Shown: positions 1 to 37,123 of the stretch, piece after piece
Layout: every line of letters starts with the position of its first letter
How positions within the stretch are numbered: position 1 is the stretch's first letter
IMG/VR virus record: IMGVR_UViG_2713896795_000003
Location: 1 to 37,123 of that record
Strand: one strand, 5' to 3'
DNA length: 37,123 nucleotides
Source: a virus
Lineage: Duplodnaviria > Heunggongvirae > Uroviricota > Caudoviricetes
Translations under genes and position numbers: made by a program
Notes under the pieces: model-generated
What the model was told of the DNA's origin: nothing
Seen by the model: the letters and a program-made list of their open reading frames with translations, nothing else
Database searches by the model: none

Positions 1-483
1 TTATTTGATAAGAAGTGAAGGTTTCCCAACCTTGAGTTGAGCGCCTGGGATATTTATTCCTGCTTTTAGTTGGTGCTTGATTGCCAACTTGTCGGCTTTA
101 ATTGTCGTTTCAAACTCAACGTATTCAGGAGGAAGGGCGCTTGAGTCGATGATTTCTACAGTTTCTGACGGTTTGCGGATTGTTACCTGGTGAATACCTG
201 CTCGAATCTTTTTCTTGCCAACCATTTCAAGCGATGACGCTATATATGATTTGATGCTGTCAATCTTATTTTGAATTACTGTGGCTCGCTCATTCAGTGA
301 CTTTGCCTCTTCCTTGAGGCGTTCGGCATAACCAGATTCATTTTTAATGACGGAAAGAAGTTGCTCTATTTTATCGGTAAATTCTCCTTCCATGCCTTCT
401 ATTGTGTCAGCAATCATCTCTGGTTCTAAATCTGAATCCATCAATTTTGCGTATTCATTGGCAATTTCATACAGTTTGCTCAC
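1..483 (-). CDS. Hypothetical recombination-associated protein, possibly Gp157-family
   Basis: Complete minus-strand ORF with TAA at 1-3; GGAGG lies 6 nt before GTG at 483 (the ORF-track TTG at 489 abuts the SD); overlaps recT stop; ~160 aa and position next to recT fit Gp157-type proteins, but family not verified. Confidence 0.5.
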   Translation of the reverse strand: MSKLYEIANEYAKLMDSDLEPEMIADTIEGMEGEFTDKIEQLLSVIKNESGYAERLKEEAKSLNERATVIQNKIDSIKSYIASSLEMVGKKKIRAGIHQVTIRKPSETVEIIDSSALPPEYVEFETTIKADKLAIKHQLKAGINIPGAQLKVGKPSLLIK

Positions 484-1369
484 TGGCAACCTCCAGTTTC
501 GCTTTGCATTCTGCGTAAATGGCTTGTACGTTCTGCTGCAATTTCATTCCAGATGTCAGGCGATATGCTTCTGCAAAATACCTCTTCAAATCATCCATGT
601 TTTCAGCCTGAGCCATTTCATCACAAAGAAGTTGTGCTTTTTCCATTATTTCCTGCTGGCGTTTCCGTTCATCTTCGCGGATATCTTCCTCTGATTTGTG
701 CGGCATAACCGGTTCCTGATGCATACCCTCATCTTCGTTAAGCAGGTGAATGGCATTATCCAGTCGCTGGGCTTTAGGCCAGTATTTGCTGGCGCGTTTA
801 ACTATGGTTTTACGCGCCATCTCTTCCCAGAATGTCTTCCACGGTCCATTCTTTGCCTTGCTCGTTGCTTCCACAGCTTTAATTTCTGCCAGACTCATTT
901 CTTCAGTGAGGTAGTCACCATCTGCTGTTTTAACCGTACAATAACCACCAACAATAGAGCCTCGCTCACCAAATGCGTTGTATTTGTGGGTTGGTGCTGA
1001 ATCAAGGCCGTTTGATTCATAGGTGTCGTTTGAGTACACCAGTTTGCATTGCCCCCACTTAATTGATCCTGTCGACTGTGCAAGGTGAAGTAATCCCATA
1101 TAGCTGATATCAAGGCAAACCATGCCGTCGCGCGGAACTAGATAAGCAAGTTTGCTGGCCGGGTTTAAGGTGATGCCGATCGCCGCAACATTGATGATGG
1201 CGTTCTGTGCGCTGGTTGGATTTGCCAGTGCCGTTTTAGCCAGGTAATCGTTTTTCTGGAAATACTGAATTGCAAACTGGCTTTCCTTAGCCCATGTCAC
1301 CGTCTGTTCAGTCAATGCTCCGCAGAATAACTGCTCCTGCTGTTTAACGAATTCAACGATATTGCTCAT
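467..1369 (-). CDS. recT: RecT/Bet-type single-strand annealing recombinase
   Basis: 300-aa ORF, ATG with GGAGAAG SD; translation recognisable as RecT family; ATGA start/stop overlap with upstream ORF. Confidence 0.8.
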   Translation of the reverse strand: MSNIVEFVKQQEQLFCGALTEQTVTWAKESQFAIQYFQKNDYLAKTALANPTSAQNAIINVAAIGITLNPASKLAYLVPRDGMVCLDISYMGLLHLAQSTGSIKWGQCKLVYSNDTYESNGLDSAPTHKYNAFGERGSIVGGYCTVKTADGDYLTEEMSLAEIKAVEATSKAKNGPWKTFWEEMARKTIVKRASKYWPKAQRLDNAIHLLNEDEGMHQEPVMPHKSEEDIREDERKRQQEIMEKAQLLCDEMAQAENMDDLKRYFAEAYRLTSGMKLQQNVQAIYAECKAKLEVASEQTV

Positions 1370-1677
1370 GCTGCTTCTCCAAAAATGTGTCTGCGCTTGA
1401 ATATTGCGAAGGCATATTCAGCCTTAACTCTTTCGGTTATTGCATCCCAGAACCATTCAGCGGCTTTTTCCTGATAGTTACAGTCATCATCTTCCAGCCA
1501 GTCGATAGCGTCCTTAGTGTGTTCATCTGGTTTATATGAGCGAAGCATTTCGCTTATTGGGTCGCAACGTTTGCAGAGGCGATCAACTTCACTGTTGATT
1601 CGTTCGTAATCTTCATCAGTAAAACTTGCGATTATTTGCGATATTTCACGCTTATCATTCAGAGTCAGAATCATCAT
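1366..1677 (-). CDS. Hypothetical early-left protein (103 aa)
   Basis: ATGATG start with AGGAG SD; stop overlaps recT start (ATGA). Confidence 0.6.
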   Translation of the reverse strand: MMILTLNDKREISQIIASFTDEDYERINSEVDRLCKRCDPISEMLRSYKPDEHTKDAIDWLEDDDCNYQEKAAEWFWDAITERVKAEYAFAIFKRRHIFGEAA

Positions 1678-1762
1678 CTTTCTCCTGTTCTTTGTGCTGA
1701 TTGAGCATTTTGTTCATCTGACGAATGAATTCTTCGTCTGACCAGTTATCTGTAAAACTCAT
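1655..1762 (-). CDS. Small hypothetical ORF (35 aa, acidic C-terminus)
   Basis: Hand-translated; ATG overlaps stop of the cIII-like ORF (ATGA); weak SD; below ORF-track size cutoff. Confidence 0.3.
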   Translation of the reverse strand: MSFTDNWSDEEFIRQMNKMLNQHKEQEKDDDSDSE

Positions 1763-1929
1763 GGACGGCCTTGTTGTTTCAAAATATCCCAAAGCTTTTC
1801 GAGCAAACTTTTCATTCTTGGTTGTTTAAAGTCTGCTCCGGTTAGAATATTTTTTCGTGAATGCTGTACCGATAAAATCGGGTTGAAAGGGCGAACCGAT
1901 GCCGCCCCTGCAATAGCGAACTGTTGCAT
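1759..1929 (-). CDS. cIII: CIII-like small protein (56 aa), putative FtsH inhibitor
   Basis: Hand-translated MQQFAIAGAA...LLEKLWDILKQQGRP resembles lambda CIII (MQYAIAGWPVA...WKRLIDILNQPGVP) from memory; AAGGAG SD 6 nt before ATG. Confidence 0.5.
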   Translation of the reverse strand: MQQFAIAGAASVRPFNPILSVQHSRKNILTGADFKQPRMKSLLEKLWDILKQQGRP

Positions 1930-2012
1930 AGGATGCTCCTTCTGTTTGATTGCATAACGAAAACGCCTCGAGTGAAGCGTTATTGGTATGCGGTAAAGCC
2001 GCGCTTGGCGGC

Positions 2013-2432
2013 TTATTTGAAGATTTCTATGAAATCAAGAACTGATGATATTTCGTGGTTGAACGATTTTCTTTTGTATCTTTCTATCGCAGAATCCACC
2101 TGGTGTTTATAGTCATCGTCGTTTGAGTATTTAACGAAGCATTCTATTGTCTCAGGCGTTACAGCTATGAGGCTCCACCAACCTTCATCAGATTGATATT
2201 CAAACCCCATGCTTTCAAGCCATCCAGCATATTTCCCTCCAGCATCTTGCCAGTGTGTTTTTTCTGCAAGGAAGCTGTTAACCGTCATATGTGCATCAAG
2301 GCATTTATCCAACTGTTTACCATTAAGTAGCCATGCGCTGACAGTTGCACATCCCAAATCAACTGATTGAGTAGAGATATTGAATTGGTCGTAATTATCT
2401 GGATTAACCAGAATATCTGTAATTTCCATCAT
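2013..2432 (-). CDS. Hypothetical protein (139 aa)
   Basis: GGAGGA directly before ATGATG at 2432/2429; the upstream part of the ORF-track frame runs through a terminator hairpin and is unlikely to be coding. Confidence 0.6.
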   Translation of the reverse strand: MMEITDILVNPDNYDQFNISTQSVDLGCATVSAWLLNGKQLDKCLDAHMTVNSFLAEKTHWQDAGGKYAGWLESMGFEYQSDEGWWSLIAVTPETIECFVKYSNDDDYKHQVDSAIERYKRKSFNHEISSVLDFIEIFK

Positions 2433-2441
2433 TCCTCCATC

Positions 2442-2468
2442 AAAAAAAATGCCCTCACACTGGAGGGC
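2442..2468 (-). terminator. Intrinsic terminator inside the leftward early operon (tL-like)
   Basis: Minus-strand hairpin GCCCTCcagtgtGAGGGC followed by ATTTTTTTT, immediately upstream of the 139-aa gene SD. Confidence 0.6.
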
Positions 2469-2572
2469 AAAGAAGATTTCCAATAATCAGAACAAGTCGG
2501 CTCCTGTTTAGTTACGAGCGACATTGCTCCGTGTATTCACTCGTTGGAATGAATACACAGTGCTTATTCGTA

Positions 2573-3043
2573 CTAATAAAACACCCAATTTTCTGTTTCT
2601 TGGTTGTGTCCAAAGTTATATTCAATATCTGGTGTTGATGTATCAATATTCTTCATCCCATCAACAAGAGTTGATACAACAGCCAAATCTTGTTTGATTC
2701 TCATCAAATGGTATTTCTTCCGGCGCAATAAACTTTCAATGGCAAGTTTCTTCGTCGGGAATGCAAAAGATCTTTCTGCATTTTTTGCTACTTTCTTAAT
2801 TGCATATCTATTTCTCCTTTGTTTCCATTCCTGTAACCACAGATTTGGTGCTGGTTTAAAATTAACAATCCAATGCGCAGGAACCAACCATGCATAATGC
2901 TCTGTCTGATGAAAAGCTATATATTGAAGTGCGAATATTTTGATTCCATCTTCTTCAACTGTCGCTTGGAATCTCCAGAAAACAGGCATTCCCTCATGTT
3001 CAGTTTCTGATTCAGGAAAAGGTACGCTCCATGATTTTGTCAT
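2573..3043 (-). CDS. Hypothetical protein (156 aa)
   Basis: ATG at 3043 with GAGGTG SD; no recognisable family. Confidence 0.6.
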   Translation of the reverse strand: MTKSWSVPFPESETEHEGMPVFWRFQATVEEDGIKIFALQYIAFHQTEHYAWLVPAHWIVNFKPAPNLWLQEWKQRRNRYAIKKVAKNAERSFAFPTKKLAIESLLRRKKYHLMRIKQDLAVVSTLVDGMKNIDTSTPDIEYNFGHNQETENWVFY

Positions 3044-3106
3044 ATCTCACCTCAAATAATTCAGTGCAGTGTTTATTCTGTTGTTTATGCCAAAAATAAA
3101 GGACGA

Positions 3107-3730
3107 TTATGCGACCTCGGAAGGAAGTCCAATCATCTTATTCAAATCTTCTACCCGTAAAGCAGGAAGTGCTGTACTTGCTTTATCTGCTTCTTTTGGT
3201 AGCAACTCTTTGCTTTCAGGCCAAACTTCAATAAGTCGCTTAACTGTTGTGACTGAGTTCAAAGCAGCCCATACATTTGATTCGATATCCTTTTTCTTGG
3301 CTTCAAGTTTTTGTTGCAATGCGCAGATTTCATCAAACCTTTTTGTTATTTCGTGTTCTGCGTCAAACATGCATTTATCTTTTTCTGGGGTGGGGAGCAA
3401 TATATCTTCACCGTTGCCGTCTTTTCCGTATGAATGCCAGCCAACCCTTCTTCCAGATACAGTCAGATAAATCGAAGTAGAACGAACATCGCATGAGTAA
3501 AATGAACATCCCATCTTCTCAAGTTCTTCACTTATAGCTGCTAACTTGGATGATAACCGATCCACTTCCTCAGTTTTCTTTTTACCGCCAAACGCAATAA
3601 CTCTGGCGTCAAGTGCAAGCTGGTTCTTTAACTTTGTTACTTCTTCAAGTTCAGTGAAAACCCCAGACTTAATTAAAGCGTTACGAGCGATTTCCTCTTT
3701 CATTCTCGTAGTTAAGCGGATTGATGACAT
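3107..3730 (-). CDS. Hypothetical protein (207 aa)
   Basis: ATG at 3730 (MSSIRLTT...) with GAGGAA SD just after N stop; the longer ORF-track frame overlaps N 3-prime end; no recognisable family. Confidence 0.6.
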   Translation of the reverse strand: MSSIRLTTRMKEEIARNALIKSGVFTELEEVTKLKNQLALDARVIAFGGKKKTEEVDRLSSKLAAISEELEKMGCSFYSCDVRSTSIYLTVSGRRVGWHSYGKDGNGEDILLPTPEKDKCMFDAEHEITKRFDEICALQQKLEAKKKDIESNVWAALNSVTTVKRLIEVWPESKELLPKEADKASTALPALRVEDLNKMIGLPSEVA

Positions 3731-3741
3731 ATTAATTCCTC

Positions 3742-4041
3742 TCAAATAAGTGGTTTGCTGCCTAATTTCATTTTCTGGCGACCAACACAAGTCACCCCCA
3801 TTTCACTGCGTGGCTTGCGGTAGTAAATACGGTTCTGTTTACGCTCGACTTCTTCTGCCTTCTTGCAGCGAAGGCTTCCGAGTGATGCTGCTTTATCTGC
3901 TCTGACGCAACCAGAGAGCTTTAGCGCAATTTTTCGCGCCAGTCGCTGCTCTTGCATTGCCTGTTCACGTTGAGCCTGTCTGCGTGCTCTGCGGCGATTT
4001 CTGGCGTTATCGTCAGCCAGATATGTAATGACTACTGTCAT
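3742..4041 (-). CDS. N: Antitermination protein N-like
   Basis: Arginine-rich motif NARNRRRARRQAQ near N-terminus; C-terminus ...VTCVGRQKMKLGSKPLI resembles lambda N ...ITCSGRQKIKGKSIPLI; GGAGG SD; sits downstream of nutL on the pL transcript. Confidence 0.75.
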   Translation of the reverse strand: MTVVITYLADDNARNRRRARRQAQREQAMQEQRLARKIALKLSGCVRADKAASLGSLRCKKAEEVERKQNRIYYRKPRSEMGVTCVGRQKMKLGSKPLI

Positions 4042-4354
4042 GTTGACCTCCGATGAAACAACTTTGGAAATTTTTTTATTACAAAGTGGTTTCCTTCCCC
4101 GCCAATTAGACGGGGATGGAAGAGCATTTATGAGCCTTCATGGACTCTGCTCGATCAGTTCTATTTAATTAATCTCTCAACTGAATGTAAGTATTCACAT
4201 AAATCCTCCTACCTCTTGTGCAGCTTTCTTGAATATGGTGGCGGCTGCATAACGCCTATGGAATTGACTTTGGCGGTGACGCGCCGGGTGCTTATCTTCC
4301 GGTTGCCGTCGTGCAGCTGCACTTCACGTCACCCCAAAGCCAACTACTCTTTGG

Positions 4355-4397
4355 TTCCCGCATTTCGGCGGGACAATCCCATCAATGTTAAAGAGCC
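4355..4397 (-). promoter_or_regulatory. nutL (boxA GCTCTTTAACA + boxB hairpin)
   Basis: Minus-strand reading gives GGCTCTTTAACA, 12-nt spacer, then hairpin TCCCGC-CGAAAT-GCGGGA; exact inverted copy of the element downstream of cro. Confidence 0.6.
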
Positions 4398-4436
4398 TGC
4401 CAATCTGTTCCGTTTGGCTTCCAGCGTCCTGCTGAT

Positions 4437-4510
4437 GGCTTAAATTTAAGATCTCTTTAATTAATGGTCAAGAGTATTTTTGAAGAAAACTTAAATTTTC
4501 TTTCGTAACT
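4437..4510. promoter_or_regulatory. pL promoter with OL operators
   Basis: Minus-strand -35 TTGACC (4466-4471) and -10 TTAAAT (4444-4449) with 16-nt spacer; 18-bp ATTTAAG-N4-CTTTAAT operator at 4444-4461 and weaker TTAAG-type repeats to 4510. Confidence 0.45.
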
Positions 4511-4533
4511 TAAGTTTGGCTTTGATTTTTAAA

Positions 4534-4562
4534 GGAAATAAAAAAAGGGGCGAATGCCCCTT
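4534..4562 (-). terminator. Intrinsic terminator downstream of repressor gene
   Basis: Minus-strand hairpin GGGGCattcGCCCC followed by TTTTTTTATTT, starting at the cI stop codon. Confidence 0.7.
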
Positions 4563-5211
4563 ATGGAAGGTTTGCTAGTTTTGCATCGACAACTACGCCG
4601 ATGATTTTGCAGTTTCCGTTGATCTCGATCATCGGATATTGTGGGTTAAGTGGTTTTAGAAACTTCCTGCCTGCATCAATAACTAACTTTTTGAAAGTTG
4701 CCTCGTTTTCTCCTTCGAGCTTTGCAACTACCAGTTTCCCGTTACGCGGCTCTACTTCAGGATCGACGAGTATTATCATTCCTTCAGGGATACTGAGACC
4801 GGCTGGAGCCGTCATTGAGTCTCCCTTCACGTCCAACCAAAACGAATCTTCTGAACAGTCTACGGTTGTATCGTACCAGTTATCTATTGCACGCTTATGA
4901 TATGGTTCTACAGCTTCCATCCAGCATCCTGCGCTCACCCAGCTAATCAGAGGGTATGACCCTCTTGGATCATGCCTACTGTGATAGGCAATGTTTGAAA
5001 GACTTTCCTCTCCTTTCATCAGATAGTCAGGGGAACACTTCAACGCATTAGCCAGGGCGAGAAGATTCTCTCCATTTGGCTCTGTCTCAGAGCGTTCCCA
5101 CTGAGATATGGCAACATTAGACACGCCGACCATCTTTCCAAGTGCGGCCTGCCTGATCTTGAGTTCTTTTCTCCGAGCGCGAATGCGCTCTCCCATCAAT
5201 TGAGTTTTCAT
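4561..5211 (-). CDS. c2: CI-type repressor (P22 c2-like; HTH + S24 LexA-like autocleavage domain)
   Basis: 216 aa; N-terminal HTH; C-terminal FWLDVKGDSMTAPAGL...ATFKKL...PLNPQYPMIEINGNCKIIGVV matches lambda CI / P22 C2 from memory; leaderless ATG abutting OR3. Confidence 0.9.
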   Translation of the reverse strand: MKTQLMGERIRARRKELKIRQAALGKMVGVSNVAISQWERSETEPNGENLLALANALKCSPDYLMKGEESLSNIAYHSRHDPRGSYPLISWVSAGCWMEAVEPYHKRAIDNWYDTTVDCSEDSFWLDVKGDSMTAPAGLSIPEGMIILVDPEVEPRNGKLVVAKLEGENEATFKKLVIDAGRKFLKPLNPQYPMIEINGNCKIIGVVVDAKLANLP

Positions 5212-5277
5212 AGTTAAGACATCTTAAATAAACTTGACTTAAGATTCCTTTAGTGGATAATTTAAGTGTTCTTTAAT
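5212..5277. promoter_or_regulatory. OR operators (three 18-bp sites) with pR and pRM
   Basis: Sites AGTTAAGACATCTTAAAT (5212-5229), ACTTAAGATTCCTTTAGT (5237-5254), ATTTAAGTGTTCTTTAAT (5260-5277); pR -35 TTGACT 5234-5239 and -10 ATAATT 5257-5262. Confidence 0.6.
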
Positions 5278-5291
5278 TTCGGAGCGAGTCT

Positions 5292-5477
5292 ATGTACAAG
5301 AAAGATGTTATCGACCACTTCGGAACCCAGCGTGCTGTAGCTAAAGCGTTAGGCATTAGCGACGCAGCAGTCTCTCAGTGGAAGGAAGTCATCCCAGAGA
5401 AAGACGCCTATCGACTGGAAGTCGTTACAGCTGGCGCCCTGAAGTATCAAGAAAGCGCTTACCGCAAAGCGGCATAA
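5292..5477 (+). CDS. cro: Cro repressor (P22-type, 61 aa)
   Basis: MYKKDVIDHFGTQRAVAKALGISDAAVSQWKE... recognised as P22-like Cro from memory; GGAG SD. Confidence 0.85.
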   Translation: MYKKDVIDHFGTQRAVAKALGISDAAVSQWKEVIPEKDAYRLEVVTAGALKYQESAYRKAA

Positions 5478-5483
5478 GCAAAT

Positions 5484-5529
5484 TGCTCTTTAACAGTCAT
5501 GGTCCTCATTCCCGCCGAAATGCGGGAAT
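5484..5529 (+). promoter_or_regulatory. nutR (boxA TGCTCTTTAACA + boxB hairpin)
   Basis: boxA 5484-5495; hairpin ATTCCCGC-cgaaat-GCGGGAAT 5508-5529, 12-nt spacing. Confidence 0.6.
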
Positions 5530-5534
5530 ACAAC

Positions 5535-5570
5535 GCGCATAAGTTGATGCGCATAACTTCTTATTTGTTA
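5535..5570 (+). terminator. Candidate tR1-like terminator
   Basis: Hairpin GCGCAT-aagttg-ATGCGC followed by interrupted T-rich tract; weak. Confidence 0.25.
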
Positions 5571-5610
5571 AGGAAATACTTACATATGGTTCGTGCAAAC
5601 AAACGCAACG
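5565..5610 (-). promoter_or_regulatory. pRE-like CII-activated promoter (TTGC-N6-TTGC)
   Basis: Minus strand TTGCGTTTGTTTGC (plus 5595-5608) overlapping cII start, as in lambda pRE. Confidence 0.45.
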
Positions 5611-5879
5611 AGGCTCTAAGAATCGAGAGTGCGTTGCTTAACAAAATCGCAATGCTTGGAACTGAGAAGACAGCGGAAGCTGTGGGAGTTGATAAGTCGC
5701 AGATCAGCAGGTGGAAGAGGGATTGGATTCCAAAGTTCTCAATGCTGCTTGCTGTTCTTGAATGGGGCGTCGTCGACGACGATATGGCTCGATTGGCACG
5801 ACAAGTTGCTTCGATTCTCACCAATAAAAAACGCCCGGCGGCAACCGAGCGTTCTGAACAAATCCAGATGGAATTCTGA
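5586..5879 (+). CDS. cII: CII transcriptional activator (lambda type, 97 aa)
   Basis: [47 protein letters not shown]... matches lambda CII from memory; the ORF-track start at 5499 is an extension through nutR. Confidence 0.9.
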
Positions 5880-5900
5880 GGTCATTACTGGATCAATCCA
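5824..5900 (-). ncRNA. oop: oop-like antisense RNA (placed by analogy with lambda)
   Basis: cII 3-prime end and the following ~30 bp resemble the lambda oop/pO region; minus-strand GC-rich hairpin followed by U-run near 5825-5850; coordinates approximate. Confidence 0.4.
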
Positions 5901-5911
5901 CAGGAGTCATT

Positions 5912-6058
5912 ATGACAAAACAACTCAGTCCTTACCAGGACAAAATTCACAAACACATACTACGTGATCGCTTCCTGTCCAGCTTCAAGCAGCCTGGTCG
6001 ATTCCGGGCTGAGTTGGAAAAAGTGAAGCTGATGCAGAAGGAGAAAGGTCATGAGTAA
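5912..6058 (+). CDS. Small hypothetical protein (48 aa)
   Basis: Hand-translated [21 protein letters not shown]...; AGGAG SD 7 nt before ATG; stop overlaps O-like gene start. Confidence 0.45.
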
Positions 6059-6911
6059 TCTTGCAACCGTAACACATTTAAGGCCTTCACAACGGCCTGT
6101 GGAGCGTCGTGTGGCAGAAGTTGAAGATGGTTATACCCGTCTTGCAAATGCCCTGTATGAAGAGCTTATCGGCGCAGATTTAACGAAAAATCAGAGCAAG
6201 GTTGCCCACGCCATATGCCGTAAAACATACGGCTACGGTAAAAAGATGGATCGCATTTCTGATAGTCAGTTAGCTCAAATTACCAGGCTGCCAAGACAGA
6301 AGGTAAACAAGGCCAAGAATGAGCTTATCGCGATGAAGGTTATCCTTCGCGAAGGCCAGCAAATCGGGCCTAACAAGAACATCGAAGAATGGCAAATCGA
6401 AGGGTGTCACTACTCTGGTGATAATGTCACTGCATTGGTGACAAAAAGTGTCACCAAAACGGTGACAGCGCTGTCACCAAAACAGGGACACACAAAAGAA
6501 ACTATTACAAAAGAAAAAAGAAATAATAAAAACACTATGTCCGAAAGTGTTCGGACGGAGTGTGAAAAATCATCTGACCGTCACGAAGAAACCGACAAGG
6601 CATTCGAGGAAATATTCTGGTGTGCAGGCATGCGGAAAGCCGGGAAGAAAAACGCGGCTTCGGCATTCAGAACACAGTTCAGGGAATGGCGTAAAACTAC
6701 CAGGGGTACGGCAAGCGAGTTTGCCACGATGCTGGCAGAAGACATCGCATGCAGGAATGGTAAGCAGTTCGGATTCGACAGGTTGTTACCATCGAGCTAC
6801 CTGAACGGTCAGCGCTGGAACGACGAGAAGCCAGAAACTATTCAACCACAATCCAAACCATCATCCGCAATCACCGTATCGAAAACTGGCTACGTGTTTT
6901 TCGACAGGTGA
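6051..6911 (+). CDS. Replication initiator, lambda O-like N-terminal domain
   Basis: N-terminal [36 protein letters not shown]...[13 protein letters not shown]...[11 protein letters not shown] resembles lambda O; iterons lie inside the gene; C-terminal half unlike lambda O. Confidence 0.8.
6405..6535. repeat. Replication origin: four TGTCAC(C)-N5/6-GGTGACA iterons plus AT-rich tract
   Basis: Repeats at 6405-6490 (e.g. TGTCACCAAAACGGTGACA) followed by ACAAAAGAAACTATTACAAAAGAAAAAAGAAATAATAAAAACAC, inside the O-like gene as in ori-lambda. Confidence 0.7.
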
Positions 6912-7018
6912 ACCATGAAATCAAAAATCAAATCGCTACTGGTCGCTGGTTATAACCACGGCTGGTTAAGTATTTCGTTTGTCGATTTCTGGTTTAAAAA
7001 TCTCAATCTGAGGGAATC

Positions 7019-8899
7019 ATGACGCCAAGTGAACTTAGCGACCTGCTTTGGGCGCAGGTTGACAGGGTGGCTCCGCACCTGTTGCCAAACGGCAAGAAAG
7101 AGGGGCATGAGTGGGTTGCCGGTAACGTCAACGGTGACAAGGGAAACAGCCTTAAGGTCAACCTTAGCGGCAAGAAAAAATGGGCTGATTTCGCTGAGGG
7201 AGACGGCGGTGACATGCTTGATTTGTGGATGGCATGTCGTGGAATTAACCTGCATCAGGCTATGCAGGAAGCGAAAGCCTTTCTCGGAATCAAGGATGAC
7301 GATCACCATTTCGATGCCAAACGTGAGAAGAAATTCTCCAGACCTGACCGCAAGAAAATCGCCCGCTACGTTACCAGAACAGAATCCCATCTTGAGTACC
7401 TGCAATCGCGTGGCATATCGCCAGAAGTCGTAAAGCGCTACGAGGTTGTCAGCGGCAAGGTGTGGAATGGAGAACGAGAACTTGATGCACTGGTGCTTCC
7501 GTACAAACGCGATGGTGAGTTGTTGCAGGTCAAGCGAATCAGCACTGAGCGCCCGGACGGGAAGAAAGTCATTATGGCAGAAGGTGATTGCGAACCTTGT
7601 CTGTTCGGATGGCAGGCTCTGGACGCTGGCGTGAGGGCGGTTGTACTTTGCGAAGGCGAAATTGATTGTATGAGCTATGCGCAATACGGCATCTCGGCGT
7701 TATCCGTGCCGTTTGGTGGCGGGAAAGGCGCTAAGCAACAGTGGATTGAGTTTGAGTATCACAACCTCGACAGGTTTGAGGAAATATTCATCTCGATGGA
7801 CGTTGATGATGTTGGTCGTGAAGCCGCAAGGGAAATCGCAAGCCGACTCGGTGAACATCGTTGCCGTCTTGTTACTCTGCCGTACAAAGACATCAACGAA
7901 TGCCTGATGAACGGTGTTACCGAGGATGAAATCTGGCAGTACATCGGCACGGCATCCTACTTCGATCCTGAAGAACTCTACAGCGCGCGAGAGTTTTACC
8001 AGGACACTATCAACGCTTTCTACGGCAAGCAGCAGTATCTGTTTAATCCACCGTGGGAATCTCTGGCAGATAAATTCCAGTTCCGTGAGGCCGAGTTGAC
8101 GCTGGTCAATGGTGTGAACGGTCACGGAAAAACGGAGGTTGTCGGGCATATGGCGCTTGAGGCAATGCGTCAGGGTGTGAAGACGTGCATCGCGTCACTT
8201 GAGCTGAAGCCAGGCATTCTCCTTAAGCGACTTACCCGTCAGGCGACGTGCTGCAAGATGCCGCCAGTGCTGGAAATTGACTCTGCATTTAAATTTTATG
8301 ACGAAAGACTTTGGGTGTTTGGCCTGACCGGAACGGCGAAAGCCGACAGGCTGATCGAAATATTCGACTACGCTCGCCGCCGATACGGCATCCAGTTATT
8401 CATCATCGACAGCCTGATGAAATGTGGCATAGGCGACGATGACTATAACGGGCAGAAGGCGTTTGTTGACTCGATTTGCGATTTCAAAAACAAAACAAAC
8501 TCCCACGTCATTCTCGTTACTCACTCGCGAAAAGGTGACAGCGAAGAAAAACCAACCGGGAAAATGGACGTAAAAGGCTCTGGAGCGATAACAGACCTGA
8601 CAGACAACCTTTTCATCATCTGGCGTAACAAGGCTCGCGAGAGAGCGTTACAGAGAGTTCAGAGTGGTGAAAAGATGTCAGAGAAGGACGAACAGCTACT
8701 GGCATCTCCGGCATCTGTTTTGATGCTTGAAAAGCAACGTAACGGCGAAGGTTGGGAAGGTGGTGTCCCGTTGTTCCTTGACGAGCAATCGCACCAGTTC
8801 CTGCAACTTGAATCAGGATCGCCATATAGCTACATCGCCAATATGCCGAAATCGGAATATGACGAGGCGTGGCGACAGGAAAACGTGACGGAGTATTAA
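7019..8899 (+). CDS. Bifunctional DNA primase/helicase (Toprim + DnaB-like ATPase)
   Basis: 626 aa; Toprim-like VVLCEGEIDCMSYAQYG and DVDDVGREAA; Walker A GVNGHGKT; Walker B LFIIDSL. Confidence 0.8.
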   Translation: MTPSELSDLLWAQVDRVAPHLLPNGKKEGHEWVAGNVNGDKGNSLKVNLSGKKKWADFAEGDGGDMLDLWMACRGINLHQAMQEAKAFLGIKDDDHHFDAKREKKFSRPDRKKIARYVTRTESHLEYLQSRGISPEVVKRYEVVSGKVWNGERELDALVLPYKRDGELLQVKRISTERPDGKKVIMAEGDCEPCLFGWQALDAGVRAVVLCEGEIDCMSYAQYGISALSVPFGGGKGAKQQWIEFEYHNLDRFEEIFISMDVDDVGREAAREIASRLGEHRCRLVTLPYKDINECLMNGVTEDEIWQYIGTASYFDPEELYSAREFYQDTINAFYGKQQYLFNPPWESLADKFQFREAELTLVNGVNGHGKTEVVGHMALEAMRQGVKTCIASLELKPGILLKRLTRQATCCKMPPVLEIDSAFKFYDERLWVFGLTGTAKADRLIEIFDYARRRYGIQLFIIDSLMKCGIGDDDYNGQKAFVDSICDFKNKTNSHVILVTHSRKGDSEEKPTGKMDVKGSGAITDLTDNLFIIWRNKARERALQRVQSGEKMSEKDEQLLASPASVLMLEKQRNGEGWEGGVPLFLDEQSHQFLQLESGSPYSYIANMPKSEYDEAWRQENVTEY

Positions 8900-8976
8900 A
8901 TGACCATCTACATCACTGAGTTAATAACAGGCTTGCTGGTAATCGCAGGCCTTTTTATTTGGGGGAGAGGGAAGTC

Positions 8977-9417
8977 ATGAAAAAACTAACCTTTGAAATT
9001 CGATCTCCAGCACATCAGCAAAACGCTATTCACGCAGTACAGCAAATCCTTCCAGACCCAACCAAACCAATCGTAGTAACCATTCAGCAACGCAACCGCA
9101 GCTTAGACCAGAATCGAAAGCTTTGGGCTTGCCTTGGTGACGTCTCTCGTCAGGTTGAATGGCATGGTCGCTGGCTGGATGCAGAAAGCTGGAAGTGTGT
9201 GTTTACCGCAGCATTAAAGCAGCAGGACGTTGTTCCTAACCTTGCCGGGAATGGCTTTGTGGTAATAGGCCAGTCAACCAGCAGGATGCGTGTAAGCGAA
9301 TTCGCGGAGCTATTAGAGCTTATACAGGCATTCGGTACAGAACATGGCGTTAAGTGGTCAGACGAAGCGCGACTGGCTCTGGAGTGGAAAGCAAGATGGG
9401 GAGACAGGGCGGCATGA
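8977..9417 (+). CDS. ninB: NinB recombination protein
   Basis: [37 protein letters not shown]... matches lambda NinB from memory; start at 8977 (ORF-track frame begins 18 nt earlier). Confidence 0.85.
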
Positions 9418-9590
9418 GGCGACAGCGACGAAGTTTCACCGACATCATCTGCGAAAACTGCAAATACCTTCCAACGAAGCGCTCCAGAAATAAATGCAAG
9501 CCAATCCCAAAAGAATCTGACGTAAAAACCTTCAACTACACGGCTCACCTGTGGGATATCCGGTGGCTAAGACATCGTGCGAGGAAATGA
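9414..9590 (+). CDS. ninE: NinE
   Basis: [27 protein letters not shown]... ; ATGA overlap with ninB stop. Confidence 0.75.
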
Positions 9591-9994
9591 CAATGCTTTT
9601 AATTCAACCTGGATTTGGACTTAGCATCAAAAAAGGCCACATGTTTGGCGAGAAAGAGTCACAACGAAAAATGGTGTCTATCCGGTTGCCATTTATCAGT
9701 ATTTATTGGCTAAACAGGGAGGCAACAAATTATTGGTATACATGCGCCAGAGCAGCATTTAACGACCCTGACTGGTTTGTGAAAAACCACCACGCAGTTC
9801 GTCAGGCAAAGAGAAAGGCCAACATGACATACATGAAGGCGTATCAAAAAGCATGGAAAGAACACCGCGATCGATACCAGCAAGACATGGAAAAGCTTGA
9901 ATCAGAAAACATGGAATTAAGACGAAAGCTTGGTGAAGCAAAACGAGACATTGATGCTTACAAGCGACTTTTTAATGGTGAAAGCCATGCTTAG
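9587..9994 (+). CDS. Hypothetical nin-region protein (135 aa)
   Basis: ATG overlaps ninE stop (ATGA); coiled-coil-like basic C-terminus; family not recognised. Confidence 0.55.
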
Positions 9995-10163
9995 CCCATC
10001 CCAATCCCTTCAATACCAGAAAGAAAGCGTCGAGCGGGCTTTAACGTGCGCTAACTGCGGTCAGAAGCTGCATGTGCTGGAAGTTCACGTGTGCTCCGAT
10101 TGCTGCGCAGAACTGATGAGCGATCCGAATAGCTCAATGTACGAGGAAGAAGACGATGAGTGA
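9987..10163 (+). CDS. ninF: NinF
   Basis: [36 protein letters not shown]... matches lambda NinF from memory. Confidence 0.75.
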   Translation: MLSPSQSLQYQKESVERALTCANCGQKLHVLEVHVCSDCCAELMSDPNSSMYEEEDDE

Positions 10164-10368
10164 TTACCTGAAATGGTATCTCTGCCACCGCTGGTTAATT
10201 AAGTATGCTGTAAAAGACTGGATGACAGCGGATGCCAACAAGCTTAAGCAAAGAAAAGACTATTACTACGCCAGAATGAAGGAAAACTACTGCTCAATTC
10301 GCACTCGCATATTTATTAAAAAAGACCTTCAGTCAATTCTTCAATTGCGAGGGAAGGTAAATGGCTAA
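10156..10368 (+). CDS. Hypothetical small basic protein (70 aa)
   Basis: ATG with GAGGAAG SD, overlaps ninF stop. Confidence 0.5.
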   Translation: MSDYLKWYLCHRWLIKYAVKDWMTADANKLKQRKDYYYARMKENYCSIRTRIFIKKDLQSILQLRGKVNG

Positions 10369-10651
10369 CCTACGCAAAGAAGCGCGCGGCAGAGAATGCC
10401 AGGTACGTATTTACGGTGTATGCAATGGCAATCCTGAAACTACAGTTCTGGCACATTACCGGATGGCTGGAATTTGCGGAACGGGAATGAAGCCTGACGA
10501 CCTGATCGGTGCATGGGCTTGTAGCGCGTGTCACGATGAAATCGACCGACGCACCCATAATCTCGACAACAAAGACGCCAGACTTTACCACCTCGAAGGC
10601 GTGATCAGGACGCAGGCGATACTGCTGAAGGAGGGGAAGATTAAGCCATGA
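10361..10651 (+). CDS. ybcO: YbcO-like protein (DUF1364, putative nuclease)
   Basis: MANLRKEARGRECQVRIYGVCNGNPETTVLAHYR...CSACHDEIDRR resembles DLP12 YbcO from memory. Confidence 0.65.
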   Translation: MANLRKEARGRECQVRIYGVCNGNPETTVLAHYRMAGICGTGMKPDDLIGAWACSACHDEIDRRTHNLDNKDARLYHLEGVIRTQAILLKEGKIKP

Positions 10652-11010
10652 ACGAATATCAGTTTGTGCTTCCATACCCGCCGTCGGTGAATACCTACTG
10701 GCGAAGACGGGGAAGTCAATACTACATCAGCGATAAAGGCCAGAAATACCGAAAAGACGTTCAGCAAATCATCCGCCAACTTAAGTTAGACATTTTCACC
10801 AAATCACGACTCCGCATCAAAGTCATCGCAGACGTTCCAGACTCCCGCCGCCGCGACCTCGACAACATCCTGAAAGGTTTACTCGACTCACTTATCCACG
10901 CCGGATTTGCGGAAGACGACGAGCAATTCGATGACATTCGCGTAATTCGTGGTGTGAAAGTACCGGGCGGACGGCTTGGAATAAAAATCACCGAACTGGA
11001 GAACGTATGA
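10648..11010 (+). CDS. rusA: RusA Holliday-junction resolvase
   Basis: 120 aa with RRRDLDN and GGRLGIKITE motifs typical of RusA; strong GGAGG SD. Confidence 0.8.
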   Translation: MNEYQFVLPYPPSVNTYWRRRGSQYYISDKGQKYRKDVQQIIRQLKLDIFTKSRLRIKVIADVPDSRRRDLDNILKGLLDSLIHAGFAEDDEQFDDIRVIRGVKVPGGRLGIKITELENV

Positions 11011-11195
11011 ACGCCACAATTCAAACGATACCAGAGCTTCTTATCCAGACACGAGGCAATCAGACCGAAGTGGCGAGGATGCTTTCCTGCGCAAGAGGAA
11101 CAGTGCTCAAGTACAACCGAGACAGCAAAGGCGAGCGTCACGTAATAGTTAACGGCGTCCTGATGGTCAAACAGGGCAAGAGGGGAAGACGATGA
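11007..11195 (+). CDS. ninH: NinH-like protein
   Basis: ...GNQTEVARMLSCARGTVLKY... resembles lambda NinH from memory. Confidence 0.65.
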   Translation: MNATIQTIPELLIQTRGNQTEVARMLSCARGTVLKYNRDSKGERHVIVNGVLMVKQGKRGRR

Positions 11196-11815
11196 GACTC
11201 GAAAGCGTAGCTAAATTTCATTCGCCAAAAAGCCCGATGATGAGTGACTCACCACGGGCTACGGCTTCTGACTCTCTTTCCGGTACTGATGTGATGGCTG
11301 CTATGGGGATGGCGCAATCACAAGCCGGATTCGGAATGGCTGCATTCTGCGGTAAGCATGAACTCAGCCAGAACGACAAACAAAAGGCTATCAACTATCT
11401 GATGCAATTTGCACACAAGGTATCGGGGAAATACCGTGGTGTGGCAAAGCTCGAAGGAAATACTAAGGCAAAGGTACTGCAAGTGCTCGCAACATTCGCT
11501 TATGCGGATTATTGCCGTAGTGCCGCGACGCCGGGCGCAAGATGCAGAGATTGTCACGGTACAGGCCGTGCGGTTGATATAGCAAAAACAGAGCAGTGGG
11601 GGAGAGTTGTTGAGAAAGAGTGCGGAAGATGCAAAGGCGTCGGCTATTCAAGGATGCCAGCAAGTGCCGCATATCGCGCTGTAACGATGCTAATCCCAAA
11701 CCTTACTCAACCCACCTGGTCACGCACTGTTAAGCCGCTGTATGACGCTCTGGTGGTGCAATGCCACAAAGAAGAGTCAATCGCAGACAACATTTTGAAT
11801 GCGGTCACACGTTAG
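11192..11815 (+). CDS. Q: Late-gene antiterminator Q (lambda type)
   Basis: 207 aa; MRLESVAKFHSPKSPMMSDSPRATASDSLSG... recognised as lambda Q from memory. Confidence 0.9.
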   Translation: MRLESVAKFHSPKSPMMSDSPRATASDSLSGTDVMAAMGMAQSQAGFGMAAFCGKHELSQNDKQKAINYLMQFAHKVSGKYRGVAKLEGNTKAKVLQVLATFAYADYCRSAATPGARCRDCHGTGRAVDIAKTEQWGRVVEKECGRCKGVGYSRMPASAAYRAVTMLIPNLTQPTWSRTVKPLYDALVVQCHKEESIADNILNAVTR

Positions 11816-11857
11816 CAGCATGATTGCCACGGATGGCAACATATTAACGGCATGATA

Positions 11858-11893
11858 TTGACTTTTTGAATAAAGTTGGGTAAATTTGACCAA
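11858..11893 (+). promoter_or_regulatory. Late promoter pR-prime with qut region
   Basis: -35 TTGACT (11858-11863), 17-nt spacer, -10 TAAATT (11881-11886); sits between Q and the lysis genes as in lambda. Confidence 0.65.
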
Positions 11894-11921
11894 ACGATGG
11901 ATAAATGCACTCGTTAAATAA

Positions 11922-11957
11922 AGCCCTGAGTTAATAGCTCGGGGCTTTTTGCGTTTT
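11922..11957 (+). terminator. Candidate tR-prime terminator
   Basis: Hairpin AGCCCTGAG-ttaatag-CTCGGGGCT (one G-U pair) followed by TTTTGCGTTTT, ~35-60 nt downstream of the pR-prime start. Confidence 0.5.
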
Positions 11958-12248
11958 AAGCACGGCCTTTCTGAAAGCACATCAAACCAAATACCAGACA
12001 GACAAAAATAATCACCTTATCCGCTGTGGCTACGGTGCGGTGTGCTTTGCATAAAAGAAAACCAGCTCAATGGCTGGCTTCGTGAAAGCGGGTGGCAAGA
12101 AGTTGCGCTAACAACCTCCTGCCGTTTTGCCCGTGCATATCGGTCACGAACAAATCTGATTACTAAACACAGTAGCCTGGATTTGTTCTATCAGTAATCG
12201 ACCTTATTCCTAATTAAATAGAGCAAATCCCCTTATTGGGGGTAAGAC

Positions 12249-12572
12249 ATGAAGATGCCAGAAAAACATGACCTGTTAGCCGCCATTCTCGCGGCAAAGG
12301 AACAAGGCATCGGGGCAATCCTTGCGTTTGCAATGGCGTACCTTCGCGGCAGATATAATGGCGGTGCGTTTACAAAAACAGTAATCGACGCAACGATGTG
12401 CGCCATTATCGCCTGGTTCATTCGTGACCTTCTCGACTTCGCCGGACTAAGTAGCAATCTCGCTTATATAACGAGCGTGTTCATCGGCTACATCGGTACT
12501 GACTCGATTGGTTCGCTTATCAAACGCTTCGCTGCTAAAAAAGCCGGAGTAGAAGATGGTGGAAATCAATAA
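12249..12572 (+). CDS. S: Holin/antiholin S (dual start MKM)
   Basis: [34 protein letters not shown]... matches lambda S from memory. Confidence 0.9.
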
Positions 12573-13032
12573 TCAACGTAAGGCGTTCCTCGATATGCTG
12601 GCGTGGTCAGAGGGAACTGATAACGGACGTCAGAAAACCAGAAATCATGGTTATGACGTCATTGTTGGTGGAGAGCTATTCACTGATTACTCCGATCACC
12701 CTCGCAAACTTGTCACGCTAAACCCAAAACTCAAATCAACAGCAGCCGGGCGCTATCAGCTTCTTTCCCGTTGGTGGGATGCCTATCGTAAGCAGCTTGG
12801 CTTGAAAGATTTCTCTCCGAAAAGCCAGGACGCAGTTGCACTGCAGCAGATTAAAGAGCGTGGCGCTTTACCTATGATTGATCGCGGTGATATCCGTCAG
12901 GCAATCGACCGTTGCAGCAATATCTGGGCTTCACTGCCGGGCGCTGGTTATGGTCAGTTCGAGCATAAGGCTGACAGCCTGATTGCAAAATTCAAAGAGG
13001 CTGGCGGAACGGTCAGAGAGATTGAGGTATGA
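12556..13032 (+). CDS. R: Endolysin R (lytic transglycosylase)
   Basis: [39 protein letters not shown]... matches lambda R from memory. Confidence 0.9.
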
Positions 13033-13496
13033 GCAGAGTAACCGCGATTATCTCCGCTCTGGTTATCTGCATCATCGTCTGCCTGTCATGGGCTGTTAAT
13101 CATTACCGTGATAACGCCATGACCTACAAAGAGCAGCTCGATAAAAAAGTCAGTGAGATGAAGCAGGCGACTGCCACCATTACTGACATGCAGCGGCGCC
13201 AGCGTACTGCTGATGCACTTGATGCTAAATACACGAAGGAGTTAGCTGATGCGAAAGCTGAAAATGATGCTCTTCGGCGCAAGCTTGATAATGGTGGCAG
13301 GGTGCTCGTCAAAGGAAAATGCCCTGTGCCATCCTCAGCCGAAACCTCCAGCACCTCCGGCATGGGCAATGATGCCACCGTCGAACTCTCTCCAGTTGCT
13401 GGACGAAACGTTCTCGGTATTCGGGACGGAATCATCAGCGACCAAACAGCACTGAGAACGCTTCAGGAATACATCAGGACGCAATGCCTTCGATGA
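13029..13496 (+). CDS. Rz: i-spanin Rz
   Basis: N-terminal [32 protein letters not shown] like lambda Rz; C-terminal half divergent. Confidence 0.8.
13249..13455 (+). CDS. Rz1: o-spanin Rz1 (lipoprotein) embedded in Rz in the +1 frame
   Basis: [22 protein letters not shown]... with lipobox VAGC and proline-rich stretch; AAGGAG SD 8 nt upstream. Confidence 0.7.
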
Positions 13497-13669
13497 TAGC
13501 GATAATTTTACTCATCATCCTTCACATCTGGCTCTGTAGACAGGGTGGTGATCACTTCTGGAGTGAATCCAGATTAAACATCTCATTGCTGATGCTTGAT
13601 ATTGAGCATCTGGCGCGCGGTAAGGGGCTGCGTTGAGATAAGAGCCAGTAATTACAAACACCAGGATTT

Positions 13670-13695
13670 AGCCTCGCATTCGCGGGGCTTTTTTA
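13670..13695 (+). terminator. Candidate intrinsic terminator between Rz and KilA-N gene
   Basis: Hairpin AGCCTCGC-attc-GCGGGGCT followed by TTTTTT. Confidence 0.4.
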
Positions 13696-13840
13696 CATCT
13701 GCAGTAAACCGCGCATCGCAGCGCGTAACAATCCCGAGTCTTTCAGAAAGCTGAGCCTGAGAATTGCCGTATATGGTGGCGACCATCTCGGGGCGGCTTT
13801 TCTGTGCGAACAGGCTCATCTTTCTAAAAGGTAAGACGCT

Positions 13841-14362
13841 ATGAATATCGTTCCACTAAATTACAAAGGCGAACCTATCCGCTTCAATACTGATGGCTGG
13901 ATTAATGCCACTGATATTGCAAAACGTTTCGGGAAGCGTCTGGATCACTGGTTGTCCAACGCTGAAACTCTCGAATACGTTAGAGCTCTGGATGAGGTTT
14001 ATTCAGGTGAACCATCGAAAATTCTACATACCCGTGATTCCGGGTATGTAAAAACAAGCAAGGCACGAAAGGACAGGGGTGGCGGAACATGGCTGCATCC
14101 AAAGTTATCAGTTGCCTTTGCAAGATGGTGCGATCCGAAATTCTCCGTATGGTGCGACCTGCACATTGATAGTCTGCTTCGCGGTGAACTGACTGAGCAG
14201 CAGAAATATGAGCAAGCATGTCGCATTCGCGATGACCGGAAATCAAAAGCCAGCAATGGGGCAAGAGAGATGGCTCGCTGGCGATGGGATAAGCCGGTTA
14301 TTGAAGCAAATGTCGAGTACTGGCGCGAGCAACTGCAGTTGACTCTCGATATTGCGTGCTGA
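13841..14362 (+). CDS. KilA-N domain protein
   Basis: N-terminal NYKGEPIRFNTDGWINATDIAKRFGKRLDHWL resembles KilA-N/antirepressor-type DNA-binding domain; position after the lysis cassette is typical. Confidence 0.5.
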   Translation: MNIVPLNYKGEPIRFNTDGWINATDIAKRFGKRLDHWLSNAETLEYVRALDEVYSGEPSKILHTRDSGYVKTSKARKDRGGGTWLHPKLSVAFARWCDPKFSVWCDLHIDSLLRGELTEQQKYEQACRIRDDRKSKASNGAREMARWRWDKPVIEANVEYWREQLQLTLDIAC

Positions 14363-14720
14363 TGGCAAACGCAAAACTGCGTTATCGGAAAAATCAAAGC
14401 ATTACGAGAACTGAGCAACGGCTATCCATTACAAAGCCCATCAACGGGTGGGCTTGATAATGAAACCGGAATTTATTCTAGGTAACCAGTTACGGCAGTA
14501 CCACGAAGCAACCCAAGCCAGTAAGTGGGGGAAATAACACTGGCAGCCACTGAAAGATGAACCTCCAGCCTTATGGCAAAAAAGATTCTTTGTGGTGGCG
14601 GACTGATGGAAAGACATCGGTTATTGCAGAGGCCATTCAATGAATGGTCTCGACAATGGCTTATACCCTACACGGGATAACTTAACTGATATCCCTTTTA
14701 ACGGATAAACGGAGCCAACA

Positions 14721-14927
14721 ATGGCAGAGATTATTCCCATGACTGAAGAACAGAAATTCCAGTTAGAGATTTACAAGCTGGTCATGAACCAGAACGCAGC
14801 CGCAGAAGAAGCATTTCAATTCATTGGCACTGACGAACTGAAGCTTGAGCTATTCAAAATTCACTTCCAGTCAGGCGGCGCTAATTCAGATATCACGACC
14901 CGCACTATCGAAGCGGTACGTAAATAG
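14721..14927 (+). CDS. Hypothetical small protein (68 aa)
   Basis: ATG with GGAG SD; upstream of terminase small subunit. Confidence 0.5.
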   Translation: MAEIIPMTEEQKFQLEIYKLVMNQNAAAEEAFQFIGTDELKLELFKIHFQSGGANSDITTRTIEAVRK

Positions 14928-15042
14928 AAGGAAGCGTTAGACCTGTTCACTACCGGAGCGTAAACATGGCAACTCAAGGTTTCGACAACCCATCCAAATT
15001 CCGTGATGAATGGGATAAGCAAGCAGAAGGGAAATAATCAAT

Positions 15043-15468
15043 ATGGCGACTGAGAAAAAGAATGTCGGTCGCCCTTCGGATTACCTGCCGGAGGTGGCTG
15101 ATGATATCTGTGCGCTTCTTGCCTCCGGGGAAAGTCTGGTTAAGGTTTGCAAGCGCCCCGGCATGCCAGCAAAGGCTACTGTATTTCGCTGGCTGTCAGA
15201 GCATGACGAATTTAGAGACAAGTACGCGAAGGCAACTGAGGCGCGAGCTGATTCTATTTTCGAAGAGATATTCGAAATTGCTGACACTGCGATTCCAGAT
15301 GCCGCCGAGGTGGCAAAGGCAAGACTTCGCGTTGATACCCGCAAATGGGCGCTGGCCAGAATGAATCCCCGTAAGTATGGCGACAAGGTAACTAATGAGC
15401 TTGTCGGCAAAGACGGCGGCGCAATCCAGATTGAAACATCACCGATGAGCACTCTATTCGGAAAATGA
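15043..15468 (+). CDS. Terminase small subunit (Sf6 gp1-like, HTH)
   Basis: MATEKKNVGRPSDYLPEVADDICALLASGESLVKVCKRPGMPAKATVFRWL... resembles Sf6-type small terminase from memory; stop overlaps large-subunit start. Confidence 0.75.
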   Translation: MATEKKNVGRPSDYLPEVADDICALLASGESLVKVCKRPGMPAKATVFRWLSEHDEFRDKYAKATEARADSIFEEIFEIADTAIPDAAEVAKARLRVDTRKWALARMNPRKYGDKVTNELVGKDGGAIQIETSPMSTLFGK

Positions 15469-16880
15469 CCTCGATTAATCCTATCTTTGAACCGTTCATT
15501 GAGGCGCATCGCTACAAAGTCGCCAAAGGCGGTCGAGGTAGCGGCAAATCATGGGCAATTGCGAGGCTGCTTGTTGAAGCGGCGCGTCGTCAGCCAGTGC
15601 GTATTCTCTGCGCTCGTGAACTGCAAAACAGTATCAGCGATTCGGTAATCCGGTTGCTTGAAGATACCATCGAGCGTGAAGGGTATTCGGCTGAGTTTGA
15701 AATTCAGCGTTCAATGATTCGTCATCTCGGAACGAATGCTGAATTCATGTTCTACGGCATCAAAAACAACCCGACGAAGATTAAATCGCTCGAAGGCATT
15801 GATATCTGCTGGGTGGAAGAAGCGGAAGCGGTAACGAAGGAATCATGGGATATCCTGATACCAACCATCCGCAAGCCGTTTTCCGAAATATGGGTGAGCT
15901 TTAACCCGAAAAACATCCTCGACGATACCTATCAGAGATTCGTTGTAAATCCTCCCGATGATATTTGCCTGCTGACGGTGAACTACACCGACAACCCGCA
16001 CTTTCCTGAAGTTCTCCGTCTGGAGATGGAAGAGTGCAAACGCAGAAATCCGACATTGTATCGTCACATCTGGCTTGGTGAGCCAGTAAGCGCAAGTGAT
16101 ATGGCAATCATCAAACGTGAATGGCTTGAAGCCGCAACCGATGCGCACAAGAAACTCGGATGGAAAGCGAAGGGCGCGGTTGTCTCTGCGCATGACCCGT
16201 CAGATACAGGACCGGATGCTAAAGGTTACGCATCGCGTCACGGTTCGGTAGTTAAGCGCATTGCCGAAGGTCTGCTGATGGACATCAACGAGGGTGCTGA
16301 CTGGGCTACTTCGCTGGCGATTGAAGACGGCGCTGACCATTACCTGTGGGATGGTGATGGTGTTGGTGCTGGGCTACGCAGACAGACAACGGAAGCGTTC
16401 TCCGGCAAGAAAATCACCGCCACGATGTTCAAGGGTAGCGAATCGCCATTCGATGAAGATGCACCATATCAGGCCGGAGCATGGGCCGATGAAGTCGTAC
16501 AGGGCGACAACGTTCGCACTATTGGCGATGTGTTCCGCAATAAGCGAGCGCAATTCTATTACGCGCTGGCTGACAGGCTGTATCTGACATATCGGGCGGT
16601 TGTTCACGGTGAGTATGCAGACCCCGACGACATGCTGAGTTTCGACAAAGAAGCGATAGGCGAGAAGATGCTGGAGAAGCTGTTTGCAGAACTGACGCAG
16701 ATTCAGCGCAAATTCAATAACAACGGGAAGCTGGAGCTAATGACTAAGGTCGAAATGAAGCAGAAGCTCGGTATTCCATCTCCTAACCTGGCTGATGCGC
16801 TGATGATGTGTATGCATTGCCCAGAGTCGGCTGCGCAACCCGACTATTCCAGTTACTCAATTCCTTGTGGTGTAGGTTGA
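15465..16880 (+). CDS. Terminase large subunit
   Basis: 471 aa; Walker A KGGRGSGKS; nuclease-domain acidic motifs; resembles Sf6 gp2 from memory. Confidence 0.9.
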   Translation: MTSINPIFEPFIEAHRYKVAKGGRGSGKSWAIARLLVEAARRQPVRILCARELQNSISDSVIRLLEDTIEREGYSAEFEIQRSMIRHLGTNAEFMFYGIKNNPTKIKSLEGIDICWVEEAEAVTKESWDILIPTIRKPFSEIWVSFNPKNILDDTYQRFVVNPPDDICLLTVNYTDNPHFPEVLRLEMEECKRRNPTLYRHIWLGEPVSASDMAIIKREWLEAATDAHKKLGWKAKGAVVSAHDPSDTGPDAKGYASRHGSVVKRIAEGLLMDINEGADWATSLAIEDGADHYLWDGDGVGAGLRRQTTEAFSGKKITATMFKGSESPFDEDAPYQAGAWADEVVQGDNVRTIGDVFRNKRAQFYYALADRLYLTYRAVVHGEYADPDDMLSFDKEAIGEKMLEKLFAELTQIQRKFNNNGKLELMTKVEMKQKLGIPSPNLADALMMCMHCPESAAQPDYSSYSIPCGVG

Positions 16881-16881
16881 T

Positions 16882-19080
16882 ATGGCAGAAAAAAAGATGA
16901 CTGACTGGCATCGCAAGGTGCTGTGCAACTTTGATAATGCCTGGTCAGCAACGCAGGATATGCGTGAGCAGATTATTGAGGCTCAACGTTTCGTCCGGGT
17001 ATCCGGCGCACAGTGGGAAGGCAGCACAAACGCTGGTTACTCATTTGATGAAGGCAGGTTTGAGCATTACCCGCGCTTTGAACTGAATAAGATTGCCCGT
17101 GAATGTGATCGCATCATTGGCGAGTATCGACAGAATCGCATAAGCGTTAAATTCAGGCCGAAGGACGATAAGGCATCGGAAGCGTTAGCCGAAAAGATGA
17201 ACGGCAAATTCCGCGCTGACTATCAGGAAACATCCGGTGGCGAAGCGTGTGATAACGCATTTGATGATGCTGTAACGGGCGGATTCGGTTGTTTCCGCAT
17301 GTGTGCCGATTACGAAGATGAAATGGATCCGAGTAACGAGCAGCGACGCATCAGTCTTCTTCCTGTTTACGACCCAGCGACATGCGTCTTCTTCGATCAG
17401 GACAGCAAGCAATATGACCGCTCTGATGCTATGTGGGCTATGGAAATGTTCTCCATGACGCCTAAAGCGTTCGAGGCTGAATACCCTGATTCCATCGCTG
17501 CAAGTCTTTCTCGTGATGACACTGGCACTCAATATGACTGGTCAACTCCTGATGCTATCTATGTTGGTCGCTACTATGAAGTCCGCATAGAGAAGGTGAA
17601 GCTCACGGCATGGCGTAACCCTGTTAGCGGAGAAACGGCAATCTATGATGAAGAGCAAATCAAAGATATTGTTGACGAGCTAACCGATGGTGCATTCGAG
17701 CTGATCGGTGAGAGGACAGTGAAGAAACGCAGAGTTTATTGCGGTCTTCTGTCTGGCGCTGAATGGCTGGAAGAACCGAAGCGTATTCCGGGTGAACATA
17801 TTCCTCTCATCCCGGTATATGGGCGTCGCTCATTTGTTGATAATCAGGAGCGAATCGAAGGCCACGCAGCAAAAGCGATGGATGCGCAGCGTCTTGAGAA
17901 CCTGATGGTTTCCATGATTGCAGATAACGCTACTCAGGCTGGCGGTGATGGCATTCCTATCGTGGATGTTGATTTCATTCCCGGTCCATTAATGAATCAC
18001 TGGGCAGAGAGGAATAAGAAAAGACCTGCAGTTCTTCCCATGACCAGCAAGAAGGACAAAAACGGAACGGTCATTTCAGAGGCTCAGGTTGCTGGCTGGA
18101 CACCTCCGACACAAATGCCTCCTGCTCTTGCCGGGCTATTGCAGTACACCGGAACGGCTATTCAGCAAATTACAGGTGCGTCGCAGCTTGAGAACATGCC
18201 GAGCAACGTCGCTACCGATACCGTTGATAGCATCTTTAATCGGATGGACACGCAGTCCTATATCTACATGGACAACATGGCTAAATCCATGCGCCGTGCT
18301 GGCGTCGTGTGGCTTTCTATGGCTCGTGAAGTCTATGGCAGCGATACGCCAATGCGCATCGTTAATGAGGATGGCAGCGATGACGTGGCGCTGATGACTG
18401 GTGAAGTGGTTGACCGTCAGACAGGGCAGGTTATCGCGCTTAACGACCTTTCGCAGGGTAACTATGAAGTGACTGTCGATGTCGGTCAGTCGTTCGCTAC
18501 TCGCCGTGATGCAACGGTTAAGTCGTTACTTTCCATGCTGGCACTTATCCCACCAGGAACGCCGAAGCACGACCTTGTATCGTCGATGATTCTCGAAAAT
18601 ATGGACGGCGAAGGGATGGACGACCTTAAAGAATACAACCGCAATCAGTTGCTTCTGTCTGGCGTTATCAAGCCGAGAACGCCTGAAGAACAGCAGATGG
18701 TTGAGCAGGCGAAACAACAACAGGCCAGTCAGCCGGATCCGGCTATGGTTGCAGCGCAAGGTCAGCTTCTGGCTGGTCAGGCTGAATTGCAGAAAGCGCA
18801 GAACGAACAGGCAGCCATTCAGGTTAAAGCATTCCAGGCACAGACTGATGCTCAGGTTGCTGCGGCAAATGTTGTGAAAATCCTCGCATCTGCCGATAGT
18901 CAGCAGAAATCTGATATCCGCGAGGCTCTGAAACTTCTCGGACAGTTCCAGCAACAGCAAGGAGACAATGCCCGTGCTGATGCAGAGCTTGTCCTGAAGA
19001 GTCAGGCGCAGGGCCATGCGCAGCGCATGGACATCAACAGCATCCTGCAAAAATCAACTCAGCAACAACCACAGCAGTAA
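16882..19080 (+). CDS. Portal protein (P22 gp1-like)
   Basis: 732 aa; C-terminal QDPAMVAAQGQLLAGQAELQKAQNEQ... and ARADAELVLKSQAQGHAQRMDINSILQ resemble the P22 portal barrel region. Confidence 0.9.
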   Translation: MAEKKMTDWHRKVLCNFDNAWSATQDMREQIIEAQRFVRVSGAQWEGSTNAGYSFDEGRFEHYPRFELNKIARECDRIIGEYRQNRISVKFRPKDDKASEALAEKMNGKFRADYQETSGGEACDNAFDDAVTGGFGCFRMCADYEDEMDPSNEQRRISLLPVYDPATCVFFDQDSKQYDRSDAMWAMEMFSMTPKAFEAEYPDSIAASLSRDDTGTQYDWSTPDAIYVGRYYEVRIEKVKLTAWRNPVSGETAIYDEEQIKDIVDELTDGAFELIGERTVKKRRVYCGLLSGAEWLEEPKRIPGEHIPLIPVYGRRSFVDNQERIEGHAAKAMDAQRLENLMVSMIADNATQAGGDGIPIVDVDFIPGPLMNHWAERNKKRPAVLPMTSKKDKNGTVISEAQVAGWTPPTQMPPALAGLLQYTGTAIQQITGASQLENMPSNVATDTVDSIFNRMDTQSYIYMDNMAKSMRRAGVVWLSMAREVYGSDTPMRIVNEDGSDDVALMTGEVVDRQTGQVIALNDLSQGNYEVTVDVGQSFATRRDATVKSLLSMLALIPPGTPKHDLVSSMILENMDGEGMDDLKEYNRNQLLLSGVIKPRTPEEQQMVEQAKQQQASQPDPAMVAAQGQLLAGQAELQKAQNEQAAIQVKAFQAQTDAQVAAANVVKILASADSQQKSDIREALKLLGQFQQQQGDNARADAELVLKSQAQGHAQRMDINSILQKSTQQQPQQ

Positions 19081-19170
19081 TTAACCCATAACGTGCAATG
19101 GCTGTCTTTATGAGGCCTGGCACCCTATTGCCTTCCGATGGGCTGAACATCGAGTAAACAGGGGTAACAA

Positions 19171-20064
19171 ATGGACCAGATGGCAGAAAACACACCAGAA
19201 GTTGAAATCGAAACCGACGCGTCAGAGCAGATTCCTGATGATGTCGAACTGGCTGAAGAAGTCGAAACAGAAGATGGCAGTGAGTCCTCAGGCAATGATG
19301 CAGAGGAGGCTACTGAAACTGATGACGACGAATCAGAACAGGAATTCTACTTTGGTGACGAAAAGCTGGATTCGCCAACCAGCGAAGATGGCGCTGAGCA
19401 TGGACTGGTAAAACACCTGCGCAAGACGATTAAAGAGAAAGACCGCGAGCTGAAAGAGCTGATGCGTCAGTCTCAGAAACCCGTCGAGCAGCAGCCGGCA
19501 ATCACTCAACCACCGCGAATGCCAAAACTGGATGATGAGGACATCGGTTTCGATGAAGAAATCTACCAGCAACGCATGGCTAAGTGGGCAGAGGATAACG
19601 GTAAGTACCAGCAACAGGAGATGGCTCGCAAGCAGAAGGAGCAGGAGCTTCAGGCTGCCTATCAAGAGCGATTATCCAAATATCAGCAACGTGTTAAGGC
19701 TCTCAAAGTTCCTGGCTATCAGGAAGCTGAGCAGGCCGTACTCGAGGAAATCCCCATCGAGACACAAAACGCGATCCTGTTTGAGTCAGAGAAGCCGGAA
19801 ATCGTTGTTCTGGCACTCGGTCGCAACGCTGAACTGCGCAAGCAACTGGCAGAAGCTACCAACCCCGTAGCAATTGGTCGTCTGCTGGAACGTATCGAAT
19901 CGAAGGCCAGAATCATGCCAAAAGCAAAAACCACGGCAGCCACAACCCCGACAGTTAAGGGGAGCAACGGCGCAGTAATCAATAACCTCGACAAACTGAA
20001 AGCCAAGGCGCTGGAAACTGGTGACTGGACGCCGTATTTCGCCGCTAAAAAGGCAAAAAAATAA
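19171..20064 (+). CDS. Scaffolding protein
   Basis: Acidic N-terminus, coiled-coil middle, basic C-terminal helix-turn-helix-like tail; lies between portal and coat. Confidence 0.7.
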   Translation: MDQMAENTPEVEIETDASEQIPDDVELAEEVETEDGSESSGNDAEEATETDDDESEQEFYFGDEKLDSPTSEDGAEHGLVKHLRKTIKEKDRELKELMRQSQKPVEQQPAITQPPRMPKLDDEDIGFDEEIYQQRMAKWAEDNGKYQQQEMARKQKEQELQAAYQERLSKYQQRVKALKVPGYQEAEQAVLEEIPIETQNAILFESEKPEIVVLALGRNAELRKQLAEATNPVAIGRLLERIESKARIMPKAKTTAATTPTVKGSNGAVINNLDKLKAKALETGDWTPYFAAKKAKK

Positions 20065-20082
20065 CCTATCGGAGCATTAAGC

Positions 20083-21336
20083 ATGGCTAACCAATTAGCA
20101 AAAGACCTTGAAATCATGTTCGAAAACTACGTTGAAGGCTTTGAGGCCGCCTGCGTAGTTTCCCGTAACGCTAAAAAATTCCGTCCCGGTGATACAGCAA
20201 TGCAGCGAGCAGGTGATGTTCTGTATCGTCCGCAGCATTACCACATGAACATTGAGGAAGGCCTCGATCTCAGCAGCAAAACGCCAACAGCACTGGTTCA
20301 GCGCCTTGTTCCTTCAGTGTTCAAGGAGCCGAAAAACATTCTGTACACTCTGGATGCGCGTGAAATGCGTGACCCTGAGCATAAAACTGAAGCTGGTCGC
20401 GCCGCAGGTATGCGCCTTGCTGCACAGATTGACTCGGACCTGATTTCCATGGTCACGCAGCGTGCTACTAACGTGATCACAATGGCTGACTCAACCACAG
20501 GTACACAGGGCCGTGATTTGTGGAACTGTGCGGCAGGTATTGATGCCACCATGACGGCGATTGGTGTACCTCAGGGTATAAACCGTCGCTCTTTCTGGAA
20601 CCCCTTCAACTACAAAGACCTTGCTGGCGAGCTTGGTCACCGTGCCTATGCTCAGGGCGCAACCCTGACAGCATACGAAAAAGCGCAGATCCCTCCGGTT
20701 GCGTCCTTCGATAGCTACAAGACCGATATTTCTGGTCGTGTTCCGAAAGGTACAGCAACTTCCCTGACGCTGGCGGCTGAACCTGCGCACAAGGTTGAAG
20801 CGAAAGATGCCAACGATATGCCAGTGGATAACCGACAGGGGACCATTACGGTATCTGCATCTGGTTTGCAGGTTGGCGATGCGTTCACCATTGCTGGCGT
20901 GAATTCTGTACACCAGATCACCAAAGACACCACCGGGCAGCCGCAGGTATTCCGCGTTCTGGCAGTAAGCGGAACGACAGTAACTATCTCCCCGAAAATT
21001 CTGCCGCCTGACAACGCAGATGTTGCCAGCCGTCCATATGCAAACGTTGATGCTAACGCGGCAAATGGTGCAGCAATTACCATTCTCAACAAAAATGCAG
21101 CACCGGCTAACCTGTTCTGGGCTGATGGTTCTGTTGAACTGATGTACGGAAAACTGGCGTTCCCGACTGGTCAGGGTCCACAGGTAATGACAGCAACCAC
21201 CGAGCAGGGCGCTACGCTGATCATGTCTTACGCCTTCGACCACATCAAAGGCGTAACCACTGCTCGTTTCACCACTCTGTACGGTTGCTCTGTACTTGTT
21301 CCTGAATATACGGGCATCGTTATTGCCGGGCAGTAA
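20083..21336 (+). CDS. Major coat protein (P22 gp5-like)
   Basis: 417 aa; synteny; followed by a strong terminator. Confidence 0.85.
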   Translation: MANQLAKDLEIMFENYVEGFEAACVVSRNAKKFRPGDTAMQRAGDVLYRPQHYHMNIEEGLDLSSKTPTALVQRLVPSVFKEPKNILYTLDAREMRDPEHKTEAGRAAGMRLAAQIDSDLISMVTQRATNVITMADSTTGTQGRDLWNCAAGIDATMTAIGVPQGINRRSFWNPFNYKDLAGELGHRAYAQGATLTAYEKAQIPPVASFDSYKTDISGRVPKGTATSLTLAAEPAHKVEAKDANDMPVDNRQGTITVSASGLQVGDAFTIAGVNSVHQITKDTTGQPQVFRVLAVSGTTVTISPKILPPDNADVASRPYANVDANAANGAAITILNKNAAPANLFWADGSVELMYGKLAFPTGQGPQVMTATTEQGATLIMSYAFDHIKGVTTARFTTLYGCSVLVPEYTGIVIAGQ

Positions 21337-21341
21337 TTTTG

Positions 21342-21366
21342 GTGGGGCTTCGGCCCCATTTTTATT
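21342..21366 (+). terminator. Intrinsic terminator after coat gene
   Basis: GGGGCttcgGCCCC followed by ATTTTTATT. Confidence 0.75.
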
Positions 21367-21377
21367 GGGAGAAGACA

Positions 21378-21566
21378 ATGGCACGAACAATGCTCTATAA
21401 GCCTGGAAACATGATCACCTGTGGTCAGTTTGCTGTCGATTACATCATTGTTGATGACGAAGAAGTTAAATCTCACCTGAAAAAAGGCTGGGTAAAAACC
21501 CCTGAAGAAACCGCAACGAAGCAAAAAGTGGCTAAGGCGGAAGAAGATGGCGAAAACGAAGGGTGA
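21378..21566 (+). CDS. Hypothetical small protein (62 aa)
   Basis: ATG at 21378 with GGGAGAAG SD just after the terminator; the ORF-track frame starting at 21339 begins inside the hairpin. Confidence 0.5.
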   Translation: MARTMLYKPGNMITCGQFAVDYIIVDDEEVKSHLKKGWVKTPEETATKQKVAKAEEDGENEG

Positions 21567-22008
21567 TCTCGTTCTTAAGGCTTTACGAAAAGCCGGGCTG
21601 TATTCCAATGCCACGTTGACAGATGCCGACCCTCAGGCAATAGAAGATGCCATTAATGACCTCGAAGACATGATGGCAGCATGGCAGGCGAAAGGTATCG
21701 AGCTTGGATATCAGTTTGCTGATACAGAAAACGGCATCATGCCGTTACCTGACGATGATTCAGGTATCCCTGCATGGGCAAATGATGGCGTCGCTTTGAA
21801 ACTCGCTGTGCAAGTGTGCATGGATAACGTCATTCAGCCGTCAGACGCTCTCCTTACCGCTGCTGACAGTGCATATCAGACAATCTGTATCGCTTTAACC
21901 AAAATACCACCACTTGAGCGACGAAATGACATGCCTCGCGGTAGTGGTAACAAAAGCGCGTTTACGTGGAATCGGTTTTACATCGAGAAAGATGATCCGA
22001 GTACGTGA
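21547..22008 (+). CDS. Head-completion / tail accessory protein (P22 gp4-like)
   Basis: 153 aa; synteny between coat and gp10. Confidence 0.65.
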   Translation: MAKTKGDLVLKALRKAGLYSNATLTDADPQAIEDAINDLEDMMAAWQAKGIELGYQFADTENGIMPLPDDDSGIPAWANDGVALKLAVQVCMDNVIQPSDALLTAADSAYQTICIALTKIPPLERRNDMPRGSGNKSAFTWNRFYIEKDDPST

Positions 22009-22017
22009 GGTGAATAA

Positions 22018-23436
22018 ATGCCGATTCAGCAACTTCCGCTTATGAAAGGTGTCGGCAAAGACTTTCGAAACGCCGACTATATCGACTATCTGCCAGTAAA
22101 TATGTTGGCTACACCCAAAGAAATCCTTAACAGCAGCGGATATCTTCGCTCATTCCCGGGCATTGCAAAACGTTCTGATGTGAACGGTGTATCTCGAGGC
22201 GTCGAGTACAACATGGCGCAGAATGCTGTTTATCGCGTGTGTGGTGGCAAGCTGTACAAAGGAGAAAGTGAAGTCGGTGATGTTGCCGGAAGTGGTCGCG
22301 TATCAATGGCGCATGGTCGGACATCACAGGCGGTAGGCGTTAATGGTCAACTTTTCGAGTATCGCTATGATGGCACGGTTAAAACCGTCTCAAACTGGCC
22401 TGCAGACAGCGGATTTACGCAGTATGAATTAGGTTCGGTTCGTGACATTACTCGCTTACGTGGGCGTTATGCGTGGTCAAAAGACGGTACTGATTCATGG
22501 TTTATCACTGATCTTGAAGACGAATCGCATCCTGACCGCTACAGCGCACAATATCGGGCAGAATCACAGCCTGACGGCATCATCGGCATCGGAACATGGC
22601 GAGACTTCATCGTCTGCTTTGGCTCATCGACGATTGAATATTTCTCCCTGACTGGTGCAACCACAGTTGGTGCTGCTTTGTATGTCGCACAGCCATCGCT
22701 GATGGTGCAGAAAGGCATTGCCGGGACTTACTGCAAAACGCCGTTTGCTGATTCGTATGCGTTCATCAGCAATCCGGCAACAGGTGCGCCGTCTGTGTAC
22801 ATCATCGGTTCCGGTCAGGTGTCACCAATCGCCAGCGCGAGCATTGAGAAAATCCTCCGCTCCTACACTGCTGATGAACTGGCTGATGGTGTGATGGAAT
22901 CGCTGCGATTTGATGCTCATGAGTTGCTGATTATCCACCTTCCGCGCCATGTTCTCGTGTACGACGCATCTTCAAGCGCCAATGGTCCGCAATGGTGTGT
23001 GTTGAAAACTGGCTTGTATGACGATGTGTACCGCGCTATCGACTTCATTTACGAAGGCAATCAGATAACGTGCGGCGATAAGCTGGAATCGGTGACCGGG
23101 AAATTGCAGTTCGATATCAGCAGTCAGTATGGTCTTCAACAGGAACACTTGCTGTTTACTCCACTGTTCAAAGCGGATAACGCCAGATGCTTCGACCTTG
23201 AGGTTGAATCGTCAACTGGCGTTGCGCAGTACGCTGACCGCCTTTTTCTCTCTGCAACCACTGACGGCATCAATTACGGGCGTGAGCAGATGATTGAGCA
23301 GAATGAACCGTTCGTTTACGACAAACGCGTTTTGTGGAAGCGGGTCGGACGCATCAGGAAAAATGTCGGCTTCAAATTGCGCGTTATCACGAAGTCACCT
23401 GTCACTCTGTCTGGCTGCCAGATAAGGATTGAGTAA
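22018..23436 (+). CDS. Head-completion protein (P22 gp10-like)
   Basis: 472 aa, same length as P22 gp10; synteny. Confidence 0.75.
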
Positions 23437-24284
23437 TGGCGGATTCGAATCTCAATGTGCCGGTAATCATCCAAGCTACGCGGCTCGATACATCAATCCT
23501 TCCACGCAATATCTTCTCGCAGTCATATCTGCTGTACGTTATCGCACAGGGTGCTGATGTTGGTAACGTGGCGAATAAGGCCAACGAGGCCGGACAGGGC
23601 GCTTATGATGCACAGGTCAGGAACGATGAGCAGGATGTGATACTGGTCAATCACGAAATTCGACTGGCATCGGCCGAAGCGAAGATTCAGGACCACGAAA
23701 CAAGGATCACTAACGCAGAAGCGGCGATAGTCGGCCTTGATTCACGATTAACGACAGCAGAAAACGATATTGATTATCTGACGGATGAAGTTGTCGCCAT
23801 TCAAAACACGCTTTCAGGCCATGAAACGCGCATCGATGCTCTGGAGTATGCCACTACTCGCAAGAAGTCAGAGGTTGTTTACTCTGGCGTATCAGTAACC
23901 ATCCCGACAGCGCCGACCAACCTTGTTAGCCTGCTGAAAACGCTCACGCCGTCATCCGGCACGTTGGCACCATTCTTCGACACCGTTAACAACAAGATGG
24001 TTGTGTTCAACGAGAACAAAACCCTGTTCTTCAAGCTGTCGATTGTCGGGACGTGGCCCAGCGGAACCACCAACAGATCAATGCAGCTAACCTTTTCCGG
24101 CTCTGTTCCTGATACACTGGTAAGCAGTCGTAACTCGGCGACAACAACCGATAACATCCTGTTAGCTACGTTCTTCAGCGTGGATAAAGACGGTTTTCTT
24201 GCCACAAATGGCAGCACGTTAACCATTCAGTCAAATGGTTCGGCGTTTACTGCCACAACTATCAAGATAATCGCGGAGCAGTGA
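23436..24284 (+). CDS. Tail needle (P22 gp26-like) with C-terminal knob
   Basis: N-terminal [43 protein letters not shown]... like P22 gp26; coiled-coil repeats; ~90-aa extra C-terminal domain. Confidence 0.8.
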
Positions 24285-24739
24285 TGATTCAGTTCAAACC
24301 AACGCGAAACATCGACCTGATCGAAGCTGTAGGAAATCACCCTGACATTATCGCCGGAAGCAATAACGGTGATGGATACGACTACAAACCTGATTGCCGT
24401 TACTTTGAGGTGAACGTGCACGGGCAGTTCGGCGGCATTGTTTACTATCAGGAGATTCAGCCGCTGACATTCGATTGCCACGCCATGTACCTGCCAGAGA
24501 TTCGCGGCTTCAGCAAGGAAATCGGGATGGCGTTCTGGCGATACATTCTGACTAACACCACCGTTCAGTGCGTCACATCGTTCGCCGCACGCAAATTCCG
24601 CCACGGTCAGATGTACTGCGCAATGATTGGACTTAAGCGTGTAGGAACCATCAAGAAATACTTCAAAGGCGTGGATGACGTGACATTTTACAGTGCTACA
24701 CGCGAAGAACTAATCGAATTCCTGAATCACGGGAGATAG
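24284..24739 (+). CDS. Assembly protein (P22 gp14-like)
   Basis: Synteny; ATG at 24284 overlaps tail-needle stop (TGATG); GGAG SD. Confidence 0.55.
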   Translation: MIQFKPTRNIDLIEAVGNHPDIIAGSNNGDGYDYKPDCRYFEVNVHGQFGGIVYYQEIQPLTFDCHAMYLPEIRGFSKEIGMAFWRYILTNTTVQCVTSFAARKFRHGQMYCAMIGLKRVGTIKKYFKGVDDVTFYSATREELIEFLNHGR

Positions 24740-24741
24740 CC

Positions 24742-25434
24742 ATGTTATATGCATTTAAGCTGGGCAGAAAACTGCGCGGCGAGGAACCTTATTGCCCTGA
24801 AAAAGGCGGGAAAGGTGGCAGCTCTGATAAAAGCGCAAAGTATGCAGCAGAAGCTCAGAAGTATGCCGCAGACCTGCAAAATCAGCAGTGGCAGACGATC
24901 ATGAAAAACCTTGCTCCGTTCACGCCTCTTGCGGAGCAGTATGTTAACCAGCTTCAGAACCTTTCCAGTTTAGAAGGTCAGGGGCAGGCACTTAATCAGT
25001 ATTACAACTCTCAGCAGTATAAAGACCTTGCAGGTCAGGCTCGTTACCAGAGTCTTGCTGCTGCGGAGGCGACGGGTGGACTTGGTTCGACAGCCACAAG
25101 CAATCAACTGGCTACGATCGCGCCGACTCTCGGTCAGTCTTGGCTATCAAACCAGATGAGCAATTACAACAATCTGGCAAACGTTGGTCTTGGTGCTCTG
25201 CAAGGTCAGGCAAACGCCGGGCAGACGTACGCCAACAACATGAGCAGCATTGCACAGCAAAGCGCAGCTCTTGCCGCTGCTAATGCCAATAAACCATCAA
25301 GTCTTCAGACTGCAATTAGCGGTGGCACGTCTGGTGCGATTGCCGGTGCAGGTCTTGCCAGCCTTTTGGGAACTTCAACGCCTTGGGGCGCTGGCATTGG
25401 TGCTGGTATCGGATTGCTTGGCTCGTTGTTTTAA
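24742..25434 (+). CDS. Ejection protein (P22 gp7-like)
   Basis: 230 aa; Gln/Ala-rich with Gly-rich hydrophobic C-terminus; synteny. Confidence 0.7.
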   Translation: MLYAFKLGRKLRGEEPYCPEKGGKGGSSDKSAKYAAEAQKYAADLQNQQWQTIMKNLAPFTPLAEQYVNQLQNLSSLEGQGQALNQYYNSQQYKDLAGQARYQSLAAAEATGGLGSTATSNQLATIAPTLGQSWLSNQMSNYNNLANVGLGALQGQANAGQTYANNMSSIAQQSAALAAANANKPSSLQTAISGGTSGAIAGAGLASLLGTSTPWGAGIGAGIGLLGSLF

Positions 25435-25443
25435 GGGGTAATA

Positions 25444-26784
25444 ATGGCTACTTGGCAAGGATCAAATGGCGGATTGTTGGCTGGTATCGGCGGCGTCAAC
25501 TCAAACGCTCCGAGCGTAAATGACATCGGCAATACGCTTCAGCTTATCAGGCAGAACAATGATATTGAGCGTTCAGGCGCTAACAATGTTGGGCTGACTG
25601 CTTTGCAAGGCCTTTCAGGTATTGCAGGGGTGTTTCAGCAGGAAAAGCAGGCTCAGCGGCAGAAAGAATTTCAGCAGGCGTACGCTAATGCTTATGCGTC
25701 TGGTGATCGCGGTGCTTTGCGTCAGTTGGCTACTCAATATCCAGACCAGATTGAATCCGTTCGTAAAGGCATGGGATTCATTGATGAAGACCAGCGCAAT
25801 TCTATCGGCACCTTAGCGGCTGGCGCTCGTCTTGCGGCATCGTCTCCAGAAGCAATGCAATCATGGCTGCAAAACAACGCCAAGGAACTGACTCGCGTCG
25901 GTGTTGACCCTAATAACGTTGCTCAGATGTATCAGCAGAATCCTTCAGGATTTGGTGAGTTTGTTGATCACCTTGGGATGGCTGCGCTTGGTCCGATTGA
26001 TTACTTCAATGTTCAGGACAAGATGGCTGGTCGCCAACTTGAGAAAGGGCGATTGGATGAAAGCATCCGTCAGGCTGACATGGAGAACGCGAGAGGATGG
26101 GCAAATATCCAAAACGCTCAACTAGACAGGGCTCAGCGGGCACAAATGCATAATGATAACGTAGCCCTGAAGTTGCAGGAATTAGGGATGAAACAACAGG
26201 AAAGCGGAAAGATTGACCCAAAACTTGTTCGAGATCTGAATAGTGATATTAATGGGTTCTCAAAGAATTATTCTGCAATGCGCAGTGCTTCTGACAACCT
26301 ACAAGCCCTTGGGAAGCGCAACACTCCAGCCGCGCAGTTGGGAATGATTTTCAACTATATGAAATCGCTGGATCCGCAATCTGTGGTACGCGAAGGTGAG
26401 CAAGTGCAGGTAAAACGCACTGATGGAATATTCGGCACACTTGGTAACTATGTTAGCCAATTATCTAACGGCAAGATGCTGAATAATGAGCAAGTCCAAG
26501 ACTTAATCAACACCTCAAAACTGATGGCAAATACTGAAGGCGAAAAGTTTAATCAGCAAATGGATGATTATCTTTCAACTTATGGAGATTCTCTCCCCAG
26601 CGGACTAACTAAGCAATTGCAATCCAGAAAAGCCAAGCTGTATGAAGATATTCAGCAGCCTGCGCAACAACAGACACAACAAGCAACATCTGGCGGTCAA
26701 ACATTTCGAGAAGGTATGACCGCGAAAAATCCTAAAACTGGTCAGAAAATTATTTACAGGAACGGACAATGGCAACCAATGTAG
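25444..26784 (+). CDS. Ejection protein (P22 gp20-like)
   Basis: 446 aa; synteny. Confidence 0.7.
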   Translation: MATWQGSNGGLLAGIGGVNSNAPSVNDIGNTLQLIRQNNDIERSGANNVGLTALQGLSGIAGVFQQEKQAQRQKEFQQAYANAYASGDRGALRQLATQYPDQIESVRKGMGFIDEDQRNSIGTLAAGARLAASSPEAMQSWLQNNAKELTRVGVDPNNVAQMYQQNPSGFGEFVDHLGMAALGPIDYFNVQDKMAGRQLEKGRLDESIRQADMENARGWANIQNAQLDRAQRAQMHNDNVALKLQELGMKQQESGKIDPKLVRDLNSDINGFSKNYSAMRSASDNLQALGKRNTPAAQLGMIFNYMKSLDPQSVVREGEQVQVKRTDGIFGTLGNYVSQLSNGKMLNNEQVQDLINTSKLMANTEGEKFNQQMDDYLSTYGDSLPSGLTKQLQSRKAKLYEDIQQPAQQQTQQATSGGQTFREGMTAKNPKTGQKIIYRNGQWQPM

Positions 26785-28892
26785 GTTTACCAGAGGGGTT
26801 TGTTCTGGATGAACAGCCTGATAACTCACAACTTCCTGATGGCTTTGTGCTTGATTCCCAACCAGAACAGCAGCAATCTCCTTTGGTTTCACCAGAGGAA
26901 AATTCCAGACAGGAAAATGTTGTTAATAATGCTAACGGTTTCGACCGTTTTATGTATGGCGTTCTCAGTGGATTGATGGATGTTGGTAAAGGTGTTGGCC
27001 TGTTTCAGGATATGACACCAGAAGAGCAAGCCGCAATTCAGTCTCTACAGCAGAAGTTAGCGGCAAAACCATCAACCGCACAAGATGTTGGTGAGTTTGT
27101 TGGACAAGCAGCGCCATTTGTTAGTGGTGGTGGGATTATTTCTCAGGTTCCGAAAGGGGCGGCAAGGCTGGCTGCCGCCGCAGGGCTTGGTGCTGGAGAA
27201 GGGGCTATTGTAGCCAATGGAACAAATAGCGATGTTGCTTCCGGCGCTGCTATTGGCGCTGTGGCTGGCCCTGTAGCCGAGATTGTTGGTCCAGCGCTTG
27301 GGAAGATTGCAGGAAAAATTAAAAATAGTGCCGGAGATATTTATCGCTCATCCGTAGGGATGGGCAGTAAATCATCTAAAGCAACGTTAAAGAAAGCTGC
27401 TGGTGCAATGGATAATAAATTTATTGGTGGGCAACGAGCTATTCAAGATTTCGCCGATGAAGTTAATCCTGATTTTAACGCGATAAATGCTATTCGTGAG
27501 CTAGAACTGGAAAATTATGCCACTCCAGGCATGATCTCTAATAATCCTGCTGTCAGGGCTCTTGATAATGCAGTGGCAAGTCTCCCTGGAACAGAGATTA
27601 GTGAGGCGCATAAGCGTTTTATTACTGAATTAGGAAGAAAAGCTGATGAAATGATAACTTCATTTGGGGGAAACCTTGATAAGCAACTGGTTTCTGACAG
27701 GCTTGCAGATAATTTTGATAAAACCATTTCATCATTACAAAATCAGTCAGATAACATCTACAACAAAATTGCCGAAAAGGTACCTGTAAGAGACCGGATT
27801 GAGGCAACTAATACATTGAATTTTTTAGAGGATTTTGCTGATGACATAGGTGGAATTGATGAATTATCTCCAATAATGAAGCGGACATTGAACCGACTTG
27901 ATCCAAACACCTTGCCAACGTATGGGCGTTTAGATCTCGCTAGAAAGCAGGTTGGACAAGCTATTGGCAAAGGCTCTGGTCCATTCAAGGATGAAGAAAC
28001 AGGTGTTCTTAAAAAGTTATATGCAGCCATAACAGATGACCAACAGGCTGTCGCAGAAAAATATGGCGCAGGGGAATTATGGACGCTTGGTAAGGAGTTG
28101 GTAAAAAAACGAAAATCCATTGAAGATGATGCTGTAACCGTCTTGGGTAGAAAACTTCAGCAATCAGCAATTCCAAAAGTTGAAAGTGCTGTTGTTAATA
28201 TGGCAAAAGGAAACGGTGGCGACTTTAGGCAATTAATGAAGTCGATTCCAAAGGATATGCGGCAGGAAGTTGCGCTCACCTCAATGAATAAAGCATTTAC
28301 CAGCTATGCCAAATCACCTGGTCAGCAATTAGGAGTTGATGGATTTGTAAAATGGTATAACGGAATGTCACGCAATGGGGCCAATATGAAGGCTCTCCGT
28401 GATGCTATTGGCACAGATGCATCAAAGCGCCTTGATACGATTTATCAAGCAGCTAAGGCTATGAATAGACTCAATACTGGTAAGCAGTATGCTAGTAGTC
28501 TTGTGGATCAGCAAGTTAATAACTTTCTGAAAGAAAAGGGTAGTCTCGCAAAAATTTATGGAATAGCCTCAAAAGCTGCTGCGGCGGAAGGTATTACAAG
28601 CTTATCTGGTCTTCCTGGTGTAGGTGCAACAGGGGTGATAACGTCCGCATTGATGTCAGGGAAAACAAGCAGGATAAAGGCTGCTGATGCTCTACTGTCT
28701 TCTCCTGAGTTTAAATCAATGCTATTTCGCCTGCAAAACGCACCAGTAGACAGAGCAGAAGTGAGACGCGTAATAGAAAGGAAACTGATGCAATCTGGGG
28801 CATTTAAGAGATGGGAGAAAACCTTATCAACAGATGAAGCAAAAACCATTGCCCGCACGGGGATTATTACATGGCTCGCTAGTGACAGTTAG
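26769..28892 (+). CDS. Ejection protein (P22 gp16-like)
   Basis: 707 aa; synteny; start overlaps gp20 3-prime end. Confidence 0.7.
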   Translation: MATNVGLPEGFVLDEQPDNSQLPDGFVLDSQPEQQQSPLVSPEENSRQENVVNNANGFDRFMYGVLSGLMDVGKGVGLFQDMTPEEQAAIQSLQQKLAAKPSTAQDVGEFVGQAAPFVSGGGIISQVPKGAARLAAAAGLGAGEGAIVANGTNSDVASGAAIGAVAGPVAEIVGPALGKIAGKIKNSAGDIYRSSVGMGSKSSKATLKKAAGAMDNKFIGGQRAIQDFADEVNPDFNAINAIRELELENYATPGMISNNPAVRALDNAVASLPGTEISEAHKRFITELGRKADEMITSFGGNLDKQLVSDRLADNFDKTISSLQNQSDNIYNKIAEKVPVRDRIEATNTLNFLEDFADDIGGIDELSPIMKRTLNRLDPNTLPTYGRLDLARKQVGQAIGKGSGPFKDEETGVLKKLYAAITDDQQAVAEKYGAGELWTLGKELVKKRKSIEDDAVTVLGRKLQQSAIPKVESAVVNMAKGNGGDFRQLMKSIPKDMRQEVALTSMNKAFTSYAKSPGQQLGVDGFVKWYNGMSRNGANMKALRDAIGTDASKRLDTIYQAAKAMNRLNTGKQYASSLVDQQVNNFLKEKGSLAKIYGIASKAAAAEGITSLSGLPGVGATGVITSALMSGKTSRIKAADALLSSPEFKSMLFRLQNAPVDRAEVRRVIERKLMQSGAFKRWEKTLSTDEAKTIARTGIITWLASDS

Positions 28893-29116
28893 TCAACTTT
28901 GGTTATTTTGCCTTCTTTTTCTTGATGAACTTTGCATCCATCATCTTTTGATAGCCAAACTAAAAACTTTAAAACCTTAAACACAAGTACGGCTACTGCA
29001 ATGAAAGCACCAATCGCAATTATTGCTAGTGAAATTATTTGCATTGGTGCTTTTAATGCTGGGAAAACAGTGTAAATGAGCAAAAAAACAGCAATTATGA
29101 TGAGCCATTGCTTCAT
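28889..29116 (-). CDS. Hypothetical small membrane protein (75 aa, two predicted TM helices)
   Basis: ATG with GGGAGGA SD; hydrophobic stretches WLIIIAVFLLIYTVF and IISLAIIAIGAFIAVAVLVFKVL; 3-prime end overlaps gp16 stop convergently. Confidence 0.6.
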   Translation of the reverse strand: MKQWLIIIAVFLLIYTVFPALKAPMQIISLAIIAIGAFIAVAVLVFKVLKFLVWLSKDDGCKVHQEKEGKITKVD

Positions 29117-29144
29117 GTTGTCCTCCCAGGTTTTATTGGTAAGA

Positions 29145-29705
29145 TCACTGCTTTATTTTGGTATCATGGGTTTCACTAGCGGCTTCCTTCGCAGTCGGCT
29201 CAGAAACCTTGAAGTAAGATTGAATCTGCGGAAGCGTTATGATTACCGCAAGCATAGCGAGAACCGCACCAACGAGCCATTGGGTCGCGGTCATGGATGT
29301 TTTAATGCCATCAATTTGACCTTTGAGCCCTGCAACTTCGCCATTGCTAGCGAATATCTGTCCCTTAATTTCATTAAGTGACTGATTCATAGCTGTAAAT
29401 TGCTTAGATTGGAATTCTCTGAAAGCTGAAATTTCAGCGCGCATGTTAGCAGATATTAACTCAATTTCTGCTTTGTTTTGACCAAGCTTCGCGTCAATCT
29501 CTTCTCTTGATGGGCTGCCCATAGCATGCTCCTCAGTGTATTGTTTTCCAAGATAAGCGATATTATTGTTTTTGGTTATATCATTCTTGGTAACTGGAGG
29601 CGAAGCATTGGACTTTTCTCCTATGCCACCTGTCGACCCCATACGACCAAGCGTTCTCTTTTTCTCCGCTGCATGATCAGCATTTACGGCAGGAAAAGTA
29701 ATCAT
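29145..29705 (-). CDS. Hypothetical membrane-anchored coiled-coil protein (186 aa; alternative 125-aa form from ATG 29522)
   Basis: Heptad-like central region and C-terminal TM WLVGAVLAMLAVIITL; ATG 29705 has poor SD whereas internal ATG 29522 has GAGGAG at -7. Confidence 0.55.
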   Translation of the reverse strand: MITFPAVNADHAAEKKRTLGRMGSTGGIGEKSNASPPVTKNDITKNNNIAYLGKQYTEEHAMGSPSREEIDAKLGQNKAEIELISANMRAEISAFREFQSKQFTAMNQSLNEIKGQIFASNGEVAGLKGQIDGIKTSMTATQWLVGAVLAMLAVIITLPQIQSYFKVSEPTAKEAASETHDTKIKQ

Positions 29706-29712
29706 GGCTCTG

Positions 29713-29991
29713 TCAGCTTAATTTTTTTGATTCTTCGTGTTGAGAAACTATATACTTAGCCAGTTCAAGAAGTTGATTTTCACTCATGCGAATGTTGGCA
29801 ATTTGGTATCTAACTGGCTGAATCTCCTCATTATTAACCCAGTCTGAAACATGCTTAAAAAATGCTATTGAACCAAATCTTGCTCCGACATCCCCAAAAG
29901 ACGAGTAAGCAAATCCATCAGCATACTCATTTACAGCATCACTTGAGTCCTTGAAGATGGTTTCTCTGAAGTTCACTTTGGTATCTGTCAT
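29713..29991 (-). CDS. Hypothetical protein (92 aa)
   Basis: ATG 2 nt after mnt stop with AAGGA SD inside mnt 3-prime end (translational coupling). Confidence 0.55.
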   Translation of the reverse strand: MTDTKVNFRETIFKDSSDAVNEYADGFAYSSFGDVGARFGSIAFFKHVSDWVNNEEIQPVRYQIANIRMSENQLLELAKYIVSQHEESKKLS

Positions 29992-29993
29992 AT

Positions 29994-30242
29994 TTATTTA
30001 TCCTTACCATACATGGTCTTTAGCGTCTCAACATCGTGTTCAAGATCTATCAATCGTGATGCTATAGTTGCAAGGTCTAGTGCTTGAATGTGTTTATTTT
30101 TTTCGGTCCACGCTTCAAGTGCCGCGACCATCTCAGCATTTAATGAACGAGAATTAGCCTCAGCAAGTTCAATAAGACGTTCCTTTATCTCTACAGGAAG
30201 CCTCAGATTCACTTGAGGGTTTTTGTACTTACGATCAGACAT
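29994..30242 (-). CDS. mnt: Mnt-like ribbon-helix-helix repressor
   Basis: 82 aa; RHH motif VNLRLPVEIKERLIELAEANSRSLNAEMVAAL resembles P22 Mnt, plus C-terminal helical tail; divergent from arc. Confidence 0.65.
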   Translation of the reverse strand: MSDRKYKNPQVNLRLPVEIKERLIELAEANSRSLNAEMVAALEAWTEKNKHIQALDLATIASRLIDLEHDVETLKTMYGKDK

Positions 30243-30263
30243 CGCCGCATCCTGAATAATTTT

Positions 30264-30335
30264 TTACCACAGGATATGTAGGTATCTATTGACTATCAAT
30301 GCGTACCTAAATACTATGTATGCGTACCACATACA
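30264..30335. promoter_or_regulatory. Divergent overlapping promoters (Pmnt leftward, Pant rightward) with palindromic operators
   Basis: Pant -35 TTGACT 30289-30294 / -10 TACTAT 30312-30317; Pmnt -35 TTGATA (plus 30294-30299) / -10 TATCCT (plus 30271-30276); nested palindrome TAGGTA...ATTGA-cta-TCAAT...TACCTA 30279-30309; palindrome TGTATG-N7-CATACA 30317-30335. Confidence 0.5.
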
Positions 30336-30347
30336 ACGGAGGATACA

Positions 30348-30488
30348 ATGAAGGTTAAAACACTGCGTATGCCAGAGAAGCTAGAAAAAATTCTTGAAGA
30401 AAAAGCAAAGGAAGAGTGTCGCTCATTCAGTGCAGAAGTAATTAAACGGGTGCTGGACAGCCTGAAGAGGGAGGGGGTAACAGTGTGA
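30348..30488 (+). CDS. arc: Arc-like ribbon-helix-helix repressor (46 aa)
   Basis: Hand-translated MKVKTLRMPEKLEKILEEKAKEECRSFSAEVIKRVLDSLKREGVTV resembles P22 Arc; GGAGG SD 7 nt before ATG. Confidence 0.6.
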   Translation: MKVKTLRMPEKLEKILEEKAKEECRSFSAEVIKRVLDSLKREGVTV

Positions 30489-30658
30489 TTTGCTTGGATG
30501 CAGTAGTCAAAGAGATTGTGCTTACCATTTTGAGACCAAATTTTGTTCATGGCGAATCATTTGGCGCGAACGAAAAATTGAGAAGAGAAAGAGTATTCAG
30601 TGGCAAGCGCACGTTTTCAGAAGTGATGCTTGATGCGGCAAAGAAATCAAAACAGTGA
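30485..30658 (+). CDS. Hypothetical small ORF (57 codons, GTG start)
   Basis: GTG overlaps arc stop (GTGTGA) with G-rich SD; no ATG alternative; may instead be non-coding spacer. Confidence 0.2.
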   Translation: MICLDAVVKEIVLTILRPNFVHGESFGANEKLRRERVFSGKRTFSEVMLDAAKKSKQ

Positions 30659-30721
30659 AGCCCCAACTGCGGGAACAGTCAGGGCTTCGGTATCGTAAAA
30701 CCACGCATAGGAATTAACGAC
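30645..30721 (-). ncRNA. sar: Candidate sar-like antisense RNA covering the ant translation initiation region
   Basis: Minus-strand promoter -35 TTGATA (plus 30751-30756), 17-nt spacer, -10 TATACT (plus 30728-30733); minus-strand hairpin GAAGCCC...GGGCTTC (30657-30688) followed by U-rich tract. Confidence 0.4.
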
Positions 30722-31645
30722 ATGAAAAGTATAGCAACAGCAGTATCTACTATCAATGTACCATTCCACGGCGCAGAGCTTTATGTTGTCAATCACAACG
30801 GCGAACCGTACACCCCAATGAAACCTATCGTTGAGGGAATGGGGCTAGACTGGAAATCTCAACATAAGAAGATTTCTCAACGCTTCTCGAAGGGTATGGT
30901 GGAAATCACCATACCTTCTGCCGGTGGGGTGCAAGCCATGATTTGTATGGCTTTACGAAAATTGGCAGCTTGGTTGAACAGCATCAGTCCTAACAAAGTC
31001 CGCCCTGAAATCCGCGACAAGGTAATCCAGTATCAGGAAGAGTGTGACGATGTGCTCTATGAGTACTGGACTAAAGGCCATGTGGTTAACCCGCGCAAAG
31101 CTAAAAAGGCGTTGCCGGGGAAAATCACCACTGAACAGCAGGAAGCCATTAAACAACTCGTCATGAGTCGTGGTCAGTCTCTGCCAAAAGAAAAACAGGC
31201 GAAGGCAATGATTACCATGTGGTCGTCACTGAAATCCCATTTTGGATGTTCGTACAAAGAAATCAGTGAGGAGCAGTTTACAGAAGCACTGTCACTTGCA
31301 GCTCGAGTTCCACTTGAAGGTGAGTTCATTGGCAAACAAGAGAAGAAAGCAAACGAGCTTTCTGCAAAAGAAGCAAACAGCCTTGTATGGCTATGGGATT
31401 ATGCCAACCGCTCACAGGCATTATTCCGCGAACTTTATCCGGCATTAAAACAAATTCAATCGAACTATTCCGGCAGATGTCATGACTGCGGTTATGAGTT
31501 CTCCCGTATTATCGATATAGCGAGAGACGTTTTAATCAATCACTCACGAGATGTTGATATCAATGAGCCAGACGGACCAACGAATCTTTCCGCATGGATG
31601 AGACTTAAGAATAAAGAATTACCTCCTTCAGTACATAACTACTGA
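30722..31645 (+). CDS. ant: Antirepressor Ant
   Basis: 307 aa; N-terminal region ...LYVVNHNGEPYTPMKPIVEGMGLDWKSQ...LRKLAAWLNSISPNKVRPEIRDKVIQYQEECDDVLYEYW resembles P22 Ant from memory; follows mnt/arc. Confidence 0.8.
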   Translation: MKSIATAVSTINVPFHGAELYVVNHNGEPYTPMKPIVEGMGLDWKSQHKKISQRFSKGMVEITIPSAGGVQAMICMALRKLAAWLNSISPNKVRPEIRDKVIQYQEECDDVLYEYWTKGHVVNPRKAKKALPGKITTEQQEAIKQLVMSRGQSLPKEKQAKAMITMWSSLKSHFGCSYKEISEEQFTEALSLAARVPLEGEFIGKQEKKANELSAKEANSLVWLWDYANRSQALFRELYPALKQIQSNYSGRCHDCGYEFSRIIDIARDVLINHSRDVDINEPDGPTNLSAWMRLKNKELPPSVHNY

Positions 31646-31662
31646 CAGATAACCAACGCAAC

Positions 31663-31688
31663 AACCCAGCTTCGGCTGGGTTTTTTTA
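31663..31688 (+). terminator. Intrinsic terminator after ant
   Basis: CCCAGCttcgGCTGGG followed by TTTTTTTA. Confidence 0.75.
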
Positions 31689-31698
31689 TGCCCAAAAT

Positions 31699-31786
31699 TC
31701 ACCGTAGCTACTCAGCGGCTATGGCCTTGAGAGATAGCACTACACAAAAAGTGTAGTGCAAAAAGCAAACAAATACTCACCGTAGC
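31699..31786. repeat. Direct-repeat / inverted-repeat / direct-repeat element
   Basis: TCACCGTAGC at 31699-31708 and 31777-31786 flanking a perfect 9-bp-stem hairpin GCACTACAC-aaaaa-GTGTAGTGC (31737-31759). Confidence 0.4.
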
Positions 31787-32102
31787 CACGCTGCAGCGAT
31801 TCCTTTTATCTGGAGCAGATTAAATGACAGATATTATAAATAGGAATTGTTATTTAATAATATTTGAAAATGAAAATCATGGACGATAGGAATAAAAGTA
31901 GTACTTGTTATTTTTAAGTGACGCATTAAACGCATAAAGCATATGTCTGTTGATCAAGATTCTTGCTTGTTGTAAAATAATTGTTTTGTTCATGTTGCAT
32001 AGTTTTAAAATGGATAGAAGATTATTTTTCAAAACAATTGCATCTTTGTCTGCAGTCATTCCGTTTTCTTCAATATCTAAATTTTCAAACAGGATGACTA
32101 AT

Positions 32103-34808
32103 ATGCCTGAGATAACTCCAAATGTTGTAATTGGGATGCCTTCTCAACTCTTCACTATGGCGCGTTCTTTTAAAGCCGTAGCTAATGGCAAAATTTATAT
32201 CGGTAAAATTGACACTGACCCGGTAAATCCTGAAAACCAGATTCAGGTTTATGTGGAGAACGAAGACGGCTCTCACGTTCCTGTTTCTCAACCAATCATC
32301 ATTAACGCTGCTGGATATCCGGTATATAACGGACAGATTGCCAAATTCGTAACTGTGCAAGGCCATTCTATGGCTGTTTACGATGCTTATGGCACTCAGC
32401 AGTTTTATTTTCCAAATGTATTAAAATACGATCCAGATCAGTTTGGCCCAGACTTCAAAGAGCAGTTATCTCAATCAGGAGCATACATTAATGATGATTC
32501 AAAAGGTGATGCATTAATTGGTGTAAGGCAGCCATTTACCGGGGCTGTAACTATAACTCAGCATGAAAACAATGCTCTTTTCTTAAATGTAAAACAATTT
32601 GGAGCAATTGGGGATGGGAAATATCATCCATTATCTGAGTGGTTTTCTTCAATTTCTGAAGCAAAATCCTTATATCCTTTTGTTGACTCATTATCTCAGT
32701 CAATAGACTGGGCCGCGTGGCAAGCTGCCCTTAACACAGGAAAGGTTATTTATGGTACTGATAATGCGTATGTAATAACGGATACGTTAACACCTGTTTC
32801 TGGTGGTGGGATAATTTGTCTTGGTGTGGGCAAATGGGTCTCAGGATATACTGCAACATTTGCTCCTGATATTACCACAGGAACCACATTCCTGATGTAC
32901 GGGGTAGGAAATAAAAAATATACTGTAGATTGTGTTTCTAATATGGATGTTAGTGGTGGTGTGGTTTCTAATCCATCTTCCGAAGACCCGTATACAACAA
33001 CGGCACCTGCGTCATCATATGATTTATTGGATTTTACTAACGGTGATGCTAATGGGGCTATAAGAGCCACGCTTAAACCATTCTCTGCCGCAATATTGAT
33101 GCCTGAGACAGGATGTGTTCGTCTTGAGAACTTTCGTATTGTTCCATATTTCAATGGGCTGGATGGTTATAAAGACATTGCAAATACCGGTCTTGGCGAT
33201 GAGTGGGATGTAGGTATTTGGTCACGTGCTTCTTTTGGCAATGAATACCGCAATTTGCAGGTGGTTGGATACTGGCGCAAGACGGCACTTTTAAAAACGA
33301 ACATTCCTGTATCTGGCACGCTGGCCGCTCAGGGCGAGGATGAAAACTATTATCACTGTAGATTCCAAGGATTCAAGGGTGTTTCGATCCGCGCCCATGA
33401 TGTATTCCGAATTACAGCGGTAACGTCCAGCACTATCGAAATCCCATGGTCAGCAAGCCACACCTTCGAAACGTCCGGGGTTTTAAGATCTGGAGGCAGG
33501 AATTTCACTTATTCAGGATTATCCGTATCCGGTGATAAGTTAGTATTTACTGGAGTGTCTAACGCTTCTGAGGCAACAGTAGGTTCTACTATACGGCGAA
33601 ATGACATAGATAACTTTGGTATGGCGGGAACGCAATTTTTCGATTGCTACATTACCAGCCTGTATCACCACACACATCTGCTTGCCACATCGCAATACCT
33701 GTCTCAACCATTCAGCCGACCATCAGAGTGTATGGAGGTTTCAGGGGAACCAGTTCGCGGTGTACAGGTACATGCAGGAACCATTCAGGGATGGGATGAT
33801 GTTCTTATTCATCTACATGACTGTGGAAATATGAACTTTTACAGTACATATTTCGAAAGCCAGCAAGCATATGTAACTATAAATGGTGGTAATGCTATTG
33901 GTTATGGAGCACGTATGATAGCTTCCCGGCAATCAACAAGCTCATTACCATATGCAGCAGGGAATACTCGAGTGCTTAGAATGGTCGGGTGCTCTGAAGG
34001 CAATGGCGTTGACTGGGGGCATGTATTTAACAACTATACAGGAGGAAGATATAATTCTGGAGACGGTGTATTTAACCCCCGCGATGCATTTATAGACCAT
34101 AAATCTCTTCCTGAGCAGTCAGGAGGTGAGTCAAGACTCGTATCACAAAAAGGAAATGCCAGAGTAGTATGTGGTGTTGGTAAAACTGTACTGCTTGGAC
34201 CAACGTCAGGAGATTGTAATTTACAGAGTAATACTGGAAGTTTAAATATTAGAAGTGGGATAAGAGTAAGAATCGGTCACGCTGATGGAACAGACTGGTG
34301 GTTGGCAGATGCTAATAAAATAGCTCCTGTTGATGATAATGTTAAAGCTATTGGACAGCCATCAAACAGATGCTCTGTTATTTATGCAGGAACCGGGTCA
34401 ATCAATACATCAGATGAAACTCTTAAAACAAGATATGATATTCTTAATGCAGAGCGTGATGCCGCTATTGAAATAAAGTCAGTCATCTATAAATTTAAAT
34501 TTAATGACTCAATTAATCACAAAGGAATTGAGTCGTCCAGGTATCATTTTGGCGTTGGCGCTCAAACCGTAGGGGATATTCTTAGAAAGCATGGTTTAAA
34601 CCCTGAGCAATATGCTTTTTGGTGTTACGATGAATGGCCTGACGTATGGGATGAAGAGGTGATAACTGAAGAGAGCACAGATCCTGATACAGGTGAGAAA
34701 ATTTATTCTCAATATAAAACAGGAGATATGATTCTTGTAAAAAAAGCAGGAGGACGCTACGGAATTCGTTATGACGAATTGGCTATGTTTATATTAATGG
34801 CAATGTAG
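32103..34808 (+). CDS. Tailspike: P22-type head-binding domain + beta-helix receptor-binding/depolymerase domain + C-terminal S74-type chaperone domain
   Basis: N-terminus [46 protein letters not shown]... resembles P22 tailspike head-binding domain; central QFGAIGDG pectate-lyase-like motif; C-terminal SDETLK motif; AGGA 8 nt before ATG 32103 (alternative ATG 32094). Confidence 0.85.
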
Positions 34809-34826
34809 TTGCAATAAATGCAGTAT

Positions 34827-34858
34827 ATCCCGCATAAAAAATGCGGGATTGTTTTTAT
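34827..34858 (+). terminator. Intrinsic terminator after tailspike
   Basis: ATCCCGCAT-aaaaa-ATGCGGGAT followed by TGTTTTTAT. Confidence 0.75.
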
Positions 34859-35149
34859 CTGGTGTATTTATGAATTTTAAGTAAATTTTAGTATTGATTA
34901 CTGCATCGCAGTTAAAGCCTCATTACCTATGAGGCAAAACTGAGACACACAAGGCTTTGCACTGGATTGCAAGGCTTTGTGCTATTCGATTGTGGTTGAG
35001 GCTGATCACTCTACCTTCTCATCAAGCCAATCCGCCCACCATTGCATCATTTCTCTGCGCTTATCGAGATACTGAGCATGGTTGTAAATTCAGCAAACGA
35101 CGTAATGTGTTTGACAAAAAATTAGCGCAAGAAGACAAAAAGTCACCTT

Positions 35150-35326
35150 GCGCTAATGCTCTGTTACAGGTCACTAATACCATCTAAGTGGTTGATTCAT
35201 AGTGACTGGATATGTTGTGTTTTGTAGCATTGTGTAGTCTATTTTTTAGACTAAAAATATTGTAATGCATTGATATTAATGGTTTTTAATGTTTCACGTT
35301 CAGCTTTTTTATACTAACTTGAGCGA
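35150..35326. other. attR: lambda-type P arm plus 15-bp core GCTTTTTTATACTAA (35312-35326)
   Basis: Core matches the lambda att common core; left flank CTGTTACAGGTCACTAATACCATCTAAGT...GTTGATTCATAGTGACTG resembles lambda attP P arm; right flank CTTGAGCGAAACGGGAAGG resembles E. coli attB B-prime arm (from memory). Confidence 0.8.
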
Positions 35327-35407
35327 AACGGGAAGGTAAAAAGACAAAAAGTTGTTTTTAATACCTTTAAGTGATACCAGATGGCATTGCGCCATCTGGC
35401 AGAGTGA

Positions 35408-35884
35408 TTAACTAAACATCGCAGTAATCGAGGCACTCGCCAGAGAGTGAAAATGAACGTTAAACCCGACCATCGCGCCGCTGGCACCTTCATCGACATC
35501 AATACGTTCTACATCCAGCGCGTGAACGGTAAAAATGTAGCGATGGGTTTCGCCTTTCGGCGGCGCTGCGCCATCGTACCCGGTTTTACCAAAGTCGGTA
35601 CGCGTCTGCAAAACGCCGTCTGGCATAGCTACCAGACCAGAGCCAAACCCTTGCGGTAATACGCGGGTATCAGCGGGTAAATTAACAACTACCCAGTGCC
35701 ACCAGCCGGAGCCGGTTGGCGCATCCGGGTCATAGCAGGTGACAACAAAACTTTTCGTTCCCACAGGAACATCATCCCACGCCAGATGCGGTGAAATATT
35801 ATCGCCATCGTAACCCATGCCGTTAAAGACATGACGATGCGGCAGCTTATCGCCATCGCGCAGATCGTTACTGATGAGTTTCAT
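35408..35884 (-). CDS. ybhB: YbhB (PEBP/RKIP-family protein), host gene
   Basis: 158 aa MKLISNDLRDGDKLPHRHVFNGMGYDGDNISPHLAWDDVP... recognised as E. coli YbhB; GGAGGC SD. Confidence 0.9.
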   Translation of the reverse strand: MKLISNDLRDGDKLPHRHVFNGMGYDGDNISPHLAWDDVPVGTKSFVVTCYDPDAPTGSGWWHWVVVNLPADTRVLPQGFGSGLVAMPDGVLQTRTDFGKTGYDGAAPPKGETHRYIFTVHALDVERIDVDEGASGAMVGFNVHFHSLASASITAMFS

Positions 35885-35992
35885 TAGAATGCCTCCGGGA
35901 AACCTCGGCCTTCAGACCGGGGAGGAAAGGAGGCGGTTTTCCGACTAACTGTACTTTGCATAATCACATTTTCCTCTTTAGTATGTGAACAC

Positions 35993-37123
35993 ATGAAACG
36001 CGCATATAAATACCGGTTTTACCCGACAACTGAGCAGGCTGAGCTTTTAGCTCAGACGTTTGGCTGTGTGCGCTTCGTCTACAATTCCATCCTTCGTTGG
36101 CGTACCGATGCGTACTACGAGCGAAAAGAAAAGATCGGTTATCTACAGGCCAACGCTCGCCTTACGGCGCTCAAAAAAGAGCCTGAATACATATGGCTGA
36201 ATGATGTTTCCTGCGTTCCCCTCCAGCAGTCGTTGCGCCACCAACAAGCCGCCTTTGCTAACTTCTTTGCCGGACGAGCTGCATATCCGGCTTTCAAAAG
36301 CAAACGGCACAAACAGGTGGCTGAGTTCACTGCCAGCGCGTTTAAACACCGTGACGGCGAGTTGTATATAGCAAAGAGCAAGTCGCCGCTGGATGTTCGC
36401 TGGAGTCGAGAATTACCATCTGCGCCGTCAACCGTTACCATTTCCAGAGATAGCGCTGGCAGGTACTTTGTTTCCTGCCTGTGTGAGTTTGAACCTGTAT
36501 CAATGCCTGTTACCGCTAAAACGGTCGGCATTGATGTGGGCTTAAAAGATTTATTCGTCACCGATACCGGATTCAAAACCGACAATCCCCGCCACACCGC
36601 TAAATATGCGAAGCGATTAACGCTGCTACAGCGACGTTTAAGCAGGAAGCAAAAAGGCTCAAGAAACCGTATTAAAGCCCGCTTAAAGGTCGCCCGACTC
36701 CACGCGAAAATCGCCGATTGCCGGATGGACAATCTGCACAAGTTGTCCCGCAAACTGATTAACGAAAACCAAGTTGTTTGCGTCGAATCCCTCAAGGTGA
36801 AAAACATGATCCGCAACCCGAAGCTGTCTAAAGCAATAGCTGACGCAGGCTGGAGCGAACTTGTTCGCCAGCTCCAGTACAAAGGCAAATGGGCCGGGCG
36901 GTCAGTGGTCGCCATTGACCAGTATTTACCGTCCTCAAAATGCTGTAGTTGCTGCGGTTTCACCATGCAAAAAATGCCTCTTAATGTTCGTAAATGGCAC
37001 TGCCCTGAATGCGGCGCAGACCATGATCGCGACATTAACGCGGCACGTAATATTAAAGCTGCCGGGCTGGCAGTGTTAGCCCACGGAGAGCCTGTAAACC
37101 CTGAATCGCAGCACGCGGCTTAG
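35993..37123 (+). CDS. tnpB: TnpB (IS200/IS605-family OrfB, RuvC-like RNA-guided nuclease family)
   Basis: 376 aa; RuvC-I TVGIDVGLKD, RuvC-II VVCVESL, RuvC-III CGADHDRDINAARNI; zinc-finger CSCCG...CPECG; no tnpA in window. Confidence 0.85.
   Translation: MKRAYKYRFYPTTEQAELLAQTFGCVRFVYNSILRWRTDAYYERKEKIGYLQANARLTALKKEPEYIWLNDVSCVPLQQSLRHQQAAFANFFAGRAAYPAFKSKRHKQVAEFTASAFKHRDGELYIAKSKSPLDVRWSRELPSAPSTVTISRDSAGRYFVSCLCEFEPVSMPVTAKTVGIDVGLKDLFVTDTGFKTDNPRHTAKYAKRLTLLQRRLSRKQKGSRNRIKARLKVARLHAKIADCRMDNLHKLSRKLINENQVVCVESLKVKNMIRNPKLSKAIADAGWSELVRQLQYKGKWAGRSVVAIDQYLPSSKCCSCCGFTMQKMPLNVRKWHCPECGADHDRDINAARNIKAAGLAVLAHGEPVNPESQHAA

Follow-up and report, generated by a model that had tools for sequence, protein, structure and literature searches.

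The window, by which we mean the whole 37,123-nucleotide stretch of DNA analysed here, carries a P22-type immI locus whose arc and ant genes are separated by an additional small gene, ORF57. Taken as a whole, the explanation we favour is a P22-type immI locus with its sar antisense RNA, carrying ORF57 as a mobile one-gene cassette that likely encodes an accessory protein used at infection; we consider this explanation probable. The regulatory system itself is a known one, P22 immI with sar, here in a variant whose cassette is already listed in databases as hypothetical. The window represents a P22-like phage or prophage of E. coli (Lederbergvirus), with CUS-3, E212 and Kapi1 as its closest relatives, and its regulatory part (sar, arc, mnt and ant) is textbook, with nothing new in it.

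The locus contains the following features.

29994..30242, minus strand: mnt-type repressor gene (82 aa, ribbon-helix-helix; Pfam Arc PF03869, E=3.1e-10)
30299..30271, minus strand: Pmnt-like site, TTGATA-17-TATCCT (consensus scan)
30275-30292 / 30296-30313: candidate operator, an 18-nt imperfect inverted repeat (repeat search)
30289-30317, plus strand: Pant-like site, TTGACT-17-TACTAT (consensus scan)
30348..30488, plus strand: arc repressor gene (46 aa; Pfam Arc PF03869, E=3.4e-8, 33.6 bits vs a cut-off of 20.4)
30470..30477, plus strand: Shine-Dalgarno-like GGAGGGGG, 7 nt upstream of the ORF57 GTG (read from the sequence)
30485..30658, plus strand: ORF57, the cassette gene (57 codons, GTG start, GTGA overlap with the arc stop; ORF list)
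30647..30688, minus strand: sar intrinsic terminator, a 14-bp stem (30688..30657) followed by ACUGUUUUGAUU (terminator scan)
30654..30720, minus strand: sar antisense RNA gene (Rfam RF00262, 76.6 bits against a gathering threshold of 43, E=1.2e-15, model positions 1-68 of 68)
30728..30756, minus strand: Psar promoter, TTGATA-17-TATACT (10/12 matches, extended -10 TG, inside ant codons 3-12)
30722..31645, plus strand: ant antirepressor gene (307 aa; Pfam P22_AR_N, E=5.7e-45, and P22_AR_C, E=5.2e-27)
31950-34808: tailspike-sized ORF downstream of ant (ORF list)

This is a canonical immI locus, which reads from left to right as leftward mnt, Pmnt/Pant, rightward arc, the cassette, antisense sar and ant. 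We took a P22-type immI to be mnt, arc and ant lying between the gene-16 and tailspike homologues. In the window, mnt and arc both encode ribbon-helix-helix proteins, ant has the P22_AR_N and P22_AR_C domains, the order mnt, arc, ant is that of P22 immI, and the region is syntenic with CUS-3, P22 and epsilon34. The mnt-type gene also matches mnt of these three phages in position and orientation. The Arc protein is 100% identical to one annotated by PGAP as 'Arc family DNA-binding protein' in an E. coli O104:H4 prophage, and ant shares about 95% DNA identity with CUS-3 ant. The Pant-like and Pmnt-like sites are divergent and overlap within 30271..30317; the sites in this interval correspond in position to the Pmnt, Pant and arcO annotated in epsilon34 and probably act as the two promoters and the operator.

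Judged by its sequence, the antisense element is a true homologue of sar and a member of RF00262. The first-pass annotation had pointed to a sigma70 promoter on the minus strand within the first codons of ant, aimed at a hairpin plus U-tract, and had likened the arrangement to sar-type control. Both elements are there: the promoter (30756..30728) lies 7-35 nt inside ant, and the 14-bp stem is followed by ACTGTTTTGA. The likeness to sar was borne out by the full-length Rfam match and by the positions of the promoter and terminator, which are those of P22 and epsilon34; in the latter, sar is annotated at the corresponding place and Psar was annotated by similarity to P22. The RNA had, however, been offered as a candidate. 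An antisense element is indeed present, but it belongs to a curated, known family and is not a new candidate. In addition to its score, the element lies antisense to the ant leader and ribosome-binding site downstream of arc and has its own promoter and terminator, all of these being sequence matches. The Rfam match starts 7-8 nt downstream of the -10 hexamer and ends at the terminator, and the element covers the ant Shine-Dalgarno (AGGA, 30709-30712) through the base preceding the ant ATG (30722). The predicted fold (-29.8 kcal/mol, z=-5.6) consists of two stem-loops, the typical sar form.

The 32-nt sar hairpin is common to the window, P22, CUS-3, the O104:H4 prophage and three other E. coli prophages, with only two loop positions varying. 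Matches to sar of 62-98 bits were found in P22, CUS-3, phiv205-1, a metagenomic contig and a Klebsiella prophage. Promoter-like matches numbered 3 against 2.0 expected, and the promoter match is not significant alone; likewise, the ORF57 frame stays open in 5.4% of dinucleotide shuffles, which alone is borderline. The sar element and ORF57 are nevertheless well beyond chance, because of the Rfam sar match (E=1.2e-15) and the comparative data described below.

By homology to P22, sar RNA made from Psar inside ant would pair with the ribosome-binding region in the ant leader and block Ant translation, including on transcripts that read through from the late operon. This mechanism has been described for P22, late read-through included (PMC12111858, PMC2629481), and sar reads or transcripts were detected in recent small-RNA sequencing of P22 (PMC13397905).

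The arc-ant gap, first put at about 230 bp, measures 233 bp, compared with 68 bp in P22 (arc 736-897, ant from 966; locus L003). The 57-codon ORF with its GTG on the arc stop was likewise found where the first-pass annotation had placed it, sharing 4 nt (GTGA) with arc. Its TGA stop is the foot of the sar terminator hairpin, and its last codons encode the terminator U-tract. That this ORF is foreign to the P22 arrangement also held: in P22, the arc stop lies 4-6 nt from the sar hairpin with nothing coding between. It is not unique to the window, as it corresponds to phrog_17642, is annotated in phiv205-1 and occurs in 93 complete E. coli genomes. When the window, P22, CUS-3, the O104:H4 prophage and the three other E. 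coli prophages were aligned, the insert ran exactly from the arc stop to the hairpin foot. We refer to this position as the slot. Its left edge is the conserved arc 3' end (codons ...SLKREGxxV) and its right edge is the sar hairpin.

To define what the slot holds, we used 119 sar loci, a total made up of the IMG/VR hairpin matches listed, the window and further loci. A recognisable arc was present in 113 of the 119 and absent from six. A slot was called empty when 0-9 nt separated the arc stop from the AGCCCC at the hairpin foot. Its contents were as follows.

Empty: at least 57 of 119 loci
ORF57: at least 13 loci
ORF67 (67 aa, Cys-rich, as in CUS-3): at least 17 loci, plus at least 3 broken copies
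ORF60: at least 1 locus, plus at least 1 truncated copy
ORF63: at least 1 locus
ORF73: at least 6 loci
ORF74: at least 2 loci
ORF80: at least 3 loci
ORF89 (transmembrane segment plus coiled coil, judged by sequence): at least 5 loci
35-nt scar: at least 4 loci

Among the matches listed, eight small-ORF families thus occupy the slot, and they do so with a fixed geometry. The cargo start always lies 4 nt inside the arc stop (ATGA; GTGA in ORF57; 8 nt in Klebsiella), and the cargo stop is always a TGA abutting the AGCCCC at the hairpin foot, again among the matches listed. The GTG start is peculiar to ORF57, the other families using ATG. In the window, GGAGGGGG sits within the arc codons for the conserved C-terminal ...KREG..., and in the other alleles each cargo ORF likewise follows this G-rich motif. 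After dinucleotide shuffling, the ORF57 insert stayed open with a frequency of 0.054 and the others with frequencies of 0.001-0.009, the product of all eight being about 2e-18. This value and the fixed start and stop geometry argue that the inserts are not non-coding, and the spacer, which might have been ordinary conserved non-coding sequence, is instead a mobile insert filled by an ORF.

Several of the slot families are ClpX zinc-finger-like. ORF60 matches zf-C4_ClpX (PF06689) with 43 bits against a cut-off of 27, and a slot cargo can therefore be a real protein. ORF63 is related to ORF67 (E=3.5e-12) and weakly to ORF60, ORF74 has the same CxxC...CxxC layout, and ORF73 and ORF80 gave sub-threshold FlbD matches. 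ORF57 is unlike any other cargo class. It has one Cys and no Pfam match, and is not a C4 zinc finger of the ClpX type (PF06689).

The geometry shared with the other cargos and the codon usage argue that ORF57 is a translated gene. With log-odds for which the long ORFs of the window itself served as the training set, ORF57 scored +9.7 bits in frame and 0.1 or less in each of the other five frames. For comparison, arc scored +12.2, chunks of real genes had a mean of 16.2 (sd 8.2), and off-frame chunks were strongly negative. The predicted product is basic (pI 9.7). Substitution patterns are uninformative at this divergence: the window and Klebsiella alleles differ by 4 synonymous and 8 non-synonymous changes (dN/dS 0.54) and the window and phiv205-1 alleles by 1 and 4 (dN/dS 1.1), and the 5-12 substitutions in each pair are too few to separate coding from neutral evolution.

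Other readings of the gap were considered and rejected. A structured RNA element is argued against by the fold of the insert mRNA, in which nothing unusual was seen (z=-0.84). Four alternative ORFs, of 47 aa (30490-30633, plus strand), 39 aa (30547-30666, minus), 35 aa (30597-30704, minus) and 78 aa (30314-30550, minus), were set aside because their codon scores were 0.1 or lower (down to -33) and they are not conserved as ORFs. Fusion of Arc to ORF57 by frameshifting or read-through was also dismissed, there being no slippery sequence in the region and a TAG in the arc frame five codons past the TGA.

ORF57 residues 2-57 match positions 2-57 of phrog_17642, a 57-position profile with no function assigned in the catalogue (E=6e-40). 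The homologue in phiv205-1 (QGF19908.1) is annotated as hypothetical and overlaps its Arc gene. ORF57 is intact in 93 of 5426 complete E. coli genomes at 95-99% DNA identity, and its carriers span unrelated lineages, including O104:H4 (the 2011 outbreak strain) and APEC O1/ST95; PGAP does not annotate it in the former and calls it hypothetical in strains of the latter. In Klebsiella aerogenes, the corresponding slot of a P22-like prophage holds a version with 86% amino-acid identity, beside a KilA-N-type Ant.

Beyond these relatives, the family is narrow. A word-indexed search of 5.8 billion proteins returned 10 clusters, near-identical or broken, with frameshifted or truncated variants among the database entries (P0005, P0007-P0010). 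The IMG/VR search gave 20 loci, all 89-91% identical, and added no diversity. A profile HMM search of 1.84 billion representatives yielded no genuine remote homologue; the repeat proteins that it brought up (LRPSFVRGRSF repeats and FG-GAP-like repeats) were rejected, their scores being summed over 5-7 repeats. ORF57 had no match in Pfam, NCBIfam or PDB sequence searches and no relatives in species-representative genomes, and neither it nor six other cargo families (ORF63 excluded) matched the PADLOC defence models at E<=0.1. AlphaFold2, run on a 5-sequence alignment, gave three helices in an unreliable model (pLDDT 56.7, pTM 0.26). In the literature, we found no description of a gene between arc and ant or of a function for the phiv205-1 ORF.

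The cassette moves independently of its neighbours. Loci with 39-55% identity in arc and 21-59% in ant carry full-length ORF57 alleles that are 86-96% identical; identity to the L007 allele, which has an internal duplication, is 66-77%. Between the window and the O104:H4 prophage, arc and the hairpin are identical and ORF57 is nearly so. Past the hairpin, the window switches to CUS-3 sequence for the rest of sar and ant, the switch lying inside or just after the hairpin. Given this pattern, the hairpin and the arc 3' end behave as recombination linkers on the right and left of a polymorphic slot, in which the extra 168 bp is a mobile one-gene cassette.

The cassette is also dispensable. An in-frame 135-bp deletion of ORF57 between GCTTGGATGC and GCTTGATGC, which leaves a 12-codon mini-ORF, was found in 33 of 5426 complete E. 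coli genomes, and the seemingly empty slot of the E. coli prophages ISHS7 and EC28 is this deletion. ORF57 is thus easily lost and is not needed for prophage carriage, and since P22-type loci have an empty slot, it is not needed for the immI circuit either. Because the insert lies wholly upstream of the sar terminator hairpin, the sar/ant circuit would be left untouched by it.

The presence or absence of an inserted gene among syntenic relatives, as expected of a moron, is evident here, with at least 57 of 119 slots empty and eight families in the others. A classical moron, however, is an independently expressed inserted gene (Hendrix et al., as used in PMC2629481), and on the plus strand we found no promoter-like site between Pant and ORF57 and no terminator after it. 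Since ORF57 has no promoter or terminator of its own and its start overlaps the arc stop, it is better called an in-operon cassette.

We propose that ORF57 would be co-transcribed with arc and ant from Pant, and also by read-through from the late operon. In P22, both Pant and late-operon transcription of arc and ant, as well as the role of sar, have been documented (PMC12111858, PMC2629481, PMC13397905). By analogy with P22, Pant would fire in an early burst after infection and then be shut off by Arc, and Mnt would keep it off in the lysogen. Translation of ORF57 would depend on coupling by termination and reinitiation at the GTGA overlap, behind a strong Shine-Dalgarno. From this predicted co-transcription and coupling to arc, we infer that ORF57 would be produced during the early burst, and that a lysogen under Mnt repression would not make it. 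As for its role, our best guess, a speculative one, is that the protein serves as an accessory factor during infection, with the host or competing phages as its target, much as for the neighbouring Ant.

An accessory role has to be weighed against explanations in which the ORF57 peptide matters little. Selection might instead act on translation as such, with ribosomes having to reach the base of the sar/ant-mRNA hairpin. This could, for instance, spare ant from Rho polarity or leave the sar target accessible, and ORF57 would be near-neutral filler. In all 113 arc-bearing loci among the matches listed, the ORF nearest to the hairpin on its upstream side ends 0-9 nt away from it, and this holds for arc, for the cargo ORFs and for the in-frame 12-codon mini-ORF of the scar allele; the last ORF57 codons, which supply the sar terminator U-tract, are retained in that allele, and with 5-12 substitutions per pair the dN/dS of ORF57 is indistinguishable from neutral. 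We nevertheless regard this explanation as unlikely. The empty P22 slot already meets such a constraint and a short ORF would suffice as filler, which leaves the carriage and spread of 170-270 nt unexplained; moreover, a genuine protein domain is present in ORF60, the codon usage of ORF57 is gene-like in a single frame, and eight long open frames would arise by chance with a probability of about 2e-18. If ORF57 were only filler, the finding would reduce to an ordinary mosaic polymorphism. Slightly less likely again is that the ORF57 frame is accidental or in decay, a recombination remnant in hitch-hiking DNA that is expressed to no purpose. Its openness in 5.4% of shuffles, its GTG start, its few and nearly identical homologues, the frameshift variants and common deletion allele, its omission by PGAP in O104:H4 and the lack of a confident fold would all fit such an origin, but a remnant would hardly share its start and stop geometry with seven other cargo families, show frame-specific codon bias, or be intact in 93 E. 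coli genomes of unrelated lineages and in Klebsiella aerogenes, on differing arc and ant backgrounds.

The position of ORF57 also raises the possibility of a dedicated additional immI regulator that modulates, for instance, Arc, Ant or sar: the gene is embedded between arc and ant, is predicted to be co-expressed with them, and encodes a small basic protein. This we consider very improbable. At least 3 arc alleles and at least 4 ant alleles accompany ORF57, one of the latter encoding a KilA-N-type Ant with just 21% identity to that of the window; the gene thus does not co-vary with arc or ant as a specific partner would. In addition, unrelated proteins take its place in other loci, P22-type loci lack it, and 33 genomes have it deleted.

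The accessory-cassette explanation can be extended to the slot as a whole. The junction of arc and the sar terminator may be an unrecognised hot spot in P22-like phages, in which at least five unrelated classes of small effectors (ClpX zinc-finger mimics, a membrane protein and ORF57 among them) swap and ride the Arc-limited Pant burst with a logic like that of anti-CRISPR/aca operons, acting at infection against host proteolysis, host defence or competing prophages, with ORF57 as a new orphan effector family. In this full form the proposal is tentative and, on balance, doubtful. The slot-level pattern appears not to have been described previously and is of moderate interest; ORF57 itself remains an orphan. 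What the slot offers is a precise, searchable address, from the arc stop to the sar hairpin, for small-gene exchange in P22-like phages of E. coli, Klebsiella and other hosts. Genes at this address should, by their location, be expressed in a brief burst at infection, and the stand-alone ClpX zinc-finger-like cargos suggest a testable link to ClpXP. The analysis also flags an ORF that PGAP misses in the prophage of the O104:H4 outbreak strain.

Counter-defence and host-takeover genes tend to sit in slots of this kind. In anti-CRISPR/aca operons, an early burst of expression is shut off by a small repressor encoded in the same operon, and variable small cargo genes are swapped. The immI slot resembles these operons, as a comparison of how the two work only, in its strong promoter, early burst, co-encoded repressor and exchange of small genes. 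In contrast to them, the cargo here follows Arc, an antirepressor is the operon's known payload, and neither ORF57 nor any other slot cargo is known to inhibit a defence system.

The closest known system is P22 immI itself (Sauer et al. 1983; Liao, Wu, Susskind and McClure 1987, as cited in PMC2629481), in which the genes stand in the order and orientation seen here, the Pant/Pmnt-like promoters diverge, Mnt and Arc are ribbon-helix-helix proteins and Ant is of the P22 type. Psar likewise lies in the first ant codons of P22, and the 32-nt hairpin differs from that of the window at one loop base. The 5' stem-loop of sar does differ between the two, because it mirrors a different ant leader. P22 Arc has 53 aa and ends in ...KKEGRIGA, whereas the 46-aa Arc of the window ends in ...KREGVTV, and the 68-bp arc-ant interval of P22 contains no ORF in the place of ORF57.

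For mnt, arc, the 5' half of sar and ant, the closest sequenced phage is CUS-3 (about 95% DNA identity). Its slot is also filled, with identical geometry, by an unrelated 67-aa, Cys-rich, zinc-ribbon-like ORF (phrog_7150). In the epsilon34 genome paper, the interval from gene 16 to gene 9 was described as a variable "ant moron", and CUS-3 was said to be without arc (PMC2629481). Both arc and the cargo ORF are unannotated in the CUS-3 record (CP000711), and CUS-3 encodes the same 46-aa Arc together with ORF67 within its "bsq2 boundary sequence". The reported lack of arc is therefore an annotation gap, and the record can be corrected: CUS-3 does have arc. In phiv205-1, a member of the same family as ORF57 (93% identity) occupies the same slot with the same arc overlap, flanked by arc and ant alleles that differ from those of the window (55% and 58% identity, respectively).

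In every one of the 113 arc-bearing loci among the matches listed, the last ORF, whether arc, a cargo ORF or a scar mini-ORF, stopped 0–9 nt from the sar hairpin, the terminator of the antisense RNA against the ant leader. No allele with an untranslated spacer ahead of this hairpin was found among these 113 loci. Directly after the arc TAA of P22, the reading frame continues with AGT TGA at the hairpin foot. The 0–9 nt spacing may be a constraint, with ribosomes reaching the target hairpin of ant mRNA, or it may be a mere consequence of recombination at fixed linkers.

A deletion allele of ORF57, the 57-codon GTG-initiated ORF on the arc stop, had the same geometry. In E. coli ISHS7 (L128 700-738), as in 32 further complete genomes of this species, 135 bp of ORF57 were lost in frame between the near-repeats GCTTGGATGC and GCTTGATGC. 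The remnant was a 12-codon mini-ORF (MIRLDAAKKSKQ), which still started on the arc stop and ended at the hairpin foot. Longer forms were also detected, including the following.

L007 1542-1760: 72-aa ORF57 variant, metagenome contig ERZ1643255

This form carried an internal 45-nt insertion or duplication (…RRERVFMALKGCIKWRRERVFSGK…). In 77-aa forms (database proteins P0005 and P0007), a frameshift near the C-terminus led to readthrough across the sar hairpin; one 77-aa form is encoded in a complete genome of E. coli (QDX12_07450). These variant alleles may be genuinely decaying, or they may stem from sequencing errors within runs of A.

Several other cargos of the slot that separates arc from the sar hairpin were stand-alone ClpX-type zinc-ribbon proteins (L058, L032, L001 and L048). 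Among cargo ORFs, named by their length in amino acids, ORF60 matched PF06689 at 43 bits; ORF67 and ORF63 were related to each other and weakly to ORF60, and the CxxC...CxxC layout also occurred in ORF74. If produced from Pant, such small mimics of the ClpX N-domain might disturb adaptor or substrate recognition by ClpXP. Two ORFs in CUS-3 were unannotated.

L001 (CP000711) 1853-1993: Arc, 46 aa
L001 (CP000711) 1989-2193: Cys-rich ORF, 67 aa, phrog_7150

Both lie inside a feature whose sole annotation is 'bsq2 boundary sequence'. In the publication on the epsilon34 genome, arc is described as apparently missing from CUS-3 (PMC2629481); this claimed absence seems to be an annotation gap.

The flanks of immI and the divergent Pant/Pmnt overlap between mnt and arc contained the following features.

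Window 28889-29116, minus strand: 75-aa ORF upstream of mnt
Window 29145-29705, minus strand: 186-aa ORF upstream of mnt
Window 30275-30292 / 30296-30313: imperfect 18-nt inverted repeat, 78% complementary
Window 30282-30302 / 30303-30323: 21-nt direct repeat in the Pant/Pmnt overlap
Window 31660-31698, minus strand: hairpin between A- and U-runs (AAAAAAACCCAGCCGAAGCUGGGUUGUU), between ant and the tailspike gene

The hairpin beyond ant gave a partial, sub-threshold match to the sRNA STnc370 (25.9 bits vs 54) and probably serves simply as an intrinsic terminator acting in both directions. The 186-aa and 75-aa ORFs are putative further accessory genes within the variable 'ant moron' interval; judged by sequence, the former resembles a coiled coil that ends in a hydrophobic C-terminal segment, and the latter looks very hydrophobic. 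The inverted repeat is centred on the Pant -35, and the Pant/Pmnt repeats (window 30275-30323) are candidate Mnt and Arc operators whose sequence differs from that of the P22 operators.

Follow-up and report, generated by a model that had tools for sequence, protein, structure and literature searches.

What is a perfect hairpin, flanked by two copies of a short sequence, doing between the ant and tailspike genes of a P22-like prophage? The arrangement lies in a tailed-phage (Caudoviricetes) record of 37,123 nucleotides, IMGVR_UViG_2713896795_000003, the whole of which was analysed and is hereafter referred to as the window. The ant moron, in which it lies, is documented as a hypervariable hot spot for gene flux, where sixteen genomes display ten types and degraded ant genes occur (Villafane et al. 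2008, PMC2629481), and read-through of the P22 ant–tailspike region is established to set tailspike expression (summarised in PMC2629481). Our literature searches returned this ant-moron context and no description of the element itself. A preliminary description of the window proposed a recombination junction scar, a regulator site or a processing signal. Here we report a comparison with phage and prophage genomes, which indicates that the element is very probably a recombination scar enclosing a fossil of a second antirepressor-family gene, hereafter gene X, with a copy of the tailspike-leader start on each side. The features of the locus are as follows.

30654–30720, minus strand: sar antisense RNA (Rfam match, 76.6 bits), in the immunity I region just upstream of ant
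30722–31645, plus strand: ant, an ORF for a P22-type antirepressor of 307 aa (Pfam P22_AR_N, 5.7e-45; P22_AR_C, 5.2e-27)
31663–31689, plus strand: ant intrinsic terminator, with the stem AACCCAGC/GCTGGGTT at 31663–31682 and a T7 run (terminator scan)
31694–31722, plus strand: direct repeat copy 1, matching the opening ~29 nt of the epsilon34-type tailspike leader, AAAATTCACCGTAGC...GCGGCTAT; core at 31699–31708
31723–31773, plus strand: segment matching codons ~51–67 of gene X (..ELxGEHYTKSVVQKANK..), with an in-frame TAG at 31735–31737
31737–31759, plus strand: perfect 9-bp hairpin, GCACTACAC-AAAAA-GTGTAGTGC, which in intact X encodes (E)HYTKSVV(Q)
31768–31773, plus strand: right-junction microhomology AACAAA, at the start of the copy-2/leader segment
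31768–31823, plus strand: direct repeat copy 2 and the remaining tailspike leader, in the L276-type form AACAAATACTCACCGTAGCCACGCTGCAGCGATTCC...GGAG...; core at 31777–31786
31824–31889, plus strand: vestigial canonical tailspike start, ATG at 31824 (ATGACAGATATT, MTDI), a 21-codon ORF running into AT-rich DNA
~32094/32103 (start) to 34808 (end): working tailspike ORF, from the ORF list

The ant gene is the upstream neighbour of the repeat–hairpin–repeat element and lies outside it.

The individual features proved to be as first described, with one qualification. Direct inspection and a repeat finder both place the 10-mer TCACCGTAGC at 31699–31708 and 31777–31786, the hairpin arms at 31737–31745 and 31751–31759 are 100% complementary around a 5-nt AAAAA loop, and the ant terminator, stem and T-run, directly precedes the element. 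The terminator is annotated at the same place in P22 and epsilon34, and the alignment is identical there. The element was also said to stand before an AT-rich tailspike leader; the order is right, but the AT-rich part begins only after the vestigial tailspike start at ATG 31824, which is revealed by alignment with P22, epsilon34 and 611R6. L112, L177 and L105 are arranged likewise around a vestigial start, except that their leader is single-copy. Four observations indicate that these features are more than chance: the exact 10-mer has no third copy on either strand within the 37-kb window; the true repeat extends over 29 nt at 76% identity (31694–31722 and 31772–31800); the 176-nt stretch has a fold of −54.1 kcal/mol (z = −4.4), which none of 200 shuffled sequences equalled; and the repeat–hairpin–repeat architecture recurs in P22 and in ~35 other phage or prophage loci.

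A BLAST search of the element region against phage genomes matched 115 records, which differ in how much of the locus they contain. P22 and its close kin match the entire query, but across 223 nt, whereas the matches of epsilon34, 611R6 and others fall into two pieces covering just 113 nt. In the alignment, AAAATTCACCGTAGC(C/T)AC occurs once in epsilon34 and 611R6 and leads without an insert into the leader GCTGCGGCGATTCC..., and single-copy relatives read ...AAAATTCACCGTAGCCATGCTGCGGCGAT followed by TCCTTG.... The insert appears at this point as a repeat-bracketed unit, of 110 bp in P22 and 78 bp in the window. The two units are homologous and share the ant terminator, the left junction, the repeats and the presence of a hairpin, but differ at the right junction and in the stem: the P22 hairpin, GACCTACAA-AAAAA-TTGTAGGTC, has three stem pairs unlike those of the window, and all three changes are compensatory. 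The extra 32 bp of P22, AACTTCCGAAAAAGTTGTTTTATCAC, might conceivably be a decayed second copy of the terminator.

Viral contigs scanned with the ant terminator alone yielded 120 loci, ~75% of which have a single-copy leader and no fragment, and ~15% of which contain a fossil of X (14 known from the hairpin pattern and 4 with a variant hairpin); tabulated locus counts pool several scans, so fossils are over-represented there. The polymorphism is also found between close relatives. E. coli prophages that share the AT-rich leader and tailspike of the window occur either with the 78 bp (H118) or without exactly 78 bp (H119–H121, which span 723 nt against 801 nt in the query). Because most relatives have a single-copy leader, and near-identical prophages differ by exactly 78 bp, the element is, on this comparison, dispensable for the phage, and the role of regulator site or processing signal that had been proposed for it cannot be an essential one. 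The preliminary description had named absence or lack of conservation in relatives, together with a lack of transcript ends mapping there, as the outcome that would refute it; absence does apply to most relatives, but wherever the element is present the hairpin is never broken.

The source of the interior is disclosed by its homologues. Over 41 nt (31733–31773), the window shows 95% identity with an intact gene of E. coli KCJ3K291 (L006) that adjoins a P22-type ant, directly downstream. This gene, X, encodes a 242-aa protein that is annotated as hypothetical; it matches the "anti-repressor" family PHROG 1726 (E = 5.6e-98), and a comparison of the protein with Pfam matched no family. The order ant, X, tail or tailspike gene is found in L006 and in dozens of viral contigs. 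The hairpin segment also matches ant1 of the P1-like phages JL22 and Ro157c2YLVW (89.5% identity over 38 nt), where the hairpin encodes ..D-G-E-H-Y-T-K-S-V-V-E... The homology reaches past the hairpin, as the flanks GGCCTTGA..GAT align to GAGCTTGATGGTGAG of coding alleles, and the P22-type fossil aligns to X across ~60–85 nt. Furthermore, FDAARGOS_1288 (L007) and contig L015 have the ant terminator, repeat 1 and the left junction as in P22, and then the whole 3′ part of X; these X copies are 5′-truncated at a left junction identical to that of the fossil. Read in the X frame, the window gives ER*HYTKSVVQKANKY (..ER*HYTKSVVQKANKYSP*, asterisks being stops), without a start codon and with an open stretch of only ~15 codons, so its coding capacity is lost. 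The interior therefore has the three properties by which we recognised a pseudogene fragment, namely homology beyond the hairpin, synteny with intact X and lost coding capacity. Judged by these alignments, the ~51 nt at ~31723–31773 are a dead fragment of an antirepressor-family gene of PHROG 1726, and the hairpin-bearing interior derives from a protein-coding gene and not from an intergenic signal.

The two junctions can be compared with their presumptive parents. On the left, the fossils L095 and L149 have a left repeat still identical to the leader up to GCGGCGAT / ...GCTGCGGCGAT, and the X-like sequence GGCCTTGATGGATAGCAC... starts right after it; coding X alleles read ...CTCGAT followed by GAGCTTGATGGTGAGCAC... 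at this position. The leader identity in L095 and L149, together with the CTCGAT of the coding alleles, places the left join at a CGAT microhomology. For the right, many P22-like contigs have ant and X followed, in some cases after a small ORF, by a terminator, a reverse-strand Arc/Mnt-like gene and the tailspike gene. Among them, L276 has ...GTATGTAACAAATACTCACCGTAGCCATGCTGCGGCGATTCCTTGTATCTGGAGCAAATTAAATG immediately before its tailspike, and its leader is preceded by ...GTATGTAACAAATACTCACCGTAGCC; the leader of L207 is preceded by ...AACAAATGCCAACCGTAGCC and has the TGCCAACCG variant of repeat 2, which is also present in L095-type fossils. The repeat-2 variants TACTCACCG and TGCCAACCG, and the right junction, match the leaders of phages with the ant–X–terminator–Arc/Mnt-like–tailspike order. 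At the right junction the window reads GCAAACAAATACTCACCGTAGCC and X reads GCGAACAAAACTTCG, and the AACAAA that they share with the sequences upstream of the L276 and L207 leaders places the right join there.

The repeats themselves have the same origin. Repeat 1 (AAAATTCACCG) and repeat 2 (AAATACTCACCG) differ exactly as the two natural leader contexts differ from each other, which identifies both as alleles of the ~29-nt start of the tailspike leader. With both repeats traced to leader starts and both junctions lying at microhomologies, the proposal of a recombination junction scar is the one that the comparison bears out.

The homology and junction sequences, the hairpin conservation and the presence/absence polymorphism that the genomes display lead us to infer the following course of events. 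An intact X would have stood between ant and the tailspike gene, as it does in many P22-like prophages, and two illegitimate joins, in either order, would have left just ~51 nt of it in the lineage of the window. On the left, 29 nt from the start of an epsilon34-type leader (...GCGGCGAT) would have been fused through the microhomology CGAT to X where it reads ...CTCGAT, before GAGCTTGA; on the right, X would have been fused after ...GCGAACAAA, through the microhomology AACAAA, to DNA lying immediately ahead of an L276-type leader, GTAACAAA followed by TACTCACCG.... Direct repeats would result because the leader start is present twice after the two joins, and the perfect hairpin would be the conserved intragenic hairpin of X, a survivor by happenstance between two breakpoints. 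L007 could be an intermediate in this process, or a later recombinant of a fossil with an intact X. Once formed, the element can presumably be deleted again if its two repeat copies recombine. It would enter transcripts only through read-through of the ant terminator towards the tailspike gene, and in the leader RNA the hairpin is predicted to fold to a stable stem-loop of ~−15 kcal/mol.

Palindromes attract replication slippage and deletion endpoints, and three independent breakpoints lie within ~17–27 nt of the hairpin; the palindrome may have attracted them. The scar resembles the deletion and duplication scars that slippage or illegitimate recombination leaves in E. coli, where short direct repeats flank palindromes, in its 4–6-nt microhomologies near a hairpin, in the duplication that brackets the insert and in the possibility of precise loss. 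However, the partners here appear to be different phage genomes or alleles, as in a mosaic, rather than one molecule, and the mechanism is read from the sequences. The element likewise resembles what is known of the ant moron, in that it lies at the same locus between late structural genes and tailspike and would represent another decayed antirepressor remnant. It differs in that the remnant comes from a second antirepressor-family gene (PHROG 1726) and not from P22 ant, is only ~51 nt long, lies downstream of the ant terminator and is bracketed by a duplicated piece of the leader.

We collected X homologues by peptide patterns downstream of the hairpin, which are independent of the structure, and by tblastn against phage genomes. 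The X domain occurs in P1, Stx2a-converting, P22-like prophage, Klebsiella, Acinetobacter, Pseudomonas and Vibrio phages, under annotations of anti-repressor or KilA protein, and the hairpin is found at the same codon positions (..D-E-L-x-G-E-x-Y-...-V-x'..) in essentially all copies (72–129 distinct intact homologues). The codons on either side of the stem are reverse complements of each other: the mirrored pairs are CAC/GTG (H..V), ACC/GGT (T..G), TTT/AAA (F..K), AAC/GTT (N..V), GGG GGT / ACC CCC in the 12-bp stem of Stx phages, and GAA/TTC or ACA/(A)GT in the apical part of the stem, and the pair TAC/GTA occurs in the family as well. In the intact gene, the hairpin folds at ~−14.9 kcal/mol.

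The pairing is maintained through sequence change. Among 29 enterobacterial X sequences, 97.7% of stem cells are paired and double changes occur in 6 of 9 pairs; among 72 distinct sequences from all groups, 95.7% of stem cells are paired, with double changes in 5 of 8 pairs, against 24–48% pairing in slid controls. Of 123 unique sequences, 109 have an uninterrupted stem of 8 bp or more where it is expected, against ~7% per window by chance; this site-anchored stem count was used in place of lowest-energy sliding windows, which were too noisy in G+C-rich homologues. The codons at the hairpin are also constrained at synonymous sites, the Val codon being GTA in 123/123 (15% elsewhere in the same genes), the Tyr codon TAC in 123/123 (51% elsewhere) and the Glu codon GAA in 67/67 (55% elsewhere), although these pairing and codon counts ignore the kinship of the homologues, which are related to each other. 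The non-Watson–Crick stem pairs comprise 20 G.U on the sense strand and 10 A.C, which are G.U on the other strand.

Compensatory pairing and synonymous-site constraint, both found in a sample gathered independently of the structure, are the marks of a structure-selected cis-element. In principle, a palindrome could also maintain itself by template-switch correction without selection. We regard it as about evenly balanced whether the hairpin of the window is a detached copy of an undescribed, structure-selected element at a fixed position in a widespread antirepressor/KilA-type gene family. The mirrored codons would force a "palindromic" protein sequence, and the structure is a candidate regulatory stem-loop, most plausibly in the sense mRNA of a toxic regulator. 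The hairpin sequence and a description of such a hairpin were not found in the literature that we searched. A parallel among conserved structures within coding sequence is offered by the palindromes of Nematomorpha mitochondrial genes (PMC6649704), which are likewise ORF-internal inverted repeats with mirror codons (CAC/GTG, TAC/GTA and GAA/TTC) that the protein must accommodate. By contrast, the X hairpin is a single structure of 8–13 bp at one fixed position in one phage gene family, is kept by covariation across distant phage groups and has no Rfam match.

Several specific roles for the coding hairpin were considered and set aside. Rfam models matched intact X genes only as C4, c4-a1b1 and sar, and the best match at the hairpin itself was RT-6, at 21.8 bits against a gathering threshold of 46.7. 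Around the window copy (29500–32500, Rfam 15, E ≤ 1), sar at 30654–30720 was the sole match. A general role as an internal start is contradicted by the fact that an ATG follows the stem in only some alleles, and a general frameshift role by the fact that only PA2-type Stx phages have the appropriate change (G9 in place of G8), in 1 of 174 copies. In a nut site, boxB forms a 5-bp stem under a purine-rich pentaloop whose first base is G (GAAAA or GACAA), and a boxA lies beside it. The window hairpin, with its 9-bp stem and AAAAA loop lacking the leading G, does not correspond to a lambdoid boxB; in homologues the loop is mostly of 3 nt (ANT).

Does the stranded hairpin still serve the phage that carries it? 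The hairpin could have been exapted as an exonuclease barrier, a processing site or a factor-binding site that tunes tailspike expression after read-through of the ant terminator. Such a role would be compatible with an origin as a scar. In P22, tailspike levels are believed to depend on transcription that reads through the ant region (PMC2629481). We retrieved fossil copies with patterns independent of the hairpin; one of these, GCGGCNATGGCCTTGA, was unspecific and gave mostly chance matches, and fossils were kept after filtering on context. A base-paired hairpin is present in every one of them, in 13/13 P22-type loci and in 25 window-type copies. In P22 the loop-closing pair has undergone a fossil-specific double change from C-G to A-T, a compensatory change, and the fossils L079 and L063 have U.G pairs in the stem, as intermediates of such a change would. 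When sub-types of the window-type fossils are compared, 6 positions vary in the 34 nt that precede the hairpin, and none in the 40 nt made up of the hairpin and its right flank. The central place of the hairpin after three independent breakpoints, and the strong selection on it in the parent gene family, also favour exaptation.

Other observations weigh against exaptation. Other fossil hairpin variants (GCAC..GTGC, GACC..GGTC and the HYEIFVV-type GCACTACG-AAATTTT-CGTAGTTC) mostly mirror alleles of intact X, which suggests recombinational exchange with coding copies, or an origin from different alleles. With fossils so few and so closely related, stem integrity may indicate nothing more than youth. 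Moreover, the element is missing from ~75% of the relatives that share the terminator, the leader and the tailspike head-binding domain, and the near-identical prophages without it mean that it cannot be required. An exapted role for the hairpin is accordingly unlikely in our judgement, and we are similarly doubtful that the copy stranded in the tailspike leader of P22 and of the window prophage is still recognised by the factor that would act on the coding hairpin. Given the small number of closely related fossil copies and the frequent absence of the element, we favour a neutral, recently formed and easily lost scar, and infer that it does nothing that the phage needs and has no present-day function.

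An operator is a further candidate for the 23-bp palindrome, which might bind a dimeric immunity I repressor of the Arc/Mnt-like or helix-turn-helix kind and so control transcription into the tailspike gene. The palindrome is perfect, with 9-bp arms, the adjoining region is rich in Arc/Mnt-type repressors, and the inner core ACA(C/A)-N5-(G/T)TGT is one that we take to be reminiscent of phage operators. However, the outer arms vary freely but in complementary pairs (CAC/GTG, ACC/GGT, TTT/AAA and GGG/CCC), a signature of base pairing rather than of sequence-specific protein contacts. A scan of 31690–31830 found no promoter-like site, so none adjoins the hairpin, and the element is dispensable; an operator function is thus very improbable.

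The succession of direct repeat, hairpin and direct repeat, together with the "empty sites" of relatives that have a single repeat copy, might instead suggest a miniature mobile element of the MITE or REP kind, inserted in the leader with duplication of its target. The likeness is superficial. There is one locus per genome and no copy of the repeat or hairpin elsewhere in the window, terminal inverted repeats are lacking, and the right end differs in P22. The interior is colinear with coding sequence and continues into the rest of X in L007, and the ~29-nt repeats are different leader alleles, each matching its own natural context. All homologous copies elsewhere lie either at the same locus or inside X-family genes, which sets the element apart from MITE and REP families, and a mobile origin is hardly credible.

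A second terminator or attenuator backing up the ant terminator on either strand, as a stable stem directly after a terminator might suggest, is equally hard to credit, because what comes after the stem, AAAAAGCAAACAAA on the plus and TATCTCTCAAGG on the minus strand, includes no T-run in either case, and the terminator scan of both strands lists 31663–31682 but not 31737–31759 (flanks AAAAAGC on the plus and TATCTCTC on the minus strand). We rejected a small ORF with its ATG at 31692, encoding MPKIHRSYSAAMALRDSTTQKV, because it lacks both a ribosome-binding site and conservation and begins within the terminator tail. The hairpin is distinct from the ant terminator, which lies upstream of it.

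The scar itself is ordinary, and what it adds is the conserved intragenic hairpin of its parent gene family. Recognising it as a scar removes a candidate signal from upstream of the tailspike gene, one that is present in the classic phage P22 too. The scar records swaps of tail and immunity modules in the ant moron, and its unusually legible junctions, 4–6-nt microhomologies beside a palindrome, make it useful for studying the origins of phage mosaicism. If the hairpin of the X family is a true cis-element, it would constitute a new and easily testable layer of control on genes that decide prophage induction, and would call for caution in annotating or recoding these genes, as synonymous changes at the hairpin would not be neutral.

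The leader segment that flanks the fossil, a ~51-nt remnant of the antirepressor-family gene X, contains its own imperfect inverted repeat. Duplication of the segment therefore allows base pairing of the 3′ half of copy 1 with the 5′ half of copy 2. The predicted fold shows a longer helix of this kind around the fossil hairpin; the helix is not conserved among the variants of the element. In this model, the enclosing helix is a by-product of the leader duplication.

Features of the ant–tailspike junction and related loci (window positions unless a locus is named)
31702–31721 and 31780–31798: imperfect inverted repeat CCGTAGC-CAC-GCTGCAG within the repeated leader segment
31824–32103: vestigial canonical tailspike start ATGACAGATATT, encoding MTDI, and AT-rich DNA
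31877–32059, minus strand: 60-residue ORF within the AT-rich segment
31950–31978, plus strand: promoter-like site TTGATC-17-TAAAAT within the AT-rich segment
P22 locus (L001), ~545–580: second, AU-rich hairpin, AAAATAACTT-CCGAAA-AAGTTGTTTT, followed by TAT, from the extra 32 bp of the P22 form
P22-like contigs L276, 2130–2390, and L207, 1930–2190, minus strand: Arc/Mnt-like ribbon-helix-helix gene (translation read by eye only)
Escherichia phage PA2 locus (L407, NC_028449), 774–1512: G-run 5′ arm of the coding hairpin, compared with locus L405

The extra 32 bp of the P22 form loosely resemble a decayed ant-terminator tail plus ATGCCCAAAATTCACCG, which suggests that this form arose by tandem duplication of the terminator and the leader start.

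Within the X gene family, the 5′ arm of the conserved coding hairpin comprises nine Gs in the PA2-type Stx2a phages, versus eight. The extra G divides the PA2 antirepressor gene, which is annotated as two ORFs, gp15 and gp14; of the 174 copies examined, this is the only one with a frameshift. The G9 tract may have arisen by frameshift mutation or sequencing error, or may be phase-variable.

The ant terminator hairpin of the window, CCCAGCTTCGGCTGGG, is located after gene X rather than after ant in E. coli KCJ3K291 (L006, 3094–3113), and occurs twice in FDAARGOS_1288 (L007), once after ant and once after a small ORF 3′ of the truncated X (3350–3370). These arrangements raise the possibility that the ‘ant terminator’ was at first the end of an ant–X operon. 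Many P22-like contigs share an opposite-strand Arc/Mnt-like gene directly upstream of the tailspike leader (for example L276 and L207), and a plausible promoter, TTGTTG-17-TACGAT, is placed just to the left of the repeated leader sequence.

The 9-mer TGACAGATA is present twice in the window, spanning the ant stop codon (TAC TGA CAGATA; 31643–31651) and the vestigial tailspike start (A ATG ACAGATA; 31825–31833), and the corresponding match extends over 8 nt in P22 and epsilon34. The pair could reflect chance, or could provide microhomology for deletion of the entire ant–tailspike intergenic region.

In the window, the canonical tailspike start is retained for four codons only, and is followed by ~270 bp of very AT-rich DNA. 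The vestigial start opens a 21-codon ORF that ends at 31889, and the functional tailspike ORF has a fresh start at ~32094/32103. The same arrangement of vestigial start, AT-rich segment and new tailspike start is found in three contigs with a single-copy leader (L112, L177 and L105) and in several E. coli prophages. The sequence organization suggests that a tailspike module was inserted, along with an AT-rich upstream region of its own, directly 3′ of the old start codon.

What the first reader, a model, noticed from the sequence alone, without database searches (positions are those of the whole stretch)
32103..34808. Three-module tailspike with autoproteolytic-type C-terminal chaperone domain
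A P22-like head-binding N-terminus is fused to a long beta-helix-type domain (QFGAIGDG motif) and a ~130-aa C-terminal domain starting at an SDETLK motif (Ser codon 34410-34412), the signature of S74 intramolecular-chaperone self-cleavage. This differs from the P22, Sf6 and HK620 tailspike architectures as I remember them and implies a distinct glycan receptor, probably a capsule or O-antigen depolymerase.
Basis: partly seen in the sequence, partly recalled or inferred. Interest (0 to 1): 0.5.

Follow-up and report, generated by a model that had tools for sequence, protein, structure and literature searches.

The report
Prophage tailspike with self-cleaving chaperone
This is the tail-spike gene of a P22-like prophage, built like the known CUS-3 spike (P22-type anchor, sugar-cutting beta-helix, self-removing folding domain), and it probably digests the K13/K20/K23-type E. 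coli capsule; it is a new member of a known kind.

Summary
ORF 32103-34808 encodes a 901-aa protein with three modules:
- a P22-type head-binding domain (aa 1-113, Pfam E 1.5e-65);
- a 132-aa Peptidase_S74 chaperone that starts at Ser770 of SDETLK.

All five residues of the T5/K1F self-cleavage mechanism are conserved: D745, R756, T769, S770 and K775.

The architecture is not new. The CUS-3 K1 endosialidase tailspike has the same three-module plan. PHROG 1171 matches this protein end to end, and RefSeq already calls near-identical (98.5-99.1% nt) prophage genes "phage tailspike protein". None of these is characterised.

The receptor module plus chaperone also sits on two other virion adapters: a 991-aa prophage fibre (about 98% aa) and the T7-like phage YZ1 (72%).

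New inference: 11 of the 15 complete E. coli genomes carrying this receptor module also carry the krkA-type kps region 2, the K13/K20/K23 Rib-Kdo capsule locus. The background is 54 of 5411 genomes. Their O types differ (O86, O102). The spike is therefore most likely a K13/K20/K23-type capsule depolymerase. This is inferred, not shown.

Verdict: new member of a known kind, modest interest.

The parts
32091..32094 (+). Shine-Dalgarno-like AGGA, 8 nt upstream of the start codon
   Evidence: read from the sequence
32103..34808 (+). tailspike gene: 901 aa, 98.4 kDa precursor
   Evidence: PHROG 1171 'tail spike protein' matches aa 3-901, E 3e-252
32103..32441 (+). P22-type head-binding (virion-attachment) domain, aa 1-113
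   Evidence: Pfam PF09008 E 1.5e-65; matches Sf6 gp14 (7sg7) over aa 1-175 (E 2.2e-86; 79.7% identity over aa 1-172 by tblastn); 86% identical over aa 1-125 to CUS-3
32493..34409 (+). exchangeable receptor module, aa 131-769. N-terminal cap, right-handed beta-helix (about aa 215-665), then a low-confidence stalk (about aa 670-769) expected to fold only in the trimer
32595..32618 (+). QFGAIGDG motif (aa 165-172) at the N-terminal cap of the beta-helix
   Evidence: this region aligns to LKA1 gp49, phi297 tailspike, GH55 glucanase, phi29 gp12 and AlgE4
34305..34409 (+). last stalk segment before the cleavage site (aa 735-769). Carries D745, R756 and T769 of the cleavage site
   Evidence: Pfam End_tail_spike positions 126-160, 22.8 bits, below cut-off; alignment to T5 pb1 and K1F read against PMC4690869
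34410..34808 (+). C-terminal intramolecular chaperone (Peptidase_S74), aa 770-901 plus stop. Predicted to be released as a 15.3 kDa fragment
   Evidence: (3gud TM 0.74)
34410..34427 (+). SDETLK: predicted nucleophile Ser770 and general base Lys775. Scissile bond Thr769|Ser770
   Evidence: aligned to S911(A)/K916 of K1F and S1264(A)/K1269 of T5 (mechanism)
34827..34849 (+). terminator-like hairpin followed by a T run, 19 nt after the stop codon
31663..31682 (+). terminator-like hairpin after the antirepressor gene, upstream of the tailspike
35303..35317 (+). lambda-type att core GCTTTTTTATACTAA. This is the right prophage end (attR), so the tailspike is the last prophage gene
   Evidence: preceding 380 nt are 91.5% identical to phage 434 attP; ybhB follows

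Best explanation
The gene encodes the tailspike of a P22-like temperate phage, integrated at the lambda attachment site. It has three modules. (1) Residues 1-113 form the P22/Sf6-type trimeric head-binding domain that plugs the spike into the tail hub. (2) Residues 131-769 form an exchangeable receptor module: a right-handed parallel beta-helix that binds and most likely cleaves a surface polysaccharide, followed by a short stalk. (3) Residues 770-901 form an intramolecular chaperone of the endosialidase/T5-fibre type. The chaperone is expected to drive trimerisation and folding of the C-terminal stalk. It then cuts itself off between Thr769 and Ser770, using Ser770 activated by Lys775, with Arg756 of a neighbouring chain and Asp745 acting as sensors of a correctly folded trimer. 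That would leave an 83-kDa mature spike and a 15-kDa released fragment. The substrate is most likely the group 2 capsule with the ->3)-beta-Ribf-(1->7)-beta-Kdop-(2-> backbone (K13/K20/K23, made by KrkA). Shown here: domain composition, fold, conservation of the cleavage residues, modular sharing with other phages, and the capsule-locus association. Inferred: actual cleavage, enzymatic activity and chemistry, and the receptor.
Against: Pfam S74 is only 1 bit above its cut-off for this single sequence. No Pfam, NCBIfam or sequence-level PDB match covers the body of the beta-helix, so the chemistry (hydrolase or lyase, which bond) is unknown. Four of the 15 carrier genomes lack the krkA locus. 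The association is not corrected for shared ancestry, and the window's own host capsule cannot be seen. Lysogeny shows past infection, not the present receptor. The stalk (aa 670-769) is modelled with low confidence because only a monomer could be predicted.
Confidence: 0.7

Rival explanations
1. The spike targets an O antigen, like P22, Sf6 and HK620, and the capsule link is a lineage artefact.
For: Most characterised P22-like spikes are O-antigen endoglycosidases (established knowledge; review text). Four of 15 carriers lack krkA. Only two lysogens were O-typed.
Against: The two O-typed lysogens differ (O86 and O102) yet share the krkA locus at about 100% identity. No other carrier of the receptor module appears among the 60 listed of 80 O86 genomes or the 60 listed of 107 O102 genomes.
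Confidence: 0.12
2. The spike targets another surface glycan that merely co-occurs with krkA-type strains, for example a different capsule backbone or the poly-Kdo linker common to group 2 capsules.
For: The evidence is correlative only. The central-domain family is very large, with conserved putative catalytic residues across members that must have many substrates.
Against: A receptor common to all group 2 capsules would not produce a roughly 270-fold enrichment for one region-2 type that occurs in 1.2% of genomes.
Confidence: 0.1
3. The beta-helix is a non-catalytic adhesin that binds the glycan without cleaving it.
For: No catalytic family assignment was obtained. Some beta-helix fibres are binding-only (general knowledge).
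Against: Invariant or nearly invariant Asp, Glu, Arg and His residues (D369, R430, D433, H522, E545, R552, E585) are kept across 69 relatives at 26-76% identity, as expected of an active site. The closest folds are enzymes.
Confidence: 0.08
4. The C-terminal domain is kept in the mature spike, as a distal binding or stabilising domain, and is not cleaved off.
For: Cleavage was not observed here. The Pfam score is marginal.
Against: All five mechanistic residues are conserved and aligned with proteins where cleavage is proven. The chaperone fold is recovered.
Confidence: 0.06

Closest known systems
CUS-3 endosialidase tailspike (SiaK1; P22-like prophage of E. coli K1 RS218; Stummeyer et al. 2006)
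   Same: Same three-module plan: Head_binding + catalytic body + Peptidase_S74. The N-terminal 125 aa are 86% identical and the chaperone is 36% identical, with TSDGTLKT against TSDETLKT. The prophage backbone is 95% identical over 56% of 25 kb. The gene order mnt-ant-tailspike at the prophage end is the same.
   Different: The CUS-3 body is a sialidase beta-propeller plus beta-barrel and stalk (End_beta_propel and others). Here the body is a right-handed beta-helix with no endosialidase catalytic domains. The receptor is K1 polysialic acid in CUS-3 and probably the Rib-Kdo capsule here. CUS-3 integrates at a different attachment site (its attL/attR cores are; argW is from memory), this prophage at att-lambda.
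P22 gp9, Sf6 gp14 and HK620 tailspikes
   Same: P22-type head-binding domain. Sf6 similarity extends to aa 175. Right-handed beta-helix body. Same role and position in the genome.
   Different: Those spikes have no S74 domain and keep their C-termini. Their PDB chains match only the N-terminal part of this protein. They are O-antigen endoglycosidases.
K1F endosialidase CIMCD, T5 pb1 L-shaped fibre, GA-1/phi29 appendage and Klebsiella Kp7 gp51: the intramolecular chaperone family (MEROPS S74; Schwarzer 2007, Schulz 2010, Garcia-Doval 2015)
   Same: Homologous C-terminal domain with the Ser-Lys dyad and the Asp/Arg/Thr sensor residues.
   Different: Different upstream receptor domains and different virion adapters.
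Uncharacterised carriers of the same receptor module: the 991-aa 'tail fiber domain-containing protein' of prophage YDC107_2, and the Kayfunavirus YZ1 fibre
   Same: aa 137-901 are 97.8% identical (YDC107_2) and aa 131-901 are 72% identical (YZ1).
   Different: The N-terminal adapters differ. YZ1 has Phage_T7_tail + Tail_spike_N. The YDC107_2 N-terminus has no Pfam match.

Membership tests
P22-like tailspike (Lederbergvirus-type gp9) | N-terminal Head_binding domain (PF09008) | tested here: met
   E 1.5e-65, full-length match 1-113/113; PDB matches to P22, Sf6 and CUS-3-type N-termini
P22-like tailspike (Lederbergvirus-type gp9) | Encoded in a P22-like genome downstream of the immI region (mnt/arc/ant) at the end of the late region | tested here: met
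P22-like tailspike (Lederbergvirus-type gp9) | Right-handed parallel beta-helix receptor domain | tested here: met
Peptidase S74 / C-terminal intramolecular chaperone domain | Profile match to PF13884 above the gathering score | tested here: met
   23.0 bits against 22, which is marginal. Supported by phmmer matches to 3gw6, 4uw8, 3gud and 7y5s and by family-profile E 1e-33 to 1e-48
Peptidase S74 / C-terminal intramolecular chaperone domain | Catalytic Ser and Lys five residues apart (S-x4-K), plus the Asp/Arg/Thr residues of the stalk | tested here: met
   S770, K775, D745, R756, T769 align to the T5 and K1F residues
Peptidase S74 / C-terminal intramolecular chaperone domain | Chaperone fold (helical core, beta-hairpin tentacle) at the extreme C-terminus | tested here: met
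   Foldseek matches 3gw6, 4uw8 and 3gud, TM 0.74 to 3gud; pLDDT above 90 for aa 780-901
Peptidase S74 / C-terminal intramolecular chaperone domain | Autoproteolytic release after trimer folding | not testable with these tools
   needs protein expression and S770A/K775A mutants
Endosialidase (GH58) tailspike | Sialidase beta-propeller and beta-barrel catalytic domains | tested here: not met
   No End_beta_propel, End_beta_barrel or End_N_terminal match. Only the last 35 positions of End_tail_spike match, below cut-off. CUS-3 scores 775 bits on the same test. The 'putative endo-N-acetylneuraminidase' label on P0027 is therefore not supported.
Pectate_lyase_3 / pectin-lyase-fold enzymes | Pfam or sequence-profile match across the catalytic beta-helix | tested here: inconclusive
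   No Pfam hit. The family profile matches only the N-terminal cap (profile positions about 100-200) of LKA1 gp49, phi297 tailspike, GH55, phi29 gp12 and AlgE4. The fold match is clear, but no catalytic family can be assigned.
K13/K20/K23 capsule depolymerase (functional class; no sequence-defined member found) | Carried by phages whose hosts make the KrkA-dependent Rib-Kdo capsule | tested here: met
   11 of 15 carrier genomes against 54 of 5411 others have the krkA region 2. This is a correlation only.
K13/K20/K23 capsule depolymerase (functional class; no sequence-defined member found) | Degrades purified K13/K20/K23 polysaccharide | not testable with these tools
   biochemical assay needed

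The most novel reading that the evidence does not exclude
The receptor module (aa 131-769) would be the first sequence-defined depolymerase for the Kdo-ribose capsules K13/K20/K23 of extra-intestinal pathogenic E. coli. It would be a beta-helix enzyme cleaving a beta-Kdo or beta-ribofuranosyl linkage, and so could found a new glycoside-hydrolase family. It moves as a cassette, together with its own chaperone, between at least three virion platforms: P22-like, the YDC107_2-type prophage and T7-like Kayfunavirus.
Probability: 0.45. Interest if true: 0.5.

Novelty: new member of a known kind. Interest (0 to 1): 0.3.

Why it matters
The architecture adds nothing conceptually: it repeats the CUS-3/K1F story of swapping a receptor module plus chaperone between phage chassis. 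The practical value lies in the predicted specificity. K13/K20/K23-type capsules occur in multidrug-resistant extra-intestinal lineages; here they are seen in O102, O86 and O25b:H4 genomes. I found no sequence-defined depolymerase for them in the searchable literature. If confirmed, the protein would be a capsule-typing and capsule-stripping reagent. It would also be an entry point to an uncharacterised enzyme family of more than 1300 sequence clusters.

Tried and rejected
- **O-antigen hypothesis.** I located the rfb clusters of two lysogens: O86 in CH10508 and O102 in YDC107. I then searched each cluster across 5426 genomes. The two O types differ and the other carriers were not among the listed rows, so this hypothesis was dropped in favour of capsule.
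- **The search for homologous proteins on the central domain.** The 120 rows listed were all at least 98% identical, which was useless for an alignment. The 50%-cluster library was used instead.
- **NCBIfam.** No meaningful hit.
- **Pfam.** No pectate-lyase or other catalytic family.
- **Family profile against PDB sequences.** Only the N-terminal cap of the helix and the chaperone match. The catalytic body has no solved relative detectable by sequence.
- **Foldseek GH110 alpha-galactosidase hits.** These were tempting because O86 carries a blood-group-B-like epitope (from memory). TM scores are only 0.17-0.23 and the O types differ between lysogens, so I treated them as generic beta-helix similarity.
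- **Literature.** Searches for phage YZ1, LF31P3, P22-like plus S74, and E. coli K13 depolymerases found no characterisation of this protein or of close relatives.
- **OZ547246.** I first counted this genome as a twelfth krkA carrier. The bookkeeping (69 records = 15 + 54; 65 krkA genomes) shows that only 11 carry both.

Full report
**1. The observation**

The + strand carries an open frame from ATG 32103 to the stop at 34806-34808, encoding 901 aa.
- AGGA sits 8 nt upstream of the start. The mechanical ORF list extends the frame to TTG 31950, and there is another ATG at 32094. The alignment with P22, Sf6 and CUS-3 N-termini favours 32103.
- Terminator-like hairpins lie after the upstream antirepressor gene (31663-31682) and 19 nt after the tailspike stop (34827-34849).

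**2. The three modules**

*Head-binding domain.* Pfam finds Head_binding over aa 1-113 (E 1.5e-65). It also finds Peptidase_S74 over aa 770-832 (23.0 bits, cut-off 22) and the last 35 positions of End_tail_spike at aa 735-769 (22.8 bits, below the cut-off of 25). The N-terminus matches the Sf6 tailspike as seen in situ on the virion (7sg7) through residue 175 (E 2.2e-86). It also matches the P22 head-binding domain structures.

*Chaperone.* The marginal Pfam S74 score is backed by direct matches of aa 721-901 to proteins where the domain has been solved: Kp7 gp51 (E 6.5e-23), K1F endosialidase chaperone 3gw6 (1.9e-14), T5 pb1 4uw8 (5.8e-12) and GA-1 appendage 3gud (2.5e-9). A profile built from 69 family members raises these to E 1e-33 to 1e-48.

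*Beta-helix body.* No Pfam or NCBIfam model covers aa 176-734.
- An AlphaFold2 model of aa 120-901, built on an alignment of 68 diverse relatives, has mean pLDDT 88.7.
- The segment between helix and chaperone (aa 670-769) has pLDDT 50-73. That is expected for an intertwined stalk that only exists in the trimer. It is also the part the chaperone is known to fold in K1F and T5.

**3. The cleavage site**

For T5 pb1, the published mechanism uses Ser1264 as the scissile and nucleophilic residue and Lys1269 to activate it. Thr1263 lies at the kink. Arg1250 from a neighbouring chain and Asp1239 sense the correctly folded trimer (PMC4690869).

In the HMMER alignments these five positions correspond to S770, K775, T769, R756 and D745 here, and all are identical. 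The K1F and T5 crystal sequences carry the engineered Ala at the Ser position, which fixes the register.

Among the 69 aligned relatives, the Ser, Asp and Lys of the motif are present in 41-42 of the 52-57 that have a residue at those columns.

The prediction is cleavage of Thr769|Ser770, giving an 83.1-kDa mature spike and a 15.3-kDa released fragment. This is an inference from conservation, not an observation.

**4. Genomic context**

The window is a P22-like prophage. 25 kb of it is 95-97% identical over 56-66% of its length to E212, vB_EcoP-720R6, Kapi1, phiv205-1 and CUS-3.
- Upstream of the spike lie an Mnt/Arc-type repressor gene (29994-30242, minus strand) and an antirepressor gene (30722-31645).
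- Downstream come about 490 nt of lambda/434-type attP P-arm (91.5% identical to phage 434) and the exact lambda core GCTTTTTTATACTAA at 35303-35317. Then follow ybhB and an IS200/IS605-type tnpB.
- The spike is therefore the last gene before attR at the lambda attachment site.
- Its G+C content (0.41, 0.43 and 0.37 for the three modules) is below that of the virion genes (0.49), consistent with acquisition from elsewhere.

**5. Is it already known?**

The architecture is known.
- The tailspike of CUS-3, a P22-like prophage of E. coli K1, scores Head_binding + endosialidase domains + Peptidase_S74 in the same test.
- It is 86% identical to this protein in the first 125 aa and 36% in the chaperone, including the TSDxTLKT site.
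- A review describes it as the textbook case of swapping catalytic modules on a conserved P22-type N-terminus (PMC5380687).
- PHROG 1171 ("tail spike protein") matches aa 3-901 at E 3e-252.

The gene itself is also in the databases.
- Near-identical prophage genes (98.5-99.1% nt) in complete E. coli genomes are annotated "phage tailspike protein".
- 901-aa proteins whose central domain is 100% identical exist in public collections.
- None of these is characterised. The nearest entries in the phage collection are the YDC107_2 prophage fibre (97.8% over aa 137-901, "putative phage tail-fibre protein") and the Kayfunavirus YZ1 fibre (72% over aa 131-901, "hypothetical protein"). Next come Vectrevirus spikes at about 41%.

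**6. Modularity**

Fifteen of 5426 complete E. coli genomes hold the receptor module.
- Eight have it on the P22-type N-terminus.
- Seven have it on a 991-aa protein with a different N-terminus, in a different prophage that has a GH19 endolysin and sits next to yfgI.
- YZ1 carries it behind a T7-tail-fibre N-terminus.

Conversely, the chaperone module occurs at about 90% nt identity in 20 further genomes. There it sits on P22-type spikes of 821 aa with a different central domain. Two of these (04-00955, ECE170) are at the same att-lambda flank as this window. Recombination therefore happens at both module boundaries.

The central domain belongs to a large family: 1365 clusters at E<=1e-3 and 147 at E<=1e-30 in the 50%-identity library. 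G389, R430 and E585 are invariant across the 69 aligned members. D369, D433, H522, E545, R552, W391/R392 and Q422 are nearly invariant. That pattern fits an enzyme active site.

**7. The receptor**

*O antigen.* I first tested the O-antigen idea. Lysogen CH10508 carries an O86 cluster and YDC107 an O102 cluster. No other carrier shows up among the 60 listed of 80 O86 genomes or the 60 listed of 107 O102 genomes. O antigen is not the shared feature.

*Capsule locus.* YDC107 has a group 2 kps locus. Its serotype-specific region 2 holds only a hexapeptide O-acetyltransferase and a 1114-aa "HAD family hydrolase". A 2026 paper shows that the 1113-aa "HAD phosphatase" in region 2 of the K13 type strain NCTC9022 is KrkA. 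KrkA is the single polymerase that makes ->3)-beta-Ribf-(1->7)-beta-Kdop-(2->, the common backbone of K13, K20 and K23 (PMC12887879). NCTC9022 itself is among the matches, at 97.1% nt.

*Counts.*
- The locus occurs in 65 of 5426 genomes.
- A chimeric query (receptor module + krkA fragment) returned 69 records, which is 15 with the receptor module plus 54 with krkA only.
- So 11 of the 15 carriers have krkA. All 11 are named: YDC107, EC21Z-151, EC21Z-144, HS4, E22, SBF22, CH10508, 702/18, CS5L, UPEC_U013 and DLL7555.
- That is 73% against 1.0% elsewhere: odds ratio 273, Fisher p 4e-19.

*Breadth of the link.*
- It holds for both virion platforms: 6 of 8 P22-type spikes and 5 of 7 of the 991-aa fibre.
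- It holds for both locus variants. Nine carriers have the variant with the CatB-like acetyltransferase. UPEC_U013 and DLL7555 have the NCTC9022-like variant.
- It holds across at least two O types and three integration sites.
- UPEC_U013 shares the window's att-lambda/tnpB junction.
- None of the 20 sibling-spike genomes appears among the 60 krkA genomes listed, which serves as a negative control for the chassis and the chaperone.

*Caveats.* The test ignores shared ancestry. Four carriers lack the locus, though divergent krkA clusters described in the paper would escape megablast. The host of this window cannot be inspected.

I conclude, with about 60% confidence, that the spike is a K13/K20/K23-type capsule depolymerase. 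From memory, phage-borne glycanases acting on K13 and K20 capsules and on beta-Kdo linkages were described biochemically in the 1980s-90s (Altmann, Nimmich and co-workers) without sequences. I could not check this in the held library, and searches found no sequence-defined E. coli enzyme.

**8. Verdict**

- Its sense of novelty does not: this is the CUS-3/K1F design with a different, beta-helical receptor module.
- What this analysis adds is the cassette behaviour of receptor module plus chaperone across three phage chassis, and a specific, testable receptor prediction.
- Novelty: new member of a known kind. Interest: 0.3.

Noticed in passing
window 34809-35330: The P22-like prophage ends in a lambda/434-type attP P-arm (91.5% identical to phage 434) and the exact lambda core at 35303-35317. 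A P22-type virion module is therefore combined with a lambda-type integration module at att-lambda, next to ybhB. The P22-like phage JEP4 has the same arm.
   Followed up: partly
window 35993-37123: An IS200/IS605-family TnpB (RNA-guided endonuclease) gene runs off the window end, directly beside ybhB where bioA is expected (from memory). Only 38 of 5426 complete E. coli genomes cover at least 80% of this flank. The best match is only 97.8% identical, so the host may be a divergent Escherichia lineage.
   Followed up: partly
E. coli genomes (e.g. W4, M160133, 04-00955, ECE170): Twenty genomes carry P22-type tailspikes of about 821 aa. They share this spike's N-terminal domain and its chaperone at about 90% nt identity but have an unrelated central domain. 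Two of them sit at the same att-lambda flank. Their receptor is unknown.
   Followed up: no
genomes SBF22, DLL7555, 702/18, OZ547246: These genomes hold two copies of the receptor module, presumably on two prophages. In 702/18 one spike gene is interrupted by an IS3 element.
   Followed up: no
L001 (CH10508) 5585-8688, compared with window 29994-32103: In CH10508 the same tailspike follows the Arc-family gene directly, with no antirepressor gene, and the prophage sits at argW/intS. The window has a 307-aa antirepressor gene and 457 nt of AT-rich spacer before the spike.
   Followed up: no
window 31700-32102: AT-rich spacer (G+C about 0.3 by eye) between the ant terminator and the spike. It contains a 60-aa antisense ORF (31877-32059) and an in-frame upstream extension of the spike ORF to TTG 31950. 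Both are probably non-coding. The spacer may correspond to the 'boundary sequences' annotated in CUS-3.
   Followed up: no
L010 (YDC107) 13293-18138; The krkA capsule locus comes in two forms: 49 genomes with a CatB-related O-acetyltransferase, and 16 NCTC9022-like genomes (K13_K23) that match from the krkA gene onwards at 97.1% identity. Whether the first form is K20 or an unnamed type was not resolved. It includes an O25b:H4 strain and O102 strains (one is labelled O102:H6).
   Followed up: partly
L005 (CH10508) 5507-6905: The O86 wzy gene of CH10508 is annotated as frameshifted with an internal stop. This could be an assembly error or a rough (O-antigen-negative) strain, which would fit a capsule-dependent phage.
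   Followed up: no
protein P0027: One source names the 991-aa YDC107 homologue 'putative endo-N-acetylneuraminidase'. That name rests only on the shared chaperone and stalk end and is not supported, because no sialidase domains are present.
   Followed up: yes

Follow-up and report, generated by a model that had tools for sequence, protein, structure and literature searches.

The stretch of DNA analyzed here (37,123 nucleotides, in the following referred to as the window) is delimited by two stop codons, that of a Gp157-family gene at its start and that of a tnpB gene at its end, i.e., it was cut at gene boundaries. Its virion module was assigned by means of Pfam to the families P22_portal (2e-170), P22_CoatProtein (1e-75), and Phage_stabilise (gp10; 9e-300), together with the Sf6-type needle knob Phage_tail_NK (3e-107) and the Head_binding domain of the tailspike (1.7e-65), and a DNA-ejection protein was recognized by its PHROG match. 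All late and early genes within the window are represented by full-length ORFs comparable to those of free phages. The features of the right-hand part of the window that are relevant to the following analysis are:

29994-30242: Arc-like repressor gene of the immI region (PHROG).
30654-30720, minus strand: sar antisense RNA (RF00262; Rfam, 76.6 bits), located just upstream of the antirepressor gene.
30722-31645: P22-type antirepressor gene (Pfam P22_AR_N and P22_AR_C).
32103-34808, plus strand: tailspike gene (901 aa), the last gene of the late operon, with a P22-type head-binding N-terminal domain.
34827-34849, plus strand: intrinsic terminator-like hairpin and T-run closing the late operon directly behind the tailspike gene (a 9-bp stem with 5 G-C pairs and a T-rich tail in the terminator scan).
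35006-35089, minus strand: stub of an Sf6/IntS-type (argW-specific) integrase gene, consisting of the last 27 codons (81 nt, 35009-35089) and the TGA stop codon (35006-35008).
35114-35164, minus strand: predicted sib/tI hairpin followed by a U-run (minus-strand RNA fold of -30.2 kcal/mol, z = -6.6 vs. shuffles).
35303-35317, plus strand: 15-bp common core O of lambda, GCTTTTTTATACTAA.
35318-35407, plus strand: B' arm and attB-ybhB spacer (host DNA), base for base as in K-12 attB in the alignment.
35408-35884, minus strand: ybhB, encoding a 158-aa PEBP-family protein (Pfam PBP, 1.4e-41), the host gene nearest to att-lambda on its bio side.

The closest phage genomes regarding the virion module, with approximately 95% DNA identity, were E212, EC.P3, CUS-3, phiv205-1, Kapi1, and Sf101. 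Judging from its gene content, the prophage is P22-like (Lederbergvirus-type), and 'CUS-3/Sf101-like' is the more precise designation, these phages being nearer than P22 itself. The initial annotation had described the virion module as P22/Sf6-like, which is in agreement with the portal, coat, gp10, needle knob, and head-binding tailspike matches, and with the sar RNA, the only Rfam family detected in the window. Three further ORFs of the immI region (75, 186, and 92 aa; 28889-29991, minus strand) are flanked by the gp16-like ejection gene and the gene for the Arc-like repressor and matched only PHROGs of unknown function; superinfection-exclusion or moron genes are frequent at this position in P22-like phages. 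Within the tailspike, no Pfam match was obtained for the central receptor-binding part, and the C-terminus showed a weak similarity to intramolecular chaperones of the endosialidase type (Pfam Peptidase_S74 and End_tail_spike, ~1e-4).

The tailspike stop codon is separated from the core by 494 bp. Scanning of the ORFs in this interval (34809-35302) for glucosyltransferase or acetyltransferase genes of the gtrABC/oac type revealed none, and its longest ORF comprises 76 aa; since no longer ORF precedes the core, gtrABC/oac genes are absent between tailspike and att, just as the initial annotation had stated for O-antigen conversion genes. The 76-aa ORF, which starts with TTG, and a 40-aa ORF on the minus strand were rejected as genes, both overlapping sib and P1 and being too small for gtrABC/oac.

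To characterize the right junction of the prophage, positions 35090-35400 were aligned with the attP sites of lambda (J02459), 434, and JEP4, and with attB of E. coli K-12; the J02459 record provides annotations of the Int footprints and the core. The core GCTTTTTTATACTAA, comprising the 7-bp overlap TTTATAC with the core-type sites C on its left and B' on its right, is an exact match and occurs only once in the window (35303-35317). It was also the sole match when up to two mismatches were allowed throughout the window, for which 0.16 matches are expected. All core columns of the alignment are identical between the window, lambda attP, K-12 attB, and the attL and attR sites of the related prophage in the complete E. 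coli genome UPEC_U013 (U013 in the following). To the left of the core, the P arm (-160 to +7 relative to the core center) could be aligned without gaps over 168 positions, of which 144 (85.7%) are identical to lambda attP, 156 (92.9%) to 434 attP, and 157 (93.5%) to JEP4 attP. The following sites were predicted within the arm (positions relative to the core center in brackets):

35168-35177, plus strand (-142 to -133): P1 arm-type Int site AGGTCACTAA, in sequence and position the same as in lambda, 434, and JEP4, and inside the 'int 1' footprint of J02459.
35185-35197, minus strand (-125 to -113): H1 IHF site AATCAACCACTTA, fitting WATCAANNNNTTR at the lambda offset, the N4 spacer being changed at one position.
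35199-35208, minus strand (-111 to -102): P2 arm-type Int site CAGTCACTAT, a perfect consensus identical to lambda, 434, and JEP4, and inside the 'int 2' footprint of J02459.
35211-35243, plus strand: Xis-binding region composed of X1 (35211-35223), X1.5 (35224-35230), and X2 (35231-35243), the latter overlapping the Fis site.
35211-35223, plus strand (-99 to -87): X1 TATGTTGTGTTTT, identical to lambda.
35231-35243, plus strand (-79 to -67): X2 TGTGTAGTCTATT, with two differences from lambda and two from 434.
35263-35275, minus strand (-47 to -35): H2 IHF site TATCAATGCATTA, fitting WATCAANNNNTTR at the lambda offset and identical to the JEP4 sequence.

The names and roles of these sites (P1, H1, P2, X1, X1.5, X2/Fis, and H2) were adopted from the lambda att literature; we presume that they apply here, where the sites are putative. 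Both IHF sites match WATCAANNNNTTR at offsets common to lambda, 434, and JEP4. The X1.5 region (35224-35230) is identical to that of 434, and the X2 of 434 itself also departs from lambda, the divergence of the window X2 from lambda being of a similar degree. Compared to the attP-Int-Xis systems of lambda and 434, the core, P1, P2, and X1 are thus identical, the H1, H2, and X2 offsets are kept, and the sib/tI element and the host B' arm are the same. The 14% divergence from lambda resides in spacer segments, and the P arm of the window corresponds to the 434 variant. In contrast to both systems, the window contains a recombined attR placed on a podoviral P22-like late region and not on the b region of a lambda-like siphovirus.

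On the other side of the core, the phage arm is replaced by the bacterial B' arm CTTGAGCGAAACGGGAAGG..., followed by ybhB. The segment from the core to the end of this gene (35303-35884) shares 97.9% identity with K-12, for which the annotated gene order is ybhC-attB-ybhB-bioA, and the source contig continues beyond ybhB with tnpB, bioA, bioB, and bioF. Since the phage P arm lies to the left of the core and the bacterial B' arm to its right, the junction is, by its sequence, of the type P-O-B', i.e., an attR of the lambda Int system located in the ybhC-ybhB interval. Several statements of the initial annotation were hence corroborated: it had noted a lambda core and a lambda-like P arm at the right junction (here an exact 15-bp match and an ungapped arm of 168 nt with 86% identity to lambda and 93% to 434 and JEP4), placed ybhB immediately beyond on the bio-proximal side, and concluded that the integration module is of the lambda type, in line with the core, the arm sites at lambda offsets, and the host B' arm. 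The comparison of 35150-35326 with lambda attP and E. coli attB that it had proposed gave matches for both arms, so the resemblance is genuine. Its coordinates were also right, with the addition that the functional unit begins slightly earlier, at the sib/tI hairpin (approximately 35114-35164). The right boundary of the prophage can accordingly be set to the base, at the core in 35303-35317.

A solo tnpB gene (35993-37123, plus strand; 376 aa) encoding an IS605 OrfB protein with a Cas12f-like TNB domain was found in the host DNA between ybhB and bioA, with no Y1 tnpA gene adjacent to it. K-12 possesses only a 58-bp spacer at this position, and the same gene is annotated as InsQ/TnpB beside ybhB in numerous E. 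coli genomes. Any omega-RNA of this tnpB would fall past the end of the window.

The left end of the prophage, where int would be expected, is located beyond the available sequence. Within the assembly collection, the exact tailspike protein was found on one contig only (GCA_001077955.1, LFKC01000009.1), whose locus is base-for-base identical to window positions 26103-37123, and window position 1 corresponds to contig position 600. This draft contig begins 599 bp to the left of the window, within the mosaic early-left region, and the attL/int end is located beyond it. No homologue of lambda Int or Xis was detected anywhere in the window, which agrees with the placement of the integrase outside the window in the initial annotation. 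Nevertheless, the junction reveals which integration system was used, although int is absent from the contig. An exact 120-nt search of genome contigs with the left end of the window gave no match, and look-ups of RecT and Gp157 led to mosaic prophages of other genomes that match the window over 1.8-2.4 kb, at its left end only, with 98-99.6% identity.

Information on the probable architecture of the missing end was obtained from related prophages. The genome U013 encodes the same tailspike and is 98.3% identical over the stretch from tailspike to tnpB. It harbors a P22-like prophage exactly between ybhC and ybhB, including xis and a 356-aa int, the products of which are identical to lambda Int at 351 of 356 positions and to lambda Xis at 71 of 72. 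Its attL adjoining ybhC reads CCGTTGAAGCCT-GCTTTTTTATACTAA-GTTGGCATTATAAAAAAGC..., corresponding to B-O-P' with a P' arm identical to that of lambda, and a distance of 40,245 bp separates the two cores. The matching attL and integrase upstream, which the initial annotation had suggested locating, were in this way found by proxy in related complete genomes. No identical complete genome was found; U013 was the best match, its P-arm variant (87.5% identity) and its early genes being different. Two further genomes (L007 and L008) show the same xis-int-ybhC end as U013. An Int with at least 351 of 356 residues identical to lambda, accompanied by Xis, is encoded in U013, in L007 and L008, and in the phages JEP4 and 434. 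Among the 25 best-matching complete E. coli genomes listed, a tailspike or head-binding protein of the P22 type is encoded next to ybhB in 17.

Taken together, it is highly probable (roughly 0.9) that the region 35114-35317 represents attR (sib, P arm, core, and B') of an apparently complete P22-like prophage that was integrated by lambda-type Int recombination at E. coli att-lambda between ybhC and ybhB. The relatives described above suggest that the left end of this prophage is intact and that it may still be able to excise. The arrangement as such is already known and reflects ordinary mosaicism, examples being available from phage genome sequences and from numerous E. coli genomes.

Alternatively, the junction may be a relic, i.e., an orphan or locked-in attR left behind after int, xis, or attL had disappeared from the prophage or from a predecessor at this site. 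The contig does not include the left end, and decay does occur at this locus, as illustrated by a shortened int of 256 aa at ybhC in another genome (L018). However, the core and all P-arm sites examined are conserved, the late and early genes within the window are full-length, and related prophages possess complete xis and int genes. Moreover, the contig ends in an early-left region that is common to other lambdoid prophages, which is a usual artefact of short-read assembly, and a relic is therefore improbable.

It was also considered whether the P arm originates from a lambda-like siphovirus in a tandem or hybrid arrangement of prophages, in which the P22-like element itself did not use lambda Int. 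Lambdoid prophages recombine in situ, and the P arm and its upstream flank are 92% identical to the siphovirus 434. Such an origin is nonetheless very improbable, because the free, packaged phages JEP4, Huey, and Gally carry the tailspike, stub, sib, attP, and int contiguously, the short interval between tailspike stop codon and core (494 bp, see above) contains no siphovirus genes, and the prophage of U013 is a single 40.2-kb element between two cores. A resemblance to lambda att by mere chance is refuted by the exact core, the ungapped 168-nt arm with 86-93% identity to known attP sites, and the correct B' flank.

Following the preferred reading of a lambda-type integration, Int would have performed strand exchange within the TTTATAC overlap of the shared core, joining the P arm to B' at the junction described here, while the far prophage end, outside the contig, would contain the B arm joined to P' along with int and xis. 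By analogy with lambda, excision would require that Int connects P2 with the core, that Xis, together with Fis, occupies X1, X1.5, and X2, and that IHF is bound at H2, in synapsis with attL. The sib/tI stretch aligns to lambda, 434, and JEP4, and the homologous stretch is annotated as a sib retroregulation site in the HK97 record. In lambda, sib/tI acts as the RNase III retroregulation site and as a terminator for int transcripts. With sib unlinked from int in the prophage, int transcripts originating from pL after induction would be predicted to escape RNase III-dependent decay.

The interval between tailspike and sib provided indications regarding the origin of this module combination. The peptide deduced from the integrase stub, IYNHAQYLDKRREMMQWWADWLDEKVE, is identical at 27 of 27 residues to the C-terminus of IntS from E. 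coli CH10508 (tblastn, E 1e-15). All aligned sequences agree up to ...GGTTGTAAAT (35089); beyond this position, the full-length intS keeps its reading frame, and the sequence changes to TCAGCAAACGACG...TTGACAAAAAATTAGCGC, leading to sib, in the window, JEP4, and 434. DNA matches to CUS-3, Sf6, IME10, N7, and others likewise all stop at 35089. No full-length IntS-like integrase was found in the window, which holds the last 27 codons only. A scan of the window for tRNA genes was likewise negative, which excludes integration of the tRNA type; tools for predicting prophage boundaries that assume integration of P22-like phages at a tRNA would put the right end of the prophage in the wrong place.

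The stub probably represents the scar of a swap of the integration module from the argW type to the att-lambda type, in which, as we infer, recombination within the 3' end of an Sf6/IntS-type int gene linked the P22-like late region with the lambda-type module. The same stub is present upstream of sib and a lambda-type attP in 434, JEP4, Huey, ev099, and mEp332, and it is absent in lambda, HK97, and HK106, whose homology begins at 35112; in this respect, the window resembles 434 and not lambda. Tentatively, and with somewhat more doubt than confidence, the stub may be regarded as a 'linker' homology that is common to one class of lambda-type att modules and moves together with them (the class of 434, ev099, mEp332, JEP4, and Huey, to which lambda, HK97, and HK106 do not belong) and enables swaps between argW and att-lambda by homologous recombination across siphoviral and podoviral lambdoid phages with an Sf6/IntS-type int. 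The locus illustrates module shuffling among lambdoid phages, which will be no surprise to the phage specialist.

The counterpart of this arrangement is represented by phages of the CUS-3/Sf6/Kapi1 type with an IntS-like integrase, which feature a closely related virion module, and by the P22-like argW prophage of CH10508, which shares the tailspike and the downstream spacer through the last 27 integrase codons with the window. Unlike the window with its 81-nt stub and att-lambda junction, these elements still possess an entire integrase gene; the tailspike of CH10508 is followed by full-length intS and a tRNA-Arg gene, whereas the window is devoid of a tRNA. The tailspike is 98.7% identical in the argW-integrated prophages of CH10508 and CS5L, where it adjoins intS. 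As the same tailspike is thus found in argW/intS prophages, tailspike and integration module reassort independently.

Among free phages, JEP4 (MT740315) shares the order tailspike, int stub, sib, P arm, core, and lambda-type int, its Int being identical to that of lambda at 353 of 356 positions. The Lederbergvirus taxonomy of JEP4 and of Huey (PQ850609) was confirmed. The virion modules of JEP4, Huey, and Gally (OV696608) are approximately 94-95% identical to the window over the shared parts; Huey matches P arm and core, and the Gally match ends short of the core. These phages differ from the window in being free genomes with attP (P-O-P') and in their tailspikes and immunity regions, and JEP4 additionally features a small ORF between tailspike and att. 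The window P arm is also matched by vB_EcoP-720R6 and vB_EcoP-611R6.

P22-like phages use headful packaging that starts at pac within the small-terminase gene and moves rightward. If the prophage were packaged in situ, the process should therefore run through attR into ybhB and bio, as deduced from the direction of the late operon. A headful-packaging P22-like prophage residing at att-lambda would be positioned for lateral transduction of flanking host DNA, as reported for phiHS3 (bioRxiv 10.64898/2026.05.19.726188). This temperate P22-like phage of E. coli HS was shown experimentally to lysogenize upstream of ybhC, to excise both spontaneously and on induction, and to transduce flanking host DNA laterally, and it groups with CUS-3, JEP4, and 720R6 (bioRxiv 10.64898/2026.05.19.726188). 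Its likeness to the prophage studied here refers to the site and phage type as described, not to the sequence. The literature search yielded only this preprint as relevant, with nothing on P22-like phages in combination with ybhB and nothing specific on a lambda integrase in P22-like prophages.

The phage record ON470605.1 (vB_EcoP-720R6) matches the window up to position 35887, i.e., through attR and all of ybhB. Because the match spans the whole of ybhB, this 'phage' record contains host DNA, and it could stem from a prophage, from aberrant excision, or from lateral transduction.

Follow-up and report, generated by a model that had tools for sequence, protein, structure and literature searches.

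The mechanistic model for TnpB proteins comes from work on ISDra2 (PMC8612924) and on Geobacillus elements (PMC10055086). In ISDra2 TnpB, mutation of D191 or E278 abolishes cleavage activity (PMC8612924), and an "LE DNA guide" has been described in the study of the Geobacillus elements (PMC10055086). For the TnpBs of IS607 elements, RAGATH-18 is the core of the reRNA (PMC11061315). In Escherichia coli, the published entry for ISEc42 of the IS1341 group gives an element of 1294-1295 bp, a TnpB of 376 aa, and cleavage at TCAT in the left end (LE) and at TCAA in the right end (RE), and the accompanying survey counted 165 copies in 164 genomes (PMC9956272 supplement).

Here, we analyzed the last part of a 37,123-nt stretch of DNA from a viral record (the window), which had been read from its sequence alone as ending in a solo tnpB gene close to a prophage junction. 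The relevant features are listed below by position in the window; the RE is given by its position in the corresponding locus of the E. coli CFT073 chromosome (L001).

35408 to 35884, minus strand: ybhB (PEBP family), the host gene at the edge of the element and outside of it.
35881 to 35884, plus strand: TCAT, target in the left flank and presumed TAM; read on the opposite strand, it is ATGA, i.e., the ybhB start codon plus one base.
35885 to 35992, plus strand: LE, 108 bp, starting with the first inserted base and ending before the tnpB ATG, from comparison of the K-12 empty site with CFT073.
35891 to 35896, minus strand: GGAGGC, separated from the ybhB ATG by 6 nt (ATTCTA); a putative replacement Shine-Dalgarno (SD) sequence that also forms the outer LE stem with 35929 to 35934.
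35899 to 35925, plus strand: LE DNA guide GAAA (35899 to 35902) followed by the subterminal hairpin CCTCGGCC-TTCAGA-CCGGGGAGG, from the DNA fold and with the pairing rule taken by analogy with IS608.
35993 to 37123, plus strand: tnpB coding sequence, 376 aa, from ATG to TAG; the window ends with this stop codon.
36533 to 36535, 36785 to 36787, and 37031 to 37033, plus strand: the RuvC codons D181, E265, and D347, respectively, from the alignment to ISDra2 TnpB.
36944 to 37012, plus strand: zinc finger C318 to C340 (CxxC..CxxC), from the same alignment.
37046 to 37123, plus strand: 5' part of the predicted omega RNA/reRNA scaffold, with helix 1 whole, the k-turn helices represented by their 5' arms, and the inner helix largely included, from covariance model R1.
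L001 5240 to 5291, outside the window: RE, 52 nt past the tnpB stop codon, ending in ...GTCAA.

As had been noted from the sequence alone, tnpB is divergent from ybhB, whose ATG touches the element. From ybhB through the tnpB stop codon, the sequence is identical to that of CFT073, and the rightward extension used this chromosome. The empty site in K-12 and two further strains reads ...GAGTTTCAT|GAACCCTCCTTTCTTG, and the occupied site in CFT073 reads ...GAGTTTCAT[TAGAATGCCTCC ... GCCGTCAA]GAGCCCTCCTTTCTTG. A comparison of the two (TTTCAT|GAACCC in the empty site and TTTCAT[1291 bp ...GTCAA]GAGCCC in the occupied site) gives an insert of 1,291 bp without target duplication. Its sole gene is tnpB, and it belongs to the IS1341 group of the IS200/IS605 family: it is inserted 3' of a fixed tetranucleotide, has an RE that ends at a fixed tetranucleotide, lacks terminal inverted repeats as well as a target duplication, and has subterminal hairpins at both LE and RE in DNA folds.

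The boundaries were confirmed independently by plasmid copies with end-to-end homology. Copies of all 1,291 bp are carried by plasmids of Serratia, Yersinia, Salmonella, Citrobacter, Enterobacter, and Klebsiella (79-89% identity among the matches listed), and in 91 plasmid records one place matches 80% or more of the element. When seven loci were aligned, homology began right after the flanking TCAT and ended right after GTCAA; TCAT lies directly left of the start of homology in all family members, and TCAT as flank together with TCAA as terminus is found at 20 sites with distinct flanks. We also considered miniature derivatives consisting of LE and RE (PATE-like) and rejected them, the hundreds of short matches on Klebsiella plasmids being isolated LE-only or truncated RE-only relics.

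The element agrees with the ISEc42 entry in host species, tnpB-only layout, TnpB length (376 aa), TCAT/TCAA, element length (1294-1295 bp, i.e., 1291 bp plus TCAT), and copy number (~1 per genome), and we detected no difference. Based on the fit of the five tabulated attributes, we identified the element as ISEc42; the ORF is the tnpB gene of ISEc42, with an identity that rests on these five attributes. The element is thus already known as a catalogued member of a well-understood class of insertion sequences.

The sequence-only reading had described a full-length TnpB with an intact RuvC triad and zinc finger, and the domain and alignment data bear this out. The 376-aa protein matches HTH_OrfB_IS605 (PF12323, residues 1-45), OrfB_IS605 (PF01385, 172-274), and Cas12f1-like_TNB (PF07282, 287-354), all over the Pfam cutoffs, and scores 369.5 bits against the NCBIfam model guided_TnpB (NF040570; cutoff 100). 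Against the strict NCBIfam model IS200_TnpB (NF038281), it scores 400 bits, just below the curated cutoff of 425. Its best natural match in the PDB using phmmer is ISDra2 TnpB (8bf8/8exa/8h1j; E=9e-75, 39% identity over 366 aligned residues). In this alignment, D181/E265/D347 correspond to the ISDra2 triad D191/E278/D361, and C318/C321/C337/C340 correspond to the ISDra2 zinc-finger residues C331/C334/C351/C354. Across family members, dN/dS is 0.07-0.15, and tnpB is thus a selected coding sequence and not a chance ORF. The gene is also uninterrupted in the full chromosome. By analogy with ISDra2, the TnpB of this ISEc42 copy would be expected to cleave double-stranded DNA in a TAM- and guide-dependent manner.

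The earlier statement that the window lacks tnpA held in searches by tblastn with two Y1 TnpA queries (IS200 and IS608), which gave no match in the window. The flanks of the element in CFT073 (a locus of ~9 kb) were likewise negative, and inspection of loci together with tblastn found no tnpA within 3-4 kb of the element in CFT073 or in any enterobacterial relative. TnpA matches were obtained only in three distant loci (L044, L063, and L084) and in none of the enterobacterial ones. The element is tnpB-only: just 108 bp separate the LE terminus from the tnpB ATG, and a remnant of tnpA is absent.

From the sequence alone, a guide RNA had been expected to be encoded at or past the 3' end of tnpB, which would put it at the edge of the window or outside, and an extension to the right as well as a covariance-model search had been suggested as checks. 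Both bore this expectation out. The CFT073 chromosome has a conserved right end downstream of tnpB. From 20 relatives, we aligned the 130 nt that end in ...TCAA, and we propose a scaffold of five helices, i.e., a hairpin at the 5' side, two helices that stack on either side of a GGA / GNUGAA internal loop, an inner hairpin, and the RE hairpin. The structure spans the last ~66-78 nt of tnpB and the 52-nt RE, with the tnpB stop codon inside the inner hairpin and a GGA/GNUGAA core that is RAGATH-18-like. In this alignment, 96.1% of the cells are paired and 19 of 32 pairs show a compensatory change; none of 500 shuffles was as good, and controls with the structure slid along the alignment reached 36-46%. 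Folding of the 3' region as a single sequence was uninformative (z = -0.94); the proposed structure derives from covariation.

In the window, positions 1-78 of covariance model R1 (130 positions in all) aligned to 37046-37123 with 77.6 bits (E=7e-21), the match being truncated on its 3' side. Thus, the scaffold overlaps the 3' end of tnpB and straddles the window edge, and the remaining 52 nt (the rest of the scaffold, the RE hairpin, and ...GTCAA) lie beyond it; the complete structure was found in CFT073 at L001 5162-5291. The model also matched beside tnpB in 15 loci that had been left out of model building and gave no match in the K-12 empty locus. The E. coli copy, which is itself in the training set, has the top score against the model (149.9 bits). 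In a permissive scan of L001 with Rfam RAGATH-18 (RF03064), the full model (1-71) aligned across the stop codon with 29 bits (E=0.006), and we rejected membership in this Rfam family because the score is below the gathering score of 44.9. The putative guide, GAGCCCTCCTTTCTTG, is located outside the window, from L001 5292 onward and right after GTCAA; by analogy with ISDra2, we suggest that these ~16 nt would serve as the guide of an RNA that is presumably expressed and processed.

In the proposed mechanism, which builds on the ISDra2 and Geobacillus work, the tnpB transcript would give rise to the omega RNA/reRNA, with the ~16 nt at its 3' end (GAGCCCUCCUUUCUUG) derived from the bioA-side flank. 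The TnpB-RNA complex would cut DNA in which TCAT, as TAM, is followed by a match to the guide. Such a target would be the empty site, either as the scarless donor joint left after excision or as an allele that was never occupied, and recombination with an occupied copy would then restore the element. Mobilization would depend on a Y1 TnpA supplied in trans that reads the LE guide GAAA with TCAT and the RE guide GAAT with TCAA. The RE is laid out like the LE, with GAAT followed by a hairpin and ...TCAA in the DNA fold, and both the RE hairpin (helix 5) and the LE hairpin are kept across relatives with compensatory changes. In IS608, a 4-nt DNA guide 5' of each hairpin foot reportedly pairs with the cleavage site, a rule said to come from Barabas et al. 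in 2008. The guide/cleavage-site pairs at the ISEc42 ends are of the IS608 type and fit a Y1 TnpA acting in trans, for which the searches of the loci gave no candidate. Sister subfamilies in the loci that we fetched have AAAG together with TTAC, and AAGA or AAAA together with TTAT.

Altogether, the best explanation, to which we assign a probability of roughly 0.87, is that the locus is a non-autonomous, tnpB-only ISEc42 that encodes a predicted RNA-guided TnpB and is inserted between the ybhB ATG and its former SD sequence.

The position of the element directly at a start codon is shared by its relatives. In all seven loci with RefSeq annotation, the flanking TCAT is the reverse complement of an annotated minus-strand start codon plus one base, the genes being ybhB, traX, trbC (twice), phage tail U, traW, and a phage-plasmid gene. 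Among 20 insertions with distinct flanks, 2 of which are in orthologous trbC junctions and may represent one old event, TCAT opens an opposite-strand ORF of 133-779 codons in 17, with the element antisense to the host gene. In the same flanks, taken as a control, 16% of the ATGA sites open an ORF of 130 codons or more, and in 4% the site is also the first ATG of that ORF (P = 2e-11 to 1e-21). In a second control, in which all intragenic sites were assumed to be lethal, start sites made up 28% of the remainder (P = 2e-7).

Insertion at this position separates a gene from its SD sequence, and a displaced SD sequence was found at -8 to -14 in 8 of 15 reconstructed empty sites. The LE starts with N6-GCCTCC, which is GGAGGC-N6-ATG on the sense strand of the host gene, so that GGAGG stands 6-7 nt ahead of the ATG, and GGAGG or GGGGG is kept in 15 of 18 enterobacterial TCAT-type LEs. 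The SD-like hexamer is absent from the sister subfamilies with other targets and from the TCAT-type LEs of Zobellella and Ferrimonas. RNA folding predicts that the hexamer pairs with GCCUCC as one arm of the outer LE stem. At the other end, 8 of 19 sites have a long ORF upstream that extends as far as the insertion point, and 6 of these 8 ORFs obtain an immediate in-frame TGA from the RE TCAA (TTGA on the host strand). The six regenerated stop codons correspond to four ATGA overlaps and two TAATG/TGATG overlaps, and the change in the codon before the stop is synonymous in both ATGA-overlap cases that we worked by hand. Many IS200/IS605 elements have an RE that terminates in TCAA; therefore, the regenerated stop codon may be fortuitous.

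We consider the chances to be about even that the ISEc42 subfamily is adapted to dock with minimal harm at translation starts and ATGA operon junctions, by means of its TCAT target, its antisense orientation, an SD sequence that it supplies, and a TGA that it regenerates. The docking pattern could reflect target choice, survivorship, or both; by the survivorship route, an imprecise deletion would take away the only SD sequence beside the host ATG. We found no description of start-codon docking in the searchable literature using TnpB with ybhB, TnpB with TCAT, or IS605/IS1341 with translation terms, which is a weak sign of novelty. If docking is true, all guide RNAs of the subfamily would be directed at the 5'-UTR/SD side of start codons. 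If confirmed, it would represent a distinct transposon route to avoiding polar damage in operons, and annotation pipelines should expect such elements precisely between SD sequence and ATG.

In CFT073 and other chromosomes, the element splits the bioA-ybhB gene pair, with ybhB on one side and bioA on the other. The stretch from LE to the end of tnpB (35885-37123) is 100% identical in Nissle 1917, E2348/69, LF82, NU14, ATCC 25922, and others, and the carriers are a subset of phylogroup-B2-type E. coli (e.g., CFT073, Nissle 1917, E2348/69, LF82, NU14, and 536). Of 5,426 complete E. coli genomes, 342 contain the RE-bioA junction and the others have the empty site, and the median copy number is one per genome, always at the same site. 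In a sample spaced evenly down the ranking, copies were 100%, 99.9%, or 99.8% identical except for one at 98.1%; thus, the sample contains two haplotypes that are 2-3 SNPs apart plus the 98.1% copy, which fits ordinary vertical descent. In eight B2 strains, we counted no polymorphic site in the 1,291-bp element versus 58 in ybhB plus bioA. We rejected this as a signature of a recent sweep or homing because the eight strains had been taken from the top of the ranking by identity to the element, and because the flank SNPs are mostly in recombinant blocks of single strains (in ybhB of E2348/69 and in bioA of 95-3322). The E. coli copy looks like a vertically inherited single-site resident of part of phylogroup B2. 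ISEc42 has also been reported in surveys of ST1193 and ST131 (MobileElementFinder type, B2 lineages), which agrees with the picture of vertical inheritance.

Among the alternatives, the one that survives best, and that we nevertheless judge unlikely, is that ISEc42 in B2 E. coli is an inert fossil that no longer moves or cuts usefully and in which the ORF is intact for lack of time to decay. It accounts for a single copy at one site with at most 0.2% diversity in all sampled chromosomal copies but the one at 98.1%, and for the absence of tnpA from the window, the ~9-kb CFT073 locus, and the surroundings of the enterobacterial copies. Loop-proximal mismatches weaken both end hairpins: the LE hairpin has -9.6 kcal/mol in E. 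coli versus -16.8 kcal/mol in a Salmonella plasmid copy, and the RE hairpin has -7.3 versus -10.0 kcal/mol. Moreover, the guide differs from extant empty alleles at seed position 3, with GAG in the element flank versus GAA in all three empty alleles that we inspected, and TnpB may therefore have no effective target today. The natural empty allele reads TCAT+GAACCCTCC.... Against a fossil, the family-wide dN/dS of 0.07-0.15 indicates that TnpB is under selection where this is measurable; the sampled chromosomal copies with at least 98% identity are all annotated as encoding a TnpB-family protein, in a listing that does not include pseudogene flags; and the E. coli scaffold, itself part of the model, scores highest of all against the family model.

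Less probable still, and in our view improbable, is that the element is a module that serves the host, in which the LE rewires ybhB by providing a new SD sequence and possibly an outward promoter and by uncoupling ybhB from the biotin-regulated bioA transcript, with TnpB as a passenger. The GGAGGC 6 nt before the ybhB ATG, a promoter-like TTCACA-18-(TG)GATTAT in the LE that faces ybhB, and the fixation of the element in a successful lineage all point in this direction. However, the promoter-like site is at chance level (2 found, 1.8 expected) and is not kept in the LE variants of relatives, and the SD sequence is predicted to be paired in a stem. Scans with promoter and terminator consensus sequences gave matches no commoner than in shuffled sequence, and we therefore make no promoter claim for tnpB, the omega RNA, or ybhB. 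Finally, the same LE design is found beside unrelated genes on plasmids and phages, which argues that this design is a property of the element and not of ybhB.

We regard it as very improbable that the gene encodes a domesticated, nuclease-dead TnpB derivative (TldR-like) that acts as an RNA-guided repressor of its neighbors. A fixed, single-copy, tnpA-less gene beside host genes would fit such a repressor, but the D-E-D triad and the zinc finger are intact and the C terminus is full length, both transposon ends are intact, and close relatives occupy many sites with different flanking guides; none of the marks of TldRs, i.e., lost RuvC residues or a truncated C terminus together with lost transposon ends, was found. 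The nearness to a prophage junction noted earlier is real (~570 bp from the attR core at 35303-35317), but it is a coincidence, and the idea that the element is cargo (a moron) of the adjacent lambdoid prophage is refuted, since ybhB stands between the two and since CFT073, LF82, and NU14, in which ybhC-ybhB is intact and the prophage is absent, have an identical copy in the same place.

With the locus read as a tnpB-only ISEc42, its presence marks a lineage that covers part of phylogroup B2. In strains such as CFT073 and Nissle 1917, which are easy to manipulate, an intact TnpB and its predicted omega RNA occur naturally as a single-copy pair with a defined empty-site target. These strains are convenient for asking how TnpB acts in its native host when tnpA is missing.

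In comparison with known systems, ISEc42 and ISDra2 have the same TnpB architecture, with 39% identity and the same catalytic and zinc residues. In both, the RNA comes from the 3' end of tnpB plus the RE, the guide is flank-derived, and the RE ends in TCAA, the RNA and guide of ISEc42 being those predicted above. In contrast, ISDra2 has tnpA and a TTGAT target, whereas ISEc42 lacks tnpA and has a TCAT target, and the demonstrated activity of ISDra2 has an inferred counterpart in ISEc42. With IS608 of Helicobacter pylori, ISEc42 shares subterminal hairpins and 4-nt guides, and its RE GAAT...TCAA is exactly that of IS608. With RAGATH-18, it shares a core of two stacked 5-bp helices around a GGA / GNUGAA k-turn-like loop; however, RAGATH-18 is linked to IS607 TnpBs, whereas ISEc42 TnpB is of the IS605/IS1341 type and its scaffold has extra helices 5' and 3' of the core. 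IStrons, which combine IS200/IS605 elements with group I introns, likewise spare the host gene (PMC4227781). They do so by self-splicing from the RNA, while members of the ISEc42 family have no ribozyme, sit at a start codon or operon junction, and appear to replace the translation signals.

Elements of the ISEc42 type mostly lie at host start codons. At 17 of the 20 sites with distinct flanks, the start codon of a host gene is the exact insertion point, and the elements at start codons are oriented antisense to that gene. At the left end (LE) junction, the left-flank target TCAT is the complement of ATGA, and the LE carries GGAGG 6 to 7 nt ahead of the host ATG. Where the stop codon of an upstream operon gene had overlapped the start codon, the TCAA terminus of the right end (RE) gives the host strand a TGA that is in frame and follows immediately. 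These overlaps were of the ATGA, TAATG, and TGATG types, and in two cases with an ATGA overlap (L004 and L006), worked out by hand, the change in the codon preceding the RE-supplied TGA is synonymous. The corresponding features, in which L-numbers denote fetched loci, are as follows.

Window 35881-35896; loci L004-L008, L011-L033, L065-L069, L081, L093: LE junction
L004 4282-4285, L006 4287-4290, L008 4285-4288, L013, L021, L069: RE terminus giving TGA

Sister elements, whose TnpB proteins are 76-83% identical to that of ISEc42, share with it the RE and the scaffold of the omega RNA (the predicted guide RNA). Their LEs are unlike the ISEc42 LE and have the DNA guides AAAG, AAGA, or AAAA with matching flanks TTAC or TTAT. 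It looks as if target specificity in these elements has been swapped via the LE guide.

About 2870-3000 in L016-L018, L022, L023, L025-L027, L031, L077, L080: sister-element LE regions

In occupied B2 strains, the right flank, which is the presumed guide, reads GAGCCC (L001 5292-5294), whereas all three empty alleles examined (L003 2411-2413, L089, and L090) read GAACCC; the presumed guide is therefore mismatched at position 3 with its natural target.

Within the ISEc42 LE, a promoter-like TTCACA-18-(TG)GATTAT is directed toward ybhB. Such sites were no more numerous than expected by chance, and conservation was absent among the other LE variants. Upstream of tnpB (window 35950-35992), we found no recognizable Shine-Dalgarno sequence; this region reads TTGCAT-17-TAGTAT-8 nt-ATG, which was not called by the promoter scan and, if a promoter, would give a near-leaderless tnpB mRNA.

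Window 35960-35989, minus strand (L001 4105..4076): TTCACA-18-(TG)GATTAT

The flanks of ISEc42 are mosaic, while the element itself is not. Recombinant blocks in ybhB (six SNPs in the single strain E2348/69, L002 3533-3976) and bioA (about 35 SNPs in the single strain 95-3322, L096, L001-equivalent 5394-6568) both end before reaching it. The lambda att core GCTTTTTTATACTAA (attR) lies at window 35303-35317, preceded by a 952-aa tail-fibre-like ORF (window 31950-34808), and in E2348/69 and 2015C-4136CT1 this ybhB-proximal site is likewise occupied by prophages, which bear effector genes (nleH, cif, and espJ).

Relics of the ISEc42 family that lack tnpB are present on hundreds of Klebsiella plasmids, either as isolated LEs (about 60 bp, 90% identity) or as truncated RE/omega-RNA sequences (about 70 bp, 94% identity). 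Related tnpB genes (62-67% amino acid identity), whose omega RNA has an additional inserted hairpin, are present in at least 13 copies on one Endozoicomonas MAG chromosome, a large expansion compared with the single copy in E. coli.

L091 2501-2561; L092 2501-2571: Klebsiella plasmid relics
Contig OZ246962.1 (L039, L040, L045, L048, L049, L052-L055, L066, L073, L078, L083): Endozoicomonas tnpB copies
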